64,000 nt of DNA from positions 11,199,888-11,263,887 of the forward strand of contig NC_092676.1 in NCBI RefSeq assembly GCF_964355755.1, written 5' to 3'. The DNA is from Antedon mediterranea (taxonomy: Eukaryota; Animalia; Echinodermata). The translations under genes and the position numbers were made by a program. The notes under the pieces were generated by a model, which made no database searches, was not told where the DNA came from, and was given only the letters and a program-made list of their open reading frames with translations. Positions 1-64,000 of this stretch are shown one piece after another; within the stretch, counting starts at the first letter, position 1; each line of letters opens with the position of its first letter.

Positions 1-89
1 ATGTTAATTGCAATTCAATCGAGTAAGTACGAAGTGTAACTACACTATTGTACCAAAAGTGCGAGGCACCATAAAACATACTAAATTAT

Positions 90-1751
90 CAGGGGTGGCG
101 CCAGGATCTTTCCGACGCGGGGACTACATTCCCCGACAAGGGGGCTATGCGAGCATCACTAGGCTGGGGGCCAGGGGGCCGCCAAGGGCCCCCGGTGTGG
201 GTCCAGGGGGCGAAGCCCCCGGAAGCAACGCGTTCTAGCGTCATTAATTTGAGGTCATTTTAATCAGATTTAGGGTAGCCATTTTTTCCATTTTTTATAA
301 TGCATAAATAAAAAACTGCGTGCAAAAAAAACGATGCGCGATGACTGTTTCAATCCATATTTTTCAATTTAAAAAATAAAAGTTCAAAGAAAATTTAGAA
401 AAATAGAGTTGGAGGTCCCGGAAATTGGACTTATTAGCCCCAACAATAAAGCTGGTCATATTTCGAAGTACAAGATGTGCATTTTCCGGGACCTAATTCA
501 TCTTTATTTTTCAAACATTTCTTAGCTCAGTCACAACAATGATAGGGACTTATATATTTTGTTTCATGTTTTGAAGTATAATTTATACTGTTTAAAAATG
601 TTTAAAACTAGACCTGCAGGTCTTCAAAAAATTGCATTTTATACTTTGGAAACATCAGGCCTAGAGGCTTAAAAAACGCAAGCGTAGACCTTTTTCAGTC
701 GGGGAAATAAGTTTTTTCCTCCCAAGTGTATGCGTGCGTACCATCTGGACTTCCGAGTGGTGAGAAATTCATGACATACAGGACATTGAAAATGTAATAA
801 CTTAGCTATAATCAGATGTTGGCTAAGCGAAAATGGCATGTTTTTTTGTTTAGTAATGGTTGAAAAATGTATTACCCCACGGTACAGAAGGTTACTTGTA
901 AATTAAAAAATTGGTGAACATACGAACAATTAACATAATTCGTTTTTGCTGTAGTGTAGCGTACGTCGACGCAGTACACGACGTAACCGTCAGTAAACTT
1001 CGCCTGGAAAATAACTACACATTTTGGTCCCTGGATGGAACATGATATCACGCGTCTCGACCCAACGTTGAACGATTCGTACAAAGGGATACCGCCAGAC
1101 AAGTGCGCACCTAGCTATTGTTTAGAAGTAAGTTAGATCGCTGGCAATAATGAATGCATATAAAGTGCATAATATCACTCTGACGTACTCTCACGGTCAA
1201 TGGAACGTCGCGGTTTTCTAGGCGCTGAAGCTAGCTACGAAGTGAACGCGAACGCTTTTTACTGTATATTATATTCCCCGACAAAAAGTACCCGTGTTCC
1301 CTTCGGTAACCGTCGGTAAACTTCGCCTGGAAAATAACTACATTACACATTTTGGTCCCTGGATGGAACTTGATATCACGCGTCTCGACCCAATGTTGAA
1401 CGATTCGTTCAAAGGGATACCGCTAGACAAGTGCGTACCTAGCTAATGTTTAGTAGTAAGTTAAATCGCTGGCAATAAATGAATGCATAACACTTTTATG
1501 CATTCATTTATTGCCAGCGATAAAAGTGCATAAATAGCCCTCTGACGTACTGTACTCTCACGGTCAATGGAACGTCGTGGTTTTCTAGGCGCTGAAGCTA
1601 TATGAAGTGAACGCGAACGTTTTTTACTGTATATTTTATTCCCCGACAAAAAGTACCCGTGTTCCCCGACGGAGGGGGGGGGGCTAGGCTCCCCGACGAG
1701 GGGGCTAGAGCCCCCGTAGCCCCCCCCCCCCCCCCGCTGGCGCCACCACTG
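90..1751. mobile_element. Non-autonomous TIR DNA transposon, hAT-like termini
   Basis: 15-bp TIR with 1 mismatch: CAGGGGTGGCGCCAG (90-104) and CTGGCGCCACCACTG (1737-1751). GC-rich subterminal CCCCGAC..GGGGGCTA motifs occur at both ends. No 8-bp TSD is visible (taaattat vs gggctaca). Confidence 0.6.
983..1666. repeat. Tandem direct duplication of about 320-360 bp
   Basis: Copies at 983-1301 and 1306-1666 both run from GTAACCGTC.GTAAACTTCGCCTGG to AAAAAGTACCCGTGTTCCC. Confidence 0.9.
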
Positions 1752-2162
1752 GGGCTACAGTATACTATATAGGGCCTAGGCTGGCTAGCTAGCACGGCTT
1801 CATAGACGGTGACCAGGCACCACCTAAAACTAACTGTAAACATCGAGGTCGCATTTGGATATTCGAAATTGTTAACATAATTACATTAACGGTAGGTGAT
1901 TCATAAATGTTTATGAATTGTACACAAATATTAACGAAAACGAAGGCTTATTATTATTCGAAGGCTCGCTCGCTGTTGGTATTTTTTCCGTTGAATTACC
2001 GTCGTGGATTGCATGCATTGCGTGTATTATGCGTGCATTTCGTGCCTCGTTGACTCGCACTTTGGCAACACTCCCTGTCATCGTCTGGGGAAGGAATTGT
2101 GTTCCGCGGAGCACCAACCAAGGCCGTTGTGTGCGTACACGTAAGTACAGTCAGTATCAAAA

Positions 2163-3300
2163 ATGTCGGCAGACGATAGACAAGAGTCTGTATTGACAGA
2201 TGAATTAGACCTTGGCTTAGACCTAGGTGCACCTATAGAGGTGGAACAATATAATCATGCTTGCATGAAAGAGTTTTTGTCTGAAGAAAAGTCAAATACA
2301 AAACGCAATGCCAGCAGTAGTGGCAGTGTGTCTAAAACGAAAAAAGTGAAACGGTCGAATAATGAGGTGGCCGGTTTGGAAAGCGGAATGACTGCTATTG
2401 AAAAATCGTTAGAAAAACAAGAAGATTCAAATGCGAATCTATGTCACATGTTACAGGAAATAGCCTATAACACTGGTAGTACACAGTACTATGATTATGA
2501 TGATGATGAGAGTCCTCCCACAGGGAGTGAATTCAATTCTGACCCTAAAGATAAAGATGGTGACCAGCACCTGTCTCCCACAGGGAGTGAAAGCAACAAG
2601 GCCACTGGCCCAATATTTGCAATTTAAGGCGACCAGACCCACAGGGTCAAATATTAACGAAGGATAGGCTCTAAGTGTTAGTTACTGATTTCTGAAAAAT
2701 TGGAAGATGATAAAATTAATGATACAATCGATAAATACCCACCACCAGCCAACCTAGAAAACCTGATTGTACCAAAGGTTAACCCTATTATATGGGATAA
2801 TATTTCAGCTGCATCAAAGTCGTCGGACTTGAAAATACAACGGGTGCAGAGAAGCATGATTGGGGCTATTTCAGCCATGGTGAACCAACAAGAACGCGAA
2901 CCTTCCTCAACAAAGGAAGATATAATAGCATTGATGGCACATGCCAACTTTGAACTAAGTCTAATCAGACGCGAGAATTTAAAACCTGAATTGGATGAAA
3001 AATACAAGCAGGCGCTGTGTAGGGCCTCCATTGTTATTTAGAGATGATTTGGCAAAAAGAGTCAAAGACATGAAAGACAAAATCCAAACCGTAACTAAAA
3101 GACAACCATATAATGTGTACCGGGGTTCCCATTTCAGAGGAAGAGTCATGAACAGGGGTAGAAGAACTTTGCGGTTTAACCCTTATGAAGGAACTAGAGG
3201 CCGTGGATACTCTAGGGGTCCTTTTTTTAGGACAACCTCTCAGGAGAGGGCAGTGGTCAAGCCACAAGAAACCATTCACAAAATCCAAAGCCCCGTTGAC
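2163..3300 (+). pseudogene. DIRS gag-like ORF, disrupted by stops and frameshifts
   Basis: Motifs YPPPANLENLIVPKVNPIIW, DLKIQRVQ and RRENLKPEL, then an RG-rich tail. Homologous to the gag of DIRS #2 (LITPKVNLPVW, RRDMLKPDL). Confidence 0.75.
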
Positions 3301-5384
3301 AACACAAGAAAAGAAATAACTAATGAGGTAAGTATATACTTAAATCCCAATCAGTTTATTGGGGGACAGATAAGAAAATATGAATCAGAGTGGAATAAAT
3401 ACAATTCTGATCAGATTGTGCTTAATATTATCAAGGGATACCAGTTGGAATTTTTTAGCTCTCCACCAATTCAGGAGAGGATTCCATATCCCTATAAGTT
3501 AAACTACTATGAGGTTAGTGCTGTGGATAATGAGATATTATCCCTAATCAAAAAACAGGTGATTGAAAGGGCCACTCCTGAGGACCACAAATTCATTTCT
3601 AACATATTTACAAGACAAACAAAGATGGGGGAATCCGAATGATCCTAGATCTATCAAAATTAAATGAGCACATTGTTTACCATCATTTTAAGATGGATTC
3701 CCTGGAACAAGCTATTAACCTTGTTACAAAAAATTGCTTTTTTGCTTCCTTGGATTTAAAAGATGCTTATTATTCAATACCAATTCACCAATCATTTAGG
3801 AAATACCTTCGCTTTCTGTGGAAGGGAGAGAAATGGCAATTTAAAGCATTGCCAAATGGCTTAACATCAGGTCCAAGGATTTTTAATAAAATTCTTAAAG
3901 TGCCAATGTCCATCCTCAGGATTATCGGTCACGAGATAGTAGCATATATAGATGATACACTCATCATTGCAGAAACGCAATCTACTGCTAAACAAGCAGT
4001 ATCAGATACTGTTCGGATGCTACAAAAATTGGGTTTTGTAATTCATCCTACCAAATCTGTTTTAATTCCTACTCATAAAATTGAATTTCTTGGGTTTGTC
4101 ATTGACTCCAGTCTCATGACAATTACATTAACTCGACGCAAAATTGAACAAATTACTGAATTTTCCAAACAAACAATGACGTCAAAGAGAATAACAATTC
4201 GACAATTGGCATGTTATATTGGGAAAGTAGTAGCATCATTACCGGGGGCAGAGTATGTGAAGTTACATTATAGAGAATTAGAACGAGAGAAAATTAAATA
4301 TCTTGCCATAAATAGAGGTAATTTTGAAGCAAAAATAAAGATCAGTATATGTGCCAGAGAAGAAGCTAGATGGTGGTATATGAATGTCGGCCAGGTAGTT
4401 AGAAATATTCATAGACAAAATCCAGGTTTGACACTAGAGTCCGATGCTAGTGGATTAGGATGGGGTGGTTCTAATGGAATTACTCATATTGGAGGTCGTT
4501 GGGGACCAGTTGATATTGACCAGGACTCTATATTTAATATAAATCAATTGGAACTAAAAGCAGCGTTCTTAACGCTACAATCATTTTGTAATTCAAAAAG
4601 AGATATTCATGTAAGATTAAAACTAGATAACACTACAGCAATTGCATATATTAATAACATGGGAGGCACTAAATCGAAAAAATGTAATGATTTAGCAAAA
4701 AATCTATTGGAATGGTGTATTCAACGTAACATATGGGTAAGTGCTGTGCACTTACCTGGCCTGCAGAATATTGTGGCAGATAAAATGTCCCGACAGTTTG
4801 AAGATGAATTGGAGTGGAAACTTGATCCAAAAATATTCCTGAAACTGAATGAATTACAGGGACAGGCTGATATTGACCTGTTTGCCTCTCGCTTGAATAC
4901 ACAATTACCAAAATATGTGTCTTGGTACCCTGACCCAGGGGCAATAGAAGTGGATGCATTCTCATTGAATTGGAATAGACTTAACTTTTATGCCTTTCCT
5001 CCATTTTGTGTCGTAGGAAGGTGTATTCAAAAAATTATCAAAGATAAAGCAGAGGGAATTTTAATTGTCCCTAACTGGCCAACCCAGGCATGGTTTGCTA
5101 AACTACTGAAGATTTTAATTGATAATCCTATTGTAGTACCAAAATCAAAGAACCTCCTTACATTATTTGGTGTGAACAAAACCTATCCTTTATCACACAA
5201 ATTACAACTATTATTTTGTAGATTATCAGGGGATCATTCAAAAGCAGAGGCGTACCGGATGCAGCAGTCAACATCTTACTGGCATCTTGGCGGACAGCAA
5301 CCAAATCACAATATGGATCCTACATTAATAGATGGTGTGACTTTTGTAGTGAACAACAGAGTAATCCGTTGCAACCAGATTTAA
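3300..5384 (+). CDS. DIRS pol: reverse transcriptase, RNase H and Dam-like N6-adenine methyltransferase domain (frameshift near 3640)
   Basis: RT: LDLKDAYY, LPNGL, YIDD. RNase H: SDASGLGWG, INQLELKA, DNTTA, ADKMSR. MT: DLFASRLN..DAFSLNW..YAFPPF. Confidence 0.9.
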
Positions 5385-8300
5385 ATAATGTATTACTATT
5401 TCTCACAAATCTTTTTGAAAGTGGGATAGGTTATAGTGCACTCAATACAGCAAGGAGTGCATTATCATCTTTTGTTACTCTTGAGGGGAATATCCCAATT
5501 AGTAATAATCCATTAGTGTCTCGATTCATGAAAGGCGTATTTAATCTTAAACCACCCCAACCAAGATATAATGATATATGGAATGCAGGTGATTTGCTGA
5601 AATATCTTCGAACATTACAGCCTACTTGTGAGCTCAGGTTACGGGACTTAACTTATAAACTTGTAGCATTAATAACACTGATTACAGCTAGCCGAATCCA
5701 GACAGTTCATTTACTACGTATAGATAATATGATTATTGAGAATGATTATGTTGAATTTAAAATAAATGAGTTAATCAAACAAAGTAGACCAGGCTACCAT
5801 GGCCAAAGGATTCGTTTAGATGCTTATCAGGCTGAGGATAATTTGTGCATAGTAAATGTGTTGCAATGTTATTTAAGGCCGGTGCACACCAAACGCGAAG
5901 CCGCGAATTTCGCGTTAAAAAGTGACGCACGCGGCAGGCAAGGACGCTTCCAGTGTGAACATACAAGCGAACAGTGTAACGATAGTCGAATTTCAACTTC
6001 AACGCGTTGAAAACGACAGCAGCGAAGGCTTCGCACGCGAATTTTCAAAAGTTGAACCGTGGTCAACTTTTTGAGGCGTCGCGAGCGCGGTTCGCGTTCG
6101 TCAACCAATCAGAAGTCAGGAATATCTCTCATCGACGACACCGACGGCTAAAAAATGGTGGCTGACGAGCGAGGTCTTTATGGAAATACTTTGTCATTAC
6201 CCTTCTTGTCTTAACGATAAGGGAAGTAAGTCATACACAGACAGAAACGTAAGGATTACTGCATGAAGACAATAATTTCAGACAAACATAACATCTGTGT
6301 AGAAGAATGCCAGGAAAACTAGGCCTAAAACGCGTCAGAGATCAATTTGTAAAGTGAGTTGGCAAGCCTTCTATTCTATTTCTAGCCTACATAGGCCTAG
6401 CTTTAGGCCATACTAGCGCCTAGCTATGCCTACCTAGGCTAGGCTACATATACCCTAGTAGGCTAGGCCGTGCCAAGTAGTACTTATAGGCCTACATAAT
6501 ACTTACTAATCCCTACTAGTCTACTATGTGCTAGGCCAGGCCTAGCCTAGGCCTAGGTTAAGCCTACTACTAAATATGAGTACAGTACTAGGCTAGGCTA
6601 GCCTAACTAGGCCTAGCCTACTTATTATTATTAATTAATATTTATAGGCCTAATATTTAGTTGATTTAGTGTTGTAAGGCTAGGATAGGCCTAGTGGTAA
6701 TATTAATACATAAATACTGTTGTTTTTATTTCTTTTAGGCCAATTAGATGAACATTGATAAATGGGATCCTTCAGGCTATTACCAGTGTTACAAACTCCA
6801 CCAATGACCAAGCTAGTAGTTTAAGCGGCCAGTATATTATTGCCATGGAATTAAGAGCAATTGCTCCTCAAAAACGTGGACTGGCAATTATGAGGCTGAT
6901 ACAGGTTTGTATAGACTTTTTTCAAATGGGTATGTCAGTTGGTGACATACATTGGCCAGAAAAAAATTATTTGAGCAATATGCCTTACTATAGCAATTTT
7001 TTAATACTTATTTCATTTTTTTTTTTAGAAAATGGAAGAGATTAAGGAGGAGTTGGACTGTAACTAGTATTTATTAAGTGGTTATAGAAGGAAAGCTGAA
7101 CTGAATGTCTTTTTTTAGCAACAGAGAACACATGGAAATATATGTTTTGTTATACTCCAATACTAAAAAAATAGTCAAATTGGCTGCCAGCTAAAACTAC
7201 AAAATGTCCTATTCAAATTTGATTTTAATCATCTTCATTTTTCATGATTCTATGGGACAATACATCTTTAAGTTTAGTGTCATTTTTTGGACAAGATATA
7301 TTGTCTTCCTGAAAATATAATTTAAAACATTTTCGTTGTGTGTAATACAGTATAACACTTTAGGGTTAGTTTCACTTTTAACAATAATAATATTTCTTCA
7401 ATTTTCATTTTTTTTTTGGATGATACATTTTAAATTTATTATTTTGCGAAAGTATTCAGGAGTAGTAAAAAAGAAAATCTGGTTGATATTTAATGATACC
7501 TTTAAAAACAATGATTCACTATTTAAATAAGTGTATTTATTTGAAAAAAAAGTCATAAGATAATATACAGTGTAAATATGAGTTTGGGATATTTATTACA
7601 TTTAAATGAGAAAAAAACTGTATGTTTTGTCATGAATAATATAATATTTAATAATAATTAGAAAATGAATGTGAAAACTTTACATTAATATATAGGCCTA
7701 TAGTTTATATTCGAAAGTGACAAACTCATGAAGATTCCCAGTTCGTGTTTATATGAAATCTTTTATATGGTTATAATAACCTCTGTTGAAAGATATTTGT
7801 AACACCACTAATAAATACAGTCAGCAGATCACATGTACGTGTAGTCAACATGAAATAAATGCTTTAATTCTTGTAACTGTATTGATATTGGATACATCTT
7901 CTTTCCTTCTGATATATACATACAATCATGCACATTTCAGGCTTTTGAAAAGAATAACATTTTCCCACCAAAACCAAACACTGTGATTGGTGTAACCAGG
8001 GAAGAGTTAAATTACATTTTAATTTAACTCTTCTCTGGTTAAACTTACATAGGAAATACTTCAGAGTCATCTTCTCTGATTATTTTAAATGTAGCATTGT
8101 ATTGGCCAACCCACTATCTCCTAGGCCTAGCAATCGCGACGAATCAGCACATCGTGACGCGTTTAGTGGGAACCGACAAGAAAAACTAATAGACGCATGA
8201 CAATTCAACTTTCAAAGCGATCCGTCGAATGACGCGTGACGCATGACGCTTCGCGGCTTCGCGTTCGGTGTGCACCGGCCTTAAGCAAAGACCGCAATGT

Positions 8301-8600
8301 TACGCAAAGATGAACAGCAGTTACTTATTAGTTATAGAAAACCTCATGATAAGGTTTCAAAAGATACCATAGCAAGGTGGATAAAAACAATTTTATTAAA
8401 CTCTGGAATTGATAGTAAATACAAACCACATTCAGTAAGGGCAGCGGCGGCGTCCGCCGCTAATACTAAGAATGTGCCAGTTACCCAAATTATGCTAATG
8501 CGGGCTGGACAAGTCAACACACGTTTCGTAAATTTTATAATAAACCAGTTTTGGTAGAAAATGCATAGTTTCAGGAGGCTATTCTTAAGATGTAGTTTAG
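5369..8600 (+). pseudogene. DIRS tyrosine recombinase, split by the Harbinger insertion (5876-8284)
   Basis: YSALNTARSALS, PPQPRY, ITASRIQ (catalytic R) and PHSVRAA (HxxR). The frame is restored across the insertion as CYL-AKTAMLRKDEQQLLISY. Confidence 0.9.
5876..8281 (+). mobile_element. Non-autonomous PIF/Harbinger derivative with a decayed MADF/Myb-SANT gene
   Basis: 32-bp TIR AGGCCGGTGCACACC(A/G)AACGCGAAGCCGCGAA with flanks TTA and TAA. 6155-6355 translates, with frameshifts, to a MADF-like string: YP.C..DKGSKSYTDRNVR..A...VEECQ...KRVRDQFV. Confidence 0.8.
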
Positions 8601-10531
8601 TCACTTGGTTTTGCATACAGATTTCTGTTGAAGCATGTTTTAGTGTTGTTTTGAATTGGTTGATCTTTGATGAATAAATTGAAATGGACATTCATTAAAA
8701 AACGAAAAGTTGTATATAGTGCTTTTCTATTACGGGTTATTGTTGGTGAGATGACCACAGAGTAGCTTTCAATATCTCACAATAATCTCGTAACCACGTA
8801 TTACGAGATGAAATGGAAATATTAAACGAGTACTTACCTAAGTATGAAGTTTGGTCTTCATTTCATGAAGTAATGGTAGTGGGTAGAGATTATGTGCCCG
8901 TCCTCGCCCACCCTTTACTTTTGCATAAAATATTTTATTAAATGTCATCGTTTAATTGGTGTTTATTACTCTGTGGTAATCTCAATTTCAAGTCTGCTCT
9001 ACGCATGCGCTAGGCTCGTATCTCACATAATCTCTACCCACTACCAGTACTTCATGAAATGAAGACCAAACTTCATACTTAAGTAAGTACTCGTTTAATC
9101 TTTCCATTATGTTCGCCCAGATTCTTCCGTGTTTGAAAGTTTGAAGGTGAATGGTATTCATAGAAATAAGCGAAGGAGAGGCTGTCGTGGTGGTAAACAT
9201 GTTTTTAAACAACGTAATTCCACAACTGTTTTCAATTCTACACTGTCTCCAAATGATAATACTGGGCCGGCTGGTGTTAATATTAGGCCTATAGTTAATA
9301 ATAGATCCCTAGTTGAATTCTGTTTAGAATGCAAGGTCTCTTAGAAATAAAACCTAAGAGTTTGTTGACTTTGTTGCTTCCAATACACTCGATCTTGTTG
9401 CAGTCACAGAGACATGGGTAAAACCAGACGAAGACATTGCCACTGGTGAACTTACTACAAATGGTTTTGAATTCAAGAATGTTCCAAGGCTAGGAAGAGA
9501 AGGAGGCGGAGTTGGCGTTTTGCATCGATCCTCTCTAATTGTAAAAGGAATGAGATGTCTCCAGTTTTCAACTTATTCGAGGCCATTCATTCAACTGTCA
9601 AGTCTGATTCGCAATCAGTGCATATAGTCAACATTTACCGTCCTCTTGGTTTTTCTCATTTAGACTTTTTCAATAATTTTCATATGTTATTGACAGATGT
9701 TATGCTACTACCATCTGATGTAATTATATGTGGTGATCTTAACATTCATGTTGATGATCCACATCCACGTCAAACAGCAAAAATGGGACATTAAGTGTTC
9801 CGAGAGCCGTTTTCATTGTTTAAGTTAGCCGGAGCCTTTTTCGATTGGCTATAAATAGAAAGTTACCGAGCATTTCGAGCGACGCGAGTTCTGACTTCCG
9901 TGTTTTATAGGCTGTCTAAATTTCCCTTTCAACGGGTTTATATTAAATTATATTGTTGTTTGATTTATTTCTGTTTATAAAGAACATTTATATTAAACAC
10001 AAACCACAACAATAGCAATTTTAGTTGATTATGGATTAATTTATTCGAATTCTAAGATAAACGTCTAAGCCAAGTGTAAACGTAAACAAAGCGAGTTATA
10101 CGGCGAAAACAAAAAAGTGAAAACTAACTAATTTGTTAAAATAGCTAACATTAATTTGCAATTTTTAAATGAAAAACGCTATAATATAGTCTTATATGCA
10201 TTTTCAAAGATTTCCAAATATAAGCTTGGGGTTATTTTTCAACATTTCCTTTGGTAGTGTGGAATCCCTATTGTTCACAGCACTGTGTGAGCTGTCTGGC
10301 CAGGACATTATCCTATTAGTAGGCCCCCAATCCATATTCAATTCAATTCATCGACATTTTTATTCCATAATCAAAATAAAAACATATACAAATACAATAC
10401 AAATAATAAGATAATGGAATGGGATACAAAATAAGCACAAGTGCTTTAAGCATGTAACCCTAACAAAAAGATCAAACAATTAGTACAAACAAAAAGAACA
10501 AACCAAAATAACATAATGTGATTTACTTAAC

Positions 10532-13498
10532 TTAAATATTTCTATTGTTATAATATTGCTTTAATCTCTGTTTAAACAAACTTAAAGTGGGGGATTGTTT
10601 TATATAGTCTGTTAAATTGTTCCAAATATGTGTTCCTTGGTAGGAAATACATTGCTGTCCGACTTTGGTGCGTTTTAGTTGTGGACAGTAGTTTGACCTG
10701 TTTCTAGTTGAGTAATTATGGAATGAGGCAGATGTACTAAATAAGTTATTAAATGATTCAGGTAATAGATTATGTTTATATTGATACATAAATATAGCAG
10801 TGTGTTTCGTATAAAGGTCAAAAATATTTAATGTTTGGGTTGAAATAAAAAGTGGATGAGAAGGATGCATAAAATGAACATGACAAATATTTCTAAGTGC
10901 TTTTTTCTGGAGAATATGTATACGGTTTAAGTTTGTAGCAGAAGTAGCACCCCATACTGTGATGGCATACGTTATTCTAGGTAATATAAGTGCATTGTAT
11001 ACCGTTAACAAGATTTTACTTGATAACATAGACTTCACTTTGTTTAAGACACCAATTATTCTAGAAATACTGTTTGCTACCTCATTTACATGATAATTAA
11101 ACGATAAAGTTTCATCCAGAAATAAGCCTAGAAATTTAACTTCAGTAGCTTTTACTATACATTCATTTCCCATCCTCAATTCTAGTGAGGTAGTGTCAGC
11201 AGACTTATTTCTAGCCTTAAATATAACATATTTTGATTTGTTTACATTTAGCGTTAATTTGTTAGCAATAAACCAGTCCGAAAGTATAGATAACTCCTGG
11301 TTCATTGTATCAAAAGCTTGAGTAATATCATTGTGACTATAAAACACATTTGTGTCATCTGCATACATAATCATGTCTACATGGTTACATGCTAGACTAA
11401 TATCATTAATGAATATGAGAAATAATAATGGACCCAATATGGATCCCTGAGGAACTCCAGTGTTTACTGTCATTTTACTAGATGCAGTATTAACAATAAA
11501 TGTGTATTGTAGTCTTTTTTTAAGATAGTTTGAGAACCAGTTTAGCGGAACTCCTCTTATACCATAAAATCTTAACTTATCTAATAATATATCATGATCG
11601 ATTGTATCAAACGCTTTTGATAAATCAAGGAAAACTCCTAGTGTGAACTCTTTATTCTCAATAGCGTTTGTGATTTTTTCAATCGATTGTATTAAAGCAT
11701 GACTAGTTGAATGGTGTTGTCTAAATCCATACTGTGTTTTACTCAGTACGTTATATTTTGAGAGGTAACAAATCGTTTGATCATACACAATCCTCTCAAA
11801 TATTTTGGAAAAAAAGGGTAAAATGGAAATAGGCCGATAATTATTTATATCGGAGATGTCACCATTCTTAAATACCGGGATAACTTTAGCAATTTTTATA
11901 TCAGCCGGGACACAGCCCGATGATAATGACGTATTAATAATATGCAATAAAGGTTTTAAAATAAACGGGGAAGCAGATTTTATGAGTTGGGCACTTGTAC
12001 CATCATGGCCAGGAGAAGTATTCTTTGTGTTTTTAATATAGTGGTTAAGTTCATGTTCAGTAACAGGCTTAAAAAACATTGAAGAGGTAAAATTTCCCTT
12101 TAAGAAAGTTCTGTGGGTGATTTCTTCATTTTGAGATTCATGCCTAAATTTATTATTTAGTTTTTCTCCAATATTAATAAAAAAAGAGTTGAATGCATCA
12201 GCTTTCTCATCATTATCAGAGAAAGTCTCAGTACCCAATTTTATTTTTGTAGGCAAATTGGTAGTCTTTTTCCTACCCATTATATCATTTAGGATTGTCC
12301 ACGTTTTTTTAATATCTTGTTTATTTCGTTCAAACTGGACCATATAATATTCTTTTTTCCGATTTCTAATAGTAGTGGTTAACTTGTTTCTAAAATGTAT
12401 GTACGTACTTTTATTAGTAGTGGTGTTATTTTGTTTGTACTTTTTATATAATTTATGTTTTTGAGAGATAGCTCTGGCAATTTCAGCTGTGATCCAAGGA
12501 GATTTTAACTTGTTCGCCTTATTTCTAATTCGTTTTAAAGGGAAACAATTATCAATTGTTTTATTTAAAGTGTTTGTAAAATTTTGATAAGCAACATTCG
12601 CATTATTTGAGAATAGCACATCATTCCACTGATTACTTTGTAATTCTTGCAAAAAATACTCCGTTTGTTGAGGAGAGTATTGTCGTTTATATACAAATCG
12701 AGGATATTGCTTATTATGTTTTTCCAAAGTATCTACACAGAATATTGGGAAGTGATCAGAAATATCAGTAATAAGTATTCCACTTTTAAGGGACGTAGTA
12801 AAAGAATCGATGTTGCAATAAATGTTATCAATTATTGAAGCACAATTATCGGATATTCTAGTAGGACTTTTTATGATTGGCTGAAATGACTGAGAAAATA
12901 TTGTGTCTAAGTGTGATTGGATAGTGTTGTCGGTAGATTGTTGGAGTAAGTTTATGTTATAGTCTCCCACAAGGTAAGCTTTCTTTTTTTCTAGATTAAT
13001 CATTTGCATTACACATGTTAATTCATCATCAAACTTTTGCAAGGAACGTGAGGGTGGTCTATAAACTATACCACAAATAACATTATTTCCTGATTCTAAC
13101 TCAATCTCAATAAAAATAGTCTCTGCTTCAGTCATACAAGATGACAGATCATTTCTAATAATATATGTTAGTTTGTTGGTAACATAGAACGCTACCCCAC
13201 CACCTCTCTTATCTTTCCTATCATTGTGAATCAAACTGTAGCCTGGTAACTGGTATAGATTAATATTATCTTTTTCGGTTAACCAGGTTTCACTGAAGGC
13301 AATGACGGAGAAGGCATGTACGAGTGAGTCTAAATAGTTTGAGATTAAGTCAAACTTATTAACAACACTACGACAGTTTAGTCCAAATATAGAAAAGTTT
13401 GATGATAAATTAGAATGTTCAAGTGAAGAAATTAAGTTATCTTCGTTAAAATATTCTGTGCTCACATTTACATTATCAAAAAGGTCACATTCAAACAT
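10532..13498 (-). CDS. LINE ORF2: APE endonuclease plus reverse transcriptase, 988 aa, intact
   Basis: FSETWL, GGGV, YRPP, GDYNIN, IDNI, SDHFPI, NYRPISIL, FLDLSKAFD, GVPQGSILGP, YADD. Confidence 0.95.
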   Translation of the reverse strand: MFECDLFDNVNVSTEYFNEDNLISSLEHSNLSSNFSIFGLNCRSVVNKFDLISNYLDSLVHAFSVIAFSETWLTEKDNINLYQLPGYSLIHNDRKDKRGGGVAFYVTNKLTYIIRNDLSSCMTEAETIFIEIELESGNNVICGIVYRPPSRSLQKFDDELTCVMQMINLEKKKAYLVGDYNINLLQQSTDNTIQSHLDTIFSQSFQPIIKSPTRISDNCASIIDNIYCNIDSFTTSLKSGILITDISDHFPIFCVDTLEKHNKQYPRFVYKRQYSPQQTEYFLQELQSNQWNDVLFSNNANVAYQNFTNTLNKTIDNCFPLKRIRNKANKLKSPWITAEIARAISQKHKLYKKYKQNNTTTNKSTYIHFRNKLTTTIRNRKKEYYMVQFERNKQDIKKTWTILNDIMGRKKTTNLPTKIKLGTETFSDNDEKADAFNSFFINIGEKLNNKFRHESQNEEITHRTFLKGNFTSSMFFKPVTEHELNHYIKNTKNTSPGHDGTSAQLIKSASPFILKPLLHIINTSLSSGCVPADIKIAKVIPVFKNGDISDINNYRPISILPFFSKIFERIVYDQTICYLSKYNVLSKTQYGFRQHHSTSHALIQSIEKITNAIENKEFTLGVFLDLSKAFDTIDHDILLDKLRFYGIRGVPLNWFSNYLKKRLQYTFIVNTASSKMTVNTGVPQGSILGPLLFLIFINDISLACNHVDMIMYADDTNVFYSHNDITQAFDTMNQELSILSDWFIANKLTLNVNKSKYVIFKARNKSADTTSLELRMGNECIVKATEVKFLGLFLDETLSFNYHVNEVANSISRIIGVLNKVKSMLSSKILLTVYNALILPRITYAITVWGATSATNLNRIHILQKKALRNICHVHFMHPSHPLFISTQTLNIFDLYTKHTAIFMYQYKHNLLPESFNNLFSTSASFHNYSTRNRSNYCPQLKRTKVGQQCISYQGTHIWNNLTDYIKQSPTLSLFKQRLKQYYNNRNI

Positions 13499-14393
13499 TT
13501 AAATTAGACAGAAAAGGAAATGACAAATGAATAAAATTGAGCAAGCTGCTTACAGCAGAGAATAGTTAACACTATATAGCCTAAGTTAACAAGTATGTAC
13601 AATAAATTACAATATATACAATGTAATATGAATTGTTTTATCATGACATACCAACAACAACTAAACGACAGGCAGCGAAACAATAATGATGATCATGGAC
13701 GCCAATTAAGTATTTGGTTAACTTAAAAGATTTTGATCAATCTAACTCACCGATGTCCAGAATGTATTATTATGGCAAGTTATCGTTACTCACTGGTAAG
13801 TCAAACATCGCCGGTAAACAAACAGCTACGTTGAAACGGTCTAGAACATGATGTCTCAATAACGGCGCTCACTTATTAATCACATCAGCCACTTAATGTT
13901 GTTATAATTTGTCATTATACATCACTAGTAAAGTACGGATAGTATAACTTAAATACATTTAGTTGTGTTGTGTTTCATTAAAACGATGTGTTTAACGTTT
14001 ACGAGTTTGATCAACCCAGTAACTCATCGATGAATTACCGGTAAACAACTACGTTGAAACTTACATCGTCAACAGCCACTTAATTGTTGTTGGTATTTCT
14101 CATTATGTAACACTATCGTCGCACACCTGCCGTGGGTCACATGAATTAAAGTTTGAATGGACAGAGATATCCAGAACATAACACTAACAGCCAGGTGCGC
14201 GACATAAACAAACAAACTTCGTTTATTTACAATTTATAACGGTAGAAATACTACTACAATCACATAATTAGTCTACGTTCTACAAGACAATGATAGACTC
14301 TGCGGTAATGTAGGTATGAAATATAATTCATAAACATTAATTAATTGTGTTCAATTGAACATTAATTAATTTGGCTTAATGACTTAATTATAG

Positions 14394-15215
14394 TTATTTT
14401 AGTGGCTTGTATGGCTTACCGTCGATAAACAGTTGTCCATTTCTGAATACGGGCTTACGTTTTTCGGCATATGCCTGCGCCATAATTGTAGATAATTCTC
14501 TCTTTTTCTTCATGTCCGCGTCAGGTAAATCTTCAGTAATAAATACGTTTTGTGATTTACTTTTTAATTTTACTTTTCCTAGTTTTAGGACTTGGTTTCT
14601 TTGTGGACGGTACAGAAATTTAGCTATTATATGCCTCGGTTTGTTATCTAAACGGCGTTTCCCGGTGCGATGGCAATTTTCAATTTCGATGTCCTCGAGT
14701 CCGAGTTCTTCGCGTAGTACTTTTTGCAATAAGTCCTGGGTGTTTTCTGTAGCATTTTCTATAACTCCTCCAAACCTTAGATTAAAACTCCTACTGTATC
14801 TTTCTTGTTTTAGGATTGAATTTTCCATGTCCGCCATTTTATCCTGATAAGCCGCCATTTTGTTTTCATACTCCTCCATTTTCTTGATTTCATTTCCAAT
14901 TTTTTTTATTTCTTCCTTCGTTTTGTTAGTTGAATCATGCGCATATTCCACACTTTTTTCTAGATCTTTGACAGTTGTTTCCAGTTTGGTAAGCCTTTTG
15001 TTGTAGTTTTTTTGATTTTCTAGGACTTTATCTAGTTTACCATTAAGTTGTTCTGATAGCCTACCTAGTTGATCGGCGAGCGTTTGAGTTTCCCCCTGTC
15101 GATCGCCGGAGGCTTCGATTGGATCATCTGCTTCTAGACTTTCGGAGGGTCTAGCTTTTCTTGTTAAGTCAATTGATTTAGTATTTGCCCTAGTAGGCCT
15201 ATTAGTCGCCATCAT
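14394..15215 (-). CDS. LINE ORF1: coiled coil plus RRM-like RNA-binding/CTD (L1-ORF1-type), 273 aa
   Basis: A heptad-rich segment, then ERYSRSFNLRFGGV, IENCHRTG, PRHIIAKF and VFITEDL. It lies upstream of ORF2. Confidence 0.85.
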   Translation of the reverse strand: MMATNRPTRANTKSIDLTRKARPSESLEADDPIEASGDRQGETQTLADQLGRLSEQLNGKLDKVLENQKNYNKRLTKLETTVKDLEKSVEYAHDSTNKTKEEIKKIGNEIKKMEEYENKMAAYQDKMADMENSILKQERYSRSFNLRFGGVIENATENTQDLLQKVLREELGLEDIEIENCHRTGKRRLDNKPRHIIAKFLYRPQRNQVLKLGKVKLKSKSQNVFITEDLPDADMKKKRELSTIMAQAYAEKRKPVFRNGQLFIDGKPYKPLK

Positions 15216-15559
15216 GCAGTCTTCTTTTAGTTAGTGTATACAACTTTTAAAAATAGTAGAGTTTGTTGGCTATATATTACCTTTAGTCTGAATTTAAGAT
15301 CTTTTTCCCTGCGTGTAAAAGTTAGGTGTTGTCTCTACTCGCGCATGCTCGATACTATGCTATGCTAGATACAGTTCTTCAATAGGGCTTATTTAAACTC
15401 TCCCTTATACAGGTTAATTTTAATACATTGTAAATATAATAAACTTGATTAAATTTAATTAAATTGTGTACATAGATAGTTTTCTTAATCCTTGTAAATA
15501 AATAAATAATATTAATAATAATAATAATTAAATGTATATATTTTATCTGAATTTTAGGT

Positions 15560-18500
15560 AATCATTTACTATATCGAATTGTTAAACAGGACATAGGCCT
15601 TTCTAATTTATTGACTGAATTTATTAATTTCTTAACATAAATTATGGTCTATTATTCACAGATATTTATTGTTTTGATTAGTTTAGCTTTTTGCCGTTAT
15701 TGTCTTGTAGTTCCTGATTCAAATTGTTTAAAGAATGGTACAGAGTTTATTAATAAAGTTTATTCTAGAGTTTATATTGGGATACCTAAGTACAAGTCAG
15801 TATATCGTAGGTCTATGCTACAACATAGGCATTTTTCAAAGAGCAGGGTGGCCCATGATACCAGTTCAGTGTCCACATTTAATATAGATCTTCTATCATT
15901 ATGCGTCGATATCCACCCTAACCCGGGGCCTGATTCCACTTCTAGGTCGACTGATGCTCTAAAACGTTCTGAATCTAGTATTGTAGGTAGGTCTGGTGTG
16001 ACAGGCTCTATTATATGTGGTACTTGCGCTAGTAACATTTTTCGGAACCGTCAGCAGGTTACTTGCTGCAACTGTCAAATGGTTTTCCATGCTAGTTGTG
16101 TCTCGATTTCTCAGGTTAATTATAGACGGTTTTATAAAGGTAGGAATTACACCTGGACATGTTTTGTATGTGCATTGCCGCGGTTGAATGACTCTTTTTT
16201 TAGTGATGACTTCTCACTCAACTCCACTTTGGACTCTATCCAAGATAATCAATCGGATGCTAGTGTTCACAGAAACAATCCATGTCTGACTGGAGTATGT
16301 ATGAATGCCCGCAGTTTGAAGAACAAACTTTCCTGCTTTGACAATCTGGTTCATCAAATGGACTTAAGTCTGATTGGATATCCATAATGCCTCAAATATG
16401 TTTTCTTTTCTGTTGTATGCTGATGACACAACCCTTATTTACACTGATAAAAATATAGATTCCCTTTTTAAAATATCAACCGAAAATCTACCCAAAATTT
16501 TAACATACTTTTCTGCAAACAAACTTTCTGTTAATCTAAAAAAGTGCTGTTGTATGGTGTTCAAAAATTCACAAATACCACTAAATACTAGTACTTTTAA
16601 ACTAAAAATTAAAGATCAATTAATACCTATTGTTGAGAAAACTAAATTTCTTGGTGTTTATCTGGACTGTAAGCTAAATTGAAAACATCAGATTACTCAA
16701 GTCGAAAACAAAATATCCAAAAGTTCTGGTATCATATTATATAGATTATCATCTTTCATCCCTCAAAACATACTCCGGATTCTTTACTGTTCACTAATCC
16801 TCCCTTACCTCACTTACTGTAATATTATTTGGGGTAATACATACCCGTCCTACTTAAACAAACTGTTATTGATCCAAAAGGAAACCGTAAGATACATAGC
16901 AAATGCTCCTCCTTTATCCCATTCCAATCCTTTATTTTCTTCATTTGGTCTTCTTAAAATTCAGGATATTAACCATCTTCAACAAAGTGTTTTCCTCTAT
17001 TCATGGCTAAACTCGATCCTGCCATCACACTTTAATGATTTATTTAGTTTCAATCTTAATTTTCATAACCACAGTACTCGGAGCGCAAATCAAATACGTA
17101 TTCCTTTTTTTAAAACTACTTCTTTTAAACATAGCATTAAGTTCACTGGTCCTAAACTTTGGGATAACGTACCAGTTAATATAAAAAGTGCTTTGTCTAA
17201 GAAGAGTTTTTCTTTTAAATTGAAACGGCACCTCTTATCTAGTTATGTTTAATTATCCTTTCACTCATTGTAGTTTTGATATTTAGTCTTTTCGGTACCC
17301 TGAATCTAAAAGTCTTCATTACTGTTTTTGTCCTGTTTCCGGTTCCCGTGTTGTCCTGTTTTTTTTTTTTCATTTTCTATGGGCTGCCTTATACAAGCTT
17401 TGCTTTTTAGGAATGTTGCCCCTCTTATTTTAATAATTTTTACTGTTAATTTTTATTTTCTATGAAAGACAAGAGAAATAAATGTTACTTTGATTGATTG
17501 ATTGAGTCACAGAGAGTTGGCTTGATGACACAATCCTGGATGGCACTATCTCATCTCAACATGTCATCTTTAGAAAGGATCGTGCTACCCGTGGTGGTGG
17601 AGTCTTACTGGCAATAAAACCAGAGTTGGACCCTAAACGCATTTTACATCCCTCTATGGCCGATATCGAATGTGTTTGGGCTGAATTCAGTTTAAAAGAC
17701 GGAAAGTGGCTATGTGGTATATATTACAGGCCACCTGGTGATGCCAATTCTGCCATTCATCTGGAAGAAGTACTGCTGAACTTAAACATCCAACAGTTCA
17801 AAGGAGTTGTCCTAATGGGGGACTTTAATATCAACTGGTTGGAAGCTGGTTGTAATCCGGCTAACCAGCTACTTACTAAAGTCTCCGAGTGGACTTCATC
17901 CTTAGGCCTTCGTCAGATGATTGAGGAGCCAACGAGAATTGCAACCAGTTTAGATCGAAATAGCACTCTCATTGACCTACTATTTACCAACTGTGATCAA
18001 CAAGTGTGTGAAATACGTGTTATGGAACCATTCTCAACCTCTGATCACTGCATGATTTCCTTTCGGATTCGCGGTGAGCCTAGGGTCATGGCCCTTCCGA
18101 TAAGGACAAAATACCTGTATAATAAGACTGACATAGAATTACTTAACAATAGTGTCAGAAGAATCACATGGGACTCAATTTATGATGACAAATCTGTTAA
18201 CAAAACATGGGAAAAGTTCCAATCATTATTTATGGACTGTATCAATGCTACAATCCCTAACAGAAGACAGAAAAAGAAAACCAAACCGTGGATTTCTCCG
18301 GATATTAAGCGTCTTGTAACATTAAAACGTCGACTATTTAAACGTGCAAAGTCTTCAGGCACTGTTGAACACTGGAATAGTTACAAGAAAATTCGTAATA
18401 AAGTAAAATATGATATAGGTCGATGTAAAAGTCAATTTTTAAATGACCTAATGTCTAAGCCGCACAACACAAAGCAGTTCTGGTCTTATGTAAAATCTAA

Positions 18501-20376
18501 AAGACAGTCAGTTCAGTGTTCCATCTTTGAGGTCAATGGTATAGCATGTTCCGATCCTATCATTATTGCAGATTCATTTAATTCCTTATTTTCGTCATAT
18601 TTTACTGAGCCTCCAAGTGACGAAAATTATACTATATTCCAACTCTGGAAAACATATATATTCACCCTGTCACTGTATATAAAAAATTGAGAAACTTAAA
18701 AAATGGAAAAGCACCTGGTCCTGACTGTCTGACATCGTCTATGCTGAAGCTATGTGCTGCTAGTCTGTCACCGTTGCTGACAGACATATACAATTATAGC
18801 TTGTCTAGTGGCGAAGTACCTTCGGCCTGGAAAGATGCAAATATTGCTCCCATTCACAAAAAGGGCAAGAAAGGCGAATTGAAAAACTACAGACCGGTAG
18901 CCTTAACTTCGCTATTTTGCAAAGTATTGGAGAGCATAGTTGCTGATGAACTTCGTATCCACCTAAACGAGTTCGGCCTTCTGTATGATGCGCAGCATGG
19001 ATTTACTCCTGGTAAATCTTGTTCAAGCTTGCTAGCCGAGGCGACAACATCATGGACAACCTTACTTGACAAAGGTTTCCCACGCATTGATATTGTTGCA
19101 CTAGACTATAGTCGTGCATTTGATTCAATTTCGCACTCTACAATGATTTCCAAACTAAAAAGAACCTATGGAATTGGTGGTTCCATGTTGCCTTGGTTGG
19201 AATCATTTTTAACTGGACGTAAGCAACAAGTTGTTTTTAATGGAAAGATGTCCGGCAAGAGTTGCGTAAGATCAGGGGTTCCTCAGGGGTCTGTGCTTGG
19301 ACCCCTGTTATTTAATATATATGTTAATGATCTACATATGCACCTACATGCAAAACCATATCAATATGCAGACGACACTTGCATTGCTAAATGTATAATG
19401 ACGGAGGAAGATAGTTTATCTCTGCAACAGGACATTGACACGATCTCCTGGTGGTCAGCACTTAATTCACTTTCCCTTAACCCTAATAAATGTCAAGTGT
19501 TGTCATTGTCCAGAAAACGAGATCCCGTTGTTCCATCTTACAATCTAAATGGACATGAACTCATGAACGTTAATGACATTACGTTACTTGGTGTGGTAAT
19601 ATCCCATAATTTGTCATGGGCACATCAGGTAGATAATGTAACTTTGAAATGCAATAGGATGTTAGGTTTTATACGGTCAATTGCCACAGGTTGTTCTACA
19701 TCTGTTTTACTTAAACTTTATAAATGTCTTGTTCTTCCCCATATTCAATATTGCTCCCCTGTTTGGTATCCTTATCGTCAATGTCATATTAATAAGATAG
19801 AGAAAATTCAAAGAAGGGCAAGTCGATTTATCCTTCATCAACGAATCTTAGATCAGCCATATTCTGACCAATTAACTAGATTGAATTTGATGACAGCCGA
19901 ATCAAATCGAGATTATTTTACCGTTATTTTTGTTACAAATATATTATATAAATTACAGAATAGTTTTATTTTAAATATGTTGATTATCAATTGTAGGCAT
20001 TTGGATGTTCTGACTTTTAAACATCTTGCATCCAAAACTGATAGTGGAAAGTATTGTATCCCAACCAGATTTATTCGTCTGTGGAATGCACTACCGGTCA
20101 ATATTACAGACGCCTTTGTTTGCGGAAGTTGGGTACAATTTAAAAACATGTTAATGGACCACTTTAAAAACACTATGCCTCTTTAATGTATATAATCATA
20201 GTATTTATATTACTTATTTACATTGTTTTATGTTTTATTGTATGCTTTGAGTGCTGGTGTGGTACGCCTTATGGCGACAGTGGTCCTTCGACCTCTTTTG
20301 CCACTCCTTGGCACACTCAAAGTCTATGTATTGTTTTAATTGCTAAAATTAATAAATTAAAATTAATTAAATTAAA
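15560..20376 (+). mobile_element. CR1-group LINE with a 2A-like/PHD/APE/RT ORF (15644-20186), interrupted at 16377-17503 and frameshifted near 18660
   Basis: DIHPNPGP; PHD C..C..C..C..H..C..C..C; NARSL; DLSLIG|VTESWL restored across the insertion; GDFN, SDH, NYRPVAL, PQGSVLGP, YADD. AT-rich tail near 20350-20376. Confidence 0.88.
16377..17503 (+). mobile_element. 5'-truncated Crack-like LINE fragment
   Basis: LYADDT and C-terminal motifs (KFLGVYLD, HNHSTR, GPKLW), then AATAAA and a (GATT)n tail at 17491-17505. Confidence 0.88.
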
Positions 20377-23300
20377 ACAAATTCTATAAGGAGTTGAAGA
20401 TAGTGTATTTTGAGCGAAAGTGCGGTGCGCGTAGGCCTATGAAGAAGCGGCAGGGCTGGAATACTCGTTTCCTTTGGCGACGAGAACGACGGAAGATGCG
20501 CTCCATCACTGTGCTCTCAATTTTAGTTCTTGTTAAGTGTATGATGCAGAATCTTATAATATGGGCTTATAAATTTTAAAATAAAGTGCTCAACTTTCAT
20601 TTTTTCAAGATTAGTGTGAAGTGGTGACTGTCTGCATGCCTGAACGGCTGACTTGGTAAAATACTGAAAAATCAGTCAATTAGTTAGGCCTAGGCTAATT
20701 AATTAATGTACAGTATATAATGTCATATTTTTATGAATAGAGCTAAACCTACTAGTAGGCTTACTAGTAATCTCATAATAAATCTGTTAATGTCACCTGT
20801 CACTAACATATGATTGATTTAAATATATGCTGAAAATGTTTGCTTTTTATCGGAGCTAAAATGAAATTTCACGGTTCCCTGCTTTTTATTATAATAATGG
20901 AGCAATAAATGAAATACAAATACACACCAATTAACATTTTAACTTTTAATATTATCACAAATTTCACCTTAAAAATCAGACAACAAGTTTTTTAGATCAA
21001 CTTAGCTAACATTTTTTGAACTAAGCCTAATCTTCAAAAGATTTACTATTACTGTAGTAGGCCTATTACCATTATTTATTTGCCGATTTGAAATGTACAT
21101 TTAAACTTTATTAAACTAAACAACCAACCGCCACTTGAACCTAAATAAGTAAATTAGGATAAGTTAAAGTTTTTAAAAAATACATGTCTTTGTGGAAATA
21201 CATCTATAGATATCCATAATTACAGTATTAATAGTGCTTTTTCACATTATATGCCAGAAGTAAATTAATATGACTCATAAGAAATTGTTGTTGATTTAAT
21301 GCTATTTGTATTGAAGTATGTAGAACAATCCTATGTGGTCTGTAAAAAAAAAACAACATTCAATTAATAATAATCATTATTTAATTATATTTGTATATTT
21401 ATTCCTATTTTCTTAGGCCTATAAACAACGCGCGCCTGACAATGAACACGCGCCAATAATGCACGCACTACTAAAGCCTGGCTCTCCTACTGTACTACTA
21501 GGCCTAGACTATATTGATTTATAAATAAAACAAAGAGGCTTTGTAGAGTTTTATGATTTAAAACAGCTTTCCTATATATTATATGTTGCCCTTATTAATT
21601 TACAAAACCACATTTTTTATCTTATGGCGTAAAAAATGATTTTAGCTACAACCATGTGTTCCATTTTCAATAGTGAAATACCTAAAAGGCACATGTTTTA
21701 GCAGCCATTAAAAAAAAATAAAAAATAACCCCAACGAGATTTTTTTATTAACTACTATTGAAAAATCAAATATTCAGAAACTATAAAACCCACCTTCTCA
21801 AAAAATTGCGTTGTTTTATTACAGCCTCAACAAATTAGACGAAATTTTAACATTCGAATAGCCTAAAATTGTTTAAAAAACATCGGTGTAATTCACCCTT
21901 GTTTCACACAAATATAATGGGTTCGTAGATGCCTTGTCAAAGGTTTTCATGAATTATTCATTAGTAAATAAAACCAAAAGTTCCAATTGGCAAGTTTGCA
22001 AAAACCTAAGATTTACTTTTCAAAACAAAGTTGCTTCCGGGTAATTGTCAACGCTGTCTCGTGTGCAAAAACGATTCGCTGTCAATAGAGGGCTCACTAC
22101 TTTTTGTCCCTGGTGAATCGAGTGTGGATCCTCGTAATCCTATTATTATCATGTTTTTGGACATTCTTCGTCCAGTCAGCCTTCATCAACATGTGCATGA
22201 AACCACGCATATTGCTGGACATTGTTTGGATCTTGTTGTTACCTGTGATGATTTTAGTGGTATCAGTGACTTGAGAATTCATCCTGGTCTTTCTGATCAT
22301 TTTGCGATTTTCTTCAAGTTGAACCTTAAAAAACATCCTCTTCCATGTATGTTAATTAAGCGACGCAATTTTAAAAATATTGATATGACTGATCTCTGAT
22401 GATATTAAGTCAGGATTAGCAATTATTGAAGATGGTGGTCTAGGCCTTGGGGTAATCTGTTGAGATGTTTGAGAAGGTACTGCAGTCAGCTGTCGATCGT
22501 CATGCTCCTTTGAAGAGCAAGTTGGTTCTCAAATGAGATTAGATCAGAACGGAAAAGACGTCGTCAGTTTGAACGTAAATGGATCCGTAGCAGGAGTACA
22601 GAAGATCGGAAGAACTACTGTAAGCAAAGGCTGGTTGTTAACACCACGATTGAAGAGTCAAAGGTGGCTTACTACTCTACTAAGATCTCTGATTGTAGTG
22701 GTCATCAGAAGAAACTGTTTGGAGTTGTCAACGAACTAATGCAGAGAAGAAATGCGGCCATATTACCAAGCCATGGCTGTGATAAAGTACTTGCCAATAG
22801 CTATGCAGACTTCTTTAAGAACAAAATCCAGACATTCGTGATGAACTGCACGGTGATAGCAGCAACATCCATGATGTCTCTGTTCATGATGATCTTCTCT
22901 CTCCAGTTGAGAGTCTATCATTAGCAGTTCATCCTGTAAATCTTCAATTGACCTCGATCCAATTCCAAAATCGCTTTCGAAGAAATGTCTTGATGTCGTG
23001 TTACCATCTATAACTAACAGAAGTATTGCAGAGGGATTTTTCCCTGATTCTCTAAAGATATCGAACATTCGACTTTTAATCAAGAAACCTAACTTGGATA
23101 CTGATGAGTTAAAAAATTATAGGCCTGTGTCCAACTTGAAGTTTCTCGGAAAGACCATTGAATGCTTTGTCTCAATACGTCTTGCTCAACATACTGACGT
23201 ACACAGTTTGCCTGACTCATTTCAATCGGCGTACCGACCACATCATAGTGTTGAAACTGCACTACTGCGTGTCTCCAATGATGTCCTACAAGAAATGGAC

Positions 23301-25189
23301 AAGGGAAATCTCATCGTACTTATTTTACTCGATCTCAGTGCAGCTTGACACAGTTGACCACACTGTTCTATTGGCGCGACTCAAGCATTACATAGGGCTG
23401 GATGCCAAGGTTCTTGATTGGTGTTCCTCATACCTTTTTGGCCGTCCACAAAGAGTGTGTGTAGGGAATTCAAAGTCCGATTCTTTTGTACTGGACTATT
23501 CTATTCCACAAGGGTCAATTTTAGGACCCCAGTTATTTAGCATATATTTACTTCCAATTCATGAAATCGTCTTAAGGTTTAAAAGGTCTTACCATATATG
23601 TGCCGATGACACCCAGGTTTACATTTCATTTAAGTCAACTGGGGATGTAGAGGTTAAGACCTCAGCTTCAGCATCGGAGAGTGCCATATTGCTTGACTCA
23701 TCAATGACCATGAGTAGACAAATTTCCAGAATAACCAGTAGATCAACCTATCATCTTTGAAATATTAGAAGGATAAGGAGGTATATTTCAAGGGAGGCAA
23801 CTGAGCAAGTCATACATGCATTTGTGACGTCGTGCCTTGATTTTGGAAATTCTCCTATTTATGGTATTCCTAAGGAATCCATACATCGCCTTCAACTGTT
23901 ACAGAATACATCTGCTCAAATCATAACTGGAACAAGGAAATTTGATCACATCACTCCGATTTTGAAAGATCTTCTTCACTGGCTGCCGGTCTCCTATAGA
24001 ATAATTTTCAAGATTTTACTTATAACGTTCAAGACATTAAATGGTGAAGGTCCACGGTACCTCCGTGATTTTCTGGTCAGGCATGCGCCAGCTCGAAATC
24101 TTAGGTCTAGTAGTCTGCAACAACTTATTGTGCCTAGGTCCAGGCATTCATGGGGTGATAGGTCATTTGCTGTTGCAGCACCTCGTCTCTGGAATGCATT
24201 ACCATCCCATATTAGATCTAGCAAGTCTACTGATGTGTTCAAGAGTGCGCTTAATACACATCTGCTGTCGGCTGCCTTTGGAAATTTGTAAGGTTATTGT
24301 TTAGCTAGATACCCACATTACTGAGAACACATGTGAGTAATGTACTGGCAGGTCTGTGCACCTTAAATTGCCGGTAAACGGAAGCAGTGATGTGGGTTCG
24401 ATTGGTCTGCTTTTAAGTTTTTGTTGTTTTTAGTTAGTATTTTTCATGATTTTCACAAGCGCCTTGAGCACTTTGTGGATATGTGCGCTCAAGTAGAGGG
24501 TCTTTACAAAGAGATATTAAAAGAGTATGGAATTGATGTAAAACTTAGCCGTGAAACACTTAAAACGAATATTCTCAGAAATATTGAAAATGCTGTCATC
24601 ACGCCTTCCTTTGGCAATAAACAGTAGCATTTACATTCACAATTAGCTGGGAAAGTTGCAATTAATAGATCAGCTGATGATCAGAAGACACAAACAAAGA
24701 AATTGTACAACTGTGCGAAAGGCCTGGAAACACTTATACGGGATAACAGACCTCATCAATGAAAGTTTAACGGTTATCTGGTGGGTTCATTAACAGAAGG
24801 AATTCCAGAGCTCCTTGGGATAATCCTGCAATGGATTATACAGGGACCACGTAATGCAAAATCACAAGAGAGGAATGCTACCTTGAAACTAAATGCAAAT
24901 CTGATATTCCAACAAATTCTTTACAGTTATGTTTCTGATCGGCAAGTAATTATATGCAAAGCAAAATCGCAAATCTATCGAACAATTGAAACCCCACCAG
25001 CAATCGGAATAGCTTTTCACTGCCATAAAGCACATAGAAGCCGCAGAGCTGTTAGTTTTTTAAATGCTGCTAATGTTGGTGCACCATACCACCGTGTCAA
25101 CGAGATCAACAATCAAATTGCATGCAGTGTCCTACAGATAATGAACACCGACGATGGGATTTATGTTCCTCCAGGCCTCCCGAATTGAT

Positions 25190-25636
25190 TGCTAGACAGA
25201 CAGGCTAGACAGACATACAGGCTAGACAGACAGACAGGCCAGACAGACAGGCTAGACAGACAGGCCAGACCAGACAGGCTAGACAGACAGACAGACAGGC
25301 TAGACGGACAGGCCAGACGGGCTAGACAGACAGGCTAGACAGAAAGGTTAGACAGACAGGTTAGACAGACAGGCTAGACAGACAGGCCAGACAGACAGGC
25401 TAGACAGACAGGCTAGACAGACAGGCTAGACAGACAGGCCAGACAGACAGCCTAGACAGGCTAGACAGACAGGTTAGACAGACAGACAACCTAGACAGAC
25501 AACCCAGACAGACAGGCCAGACAGGCTAGACAGACAAACAGACATGCTAGACAGACAGACAGACATGCTAGACACGACAGACAGGCAGGCTAGATAGACA
25601 GACAGGCTAGACAGACAGACATGCTAGACAGACAGA
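25190..25636. repeat. Complex (AGAC)n / CAGGCTAGACAGA mini-microsatellite
   Basis: About 450 bp of interspersed AGAC and AGGCT/AGGCC units. Confidence 0.95.
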
Positions 25637-28600
25637 GTCATTGTCACAGCCTTTTGTATTAGAGCATCAACCAACAAATGCTAACCAGATGAAAAATACA
25701 CCTGTAACTGTTGTTAAGATGAAATCATGTAGAATTATTGGAACACCCGAACTGACACAGCATGGTTACTTGCACGTTACCTACAACGACAGGAACCACT
25801 AGTGGCTTCAACAAGCTCAGATGATCAGCCTCAAACCATACCAGTATGACGAGCGTATAATTTAGCAATATCGTCTTTAACAACCAGGCCACTAGATAAG
25901 TCACATATAACACCGATCATTAACGCACCAGCTCATGAATGGCAGACAATTGTAACAGCAATGGATGGTGTATACAAGTTAAATCAGTTAGCTGGCTTGA
26001 TGCGAAACTATACAGTTCAGTTGTAGTCAATCAAATAACAAAAAAGGAAGTCACTATAGGCGTGCAGTAGCAGAACATGAAACCACACTACAAGCTTTAT
26101 CAGATCTTTGGTTTGATTCGTTTTTTACAGAGAAGTCAGAGGTTTTGAATGTTCTTACTGATGGCATCAGTAAACTATCTGATGTGTGTGAAACCGAGGA
26201 CAACACATTAATTAGGAAAGCACACCAGGAACTTCTTTCTTATTCAGTTTGAGAGCATTAATCTTGAGGTGCAATTTAAGGCGTATCATGAGAGTCATAT
26301 GCAATATCCTTTGTATAAGCGGCTCCGTATATATAAGCAACAGGTCGAAATTCTATTGCAGTTCCATATATCCGTACGTCAGCCGAACTTCTTCCTCTAT
26401 TTGGCATCTCTTGAAGATATGTCTACATACTTCTTTGCTTATCGAATGGAATATGCTCAAAATATCATGGAGTTTTAGGCACGTGCATCTGAATCAAGAG
26501 AAGTGCAGAGTAATATCTGGGATAGGTTAGTTTCTGCAAAATGTTCAGTAACCAAGAGCAACATTCCATTCACAACAATTGGAGCAGACCATGCCCAAGA
26601 ACAGATAACCAGAGAACTCAAAGGCGAAGGTGGATTGCAGGGTATCACAAATAAACCAGCAACTTTGCTAAGATATTGCCTTGCTGTCCCTGTGTTAACG
26701 TCGCATTGCAAAAGAAACAGAAGATATGTTGGGAGTTTTGACATCAAAGAGAAGCACCACCTGCCGAGAGCTAGAATCAATAAACAAGAGGAAGCAGTGA
26801 GGGCGATGAAAGAGATGCTTGCTCCAATGAAAATATTCAATGATGAGAACAGTAAACTACATCATATATTAATCAAACAGGTATTGACTGAAGATGCTCA
26901 GGAGAGTATCTTGAATCTTGTTGACAGAGGGCAAACGGCCAAAACTAGCTTTGTATAAGAGCGTATTGTTGGTGAAAGACATTTTTGGGATCGGATGTGA
27001 AAGTGAAATATCTAAATTGGGATACGTTAAATAAAAAGAACAAAGAACTTTCAACTCAGAGCTACAACTAACTTATTCAGCAGGCTTTTGCTAATAGTCA
27101 CGTCTGGACATGACCTAAATTTACAGCAAGCAATATCAGAGTACGAATTTAGTAATGTAAATCCTTTACTTATGAAGCCTGATGGTACATTAAACCCTTG
27201 TGTTAACAAAAGTCACATAATCTATGCCCTGGAAGGTCTTGTGGAACCTGAAATTAACCAAGAAACACCACAGCATGCTGATGCATACTAAACTGTTACA
27301 GAATTAGAAGGTCGGGAAATCACATCACCTCATCCTGTGAATCGCTACCTCATCATCGATGGAATGGCATTTGTTCAAACTCTTATGAATGTTCAGACTT
27401 TTAACACCTGCAAAGATTTTGCGGAGGCATTTGTAGTCTATATAGATTCTACCATATCAACAGTGACGCAACTTCCGGGTTCCCATGAGAGGCACGACCA
27501 GTGTCCGCTAAGATCATTTTGTACTTCCAGAACCGCGACAGGTCAGACGTGTGCGCTAGTTGGATATTGTTTCTTTAGATACATACGGCGTGAGGATCAT
27601 CGCAGTTGTGGGCTTCATAAAAGGTAACGTTAAAATTTTGCTTTAGGTGTAGTTGTAGTTGTAGTTGTAGTAGTTGTTAGGAGGACTGGGCGGAGTGTAT
27701 TACCGTACGGACACCCTTAATTTAGCCTATAATGTCTTTATTTCTATCTCCTTATCTTATGATGAATTCGGAGTAGGCTATTATAAATTGGGAATGATGG
27801 CGTGCTAGTGAGGCTATATGCGTGGCCGCCATCTTTAATGTGGCATGCCGCATATGTTTGTTAAAGGGAAAGTAAGTTACTCGTTTCCGTAATGCAGTGT
27901 TTTGTTTTACACCTGCACAATGGAGAGTAAGCTGATAGTCTCCGTTCACTCAATTAACCAATGCGTTAAAAAGGCTATAATTTATAAATTCATTGCTATA
28001 TCAGGCGGTTGTTGGGCCTTCTACTATACTACTAGGCCTAGAGCTATTACCATAGAGATATTATAATTTCTCTATGCTATTACTAATTAATAGTAGGTAT
28101 TGCTAGCTAGGCCTTGACTGGCAAATGTGCATGTATGCGAGTATACTAAGCAGGTCATGACCTTAATGGTATGTCTGTTGCATACAGGTGTTATAACAAG
28201 CCAAGCGATGAGATTTCTTGGGTTGATGTACAGTGACTAAGCTATATAGTACTGTTATTCTAGTGCAGCTTCTAGTGTTAGTGATAAATTAAAGGAGGAG
28301 TTGATTAACTCCATGTCGTCAATGGTGGCCAGCATGAAGCAAGATTTGGTTCAACAAGTCAAAGATATGGTTGGCTTCACAGAGGAGCCTGATGAGGGTC
28401 AGTCCTATATGCCTGTGTGGTCGGATGATGAGCTCCCCGCTGCAAAAACAGCACAACGCATTGATGAGTACACAAGTGGGCCAGCGGAGGTAGCTACAGC
28501 TAGTCAAACCAGTGATTTTGCTGACTTAGCAGCTGCATTTAGTACAGCCACACTTACAGGGCCAGCTGTGGATGATAAATGGGCTACAATTGTAAGTGAC

Positions 28601-29239
28601 CTAATTAGTGGAAGGATACCCCCTGCAAGATGACTGAGCTTACGGGAAAATATCTTCGACCACTCAACTGTGAAATGCTAATCACACCCAAGGTGAACTT
28701 ACCTGTGTGGGGCCAGTTGAAACCTTCTACCAGGACCAATGATGTTGGGTTGCAGAAAGTGCAGGCACTGTTCGTAAACTCTATGTATGCTGTGCTCCAA
28801 GCATGTCACAAGGCCTCAGGTGATTTGAAAACTACATTGACGCATGCACTGGTTATAGCGCTGACTGCAAACCGGGAGTTTAACCTGAAGCGAAGGGACA
28901 TGTTAAAACCAGACCTTAACGCACGATTTGTTGCACTCTGTGGGGTTACGACTCCCATAACCACAGAGCTCTTTGGAGATGATGTTACCAAACAGATAGA
29001 CGATCTCTTCAAATCAAACAAACTTGGCGAGAAATTATCAGGTGCTAGAAGAGGTCGGGGTCGTGGATACAACCCATATGCAGGAGCCAGACGAGTTGGT
29101 TTCCGCAGCCGAGGTGGAAGTCGCTCAGGGTTCCAGAGGTACCAGTCAAACAAGTCTTTTTTAGAAGGAAAGGGCTCCTACCAACGCAGACAGGGAGCCC
29201 GGCTGGCTGCTCAACCAAAGGGAAATCGAGAGTAGAGGT

Positions 29240-31200
29240 CAGTTTTGTTAATCAGATTGATAAAATTCTTAATAATCATGGTAGTTTTATTGCAGGTCAA
29301 TTAAGGTTCTGCGTGGACCGTTGGAAAGAGATCACTACGAATCCCTTTGTTCTGTCATGTGTTACCAATTGTGAAATTGAATTTGAAGCTATGCCTGTGC
29401 AGGCTGGCTATAATCAACAATTAGAGTCGCAATTTTCTGTTGCTGAGCAACGAGCTATTGACTCAGAACTTTCATCTTTTTAGGCCAAAAGGGTTATTGA
29501 CATTTCCAAACTATGTAAAGGAGATTTTGTTTCGCCTATCTTTATCCGTCCCAAAAAAGAACCGGGTAAATATAGAGTTATTTTCAACCTTAAGGAACTT
29601 AATGAGTATGTCACTTATAGGCATTTTAAAATGGACACGATAGATTCGGCAATAAAGCTTATGAAGCCGGGGTGTTTATGTCATCCATCGACCTCCGGGA
29701 CGCTTATTATTCGGTGCCTATTGCAGCAAAGTATAGACGGTTTCTTAAATGTTGTTGGAAAGGTGTATTTTACCAATTTAATGCGCTACCTATGGGCTTA
29801 TCTTGTAGCCCTCGCGTTTTTACAAAGCTGCTGAAGCCAGTTTTTTCTACTCTAAGGAGTAGCTTTGGTATCTCATGCCTTGGTTATATTGATGACTCGT
29901 TTTACACTGACGACACATTGGCGGGGTGTCAAGAGGCTACTTTGCAAGCTACAATGCTGCTAACAAAATTAGGTTTTTCAGTGCATCGGGAAAAATCTGT
30001 ACTTAGACCCACTCAGCAGTTAGAATACCTAGGATTTCAATTAAACTCGGTGTCTATGTCTGTTTCGGTTACCAAAGCAAAGATATCAAGCATTGTTGGC
30101 CTTTGCAGAGAGTTTGTATTTAAGAAATCTGGTAGCATCCGGGCCTACAGACATCTTGTCCGAGACAAAGACTTGGCATTGCGGCATTCAGCCGGTAATT
30201 TTGAGGTGATGATGATCCTCTCGGAGGAGAGTATAATTGAACTTGAATGGTGGATAACATTTCTCCCAACAGCCTCAAAACTGATTAATCATGGCCCTAT
30301 TAACTATACGATCTTCGTAGATGCTTCCCGCAAGGGCTGGGGGGGGGGCATAGTTGACGAGAGCAGAACGCAGGGGCTGTGGTCCCTAGAGGAAGCTGTT
30401 CACGACATAAACATTCTAGAAATGCTTGCAGCGCTATTTGGCTTACAGGCACTTTGTGGCCATTTGCACAAAGTGCATATTCGTATTATGTCGGACAACG
30501 CGACCGCTGTCTCATATATAAATTGTATGGGAGGTACGAAATCGTGGTCATGTAATTCGGTTGCCTACAAGATTTGGTACTGGGCAATAGAGCGAAATAT
30601 TTGGCTTACCGCTGCTCATACTCCGGGCATAAAAAATGTAGAGGCAGATGTTCTGTCTAGAAATTTTGTATCTGGGTTAGAATGGCAAATGAATGCAGGT
30701 ATTTTTTCTAAGATTGTTGACTGTTTTGGAGTGCCGGATATTTACTTATTTGCTAGTCGAATTAATCATAGGGTACCGGCATATGCGTCTTGGAAACCAG
30801 ATCCAAACGCTGTTATCATTGATGCTTTTACCAGTGATTGGTCAACATTTAAACAATTTTATGTTTTTCCCCCTTTTTGTCTGATAGCTAGATGCCTACA
30901 GAAAATTTGACTGGAACACCATCATGGTGGTGCCACTGTGGAGAACACAAGCATGGTTTACGAGAGTTCTCGACTTACTCATTGACACACCACGCTGGGT
31001 GAGGGTCAACAAGTCAGTGTTAGAACACCCACTTATTCATCACCATCCACTAAGCTCACAGTTATGTCTACTAATTTGCAAGTTGTCAGGGAAATCATCG
31101 CTGACGTCAGCCTACCGGCAGAAAATGAGGACGTCATCTTATGTTCTTGGCGACAGAGCACAAGGAAGCAGTATGACGTACACATCAGAAAGTGGCGTCA
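29240..31200 (+). pseudogene. DIRS #2 RT-RNaseH-MT
   Basis: IDLRDAYY, YIDD, DASRKGWG, INILE, ADVLSR, LFASRIN..DAFT.DW..YVFPPF. Confidence 0.88.
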
Positions 31201-32050
31201 ATTTTTGTTTTCAAAGGAAAATTGATTTCTTGCACCCCGTTGTAGGAGATGTCTTAAAGTTTTTACATAACCTTTTTAAAGAAGGTCTTTCTTACTCCTC
31301 GCTTAACACGGCTAGGTCAGCGTTAGCATGTTGCTTCACTGACTATCAGGGCAGGGAGGACCGACCCCTTACACATCATGTACTAGTGTCCAAATATATG
31401 AAAGGGGTTTTTAATTGCCGGCCTCCGGCTCCAAGGTACGCAGTTACCTGGGACGCTAACATTGTTCTAGATTACTTAGCTCTAATGCAGCCATTAGATA
31501 AGTTGTCACTTAGGGATTTATCGTATAAACTAGTCATGTTGATGGCTCTAACGTCAGGGCAGAGATGCAATATGCTGGCGGGACTAGACACTAAGAGTAT
31601 GATAAAGTCGGAAAACAGCTTTGATTTTTCAATTACTGTACTTGCTAAACAGGACCGGCCCAATAAACTGTTTTCATCCCTAAGATTTAAGAAATATTCA
31701 AAACAGGAATTGTGTGTGTTTAATACTCTTGAATCATATTTGGACCGTACACAGCCACTGAGAAGCGAGTCAAAACTGTTGATCTCGTATGTTAGACCAT
31801 TTAAATCCGTTGGGGTTAGCACCATTGGCAGATGACTTAAAACACTACTGGGCCTAGCAGGAATTGATACAGCTACGTTTACTGCGCATAGTACAAAGGC
31901 AGCTAGTGCTTCTAAAGCCAGTAGGTCCATCCCGGTGGATGAAATTTTAAAACACATAGGTTGGGCCTCTGCTACTACGTTTAACAGGTATTATAATAAG
32001 CCAATTGATAATAGTAACAAAAATGCATATGATGTTGCAGTATTACAATA
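31150..32050 (+). pseudogene. DIRS #2 tyrosine recombinase (in-frame stop at about 31835)
   Basis: YSSLNTARSAL, PPAPRY, LTSGQR, AHSTKAA, IGWAS..TFNRYYNK. Confidence 0.88.
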
Positions 32051-32550
32051 GAGCAATAAAAATAACGTTGGCATGGCAACAAGTATTCTGTGTTGGATAA
32101 TTTGTCCTTGTGTTCACTCTGCTTTAAAGTCTCATGGGAACCCGGAAGTTGCGTCACTGTTGATATGGTAGAATTGAAAATTAAACGAGGCTTACCTGTA
32201 AGGTGAAGTTTGATGTAAATTCTACCATATCAGCAGTGGCACTTCTGGGTTAACATGCCCTTCCCTATTAGCTACCCGCCCTTATCGGTTTTTTTCTTAC
32301 CACGTCGGATCGTGCACACAAGGATTTGAAGTCTGATCTTAGCGGACACTGGTCGTGCCTCTCATGTTAACCCAGAAGTGCCACTGCTGATATTGTAGAA
32401 TTTACATCAAACTTCACCTTACAGGTAAGCCTCGTTTAATTTTCAATTCTCCAATTAACAAATAAATTGATGTTGGTGGACGTGTCATCTTTGACAACTA
32501 TGAGAAGACACTTTCGCTTAAAGACGATATCCGATATCAAACATCTTCTG

Positions 32551-35500
32551 TAGCAGGGTAACTTAGCACTTTTTTTGTGCACTTTGTGACAAAAGCACCA
32601 AATTTGGCACAAACCTTCTTTAGGGTATATCTAACAATCCTAGAAGGGGTGCCCAAAAATCGGAACAATTTAACGACGTCATTTGGACCACACCCCTTTT
32701 TTTAGTATTACGTAATTAGGTGAAAACTTAAATCTTCGTATATACATACCAAGTTTGGTATCAAATTAAAACTCATGACATGTACATTGCAATACACACA
32801 TAAAAAATATATGATTTCTCTTTCTCGGAATATATAGGTCAAATAATGTAATTTTCTGTCATATTGAAGGGGATTTCAATCAAAACGCGCCAATATTGGC
32901 CTATGTTATGAACATTGTAGTTATCAACAACATTCATTTTTGTAATAGAACAACTAATATATATTTATCCTGTACCAGTTACTTTCCTTTAACATAATAT
33001 TAGGAACCACTGAAAAAAGTATATAAAACATATACTGTATCAAACTTGGCTCAATAACCACTGGACTATTAGTAAACCGACAAAAGACCATTTGACTGAC
33101 AATTATGGCGTTAGCATCCATAACAATATATGGAGGTGATTATCAACTTTACTTTATGAAATTATTTATCTGGAAACAAACACTTATAATGGTACAGAGT
33201 TGCTAGATGACGAACAAGTTCCACGGCATGGATAACAACGACCAGTGCACTGCTGAACGGCACTTGCAGTTCCCTGAGCAAAAAGGCAACATTTTGCAGC
33301 CACACTTTAGCAATTCCCTACATGCCTTGGATGCTTCAGGTAGTATTGTCCAGACTGGTGTCCATGTACTGCCGGTTTTAGTCCAACCAAAGTCTTCTGG
33401 TGATGGAGCATTCTGCTGTGGCTGTAGACTGGTGGTCCAAATGCATGCTTGGTATATGGATCCGTTGGAATGCTGTAAAAGTGCATCCTGCAATAAACAA
33501 TTTAAAGATTGGTGTTACCTTTTAATGAAAGAAAAACATGAACCTGATAATAAATTATTAAACGACAATTGACAATTATATGGAAGCTCCCCTTACCTGT
33601 GTAGGAGGAATGTTGTCCATTGTCCGTGCCTTTCTTGAAAAAAGATCTTGTCTTAGCTTAGTAACACTTCTTAAAGTACTTGTCTTGTCGTATAGATGAC
33701 ATGTAAACTCCTCTAGCAACTGGAATTGAGATGAGTTGACTCATGGAGGTTTAATACCTCCATGGTTGACTCCTAGAGATTTGAAAGGGTGATGTGCCAT
33801 GGAAAGAAAGGCTTCGGTGACTTCTGGAAATGAGTTCCACGTCTACCATGCGGAGTGTTTTGCTTTTCCGAAGAACTGGGATGTAGTATCGGACACAGTA
33901 AATGCATGAAAAACTGGCAGCCCTCTTGACTTATCCTCTCCTAGGTTATGGCAGATAGTATTTATATTAAAATATTGGAAGTGCTTACCCATGCCAAATG
34001 CGACCCAGATACACGTACCAGGATAACAGGCTATTAGATTGCAGAAAATACCAAGCAGGATAACAATGACATCAGTATCAACTGTATACGCACCAAAATA
34101 ACCCTGCTACCTTTCTTTAAGGCATGATGAATGTGAATGCACATCCTGGAGTCGGCCTCTTCATGGTCGCATATTGACATAGGTTGAGTAGATGTCAACA
34201 TACAACAGACTCGCCTTCAGGACATATATCAAGAATTACTTACTAATTTAATATGCCTTTTTTAATTAATGGTATGAAACTGTAGGCTATAAGTAAATTA
34301 ATCGTTTGGTTACCAACAAAATAAATTAGTATGTATCATAATAAAACTTACCTAATGTAATGTAAACTTCTTTGCAGTCAGAGTAATAATGGGTAGACAC
34401 CTTTGTAGTTAAAAAGTTAAATAACTCCTCTTTATTTACTGGAATCTTTCCTCCTGATCCCTTTTCCTCTTTTTTCTCCTGTAGACTGCTTAAGACTATC
34501 TGTTCTGTAAGTGTCCCACACTATATCAATTCTGTTACTATTCTGCAGCTGCTGTCTGGTCCACGGTAGAAAGACCTATCATACAAATGATACAAGAATA
34601 ACGATCCGCATATAGAAGTGACCAATTATGTGGTGGTTAAACAATAGATACAATCCTGAATGCAAAGAAATGTACTCACCTTATCACCGTAGTCATCAAA
34701 TGTAAATGCATGGTTGCTGGAAAGAGCATGGACAATAGCAGCTCCGTCGAACACCTTTACGTCAACATATGTAGGAGGTTCAGGCTGGCCTTCAGTCTCC
34801 AAATGCTGTAGCAACTCAGACTTATTAGTTGGTAGTCGAAGCTTTCCATTTACTGCCAAAGAGGGTGGCCATGGCTGGTTTTCATGCATGAAGAAGTCTT
34901 CCAAATCTCCATCACGAGATTGACTTGCAATATACAGTCGACTGAATAGGCTGCCGTCACTTTTTAAACTCTTAACTTGTTGCTTTGTTTTGGACACTGA
35001 TTTTGACCATGGTGTGTTGAACAACGACATCTTATTCTGTTTGATGGCTTGTTGAATTGCAACACTTCTGTCGAGAATAACTTCCTTGAAATATTTTTGG
35101 TACTGGGTAGTACCTACATCCTGAATTGTACGAACTGTAACTACTGCACTTTCATTGGCACAATCTCGAGCATCCAAGACCAGAAGTTCTGAACAATTAT
35201 CGAGGAATGGGTTGCCTGCATTGCTCAGGGAACTGCAAGTGCCGTTTAGCAGGTCTTTCTTGCACTGGTCTTTGTTACCCATGCCGTGGAACTTGTTCGT
35301 CATCTAGCAACTCTGTACCATTATAAGTGTTTGTTTCCAGATAAATAATTTCATAAAAGTAAAGTTGATAATCACCTCCATGTATTGTTATGGATGCTAA
35401 CGCCATAATTGTCAGTCAAATGGCCTTTTGTCTGTTTACTTATTCCAGTGATTATTGAGCCAAGTTTGATACAGTATATGTTTTATATACTTTTTTCAGT

Positions 35501-35969
35501 GGTTCCTAATATTATGTTAAAGGAAAGTAACTGATACAGGATAAATATATATTAGTAGTTCTATTACAAAAATGAATGTTGTTGTTCTTATAACTACAAT
35601 GTTCATAACATAGCCCAAAATTGGCGCGTTTTGATTGAAATCCCCTTCAATATGACAGAAAATTACATTATTTGACCTATATATTCCGAGAAAGAGAAAT
35701 CATATATATGTGTGTATTGCAATGTACATGTCATGAGTTTTAATTTGATACCAAACTTGGTATGTATATACAAAGATTTAAGTTTTCACCTAATTACGTA
35801 ATACTAAAAAAAAGGGCATGGTCCAAATGACGTCGTTAAATTGTTCTGATTTTTGGGCACCCCTTCTAGGATTGTTAGATATACCCTAAAGAAGGTTTGT
35901 GCCAAATTTGGTGCTTTTGTCACAAAATGCACAATCTTCATAAAAAAATGGAAGTTAGCAACCCTGCTA
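32551..35969 (-). mobile_element. AcademX-like deletion derivative with inverted repeats of about 730-750 bp and a 3-bp TSD (CTG)
   Basis: TAGCAGGGT ends. CTG at 32548-32550 and 35970-35972, and the host frame TSS|ANIVE is restored. Minus-strand XPG-like remnants (FFMHEN, VFDGAAIVH, HEEADS, DTDV, FHAFT..DTTS.F.GK, PPTQDALLQH, Cys-rich tail) with GT-AG introns at 33488-33596 and 34576-34679. Confidence 0.85.
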
Positions 35970-36712
35970 CTGCTAACATTGTGGAAGTTATTGTGGAAGA
36001 TTCCACACCGATTAAAAACAAAAAAATATTCTTGTCAAGCAACAAGACAAAAGATCAACTCACAGTTTATCTTGTCGATCGACAAAACAGTACGAAATTG
36101 TAAACATCCTATTGTAACAGTCACGCGTCAACACCTGTGAGCACCCAAGAAGAGGAAGATACCTCCTCACGCTTTAGTCAAACTCGTAGAAGACAATATG
36201 CCATCTTTCAATATGAAGGCAGGATGCGAGGAGTTTCTGTCTTCTTGGAACGAAAAGGGTGTCAGCCAAAGATTCAATAACCCTGAGATGGAAACGGTTC
36301 AAAACACTGCCAAATAATCAAGGTGTGGAAAAATTGCCACCAACTTCTGGAGCGTTGCACATACTACGTGCACATCTCCAGGCTAATTTATGGAGCCAAT
36401 ATATCACTATTGACCCAAAAATTCCCGATAACGGCAAACTAAGACCAGTATTATCTGAAAACCAGGCTGCTCCAGAAGCAGTTGTGGAGTCAAACATACG
36501 AACATTGTTGTCTACATCCGATTCAGACAATGATAGTGATGACGAAAGTAACGACGAATAAGTAAAGTAATACACAAATATTATTATGTTGTTATGTTGG
36601 TACTGTTATATTATGTATTTAATCAAAGTTAAAGAAAAAACAATTTGATTATGTGGCCATTTCAGATTTGTGTTCATCATGGACCAGGCATTGCCAAGCC
36701 ACTTTGTTATAA

Positions 36713-39254
36713 CTAGATGGTACGCTGGCTTCGCTCGCGTACCATCTAGGTCGTGCCCACAGATGGTTCTCGAATACATAATAATTTCAGCGTTAAAAAA
36801 CTGGCGATTTCAAATGTACGTACCGCAGGACAATAATACATGTCGTTTACAGCCTACAGGAACGAATAAATAGATACTGTGATTTATTTACTCAACTAAA
36901 ATTAGCACCATGGGAATTACTTCCGAAAGAGAAACCAATTGTTTAAGTCAAATTTAAACAAACTTAATTTGTGTTTTGTATGTAACATTAGGGTTGAGGG
37001 ATGGGGAAGAGGATGGGTGCAAAAAGGAACAATTTTTAAATATTATTCTTTATCCATTTAGTAACGAAATATTAATTGAACTTATTCAACCTTATGTTCC
37101 TAAGCGGTCTCTGAGATCTAGATCTGAGTCTCTTCTTGCCCATATATTTCATCCTTCCACTAAGTTTTATGGAAATCGTTCATTTTCTTCGGTATCCGTT
37201 TCTCTATGGAATGCGTTGCCTATTGAAATCCGTCAGGCTACTTCCACCAGTGTCTTCAAATCTCTCCTCAAAACCCACTTTTTAATTTGTAAATTTCTAA
37301 ATTGTTCTGTCTTTGTAAAGCGCATTGAGGCTTTCAGCATAATGCGCTATATCAAATACCAGTTATTATTATTATTATTATTACTACTATTCTAGGCCTA
37401 CCTAGGCCTAGGCTAGCTAGCTAGAGGCCTAGTTAGGCTTCCTAGGGCCAAGCCTAAGATAAGCTAAATATAGGCCTAGCTAGGCCCCTAGACTAGGCCT
37501 AGGCTAGTTATTTAATCTTGGCCCTAATTAATAGCGATATACCGTACTATGCGGCGACTATAATAGTCCGGCTAGGCCTAACTTTTAGCTTAGCTGACTA
37601 GGCCTATGCAACTAGTTTTTAAAATTGGTACCAACTCACCTCACGCCCAGCCAGGCGGCAAAAGCCGCATCACTTAGTTAGACGTACCTAGGCTAGGCCT
37701 AGAATAGAAGACACTGACAGAAAATTAAAATACATGCCTCTAGGACCTAGAATTATTTATAAATTTGGTGAAACAGAATTTAACCATTTAATTATTTGTT
37801 CTATATAAATTGTAGCCTTAAGGATTGACACTCAAAATAAACATAGATCGGGTCAGTCGGTTGATTTTACTTCCCCCTTTTTAGTGTAAAATGGCTTTAA
37901 GGGTAATATAATAAATTCCCCTTAAGGCATCGATTGTGGTATGAAAACGTTAAGGGGAAAGGCCAAAAAGGTTATATCTGCCATTTTACCTACAAAATGA
38001 AAACAAACGATTGTATCGTAATTAGAATCATTAAAATATATGTTAAAACGCAAAAAAGATTATATTTAGCCGATATTTTGGTTTAAAACGGTTGTTTTCC
38101 TTATTTTCCCCTTAAGGTCAGCATTTACACACTTTCCCCTTAAGGTGCCTACTAATGTACGTGTTATTATTATTATTATTGTTTTCATGTTTTACAAATA
38201 ATATACCACTAAACACAGTAAAACATTGCGATGTAATACTTTGTTGAAACTATCACCGTCCTAGTCGATTGAAATAGTACAGTAGGCCCTACATGTAACG
38301 ATACATCACTACGACGTGTATATGTTTATATAATGTAAAACAATTTGTGAAAACCACCTATTCGGGAAAATCATAAATTCGATTTAATCGTCAATAAATA
38401 TTAAATTATCTAACTCAACTTAATTAGTAGGCCTAATGGTTTTCAATTGTTTCTTAGAGCCAATTCATACTTAAGTTGGTTCCTACCCTACCCACCAAAG
38501 TTGTTCTGCGTTTAGGGCATTTGATGTACTGTAGGCCTATCCTCTACTGGTTTTACAACGCTACTCATGCCAGTGAGGGAAGGGTGATGATGTGGGTGGT
38601 TTAACTGCAATAATAAAGACTTATACATAATATACGGCGAGTGAAAACGCTAGCTCTTTATCCGTTTAAAAATTTATATCCAACCTCTGCAGCACAGATT
38701 GAAAAAAAAAATGGATCGAATTTCTGTTATGAGTATACAGTACTTGCCTTTACGACGCCTGAGGGAATAGACACTTGTGGAACAGAGATTGGAATCTTCC
38801 ATTCATCGCAAATCAATACATTTGTATAAACGTATATTAAATCTATCAAAATAGTATTTTTTAAAGAAAATCGGCCTGTCTTCAACATTATGATGCTGTA
38901 CTCGAGCTGTTCAACCGGTTTTCAGCCATTAAAAACAATTATCGTAGGAGGAGATAGGAAAATGCGAAGCATCCTCGTATTATCGTCTGCGGGTATTTTT
39001 CAAGACGGACATCCATTAGACAGGTGTATACCACGATCGAAAAACACCCCTATTTGGGGCAAATCGTTGAACCTAAATTCGTTTTAATCGTCAATAACTA
39101 ATTATCGAACTCAATTTAATTAGTAAACAGGGTTACATCAGGCGGTTAAAATCAATACCGAAAGTACGAACCAACTTTATATACCATCGAGTAAACATTC
39201 TAGAAATAACGCGTGATTTACCGAATTTTGCCCTTACGTAAATTTATATATAGA
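36713..39254 (-). mobile_element. Non-autonomous Helitron #1
   Basis: Minus strand reads A|TCTATATATA...hairpin...CTAG|T with no TSD. Removal restores the pogo frame exactly. Confidence 0.85.
37075..37392 (+). mobile_element. L2-like LINE 3' fragment
   Basis: YVPKRSLRS..YGNRSFS..LWNALP..FKSLLKTH, then AAGCGCATTGAG..GCGCTATAT and a (TTA)n tail. Confidence 0.85.
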
Positions 39255-40946
39255 TAATTCGCCTATCGCTTGCGCATATCTTACCCATCACATAGTCATC
39301 GAGCTTTAGGTTGAATTCCACCCCGACTCTCCTGTCCCATTGACTCTGAAAATGGAAGTACATTTTTAAGCATTTATTATAGTCTAAATTTTATTGGATT
39401 GCTAGTGAAAGTTATAATTATTATTAAAAATCAGTTTTCACTATAATATCGGTATTTTAACTGACCTTTTCTTTTTGTGAAATTCTTAATCCCATTCCTC
39501 TAAATATGACCATCGGCCGTACCCTAGGGATTCCATCTGCAAATATAGTCAACTGAACCGTACACTGTCGTTTCTCGAGACCAGATGAGCCACTCGCCAC
39601 CCATATCTCTTTCTTTCCTTCTACGTCATACGTCCTTCCATCGGACATAATAAATGGCAGTGGTGTTTGATCCATGTTAGTTATCTCACTATCTGCGAAG
39701 TCTCGCATTAAACGTTGTCTTCGGACGGCTTGGTGGAAGAAAGTAATGGCTGGACCCAAAGCTGTCGGTGGCTTTTGTGCTTGGTACGTTTTCCTTCGAT
39801 GGCTTAGTTTATTCCTCTTCTTGAAATTCATAAACCATCCATTTGAGGTTTTAAAGCCAACTGCTCCCTCTTCTACTGCGATTTGCTTAGCTCTAGACTC
39901 TATCCACCATCGTTTCACTTCAATACCATTATTCCGATTTTCTTTGAACTCTTGAAGAAGCTTTTGCTCAAGTGTCTCATATGGTGTCTTTCTTCCTCGC
40001 ACGCCAACGAACGAACAGTTCTTTGAATGTATTGCAGCAATTGCGTCCTTTCTCTTTTTACACTCTCGCACCAGCTTACGATCAATACTAAATTATTTTG
40101 GAGTCTTTGCGACACAATTGCCATTAGTGCTATGCCACTGCAAAACATTAAAGACACCTTCCCTACAATTGTGACGTTTTGTAAAAATAATACATATATA
40201 TTACTTTAAAAACATTAAACCAGGTCATTCCTTGTCTTAAATGTACGTTTTACGGTAAATTATAATAAAAAGTGAGAAACAATGCAGTATCTAAGTAGCT
40301 CGCGGCGAGTGACCTCTCGTGGACGGTCTTTAGGCCTAGTTTTGTAGGCCTAGCTGGTAAACATCGGTAACGTACGAACATCGTACGCTAGCTATACCTG
40401 ACGTTGTATAGTTACTGCATTAATTGTCTTTCTATTTTTGCCAGACTCCGTTGATACAGATTGTTTTGGCCTCACGATCGATCGAAAAGTGGGTAAATTA
40501 CAGAAAAAAAAAATATCAATCCGCGCGCAATGCATTTTGGGATTTATAGCGGGACGCTATAATTATTAGAATCGACTTATTTTTCACATTTTTAACCATT
40601 TAAAGACGAAAAAAGTTATCGCAATAGGACCATATAGTATTATTTTTACATTAAATATAGTTTGTGATCTTAAATTATATCTAAAAAACGTAGGAAGGTG
40701 TCTTTAAGCGTATAGTCTCGCGTATACACTTTCCTCGTCTTTACCATTTTGCAAAAGCAAAGAAAAATAGCGAATACACACACAACGTGTTGTTTACTGT
40801 CACGTTTGACAAACTACGCAGTGCAGGCACGTCACTATTCGCTGTGCGTACCGCGTATTGTCTAGGCTCAGACATTTTTTACTGGGGTCTTATACTTTTG
40901 CTTTAGCTTGTACATAATATATAAACAAATAATACAGTAAACGAAA

Positions 40947-41599
40947 ATGGCTACACCAAGTGCTATCCACAAAGTGGCAATTGTTTCATTACGAGTAAGG
41001 GCGTGTGGCGCAGTGTGTTGGACGTTGGACTACCGATCGTCAGACCTAGGTTCGAATCCAACTCTCGCCGCATTGCTTGTATCCGTAGGCAAGATACTTT
41101 ACTTATGTTGCCTCTCTCCACCCAGGTGTATAAATGGGTACCCAGTTAGATCTAGACACAACTTTGCGCTGGTTACCGGCTGCATTATGGGAATACTGGG
41201 GTAATAATGCTTGTAAAGCGCATTTGAGCATGATTACTCATGAAAAGGGCGCTATATAAATGTGGTATTATTATTATTATTATATATTACGAAATAAACG
41301 AAGAAATGATATGTAAACTGGAACCTGAAAAGAAAAGTCTAGCCAGAAATGCAATCGAGGTATGTTCGTTGAATGGTGCAGATGTTGGACATGTTCCTGA
41401 ATGTTTGGCTCAGATAATAGCTCCGTTGATGAAAGATAGGACAGTAGTGCAGCTAGCCAAGATAACTGGAATGGAACGAACGGCCCCAGAAGGAAAATGT
41501 GTACTTGGTGGAGGTGTGGAAATTCCCTGCCGATTTTACATATTTGCCAACGAAGCAGACAAGAAAAAGATACAAGATGCGATCAAAGGGCTTAGGTGA
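40947..41599 (+). pseudogene. HIRAN-like domain gene interrupted by a SINE
   Basis: SLRVR..[SINE]..IYYE..CKLEP....NAIEV....VGHVPECLA....ITG....GGGVEIPCRF matches the invertebrate stand-alone HIRAN pattern. Confidence 0.7.
40999..41282 (+). mobile_element. tRNA-derived SINE with a Nin/Deu-like core and an L2-type tail
   Basis: A box TGGCGCAGTGTG, B box GGTTCGAATCC, core CCTCTCTCCACCCAGGTGTATAAATGGGTACC, tail AAGCGCATTTGAG..GCGCTATATAAA(TTA)n. Confidence 0.9.
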
Positions 41600-43351
41600 A
41601 TTTATTAATTAGTAGAGGCCTACATGTAGAATACGTGCGTATGCGCTGCATTAAATTTTAATTACTCACAATACAAGCATCGGTGGCGTGCCATACAATT
41701 CGGCTTTTTAATCCGGCGGCCGAGATTGTCGGCGGCCGAGATGGATCTAACCCGATCAAAGCACCATTTGGACGACAATAAACTATAAAATAAATGTATG
41801 ATAAACACAATCATACATATTAATTATTATCATCAGTCTGCATCACAAGTATCTGGAATTAAATTATCCTACTACAGTAACTCTTAATCACGTGTTTGTA
41901 TTGTTTATTTCTGTTCCTTTGACGTTCAGTAATAATAAACCTACATTCTTAATACAGTATAGTAGTCTATCTCGAAAAGAAGCCCATACTATCTTGAAAA
42001 GAAGCCCAGGGGGCTTCATTTCGAAATGGGCTTCTTTTCGAGAGTACTTTTGCAAACTGTAGAGGGGGGCTTCTTTTCGAGATGGGCTTCTTTTCGAGGT
42101 TTTACGGTAGGCCTATATGTAAATCAAAGTTTTAAAAAAACTATTTAATTGATATATGTGTCCATTTTAGATAAAATGCCGGTCATCTTGGATAAAATGG
42201 CGGCCATTTTGACTTGTTCCGTTAAAAAAATGATGTTAGATGAATGAATAAGTTAGACATTTGTAAGTCTCCTGGTCCAGACAAAATAAACTCTCGAGTT
42301 TTATAGGAAACAAGTCTACAATTGGCTGATCTTTTGAAGCATTTGTTCACTAAACTGATGAAGCAAGGAGCTATCCCCCTATCTTGGGGCCTCGCAGACG
42401 TTATACCTATATTCAAAAAAGGAAATAAGTCTATACCTTTGAATTATAGACCAGTGAGCCTGACTTCACTAGTATGTAAAACTATGGAAACATTCATTAG
42501 GAATAATATAATGGATCATATGGAAAGCAACAATGTGTTTACCAAAAGTCAACATGGTTTTCGGCCAGGTAGGTTATGTAATACAGCACTACTAGAAGCG
42601 ATTAATCAGTGGACCAAATGGTTAGATGAAGGTTCGAGTTTCGATTGCGTTTTCTTGGACTTTTGATAGCGTTCCACACAAAAGATTAATTAAAAAGCTG
42701 AAAACATATGGTATATAGGAGGAAACTTTTAGTGCAGTGGATAGAGGCGTTCCTTACTAATAGATCACAAGTAGTTGTAGTCCTCAAGGAAGTGTTCTAG
42801 GACCACTGCTTTTCAACTTGTATATCAACGACCTTCCTTATCAAATTGATTTCGAGATAACAATTTTTGCAGATGACACCAAGATTTTTAGACAAATAAA
42901 TAATTTAGATGATGCCAAAAAGTTACAAGATGACATTGACAAGCTGTTTAAATGGTCTATAAAATGGCAACTACCGTTTAACTTAGAAAAATGTAGTGTC
43001 ATGCATTTTGGTAGGAAGATCATTAAATTTCAATACAAGATGGGCTATGCATAAAACAAGAAACTACTACAATGGGTCTCCAAAATGACAGATCTCGGGG
43101 TCGTAATTGATGATAACTTAACTTTCGAATCACATGTTTCTCAAGTTGCTATGAAAGCGAACCAAAAGCTGGGAATCATAAATACGTCTTTTAATTATTT
43201 ATCCTGTCACTCCTTATCTCTTCTGTATAAATCGATTGTAAGACCATCCATGGAATATTGCAGTACTGTTTAGCTGCATGCTTTTTTTAAAGGAATCTGA
43301 TAAGTTGGAAAAGGTTCAACAGCGTGCATCAAGAATGATAACAGATTTACG

Positions 43352-46300
43352 CAATAGGGTTGGTGAACATCAGTCCAAAATACGCAGAATTTTTTCCAAA
43401 ATACGTCAAGTTGAGGGCGCTATACTAATCCAAAATACGCGAGTCTTTCCAAAATACGTCAAGTTGAGGGCGCTTTTCATTTTCCAAAATACGCGAATTG
43501 TCCAAAATACGTCAACTTGAGGGCGCTATTCATTTTCCAAAATACGCGATTTGTCCAAAATAAGTCAAATTTTGGGGTGCTAGTAACTTTCCAAAATACG
43601 TCAACTTGAGGGCGCTATTTATTTTCATAAATACGCAATTTCTCCAAAATAATTTTTGGGGCACTTGTTCCAAAATACCTCATACCTAGGCTACTATTAA
43701 TTTTCTAAAAATAGGAAAATTATCCAACTTAAAACAACTTTTGTAGCGCTATTAATTTTCTACAATAGAAAGTTATCCGACATACCCCCCAACTTGAAGA
43801 CACAGTTTTCTCAAATACGCGAATTTTCCACAAAATATTCGAACCTTCAAAACGCGAGGCTGTTTTCAAAAATACTATAAAGGATTGTATCTTCAACATT
43901 GAAAAGGAGAACCATTTTGGTAAGTTTTAAGTTCAGTTTGTATCATATAAGATATCGATAATACAGTAGGTACGGTCTTGTAGTAGTCTCATTGGCTATA
44001 ATATATATCAATATTTGTTGTATGTTAGGCCTATATCTATATTGTCCCAAAAAGCAATAGCTTAAGTATACGTGTAGGCATATAGTTTAATTGGTATACT
44101 TAACTACCTTAGTAGGACAATGCAAGTTATGTTATTTTGTAATAAATGAATGAAATAATAAAAAGAAACAAGAATAAAAATACTCTAGATGATTATACTA
44201 GGTTATATCATTTGGTAGTGGTGGTCCTGTAGCCATACATTTTTTTTCTGAAAACAACCAAAGTTATACAAAGTTTTCAACCTACAAAAATACGATAACC
44301 AGTTACTATTTTTGATGAAAATATTTTCTCAAATCAACTAAATTACGTTGTGATAATAATTGAAATAAATTAAAATCATACATACGATATAACGATTTCA
44401 TTTTGAATCATTTAAAATTTTATAAAATCAGTTTCATCTAAGGCAGTATAAATGCTTGTAATAGTTCTAGGATACACATTTTTTCAATACATTTTTGTTT
44501 TCTGTATAAATATATAAGTTTATTTATTGTCGACGATGTCGCCCACAGTTAATAGCATTCAACATAAGTATACCACAACTGACCAGTTGCTCTAACCACG
44601 CACGATACGTAGCCTCCCAGGAATAAAGTTGATATAACCTCATGACCTTTTCCATCGTAAAATAGTTACAAGTGGCAGTTTTAAGCGATTTTTGACAGCA
44701 TTATTAATCAGCCCCTAAAATGTGCAGACAACTTAGGATGAAGCAAATGTATATGAATATCAATTTCAATTCATTGGTGGGTAGATGTTTGATTTTAGTG
44801 GTATAGGGCGAGAGAGTCCTCGTAAATTGAGGCTGAGGTGAGAGACCTTTTAGATGAACCTTTAGTTGGTCGGAAATCACTCACAAAATCACAAAAATAA
44901 AAAGAATAAATATTCAAATGTTTCAAACAGCATTTAATATACCTGTCGATGTACAGTAAAAAATCTATAATTTTATTGAAATTTAAAATGGTATAATTAA
45001 GCCTATGACTGATTTTGACTCCTGAAAATTTAATTGGTGGGGAGGGTACAATCCCGCCGTTCATTCTCAAGGCTGCACAATTTTTCATGGTACCCATAAC
45101 CAGGGCTTTGTATCTGCCCGCCCCAATCCATGTAATTCTAGATAGAACCAGGTAAAATGAAACAAAAATAAATTAGCCTATTGCATTCATTATTATTATT
45201 ATATTATCATATTATATATTATTATGTTTATGTCTTCTTTCCTAATGTAATTATTTGTTTGTATTTTTAAAGGATACTGTCAATACATATCGACACATCG
45301 ATTCCTAAGTATAATGTTTAATAGGCAAACCAAGATGAAGATGTAACAAAGGTATGCTACAAGATATAATAATATGTGTGCAATGCATCGTTTTATCGAG
45401 TTAATAAAAACTAGATTTATTTATGGTACTGTATCTAGATTTCTCCAGTATAGGAATATTCACATGTATCTATCAAAAACCTAACCCTTAGCCTAACCTT
45501 ACTTGGTACAGACTCCAAATGTGATACACACTACTGAGAAGAATCGGGTAAAATAAGTATTAATACTAACTTATTTTCCTTAATTTCAGAGTTTGTTGCT
45601 GTTTAATTAAAGAAGATTTTACATAAAGTACCACTCTGAGAATTTCTAGCAGAGAGACAAACACAACTGTATATAACTATATATATATATAGGTTTTAGA
45701 AAAAAATGAAGTGCCCATATTGTCAAAAAACCTGGTCAAACAACTCTGAATTAAAAAGACACATTTCTTGTCACGAAAAACGATCGGTATTTATCCCAGC
45801 CACAAACAAATTAGCACAAGTACATGTGCTTGCTTGTAAATGTGAGGAATATTTGTATAAATGTGAGGATAGGTACCATTACCATTGTCCACATTGTAAA
45901 CTAATAATACGAAGGAAGAATGAAGTTATTCCGCACATAAACTCACATCATGATAATAATGCTGAAGTTCCAAGTACTCCAAAAGACGCACAAGCTATCA
46001 AACAGGACAAACGGAAAGCCATCGATGACGAGGGAAAGCTTAATAAACGACCCAGATTTCAGCCAGGTGTATGTGTTGACATGGTAGAGGGTATTTTTCT
46101 TGTGAGGAAATGCATGCATGGTGGTGTGGCATATCCATGCCATGTTCAGAAGTGTAACATAAACAGCAAGATATCTATGTGTGAAGTATCAGAATGCCGC
46201 ATAGTGATGGATGTTGCTAACAACAGTGGTATTCCGGTGTATGAGTGCTCTCATTTACAAGAAGCATCCAGGGTTTCGTATGGCACGTTTACTGGTCTTG

Positions 46301-49300
46301 AAGAACATGTACTTACAAGTCTGTCCGAAGATGGATCTTACAAGATGTTTAGCAAGACAACGACAGAGCGATGTACTGTTCTTCGGGATGCTGCTTTAAT
46401 TGGTGGAAAAGTTCCAGTGGCCTATTATAGAGATGGTCGATACACCCATCTATCAGTTTATGATGGTGAAACCGGATATTACAAAAGGTTTAAGAGAGTT
46501 GCGTGCACATTTGATGCAAAGACGAATAATATATCTTGTGGTTGCTGCAAACTCAAGTTTACTTGTGTTCATAAGGCCATGTGTTTTTGGCGCATGGTCC
46601 AAGACAACATTATCCCAAAAGCAACACCAATCAAGAACGTAAATGACCAGGAAAGCGAAAAGAACGACAATTGTAAAAAAATGGATCTAGGAGTGAAGAC
46701 AACACCGAAAGATTCAGTTGCTAAAGATACGGTATTATATATATACACTAATAAACAAATTCCAGAACCATTCAATCAGTTTCTCCCAGAAAATAATGAC
46801 TGGCCAACTGAATTAATACCATCTGAAAATATTTGTCATAAATGCAATGCCAAATTGGGGCAACCTATACGTATTCTAAGGAAGTCTAGTCTGCTTACAA
46901 TGACAGGAACGCACTTTGTACAAGTATATGTAAAGAAATGCACTGAGTGTAAATTAACAACCTATTATAAGGAACATCAACAAGGTGTCTTCAACTTTAA
47001 CGACTCATTTATTCTTGGTTTTGACGTTTGTGCCTGGTTGAGAGCGGGAGTAAATCATCATGTAGCAATAGGGAGTGTTGTAAAACAGATAAAAGACATT
47101 CTTTCAATTGATCTTGACGAACATCTTGTTATCAACGCTTACCTAGCATTTGAAGCCTTAACAGAAAAAGAACATCCAATGAATTGTGTCGTGTGTGGCT
47201 ATTATCCTACTATTATAATCATGGACGTTGATCGAAAAATACATTTTAGAATTCCAGTTTCAGATCTTCGTAGACCACAACATGATGATCATATTAACGA
47301 GACAGTAGATTGTGAGACCTTTTACAGAAAGGTGGATCTCCACATAATTTCACGAGGCCTCATAAATGTAGCACACGAGAATCCATTTCCTATAGAGGTG
47401 AGCTTTGATAACTGGGCACCCTACATGGGAGAACATACAAGAGGATCAATTGAGCTATTTAATACTGAAATAAGGAAAGTAACATCGGATGGAAGTCTAT
47501 CTAGCGATTGCCGGGAGATGAGCGAAGAACGTCTGCTTGAGATGTTAACACAGTCTAACCTGAAAGAGGTTAAAAAAATTGCAAAGATTCTAAATTTGAA
47601 AAAAAAAGGAGCAAAAATTGACATTATTTGCGCAATAAGAGAGTCATTAGCAAAAAACTCTGAAAATTTTAACAAAGTTATGAAGAAAGTATGGGGATGT
47701 TCAGGAGGAATTTTGACCGCTCACTGTCCCCACGGAATTATCTATGGTTTCAAATATATCGTTAAAGCAGAGAGCCCACGAGACTATGTTGACATTATTC
47801 GGTCTATGAAACACAAGCCCAACATAGTTGTAGTGGATATGTCCCATATTGTTGTAAAATTTGCAAACAATTTCCACTACACTGATCAAACAGACCCAGT
47901 TTTTTTTCCAAATGATGGTAGATTGGCTGAGCCGACAAAAGAAAACATTGATCTTGCAAAGTCCAATAATCTTCAGGTACCCATGACATGGCTTAACTCC
48001 TCGTCGAAAGTGTTTGACAAAGGTCATCCTGTAACCGGAAGAAACGAGACCTTTGCACTGTTTGACAAGTTTCACGAGAAAAATGCTAAGGGTGCAGAAG
48101 AAATAATCAGGAGAGTTGATTTGGTTCCACAATTAAAGGGGATACTTAACACACAAGTCGCTGAACAGTTTTATTCAGATCTCAACAAATCCAAGCATTT
48201 CCTCAACTCAATGTCGATTCCAAACCACATATTTACAGCAAGGATGATCATTGACATGTCAAACCAAGTTCTCAACAGAAAACACATTAAAAAAATTCAG
48301 AAATCAGTAAACGTTCAAGTAACAAGTGACCTCATTGGTAGGATTAAAATGACTATTGGTTGTGCTGATGCAAGAAATATACACCATATCCCAGACGATG
48401 ATGCATCATGTTCTTCCCACAAATTCACAGACGTACCAACATTAATCCCAAAGGCAACTAACCCAGCCTCAGATTGGTGGATAAAAGATCTTGGTTTGAA
48501 ATTGGAAGACAGGAATCGGATTGCGCAATGGGGTTCCGAATTAAACGATCGCGTAATAAATGCTGCCAGTTCTGTACTTAAAGACAACTTTCCAGATAAG
48601 CTTGGACAGCTACATAACATTGTGTGTCACTTCCTTGCAACTGAGAATGACGAGATCGTCTTAGTCAGAGAACGAGTTCAACAACAGTCTGGAAATAATA
48701 CATGTGGTTTCTATGCAATAGCATTTGCAAGTGCCATATGCGACGGTCTAAACCCCAGTTTATTACAATTCAATACAGATGAAGCAACGATAAGAGAAAC
48801 TCTCATAAAAGGTATGGAAGAAAGAAACTTAAGGAAGTTTATGAGGACAGGTTACAATATCGTTACCAAAGAGAGTGTTAAATATGATGATTCATGGAAA
48901 GTAAGTGTTGTTTGCAGTTGTCGTATGCCACCAGATGAAGATACCACCATGTGTTCATTGTGTGGTAAGCATTTACACAGGAAATGCATACAGAATAAGG
49001 CTGCTGGATGGTGCGATGAATGCGCCATCAAAAGAAGAAGAGAAGAGGAAGAGCGACAAAGGAAACCAGAAGAAATGAATCAAAAGGTGAGAGAACAAAT
49101 ATCATCCAAGAGTCCACACAAACTCCTTGAAGAAATCCATCATCTATACTCAACCATAAACGGTCTAGTATACTTCGGAAAACTTCCAAATCCAGATGGC
49201 CATGTATTCATCCATGAATTAACACGAGATATATGCGTACATAGATGCTTTGGCCAGACTTTGTTTTTGGGCAAGTCGTCCAGCTTTATAGTACTGGACC

Positions 49301-51143
49301 CAGGAGTAAATAAATGTCTCAAAGATTACTACGAGACACTCATACACGAAATGGGGCATATGTATATTTTCAGTGTTAATGTAAATGAGCAGCCTCATGG
49401 ACCAAAGTTTACAAGCCAGGTTAAGAAGTCTGTTTCCATTTTAAACAAGCACAGGAATTCACTACCAGGGCAATTTAAAGATATGATTGCAAATAAAGAC
49501 AAGGTAGCTAAAGCAAAAACATCCTCAAGTAGTATTATCTAGTTAAAAAGAATGTTTAGACATTGTGTCGGGCCAATTTAGAGCGTTTACTTTTCATAAA
49601 AATTTAAGATAATTATTATAGTTCTATTTGAGTATCATAATAATGTTACATTTTAGCATCACAGGCATAGAATAACTCAAAACCGCCCGGTGATATACTG
49701 AAATTTAATTAATTAATCTGAAACGATAACGACGAGGAAATCTGTGAGAATAAGAAAAAGTCATTAGACCACTGGGGCTTTCATTGGATTAGTTCAAACT
49801 CGATTGGATAGCGACTCTTTATATTATCGGCGTTGTACGGCGGAAAAGCACTAGTCCCTTAATTGTACGCACGCGCACCAGGATCAAATTGATACGCCCT
49901 CATCTTATATATATAATTATATATATATATATATATATATATTTATTTCGAAAAATAACTCCAAACTAGTCACCTCATTTTTCCCCTTCTCGTATTAATC
50001 ATTTCATTTCAGGTATTTTTTAACAATAAAACACCCTAAAGTAAATGTAATCATATGTATATAATATACATATACATATATATATATATATATATTTTGC
50101 CGTTTTTGCGTAAAAAACAATTACTTACTACTTATATAACCAAATATTAATATTATTTGAAAAGTTTTAACAATAATGGTTTTTAATTATTACTTACTTT
50201 TCATAAGGATTGAAGATGATATTATAGTTCAGTTTGAGGATCATAACAATGTTATATTTAGATCTCTCTCACTCAACCGAACCATTTTGAACTTTAACTA
50301 ACTGTTTTAACTATGGGTATTTTGCCGACGTTTTCGTGTAAAAAATAATTACTTTAATTTTTCCAACCAATTATTGATATTATTTTAATTACAATACCAT
50401 ATGCTTTTTAATTATATAAAATATGAAATAACTATTATGTTAAGTTTTCAGATTAGGTAACTTGTATTAGACCATAAGTACATTAAATTGAAAGCGATGT
50501 TGGTCTGTCGAGCTCGGAAAAAATATCAATTTTGTAGATCACCAAATATATAACACATACCTATGACTATACTTGTACATGCTGTTTTTGTAGCCGGTTT
50601 ATGCCTCATTTAAACAAGCTACGTCTGGCAATGAAATCGTACATCGTTCAGACATTATTAATGTATATTATAGGCACTGTCTATTGACTGATGTTAGCAC
50701 ATATTTGTTTTTATTCAGTAATAAATAATAATTGGCTACTCTATGGCATTTTATTTACAAAAAAATCTGCCTTCCAATAATTTCATTTATAACTAAAATG
50801 TCCTTGTTTGTTTTAGTCTAAGAAACTTTTTTTTATTACATTAAACTCTCAATATGATATGGTATTTTGGAAGAAAGTTTGCCGCCCTCAAGTTGACGTA
50901 TTTTGGAAAATTACTAGCAGTCTCAAATTGACGTATTTTGGACAAATCGCGTATTTTGGAAAATGAATAGCGCCCTCAATTTGACGTATTTTGGACAATC
51001 ACGTATTTTGGAAAATGAAAAGCGCCCTCAAGTCTACGTATTTTGGAAAGACTCGCGTATTTTGGATTAGTATAGCGCCCTCAACTTGACGTATTTTGGA
51101 AAAAATTCTGCGTATTTTGGACTGATGTTCACCAACCCGACCC
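43352..51143 (+). mobile_element. Zisupton (KDZ superfamily) DNA transposon, 7.8 kb, apparently complete
   Basis: 8-bp TSD GATTTACG at 43344-43351 and 51144-51151. The TIR (from 43357 and 51138) is identical for about 100 bp and similar for about 260 bp, and is built of CCAAAATACG/TTGAGGGCGC repeats. One large ORF. Confidence 0.9.
45706..49542 (+). CDS. Zisupton/KDZ transposase, 1278 aa: 2x C2H2, SWIM, CxC, SAP, KDZ core, partial Ulp1-like, PHD, SprT-like metalloprotease
   Basis: CPYC..H..H; CGCCKLKFTCVH (SWIM); CHKC..CTEC; CVVCGYYP..MD; EVKKIAKILNL...GAKIDII (SAP); GGILTAHCPHGIIYGFK..ESPRD, DKFH, NTQVAEQ (KDZ/HMGXB3-like); QQQSGNNTCGFYAIAF; CSC..C..C..H..C..C..C; TLIHEMGH..PHGPKF. Confidence 0.88.
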   Translation: MKCPYCQKTWSNNSELKRHISCHEKRSVFIPATNKLAQVHVLACKCEEYLYKCEDRYHYHCPHCKLIIRRKNEVIPHINSHHDNNAEVPSTPKDAQAIKQDKRKAIDDEGKLNKRPRFQPGVCVDMVEGIFLVRKCMHGGVAYPCHVQKCNINSKISMCEVSECRIVMDVANNSGIPVYECSHLQEASRVSYGTFTGLEEHVLTSLSEDGSYKMFSKTTTERCTVLRDAALIGGKVPVAYYRDGRYTHLSVYDGETGYYKRFKRVACTFDAKTNNISCGCCKLKFTCVHKAMCFWRMVQDNIIPKATPIKNVNDQESEKNDNCKKMDLGVKTTPKDSVAKDTVLYIYTNKQIPEPFNQFLPENNDWPTELIPSENICHKCNAKLGQPIRILRKSSLLTMTGTHFVQVYVKKCTECKLTTYYKEHQQGVFNFNDSFILGFDVCAWLRAGVNHHVAIGSVVKQIKDILSIDLDEHLVINAYLAFEALTEKEHPMNCVVCGYYPTIIIMDVDRKIHFRIPVSDLRRPQHDDHINETVDCETFYRKVDLHIISRGLINVAHENPFPIEVSFDNWAPYMGEHTRGSIELFNTEIRKVTSDGSLSSDCREMSEERLLEMLTQSNLKEVKKIAKILNLKKKGAKIDIICAIRESLAKNSENFNKVMKKVWGCSGGILTAHCPHGIIYGFKYIVKAESPRDYVDIIRSMKHKPNIVVVDMSHIVVKFANNFHYTDQTDPVFFPNDGRLAEPTKENIDLAKSNNLQVPMTWLNSSSKVFDKGHPVTGRNETFALFDKFHEKNAKGAEEIIRRVDLVPQLKGILNTQVAEQFYSDLNKSKHFLNSMSIPNHIFTARMIIDMSNQVLNRKHIKKIQKSVNVQVTSDLIGRIKMTIGCADARNIHHIPDDDASCSSHKFTDVPTLIPKATNPASDWWIKDLGLKLEDRNRIAQWGSELNDRVINAASSVLKDNFPDKLGQLHNIVCHFLATENDEIVLVRERVQQQSGNNTCGFYAIAFASAICDGLNPSLLQFNTDEATIRETLIKGMEERNLRKFMRTGYNIVTKESVKYDDSWKVSVVCSCRMPPDEDTTMCSLCGKHLHRKCIQNKAAGWCDECAIKRRREEEERQRKPEEMNQKVREQISSKSPHKLLEEIHHLYSTINGLVYFGKLPNPDGHVFIHELTRDICVHRCFGQTLFLGKSSSFIVLDPGVNKCLKDYYETLIHEMGHMYIFSVNVNEQPHGPKFTSQVKKSVSILNKHRNSLPGQFKDMIANKDKVAKAKTSSSSII

Positions 51144-51780
51144 GATTTACGTCAGCTTTTCAAAATGCACCTTCCTACTCTAGAATACAGAAGATTGAGA
51201 CCCGCAATGATTGAAGTATTAAAAATGTTCTACGGTTTTATTAAATGTAACAATGAGGATTTTTTAGGTTAAACATCGAATCTAGAACCAGAGGACACTT
51301 TTTGAAAATTAGTAAACCTCGTACTCATTCAAGGATCCGGCAGAAATGTTTTACCAACTCTGTTATCAACAAATTGAACAACTTTCCTCAGGATGTAATA
51401 GAAGCTGCAAATGTTAATCAATTTAAAAACCGATTAGAAAAGTTTTGGAAACACCACCCACTAAAGTTTTTCCCACATGATAGGACATGTAATAGAATAT
51501 ACCAGAGGGACACACAAGCATTGCTTTAGATGTCCAAGATCAAGGTAAATTCAAGGTAAATAATAGAAGATGAATTCCATATAAATTATTCCACCTTTTT
51601 CTATCTGAGAGTGTGAATAAAGTTATTCTTTATTCCTTGTTGGTTATTCCTTGTTGGTTGTTATTTGTTATTATTATTATTATTATTATTAAGCTTTGAG
51701 TGCAATTCTGCCTATTGCTTTACTTTACTCCAACAATATATTTGTACTGTATTAATAAACATTTAATTTCAGTTATGATA

Positions 51781-52320
51781 TTTACTCTTGAAAGGGTACA
51801 TTTGAAATGTTAAGGGCAAATCATTCCAAGTTTAAATTCTAAATGCTCCAGTATCTGTAAGAACGTCTCCTATAACTAAATCTGGTACTTACATTGTGTG
51901 TATTAAAGTATTCCATAGGTTGATGCAGTGTTTTGTAATTAAATTAGGTTATGAACAAATTTAACTATACTTAATTAAGCCATCAAAATAAAAAAAATTA
52001 ATAGATCTCTGACATTTTTGGATAAGAAAAATGTAGCCAATGCAATATAACTTTCTACTTTACTCTTGAAAGGGTACATTTTAAAGTTAAGGGCAAATCA
52101 TTCCAAGTTTAAATTCTAAATGCTCTCCTATAACTAAATCTGGTACTTACATTGTGTGTATTAAAGTATTCCATAGGTTGATGCAGTGTTTTGTAATTAA
52201 ATTAGGTTATGAACAAATTTAACTATACTTAATTAAGCCATCAAAATAAAAAAAAGTAATAGATCTAAGACATTTTTGGATAAGAAAAATGTAGCCAATG
52301 CAATACAACTTTCTACTACA
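51781..52320. repeat. Tandem duplication of about 270 bp just downstream of the TRMT2B-like stop codon
   Basis: TTTACTCTTGAAAGGGTACATTT...AACTTTCTACT occurs at about 51781-52058 and again at about 52059-52317. Confidence 0.9.
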
Positions 52321-52397
52321 CTTCATTTAACATTTCAGTTTACATCTGTATGTCATACACCAAATGGCATCTAGATACTTTTCGTTTTTCCACCAAA

Positions 52398-52524
52398 TTA
52401 CTTTCTTTTAAACTCGATCACCAGCTCACAATGTAATGTCTGGGGAAACATATCAACTGGAACAGCGTTAATTGGATACCAGGCTTTTCTACTAGCAGTC
52501 CCTTCTCCCTCTGGTTGACATAAT
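52398..52524 (-). CDS. TRMT2B: TRMT2B-like RNA (uracil-5)-methyltransferase, last coding exon
   Basis: tttcag acceptor; LCQPEG...AVPVDMFPQTLHCELVIEFKRK* (TrmA/TRM2 C-terminal motif). Phase matches the upstream exon. Confidence 0.88.
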
Positions 52525-53050
52525 CTGAAATTTCAAGACAGAATAATAATACAGTAACAATAATTATTTATTAATATAAAGTACCCTGTTTATGGTCTCA
52601 AAGAAAATATATTTAGGTATAACAGACTCATTAACTAGCAGTAACCTGCGCTCCGCACAGTCTTTTTTTGCCTTAATATGTGGTTCATGGGCAAGTATAA
52701 TATAAAAGCGCACTCTGATAAGTACTTTGACAAATTATCAAAATAAAAACAAATTGTATCAAGAATAAAATTCTAAACTATTTACGGCCATTGATTTTTC
52801 TATACACTATACCTTCACTTTGAAATATATGTAAGCTAAAAAATGAAAGCAATACTGGATATGGAACTTTAGACTTTACTTTTGACTGTCAGACTTTATG
52901 AAAATAAAAGATGCTACAGAAAAATTGTGCTGTGTGAATTAGTGCTCGCAAACACATAACGAAAGTATAAAATGCCAAACTATATTATTGTGGGTGTTTT
53001 TCATGGTGTATTCATTATTTGATACATATAGGTAAAATAAAAAAGTGGAC

Positions 53051-56000
53051 TGTTGTATACTAAAGATGTTTGTGGATTACAATTGATTGTTTATAGACCT
53101 CATGACTTAAACACAGTGTAAACAATCGTCCATTTTGTAAATCAGTATTATTTCAACATAGGTGGCGCTATACTAATATTTAGGAGTATCTGAGAATACT
53201 ATAGCTATACATAATACATTACAATTCTCCCAGAAATAATTTAAAGGTGGGTTAAACATTTGGGCGTGTGAACAATATGAGTTAAAGTTATTTGTAAGAA
53301 TCTTTTTTCTGTTTTATATTTTTTTATATATATTTTTTTTTTTTTTTAAAGTTTTATAATACGATATATACAAAAGAACATTCAATAATTGTATGCTATA
53401 ATACAAACATATTTAAAATTATGAATCTGTAAAGTGAATATATCTTAAGGTCCCTTAATAATGATAATTGATAGTGAACAGTTTAGTGTTCATCCATTAC
53501 ATATATATTGTTGTACAAGGTGAAAGAGAATAATTGAGATTTATATATGAATTAAAAATCAATGTTCAGTTCAAAAGTCTTGTGTATTTTATTGGAAGAC
53601 AATGAGTTCATTATATTTCAGCTATAAGCCTTTTAGGGCTTTTGACCACTCTCTTGGATCGTCTTGGTATTTTAGCATTCATGATTTCTTTATTTACTGC
53701 TTCTTCGCTTTGCTGATTGTTTGCAATTGAAGGTGGTGTTTCCTTTGTTGGTGTTGGTGTCGCTTCCGGTATGTACTGTGGTGTCAATGTCGGTGAGGTG
53801 ATTTCTGTAGTTTTCAATAGCGTTTCGCGCAATTGTTCGACATGTCTATTCCACAGTCCTCCTTGTTGTGTTTTCACTTCGTATGACAGTGGGCCATTTA
53901 CTGCTATAATTTCAGCTGTTACCCATTTATCCTCATTTCTGTAATCTCTAGCTAACACTTTTTGTCCAATTTTGAATTCACGTTGTTTTCCTGGGTTTAC
54001 TCTTTGCTTGTTTTGATTCTCGAACACTTTCCGCTTTAGATCAGGTTTAATTAGGTCAAGTCTTGTTCTCAAATTTCTATTTAGGAATAACTGTGCTGGA
54101 CTTACACCGGTTGTAGCATGTAGTGAATTCCTGTAGTGTACTAAGAAATTGTCTAACTTTAGCTGTTTACTTCCTTTGTCCAGTTTTGCCGTTTTCAAGG
54201 CATTTTTAAATGTTTGGACTATGCGCTCTGCGAGACCATTAGTCGCAGGATGATAAGGTGCAGAAGTAATGTGAGTGATACCATTGCTTTTCAAGAACAT
54301 TTCGAACTCACTTGACTTAAATTGCGGTCCGTTGTCTGACACAAGTATCTTGCATAGGCCGTATCGTGCGAATAGACTTCTCAGCATGGTAATGGTTTTA
54401 CTCGAAGAGGTATCTCTAGTCGCTAATACTTCTGGCCATTTGGAGTGCGCGTCTACAACTACTAAGTACATAATGCCGTCGATAGGACCTGCGTAATCGA
54501 TATGGATGCGGTCGTATACGTTTTCAGGCCACTCCCACGGGTGTAATGGTGCTTTTGGTGGCTCTTTCATGTTAAGTTGCCAACCTGGACATGCTTTCGC
54601 TAATGTCTCAATATCGTGGTCCATTCTGGGCCACCAACAGTAGCTTCTCGCGATAGATTTCATTTTTACTACCCCGAGATGTCCCTGGTGGAGTTCGTCG
54701 CTTACTTCTTTTTGTAGCTTGGGAGGAATAATTATTCGGTTCCCCCATAATAAACATTCATAGATTAGATTTAATTCGTCCTTTCTACGGTAAAATGCTT
54801 CAAGTTCGTCGTCTCGTTGGCTGGGCCAATCGTTTTTCGTGTACTCTAGTACTCTAGATAATATTGGATCACGTCTGGTATGTTCCTTAATTTGTTTAAA
54901 CGTGACAGGCAGTGCTTCAAAGCAATCCGCGTAAAATAACTCTATGTCGTCAGGTTTGTTTGACTTTTCGCTTTGCATGTGTAGTGGTAGTCTCGACAAT
55001 GCGTCAGCATTCATGTTATCTGCGCTTGGACGGTAGACGATTTCATAGTCAAATCCTGAAAGAAAAATTGCTTGTCGCGTTAACCTGGCTGCTGCCGTAG
55101 CTGGAATTGCTTTCGTTGGGCTAAACAGTCTTGTGAGTGGTTGGTTATCGGTTAACAATGTGAACTTTCTTCCTAACAGGTATGCTGTAAATTTCTTTAC
55201 TCCATAAACGATACCTAGTGCTTCTTTGTCTATTTGCGAGTAATTCTTTTCCGCAATTGTAAGGCTTCTCGAAGCAAATGCTATTGGGCGTTCTTCACCG
55301 TTTACGACGTGTGATAATACGGCACCAAGACCGTATGGGGATGCATCAGTTGCTAATCTCACAGGTAGCTTTGGATCGTAGTGCGCGAGTACACACTCTT
55401 CCGCTATCATGTTTTTTACTTTAACAGATGCTTTCCATTCGCTAGACCATTTCCATTTTTTTTCTTTCTGTAGTAGCTGATGTAATGGGTAGAGAGTAGA
55501 TGACAAGTTGGGTAAGAAACGATGGTAATAATTGATTAAACCAATAAACGATCGTAGCGTTGATACGTCTGTGGGTGCTGGGGCATTTACCACCGCGTCA
55601 ATCTTGTCCAACGACTTATGAAGACCTTGTTTGTCTATCACATGACCTAAGAAGGTTACCTTTGTTTTCAGAAATTGACATTTGTTCTTATTCAGAATTA
55701 GACCACTTTCCTTTAGTCTTTCTAAAACTTGTTTTAGGCGCTCCAAATGAACGTCGTCATTTTGACCAGTTATAATCATATCATCTAGTATGCAGGCAAC
55801 TCCTGGGATACCTTGGAGTACTTGCTCCATAATCCGCTGCCATATGCCGGTCGCTGGGGTTATACCGTAGGGTAGTCTATTTACCTGGTATAGCCCTTTT
55901 TGTGTGTTAATGGTGAGTATTCGTTTTGCTTCCTCACTCATTTCCAAGTGTAAGTATGCGTTTTTTAGGTCTAACTTTGAGAATTTCTCTCCTCCAGCTA

Positions 56001-57787
56001 GTGTTGCAAATATGTCCTCAATTTTTGGCATTGGGTGTTTGTCAGGTTTTATTGCCGGGTTGACAGTGACCTTGTAGTCACCACATAATCTAATAGACTT
56101 ATCAGGTTTTACAATGGGAACTATAGGTGTAGCCCATTCGCTGAATTTGATCTGTGTGATAATGCCTTCTTTCTCGAGTCTGTCGAGTTCCTTGTCTACT
56201 GCTGGTCGCAGTGCGTAAGGTACTTCCCTGCTTTTGCAGAATTTTGGTGTAGCGTTCTCTTCCATGTGAAGGTTTGCTTTTTGTCCTTTCAGTAGACCCA
56301 CTCTTCCTGAAAAGAGTTCAGCGTATGTTTCTATCAGCTGAGTAACTTTTGTATGAGCTTGGCTGTTTGTATTTACGTTGAAGATTTCATGCCATGGCAG
56401 CTTAATCTTGTTCAACCACGCTCTTCCAAATAATGGAGGTCCACCATTTTCTACAATAAACAATTTGCTATCTACTGTTTGTCCATTGTAACTCACGTGA
56501 GCATTACAAGCACCAATGCATGTGATTGGTTCGCCGGAGTATGTTTTGAATTTTTCTAGAACCGTATCTAACCTCGTGTTCGGGAAATACTTGCGAAAAT
56601 CATTGTGGTTCATAATTGAGTAAGTAGCACCAGTGTCTAGCTCCATATTTACTTTCACTCCGTTTATGTATGGTTGGATCCAAATTGGAGTCGTATCAGA
56701 TTCAATATTGTCAATTGTCACTGTAATTTGATCGAGTCCCTTTAATTCAACGTCATCGTCCGACTCTCCCTCGACATTGTGAAATTGTTTAAATTTATGA
56801 CGGTTCGTACCTTTGTATGCAGGTTTCGCCTTTGAACCCGCTTGACTTTTCTTCTTTTTGAAGCAAGCTTTTTCAATGTGACCTTTGCCCTTACAGAAAT
56901 TGCATATCGTGTCGATAAATTTGCATTTGTCAGATCGGTGCGTGTTGCTATCGCATCGGTGGCATATTGACTTAGGCTTAGTGTGCTGTGCTTTGTAAGT
57001 TTTGCGTGCGACGTAATCAGTGCTGGCGGTTGGTTTACCACTTATTTCTGTGGCGTCTTTTTGAGCAGATTCCATTCCTAAGGCTAACTCGGTTGCTTTT
57101 GTAAGTGTTAAGTTGCTTTCTGTTAGGAGGCGTTTTTGTATGGCTGTTGACTGCAATCCTACAACTAGTTTATCCCTGATGGATTCGCTTAGCTTGTCAC
57201 CGAAATCACAGTGTTTAGTCAGATGCCGGAGTTCAGCTAGAAAGTCCTTAATTGACTCTCCTGGTTTCTGATTTCGTTTGTAAAATCGGAACCTCTCCGC
57301 TATAACTAAAGGCTTGGGTGAGTAATGCGTGTTTAGTAAATCGCATAGCTCTTTAAACGTTTTGGTTTTTGGTAATTCTGGTGTGCATAGGTCTTTTAAC
57401 AGGCCATATGTTTTGGGTCCTATCACTGTCAGTAGTGTTGCTACCCGTTTATCATCCGCTATACCATTAGCGTCAACATAGGATTCCAGTCTTTCCGCAT
57501 ATGCGGTCCAATCTCCCGAATCGCCTTCGTAAACTTCTATGTTTACAAAATTGTAGGCATTTTTGGTTATAATTGTTCTATAACGTTACCTTATTTTAAT
57601 CTTCGTCGCCAATTTGTTGTATACTAAAGATGTTTGTGGATTACAATTGATTGTTTATAGACCTCATGACTTAAACACAGTGTAAACAATCGTCCATTTT
57701 GTAAATCAGTTTTATTTCAACATAGGTGGCGCTATACTAATATTTAGGAGTATCTGAGAATACTATAGCTATACATAATACATTACA
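53051..57787 (-). mobile_element. Ty3/Gypsy (Mag-like) LTR retrotransposon, recent insertion
   Basis: 173-bp TG...CA LTRs at 53051-53223 and 57615-57787 with 1 mismatch. 5-bp TSD TGGAC. PBS TGGCGACGAAGAT (tRNA-Ser-like). Short purine-rich tract GGGAGAA. Confidence 0.96.
53611..57560 (-). CDS. Gypsy gag-pol (CCHC zinc knuckles, protease, RT, RNase H, integrase); the natural ATG at about 57560 is out of frame
   Basis: Two CCHC-type knuckles, LDTGA, ILDD, DASPYG, H-H-C zinc motif, IHIDYAGP, SDNGPQF, NGLAER. Confidence 0.93.
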
Positions 57788-59026
57788 TGGACATCGAATG
57801 AAAAACACGAAACTGCGGAAACACGAACTGTTAAGTTGTTTTCATGTTCAACGATATATCAAACGATTTGGAATCATTTTGTTTGTGTGTGTTCATTTTT
57901 ATTCATTTACATTTTTTTTCAATGGCTTTGATATTTTGCAATTTTTTTTGTGTGGGAGATTTGTTACCTATTTGCTACTTTTATAATTAAATTGTTGTCT
58001 AGCCATGTGACGTGTGAATATTAATCTAGGGTGCGCATCAGAAAGTGACAATGCACATTAAGTCCGTCAATCAGTTAAAAACCTTTTAATGATAAAATAT
58101 GAATTGGTAATTAGTTATAAGAATTAAGATGGAATATAAAAAAATCAACACAAAGTGTGTGGTAGTTGAAATTAGATCGGACACAAACTGTAAAATTTTG
58201 GAATATTTTGTGGAAACACGACACCCATTTGGATTCTTTTATTTTTTATTTTGTTATTGTTCATTTACATTTTTTTTATTTCAATGGTTTTTTTATATTT
58301 TGCAATTTCTTAGTATGAGGTTTGGCATCTTTTTTGCTATTTTTGTAATTACATTGTGGTCTAGATTTGATTTTTTGCTTTAAGCGGTGAGACTTATTAT
58401 TTACAATTAAATCGCGGATTCAAATTCGAACGTACTAAGCAATGGCCACAGCATTTTACTCACTGAGCCACACAGTGATTTACAAAAATCCTTCTGTTCA
58501 AAGGACAGGTGTAATTAATTTCGAGAGACTTGGTGGCCCGGCATGGTATTTGAGATCCAGCTATGGCGATACACAACAAAGTAGGTTGCATAGTTTATAC
58601 AGTGACGTAACATGGTCGCTTAGACGTCAAATTACTGTTATTTTTTCGCTTTTTTTTGTTTATCCTTAAAATTCAGAAAAGTGACATAGCCTAGCGTGTG
58701 CGGCCCCTCAATAAACATCAGTATGCCACATTTGAGCACGGTACGTTCGGTGGTTTCGGAGGAGATACGTAACATTACGCAAACAATTTAGTAGCATTAA
58801 TATATAGATAATTACACCATTATAAGAGATTGATTTCTAAGCCAACAATTTTATCTAAAAAGTATTGAAAAGATTTTTCTTATTACATGTTGAGTGACAG
58901 TCTGTTATCATGCTCATCAGACAATGCTTTTGTACAGTACATCCAGGCAGCTCATCATTAATTTTGTTAATGTATATACATTATGTAAAATATTATTGTA
59001 AAATATGTGTGAGATACAAGACATAC

Positions 59027-59126
59027 TTGATAAAATCTTTGAATGAATTGCCGTCTGGTTTACAAGAAACATAGATCAACTTGCTAACTGATTCACAATT
59101 ACGTAATGATTTCACAACATTTGAAT
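59027..59126 (-). CDS. TRMT2B: TRMT2B-like exon (100 nt) containing the catalytic Cys
   Basis: AG/GT flanks; (H)SNVVKSLRNCESVSKLIYVSCKPDGNSFKDFI(K). VSCK is the TRMT2B-type motif (TRMT2A has VSCNP). Confidence 0.88.
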
Positions 59127-59369
59127 CTATAAAAAATAAATTAAATTAAAAGATAACATTATACAAATAATGAATGTTTATGATGGTAAAGACCTATAAA
59201 TAATTTCAACCAGTTGATAGTTTTCTGTAGGCAAGGTCGATTTCTTGGTAAACAGTCACAAACTGTATAGCAATCACAAATATGTTCCGGGTACTTTAAA
59301 ATATATTTCAACCAAATTTGTACTGCCATTTATATTGCCAAAATTACAGCATCTTCATAATTTACTTAC

Positions 59370-59489
59370 GAAGTCCATTGCGGGATGGATCAACCACAGC
59401 TACAACTTGTTGGTTTGGTTGTAGAGATGCAAGTATCTGTGGCAATACTTTCTCAACTGATCCACACAGGAATTCTGCATTTGTAATAC
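59370..59489 (-). CDS. TRMT2B: TRMT2B-like exon (120 nt)
   Basis: AG/GT flanks; GITNAEFLCGSVEKVLP...VAVVDPSRNGL. Phase 1-1, which joins the next exon in frame. Confidence 0.88.
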
Positions 59490-60164
59490 CTTCAATAATA
59501 AATGCATACTGTATAGATATATTCATAAATCTACAGATATACTGTAGTAAATAGTTTATCACTTATCAATGATTGTAAATCACTGCATGTTTATCATTCA
59601 GCATCAATTCTTTTCATTTTCTTTTTAAAATCATTCATTTCATTTGATTTCATCTATTCATGGTCAACACAGTAAAATATAGTAAGTATAGAAATTATTT
59701 TCATTTGTTCAAAGTTAAAAATTCACTTAAATATATAAAAATTTGTTAAAAAGGTTAACATTTGGTAAAATACAGATAAAATACATTGGTGTGTGTAAGG
59801 ATATAGCATAAAATAATTAACGTTTCTATGTTTCACTTAATTGCCTCATTGCAGTAGGGAGAAACAAGTTCCTCATCCTATTGATTTTCCACCTTGGATA
59901 CACTAAACGCCCTGACTTTCTAGAGACATCCAGCATAATTATTTTTAATTTATATTAGTGTTCTTACTATCTTTCTATTATTCTGTAAGCTGTTTTACTG
60001 ATTTTCTCTACTCTTTTCATACTATGTAATATCGAGGCTGTAAAACAAAGTTATTGCACAGAATGTTAAAACTGATAAAATTACTGATTCATAAAACAAC
60101 ACCAAGACTCTATTGCAATACAGCCTAAAATGCACAAGACATGACAAACAGGGGTGGGGAAGGG

Positions 60165-60290
60165 TGTTGGCACAGACGAAATAGTTGTTGAAGACGGAGA
60201 GGCGAGACCTAATGCTTATGAAACCGCCATAAAGAAGCTTGATGCTTATTTTTTAACATCAAGTGAACTCACCGTTTGAGTGATCACGAA
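60165..60290 (+). pseudogene. Gypsy gag remnant
   Basis: AYETAIKKLDAYF..VNSPFE* matches the Gypsy gag pattern YxxAxxKLxxYFxPxxNxxFER. Confidence 0.55.
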
Positions 60291-63200
60291 CATATTCAAA
60301 TTCAAATATTCTTTATTCATCATCAATCATGAAAATATACAACAATATATGAGAACATAAAAAAAAAAGATGAAAAGGAAACACATAAAAACTCAAAAGA
60401 GCTTGATTAATTGTGTCCTCCTACATCCCTAACTAGCCTAAAAACTAAAACATAAATAATAAAAAAAGCTAAATCCTGCAACAAGTATTATTTTAAAATT
60501 ATTTGTAAAATGATAATAAATGTTCTTTAAACAATGATTTAAATATAAATATTGATTTGGTACTTTGTAGTTCATAATTCAAGTCATTCCACAATTTAGG
60601 TCCCACACATGACACAGTAAAACTAGTAGAAGTACGATTACGTTTTCTGAGTCTCATTTTGTCTTTAGATCTTGTATTATAATAATGGTAAGAACCATTT
60701 TTAATAAAGAGCGATGAAAAACGCACGTCCTGATTAGTAGTAACATTATACATGAAAAGCCCAATTTGGTACCTATTGATATCCGCAATTTTAAGAAGTT
60801 TAAATTTATAGAAACATTCAGTCATTGAATCATTAAACTTTGACTATGTTATAGCTCGTAATGCCCTTTTCTGGAGTTTAAATAAATCATCTAGATAACT
60901 TGGAAATGTACTACACCATATTATGTTGCAATAATTTAATACTGGTTCAATGAGTGATTTGTATATTGTCCAGAGAGCATAGGTTGGTAAAAAATGTTTT
61001 ACTTTATATAGTATGCCTACATATCGAGATATTTTCCTAGCTGTAACATTGATGTGATTTTTATATGTGAGAAATTCATCAATATGTACTCCAAGAAATT
61101 TAGTCGATTTAACTCTATCTATTCTTTTATTGTTGACATAAATATTTACATTCTCTAATTTACTTGGATTTCGCTGATTGCGGAAAATTACGTAATTAGT
61201 TTTTTTAACGTTGATTGATAGTTTATTGCACATGAACCAATCCGAAACATTTTTTAGTTCACTATTAACTAGATATATGAGCGTATCCAAGTTTTTGTGA
61301 GATGCAGATATGTTTGTGTCGTCAGCAAATAAAACAAAAGATAACGAGTTTGAGCAATTAAATACATCGTTAATGTACAAAATAAAAAGTAGAGGCCCCA
61401 GAATTGAACCCTGTGGTACACCGCAATTTATATCCATCAAACACGAACTTGTGTTATCAATAGACGTAAATTGTTTCCTTTCACTAATATAGTTTCTAAA
61501 CCATTTAAGTGCCGTACCTCTTATGCCTTAGTGTTCCAATTTTTTTAGAAGTATATCATGGTTGATGGTGTCAAACGCTTTTGACAAATCAATAAATATA
61601 CCGATGGTATTTTTTTTCTTATCAAGCGCATCGGTTATTCGTTCAACCAGATCTATAACGGCCATAAAAGTAGAACTGTTTTTTCTGAAACCATATTGTG
61701 CATTATTAAGGATGTTAAACTTTGTGATATAATTATTCACTCTAATTTGAACAATTTTTTAAAGAATTTTTGAAGCGGTAGGCAGAATAGAGATTGGCCT
61801 ATAATTACTGACGTCACTTTTATTGCCAGATTTAAAAATTGGAACTACTCTAGCTACTTTCATACTATCAGGGACCATGCCTGTCTCAAGAGAGAGGTTA
61901 AAGATATGTACAAGAGGAGATGCCACAGCAGCAATAATATGTTTTAGAATGCGATTACTTAAGTTATCAACACCTTCTGAATTTGAATTTTTGATTTGAA
62001 TAACTATTTCAATAACCTCTTCTTCATTCGTAGGATTGAAAAATATAGATTGGGATTGACTCTCTTTCATATATTGTTTAAAGTCAGAATTGTTTACATT
62101 TGGTATTTTGTTTGCTAATTCATTTCCAATGTTGGAGAAGAAGTCATTAAAAGCGTCAGACATACCTTTTGGATCACATACCAAAGTTTTATTACTATGG
62201 TTAATTACCTCGTTTGGCCTAACACTCGATTTTTTTCTATTTAGAACTTCATTTAAAACTTTCCATGTTTGCTTTGAATCGTGTCGAGCCGCATCCAGTT
62301 TTTTGGAATAATATTGTTTTTTCCGAATTCTAATTAAATGAGTTAATTTGTTTTTATACTTTTTATATATTTGTTTTAATAATTGTGTTGGGTTTTTAAG
62401 GTATTTTTTATAAAGTTTATTTTTCTTTTTTATTGAAATCAAAATTCCTGTTGTGATCCATGGGTTTTTCTTTGTATTACCATTTGGCTTATTACTTTTT
62501 TTAGGTATGTTATTATCTATGAGATTGGATAGTTTTTTTAATAAATAGGTTATATGATGTATTGGTATCTGTGCATAAATATAGTTCACCCCAAACCTCA
62601 TTAGAAATAGCAATAAGCAAGTTATTTAATGTTGTATCATTAATTATTTTTTGTTTTGTAATTGGAGCTTGTGTGTTAGTATTTAATGACAGGTGTGTTG
62701 TCATGAAAATGGGCAGATGATCGGTCTCCACAATGCGAAATGTTATCATCATTTGTAATAATATTATCTAAAATTGTAGCAGAAGACGATGTTATTCTGG
62801 TGGGTAAGTTAATTAATGGATTAAAAGATGTTGAGTAAATAATGTTTGTGAATTCCTGTGTTGTTTTTTGAATGTCATATTTTAATAAGTCTTGATTAAA
62901 ATCTCCTAAGATATAGCAGTTTTTGTTTTCGCGATTAAGTTTATGTAAGATTTCTTCCAGATCAGAGTTAAATGAGTTGACGTTTGAATTTGGTGGTCGA
63001 TACAACATACCTACAATAGTATTTTTGCCGTTTGTGTTTATTATTTCTAGAAAAATTGAATCAATGGAGTTATCATTAAATACAAAATCATTACGTGTTA
63101 AGGTGTTGATTTGTTCTTTTAAATATAGACAAACTCCACCACCGACTCTACCTTCTCTATTACAGGTGTACATATTGTATCCATTGATATTTAATAAGTC

Positions 63201-63480
63201 AATTGGCCTGTTCTTATTTATCCAGGTTTCCGAGAAACCAAGTACATCAAACGCACGACCTATGGTATCTAACAGAATGCTAATTTCGTCGGAAGTGTTT
63301 TGGAAGACTACGTGCATTCATGTGTAACGTTGTAAAGATACCATTGTTATCAATTTCCGTCTGTAGCTCATTAAGTTGTGTTGGAGTGAAATATTTGCAT
63401 AAACCAGCCTCGTCACTTTCAAAGCAATCTATGGAATGTGTAGGACTCAATTTATTTTCATATTGAGTCGTGCTCATAAA
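60290..63480 (-). mobile_element. Crack/CR1-group LINE ORF2 with several frameshifts and stops, intronic to TRMT2B
   Basis: HMNARSL, FSETW, YRPP, GDFN, NYRPISIL, FIDLSKAFD, GVPQGSILGP, FADDT. (TTTGAA)n tail near 60295. Confidence 0.9.
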
Positions 63481-63859
63481 GTAGTATTGGAAAAAAGAAC
63501 AAAATACAATCAATTCACCAAAGCTTTTAAGCAAAATGGCGTTCAACTAAATGACTAAAAACCAGCAGGTTAGCAATACAATAATTAAAAAAAAACACAC
63601 ACCAAACAATTAATGCAGTCTATAATTTATACAATAGTTAAAATTCTGGTTTCAGGGCAAAAACAAGAAATCTCACAATTTCACATTCAATGTAATACCA
63701 CACGGTAAGTTAGGTGGAATGCAGTTTGTTGAGATCGGAAAATTTTGTTACGACAATCTTCTTATTATTCTTAGTTAGTACATGTATGCGTCCATCTTGG
63801 GTCCAGACTGCGGTCAAGGCGGAATTATGCTGGGTTTTGATGGTTCATCATCAACATAA

Positions 63860-64000
63860 TTGAAGCACTTTGACAAATATTTAGTCAATGGGGTCTTCCA
63901 CAAATCGTAGTTTCGGATAATGGAAGTCAGTTTACGGGTTCAGAATTTAAGGATTTTATGAAAGCATAAGTATTCATAATTATTCATGTCCAGGTCATCC
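63860..64000 (+). pseudogene. Gypsy integrase remnant
   Basis: QIFSQWGLPQIVVSDNGSQFTGSEFKDFMK*. Confidence 0.75.

Follow-up and report, generated by a model that had tools for sequence, protein, structure and literature searches.

A Zisupton-type DNA transposon from Antedon mediterranea encoding a transposase with a C-terminal SprT-like metalloprotease domain

The available excerpts of the literature describe the combination of CxC4, SWIM and transposase domains as the canonical structure of Zisupton elements (PMC11343200), their insertions as having 8-bp target duplications and inverted repeats (PMC12730594), and the platyfish Zisupton as a carrier of an F-box and the element on which the CxC7 domain was defined (PMC12062965). 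Zisupton elements are already known to take up accessory protease domains. Among SprT proteases, SPRTN (Spartan/DVC1) is described, in the accessible part of its source, as cleaving many DNA-bound proteins with no sequence preference and as having a zinc-binding subdomain after the protease core, followed by SHP, PIP and UBZ (PMC9240642); GCNA/ACRC, according to the excerpt available, has a disordered N-terminal region, a zinc finger as well as an HMG box around SprT (PMC13092972). SprT-like proteins are also carried, with patchy spread, by jumbo phages, abalone herpesviruses and baculoviruses, and the accessible parts of the two sources do not describe them as fused to a transposase (PMC7824862, PMC5552708).

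The window (the whole 64,000-nt stretch of A. mediterranea DNA analyzed here) contains a transposon of 7,792 bp (43352-51143) with one open gene inside, which encodes a transposase of 1,278 aa (45706-49542, + strand). Its single reading frame is open from end to end, as the preliminary description stated, and the domain order is zinc fingers, DDE core, Ulp1-like domain, PHD finger and SprT. The element belongs to the CxC4/SWIM type of Zisupton (KDZ group), whose relatives are annotated as "HMG domain-containing protein 3". It resembles Zisupton, as far as the excerpts of the sources describe it, in duplicating 8 bp of the target and ending in inverted repeats (PMC12730594) and in the presence of a CxC4 domain, a candidate SWIM motif and a transposase core (PMC11343200), and further in its SAP and Ulp1 domains and the F-box found in relatives. 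Unlike known Zisuptons, it ends in a PHD finger and a SprT domain, has a single open frame and has the outer 5 bp of its termini unpaired. Unlike the platyfish element, it has no CxC7 domain in the Pfam scan of the protein, for which reason we do not file it under Zisupton in the narrow sense. The preliminary description was aware of no SprT fusion in this superfamily, and in the searchable literature, a scope that leaves the two founding papers and Repbase aside, we found no published description of a Zisupton-SprT fusion either.

The 8-bp target site duplication (GATTTACG) is perfect, as previously noted, with the left copy at 43344-43351 and the right copy at 51144-51151; when the element is deleted in silico, the LINE frame it interrupts runs on (ITDLR, then QLFK). 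The left (43352-43640, + strand) and right (50860-51143, - strand) inverted repeats pair perfectly over 103 bp starting at 43357, and extend beyond this part to about 250-290 bp as 53-bp subrepeats. The perfect inverted repeat of roughly 100 bp reported earlier is thus correct for these 103 bp, but not for the outermost 5 bp, which are mismatched (CAATA vs GGGTC). The element is young and belongs to the cut-and-paste DNA transposons of the Zisupton type; this assignment, already made in the preliminary description, is supported by the termini, the target duplication, the fold of the core and contigs of sequencing runs. A fusion created by the assembly or by a gene model was considered and rejected: there is a single open frame within the inverted repeats, one contig of run X1 covers the protein from the core through SprT, and the relative L001 is encoded in a single frame of 1,520 aa.

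The N-terminus of the transposase contains two C2H2-like zinc fingers (45709-45955, + strand), which match Pfam zf-C2H2 with E-values of 0.01-0.03, under the cut-off, show weak matches to CTCF, and are conserved in the alignment with relatives. The CxC...CxH motif (46537-46572, + strand), which resembles SWIM, is likewise conserved in relatives, yet gave no match to Pfam SWIM at E up to 0.5. The CxC4 domain (46792-47052, + strand), located N-terminally to the core, was identified by PF18717 (E 7.9e-9; 35.9 bits vs cut-off 26.9). The RNase H-like DDE core (47158-48330, + strand) was modeled with pLDDT 91 and pTM 0.90; VIA matched the model to ISCth4, Tn5, TnsB and integrases (Z 6-7.5), most rows being DDE transposases, integrases or SAP domains. 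D507, D711 and E820, kept in 49/57, 64/68 and 63/69 alignment rows, respectively, form the putative catalytic triad, and the core is 33-43% identical to fish and invertebrate proteins. It contains an inserted SAP domain (47509-47697, + strand), for which VIA reported FAN1 (Z 8.0, rmsd 3.0, 61 aligned) together with the SAP domains of PIAS, and which Pfam SAP recognizes in relatives. The Pfam KDZ model PF18758 did not match the window protein; because scans of 16 and 27 relatives, some of them from fish, were also without a match, this model seems not to cover the present Zisupton branch.

Between the core and the PHD finger lies a Ulp1/SENP-like (C48) protease domain (48475-48830, + strand; VIA match to SENP1, Z 8.2), which the preliminary list of domains omitted together with its 62-codon deletion. 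The window copy lacks 186 nt of the central part, at 48607, a segment in which relatives have their catalytic His and Asp, and retains the Gln and Cys1000. The full His-Asp-Cys triad is present in P0003, P0044 and P0167, and contigs from runs X1, X5 and X7 have 186 additional bases at the gap. An intron at this position was ruled out, as relatives encode the catalytic segment at the same place. The Ulp1 part of the window copy is broken and its SprT part intact.

The PHD finger (48913-49023, + strand) has its eight zinc ligands (Cys4-His-Cys3) complete in the alignment, in agreement with the earlier assignment, which must however be qualified, as the finger is degenerate and matches Pfam PHD only with an E-value of 0.7; a profile built from four relatives matches the PHD of PHF2 (E 2.2e-9). 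At two aromatic positions the window copy has Val and His (run X1 has no listed difference), while three relatives have Tyr and Trp, which are also kept in PHF2-type fingers. The aromatic cage of H3K4me3-reading PHD fingers is presumably formed by the Tyr before the first Cys and the Trp before the His. Because the two aromatic residues are lost, histone-mark targeting by the PHD finger of the window copy appears doubtful, which speaks against the earlier idea of cutting at PHD-read sites for this copy. A charged linker predicted to be helical follows (49024-49116, + strand; helix at model residues 183-212).

The SprT-like zinc metalloprotease domain (49117-49539, + strand) includes a basic tail. 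It contains YSTINGLVYFGKLP starting at aa 1148 (49147), HEMGH at aa 1214-1218 (49345-49359, exactly as first reported) and PHGPKF starting at aa 1230; when the last 214 aa were shuffled 100,000 times, the HExxH...HGxxF pattern came up twice. Pfam SprT-like (PF10263) matches with 30.8 (E 2.8e-7) and 33.8 bits vs the cut-off of 25.6. The search of aa 1125-1268 against PDB sequences at E up to 10 returned two matches only, both to human SPRTN (E 4.8e-5 and 4.4e-4), with which H1214, E1215, H1218 and H1231 align; these residues are invariant in relatives. The predicted fold is that of a zincin, with SPRTN as the top VIA row (Z 8.2, rmsd 3.1, 104 aligned) followed by other zincins, including Wss1 structures (Z 6.0 and 5.3), in a model of pLDDT 61 built from four sequences and on a scale where Z 7-8 is common by chance. 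With an E-value limit of 0.001, Foldseek matched neither model to any structure; PHROGs gave no match for the window SprT (and weak matches of relatives to two families), and NCBIfam only HExxH matches, all below cut-off. Together, the sequence comparisons and the model support the assignment to the SprT-family zincins with an intact active-site motif, and the domain is likely to be an active protease. A sequencing run guessed to be RNA (X8) has no cover over SprT, which says nothing on expression.

Like SPRTN, the domain has HExxH and a third His in the HGxxF motif. Unlike SPRTN, it has no PIP, SHP and UBZ region, it is located at the end of a transposase, and it has its own C-terminal LP motif, common to other transposon copies. 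The SPRTN-type zinc subdomain is absent: the protein stops 49 aa after the start of PHGPKF and has no cysteine in this stretch. The zincin core with three zinc histidines is shared with GCNA/ACRC and Wss1 as described in the accessible part of the source (PMC13092972), but the disordered region, zinc finger and HMG box of GCNA are missing. The lack of the zinc subdomain is a further likeness to Wss1, whose match is however by fold only and weaker.

The same Ulp1-PHD-SprT tail is found in a sea cucumber protein and other relatives, with SprT identity of 21-25%. SprT is always downstream of the Ulp1-PHD cassette, and its distance from the PHD finger is fixed at 167-173 aa in five proteins. In four proteins with SprT at this identity (42% for one pair), the zinc ligands and the catalytic Glu are invariant; the PF10263 scores of relatives are 18-25 bits, under the cut-off. 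For the three pairs of L001, L002 and L032, the dN/dS of SprT is 0.23, 0.25 and 0.24 (p up to 1.7e-4), compared with 0.43-0.61 in the neighboring linker and 0.18-0.62 in the core, which indicates purifying selection in this group, outside the window's own family. A copy of the window's family in organism B is decayed over its full length; its SprT contains frameshifts, and the counts of non-synonymous (10) and synonymous (4) changes come near the neutral share. When longer proteins bearing the Ulp1-PHD-SprT tail were sought with a profile, P0003 alone was retrieved among 6,736 candidates; ESM Atlas gave SprT-labelled clusters for P0003 residues 870-1097 at 0.76-0.77 (below 0.9, a lead only), and among 140 pattern matches to the SprT part in viral contigs none was confirmed as a relative. 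Overall, the SprT zincin, its conserved fusion and the young Zisupton stand from the preliminary interpretation, while targeting to PHD-read sites appears doubtful for the window copy.

Across the family, SprT is an accessory and the tail slot is modular. SprT occurs in 7/43 long-tailed rows of the tree, on three separate branches, four of the seven rows being near-copies of one family. A single clade of SprT transposases is rejected (p-AU 0.0006) when three truncated proteins are treated as lacking SprT, and is not rejected (p 0.07) after leaving out these proteins and one long branch. A USP domain is found in P0019, P0060, P0098, P0110 and P0139, a Josephin domain in P0123, and an F-box in P0069 and weakly in P0006; the P0044/P0167 group has a sister branch (support 90/83) in which the F-box starts directly after the PHD finger.

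We tentatively propose, with somewhat less than even confidence, that the likely active SprT domain, tethered by the transposase, cleaves chromatin or silencing proteins of the host at the ends of the element or at the target site. The transposase would hold SprT on the DNA, with the zinc fingers, the SAP domain and the basic tail acting as a tether instead of the zinc subdomain of SPRTN, and the tail would be a swappable kit against host ubiquitin and SUMO control, in which the Ulp1, USP and Josephin modules would take marks off, while the F-box and SprT would destroy proteins. This agrees with the invariant zinc site, the low dN/dS, the likeness to SPRTN, the patchy presence of SprT and the swapped modules; patchy SprT-like genes of jumbo phages have been interpreted as directed at host proteins in the accessible part of the source (PMC7824862). 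On the other hand, the zinc subdomain required for full SPRTN activity is missing, the PHD aromatics are lost, the fold match is modest and selection is seen in one group only. Moreover, of all DNA-bound proteins the transposase is the one closest to SprT, and self-cleavage fits the anatomy equally well.

SprT could cut its own transposase, either dismantling the stable post-integration complex for repair of the 8-nt gaps or limiting the lifetime of the protein through self-cleavage set off by DNA, which we consider rather unlikely. Gapped structures remain after a DDE integration that duplicates 8 bp, DDE strand-transfer complexes of the MuA and Tn5 type need active disassembly, and the DDE fold of the core is related to these two; the fusion in cis at a constant distance from the PHD finger points in the same direction. 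SPRTN is described, in the excerpt at hand, as self-cleaving on DNA and as cutting beside nicks, gaps and recessed ends (PMC9240642). However, the subdomain that lets SPRTN sense junctions and gapped DNA is missing here, and the disassembly step cannot rely on SprT family-wide, given its rate of 7/43. This rate and the USP, Josephin and F-box domains found elsewhere lead us to favor the cutting of host proteins over transpososome disassembly, as deubiquitinases and SUMO proteases suggest a conflict with host control. An elaborated scheme, in which the transposases would digest their own transpososome off the DNA by a DNA-activated protease equivalent to ClpX in Mu, the SUMO protease would delay SUMO-directed removal by the host, and sister lineages would use the F-box to recruit the host proteasome, is slightly more doubtful still; the F-box in the same position in the sister branch speaks against a ClpX-like step. 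It is improbable that SprT is a second processor of SUMO or ubiquitin conjugates beside Ulp1, which would protect the transposase by trimming modifiers or modified proteins from it, as proposed for yeast Wss1. Wss1 is linked to SUMO conjugates, and such a role would fit the invariable position of SprT after Ulp1-PHD, the missing zinc subdomain, the Wss1 fold matches and the isopeptidases among the alternative cargo, but both sequence and fold are nearer to SPRTN, we identified neither a SUMO-binding nor a ubiquitin-binding motif, and in intact relatives Ulp1 already does this job. Very improbable is a passive cargo or non-catalytic binding module hitch-hiking with the transposase: many branches have lost SprT or have another module instead, and in organism B it is broken, but that copy is decayed throughout and not in SprT alone, and elsewhere the catalytic residues do not vary despite a divergence of about 75%, with dN/dS of about 0.24.

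The finding bears on the removal of eukaryotic DDE transposases from DNA once integration is over and on the ways in which DNA transposons counter SUMO/ubiquitin silencing; in an intact element with a Spartan-family protease in cis, both questions can be addressed by one point mutation. A naturally occurring SprT protease that lacks the zinc subdomain also offers a means to ask what activates the SprT family. Finally, the swaps at one position (SprT, F-box or nothing) and the wider set of Ulp1, USP and Josephin domains show that this transposon family samples the protein-turnover machinery of its hosts.

The 1,278-aa frame of the transposase (45706-49542) is open throughout, and its C-terminus carries a SprT-like domain with HEMGH at aa 1214-1218 (49345-49359) and H1231 as the third histidine, all motif positions being as given in the preliminary description. 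When the last 214 aa were shuffled, HExxH followed by HGxxF arose in 2 of 100,000 shuffles. The proposed domain identity was borne out by the Pfam SprT-like profile, which the whole protein matches with 30.8 bits (cut-off 25.6), and by PDB sequences, among which human SPRTN was the top match for the whole protein and two SPRTN chains were the only matches of the isolated domain at E up to 10. The structure of the tail (the region C-terminal to the DDE core) was predicted from four sequences (mean pLDDT 61; active-site helices 80-93). This model also pointed to the suggested SprT fold, with SPRTN ranking first in VIA (Z 8.2, rmsd 3.1, 104 aligned), ahead of YbeY, minigluzincins and Wss1, though a Z near 8 is modest and Foldseek reported no significant match for it. 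The zinc subdomain of SPRTN is absent: the 49 aa following the HGxxF helix contain no cysteines and 10 basic versus 2 acidic residues. According to the available part of PMC9240642, this subdomain shields the active site and binds unpaired DNA in SPRTN, and Wss1 likewise lacks it.

The transposon occupies 43352-51143 (7,792 bp) and is flanked by 8-bp target duplications that are exact, as had been claimed. It interrupts a LINE, which we take to be CR1-like and whose frame picks up again across the insertion site. The terminal inverted repeats, previously described as perfect over roughly 100 bp, are indeed perfect over 103 bp from 43357 and contain 53-bp subrepeats, but at either end the terminal 5 bp stay unpaired (CAATA at 43352-43356 versus GGGTC at 51139-51143), which could be a family trait, i.e. 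asymmetric ends. Contigs of X1, a sequencing run of organism A, differ from the window copy at 12 positions over about 4 kb, which indicates a young family, in agreement with the earlier estimate; of the 11 coding differences listed, 6 are non-synonymous and 5 synonymous, and the window copy is already starting to drift. Upstream of the ORF the element has about 2 kb of non-coding DNA (43650-45705), where inspection by eye revealed a donor-like site near 43918 and acceptor-like sites near 45588 and 45699; upstream exons are therefore possible.

Other mobile elements were also observed in the window. A minus-strand 1,324-aa open pol frame belongs to a Gypsy-like LTR retrotransposon (53051-57787) with direct repeats 99% alike, and two retroelements with overlapping frames (2145-6010 and 28609-31835) are, judging from their motifs, presumably DIRS-like tyrosine-recombinase elements. 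A further element (32575-35934) consists of a transposase-like fragment inside inverted repeats of several hundred bases with about 97% identity, and LINE ORF2 sequences were found at 10532-13498, 17506-20186 and 60844-63317, one of them open for 988 aa.

The window protein comprises C2H2-like fingers, a SWIM-like motif, CxC4 and a DDE core with a SAP insert. The core model, built from 69 sequences with high confidence (pLDDT 91), matched DDE transposases and integrases in VIA at Z 6-7.5 and displays the SAP insert. The catalytic triad is inferred to be D507, D711 and E820, conserved in 49/57, 64/68 and 63/69 rows of the core alignment, respectively. Both 8-bp target duplication (PMC12730594) and the CxC4-SWIM-transposase order (PMC11343200) are given as Zisupton characteristics in the portions of these sources at hand. 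The Pfam KDZ model matched neither the window protein nor any of the 43 relatives scanned, and CxC7, a feature of the platyfish element, is absent; the element is accordingly classed as Zisupton-type in the broad sense.

Between the core and the PHD finger lies a Ulp1/SENP-like domain overlooked in the preliminary description. In the window protein it lacks the segment bearing the catalytic His and Asp, owing to an in-frame 186-nt deletion at 48607. Contigs from X1 and from X5 and X7 (runs of organism B) have 186 more bases at this point, known by length alone, hence the 62-codon loss is particular to the window copy. The PHD assignment stands as far as the eight zinc ligands are concerned, all of which are kept, but the Tyr and Trp of relatives and PHF2 are replaced by Val and His.

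Searches with the core yielded 166 relatives, many of them fragments (18 from one search and the best 150 of 1,759 from another), and only two of these exhibit the SprT motif: P0003 from the sea cucumber Apostichopus japonicus, and P0044. A tail-based search added P0167. Its cluster has 41 members, of which 15 were listed: 7 of these show the motif, and the remaining 8 are fragments no longer than 424 aa. From 223 metagenome loci matching the tail profile, a query that favours SprT bearers, 80 were kept: four encode SprT, and the three with a transposase core all belong to these four (the contig of the fourth, L023, ends inside Ulp1). The fusion is thus conserved in relatives, with core and SprT shared by P0003, P0044, P0167 and metagenome loci, among which, with a query biased in this way, SprT was seen solely with this DDE core. 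The 1,520-aa relative encoded by L001 (689-5248) is open along its whole length and combines the core, an intact Ulp1 triad, PHD and SprT; no terminal inverted repeats were seen on its contig. The remaining 76 loci carry Ulp1, most of them with PHD. Four examined (L003, L013, L025, L038) include one integrase domain and two SWIM fingers, hence Ulp1-PHD is common to several transposon groups; the Ulp1-PHD-like cassette occurs on unrelated transposon proteins in these and other tail-profile loci, which suggests its exchange between superfamilies.

SprT identity is only 21-25% among the window protein, P0003 and the P0044/P0167 pair, yet no change is seen at any of the three histidines, at the glutamate or at G and F in HGxxF. 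Purifying selection on the domain is indicated by dN/dS of 0.23-0.25 among L001, L002 and L032 (p up to 1.7e-4; stops are present in the latter two), similar to Ulp1 (0.12-0.24) and lower than the linker (0.43-0.61). Runs X1 and X3, both from a single sample of organism A, show an open SprT frame; the organism B copy has two SprT frameshifts and a near-neutral substitution pattern.

Of the 98 core sequences placed in a tree, 43 had a tail of at least 250 aa or a SprT domain, and profiles detected Ulp1 in 19, PHD in 14 and SprT in 7 of them (two of the seven labelled by hand, four being near-copies of one family). SprT bearers are spread over three branches; a single exclusive SprT clade was rejected when truncated proteins were counted (p 0.0006) and not otherwise (p 0.07). 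The constant distance after the PHD (167-173 aa in five SprT bearers) and a common C-terminal LP motif suggest that SprT was captured once and later lost or exchanged. Pfam analysis of 27 relatives, picked mainly for long tails, identified ten with Ulp1, five with USP, two with Josephin (one match weak) and one with an F-box. This F-box begins immediately behind the PHD and belongs to the sister branch of P0044/P0167. Tails with USP, Josephin, F-box or Myb/SANT are found in P0019, P0060, P0098, P0110, P0139, P0123, P0107, P0069, P0006 and P0091; a transposase carrying Josephin may be an undescribed combination in its own right. An apparent second, N-terminal Ulp1-like domain was noticed by eye in P0001, P0002 and P0006.

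Literature searches on Zisupton/KDZ, SprT-like proteins and SPRTN with transposases turned up no description of such a fusion, in line with the preliminary description, which knew of none for the superfamily; Bohne et al. 2012, Iyer et al. 2014, Repbase and Dfam lie outside this coverage and may list one. SprT is absent from the available parts of PMC12062965 and PMC9297572, and that of PMC7599744 describes no SprT-transposase fusion. The precomputed Pfam entry of P0003 already displays the architecture, without remark. The protease fusion is real and conserved, occurs in a known transposon group, and is apparently undescribed.

The data show a DNA-binding DDE transposase joined to an intact zinc-protease motif under selection; this motif sits in an optional slot that modules of the ubiquitin and SUMO systems also use. 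The SprT domain would be an active protease of loose specificity, which the transposase would carry to DNA. Processing of SUMO or ubiquitin conjugates seems an improbable task for it, and passive cargo a very improbable status. Cleavage of the transposase itself, for disassembly or self-limitation, deserves more weight, since SPRTN works next to gaps and cleaves itself (PMC9240642, in the part available), yet we consider it rather unlikely. Tentatively, we lean towards a substrate among host chromatin or silencing proteins, given that the slot is optional and that the modules otherwise filling it act on the host's protein control. Viral SprT-like genes, as presented in the available portions of PMC7824862 and PMC5552708, offer a precedent for the use of such a protease by selfish elements.
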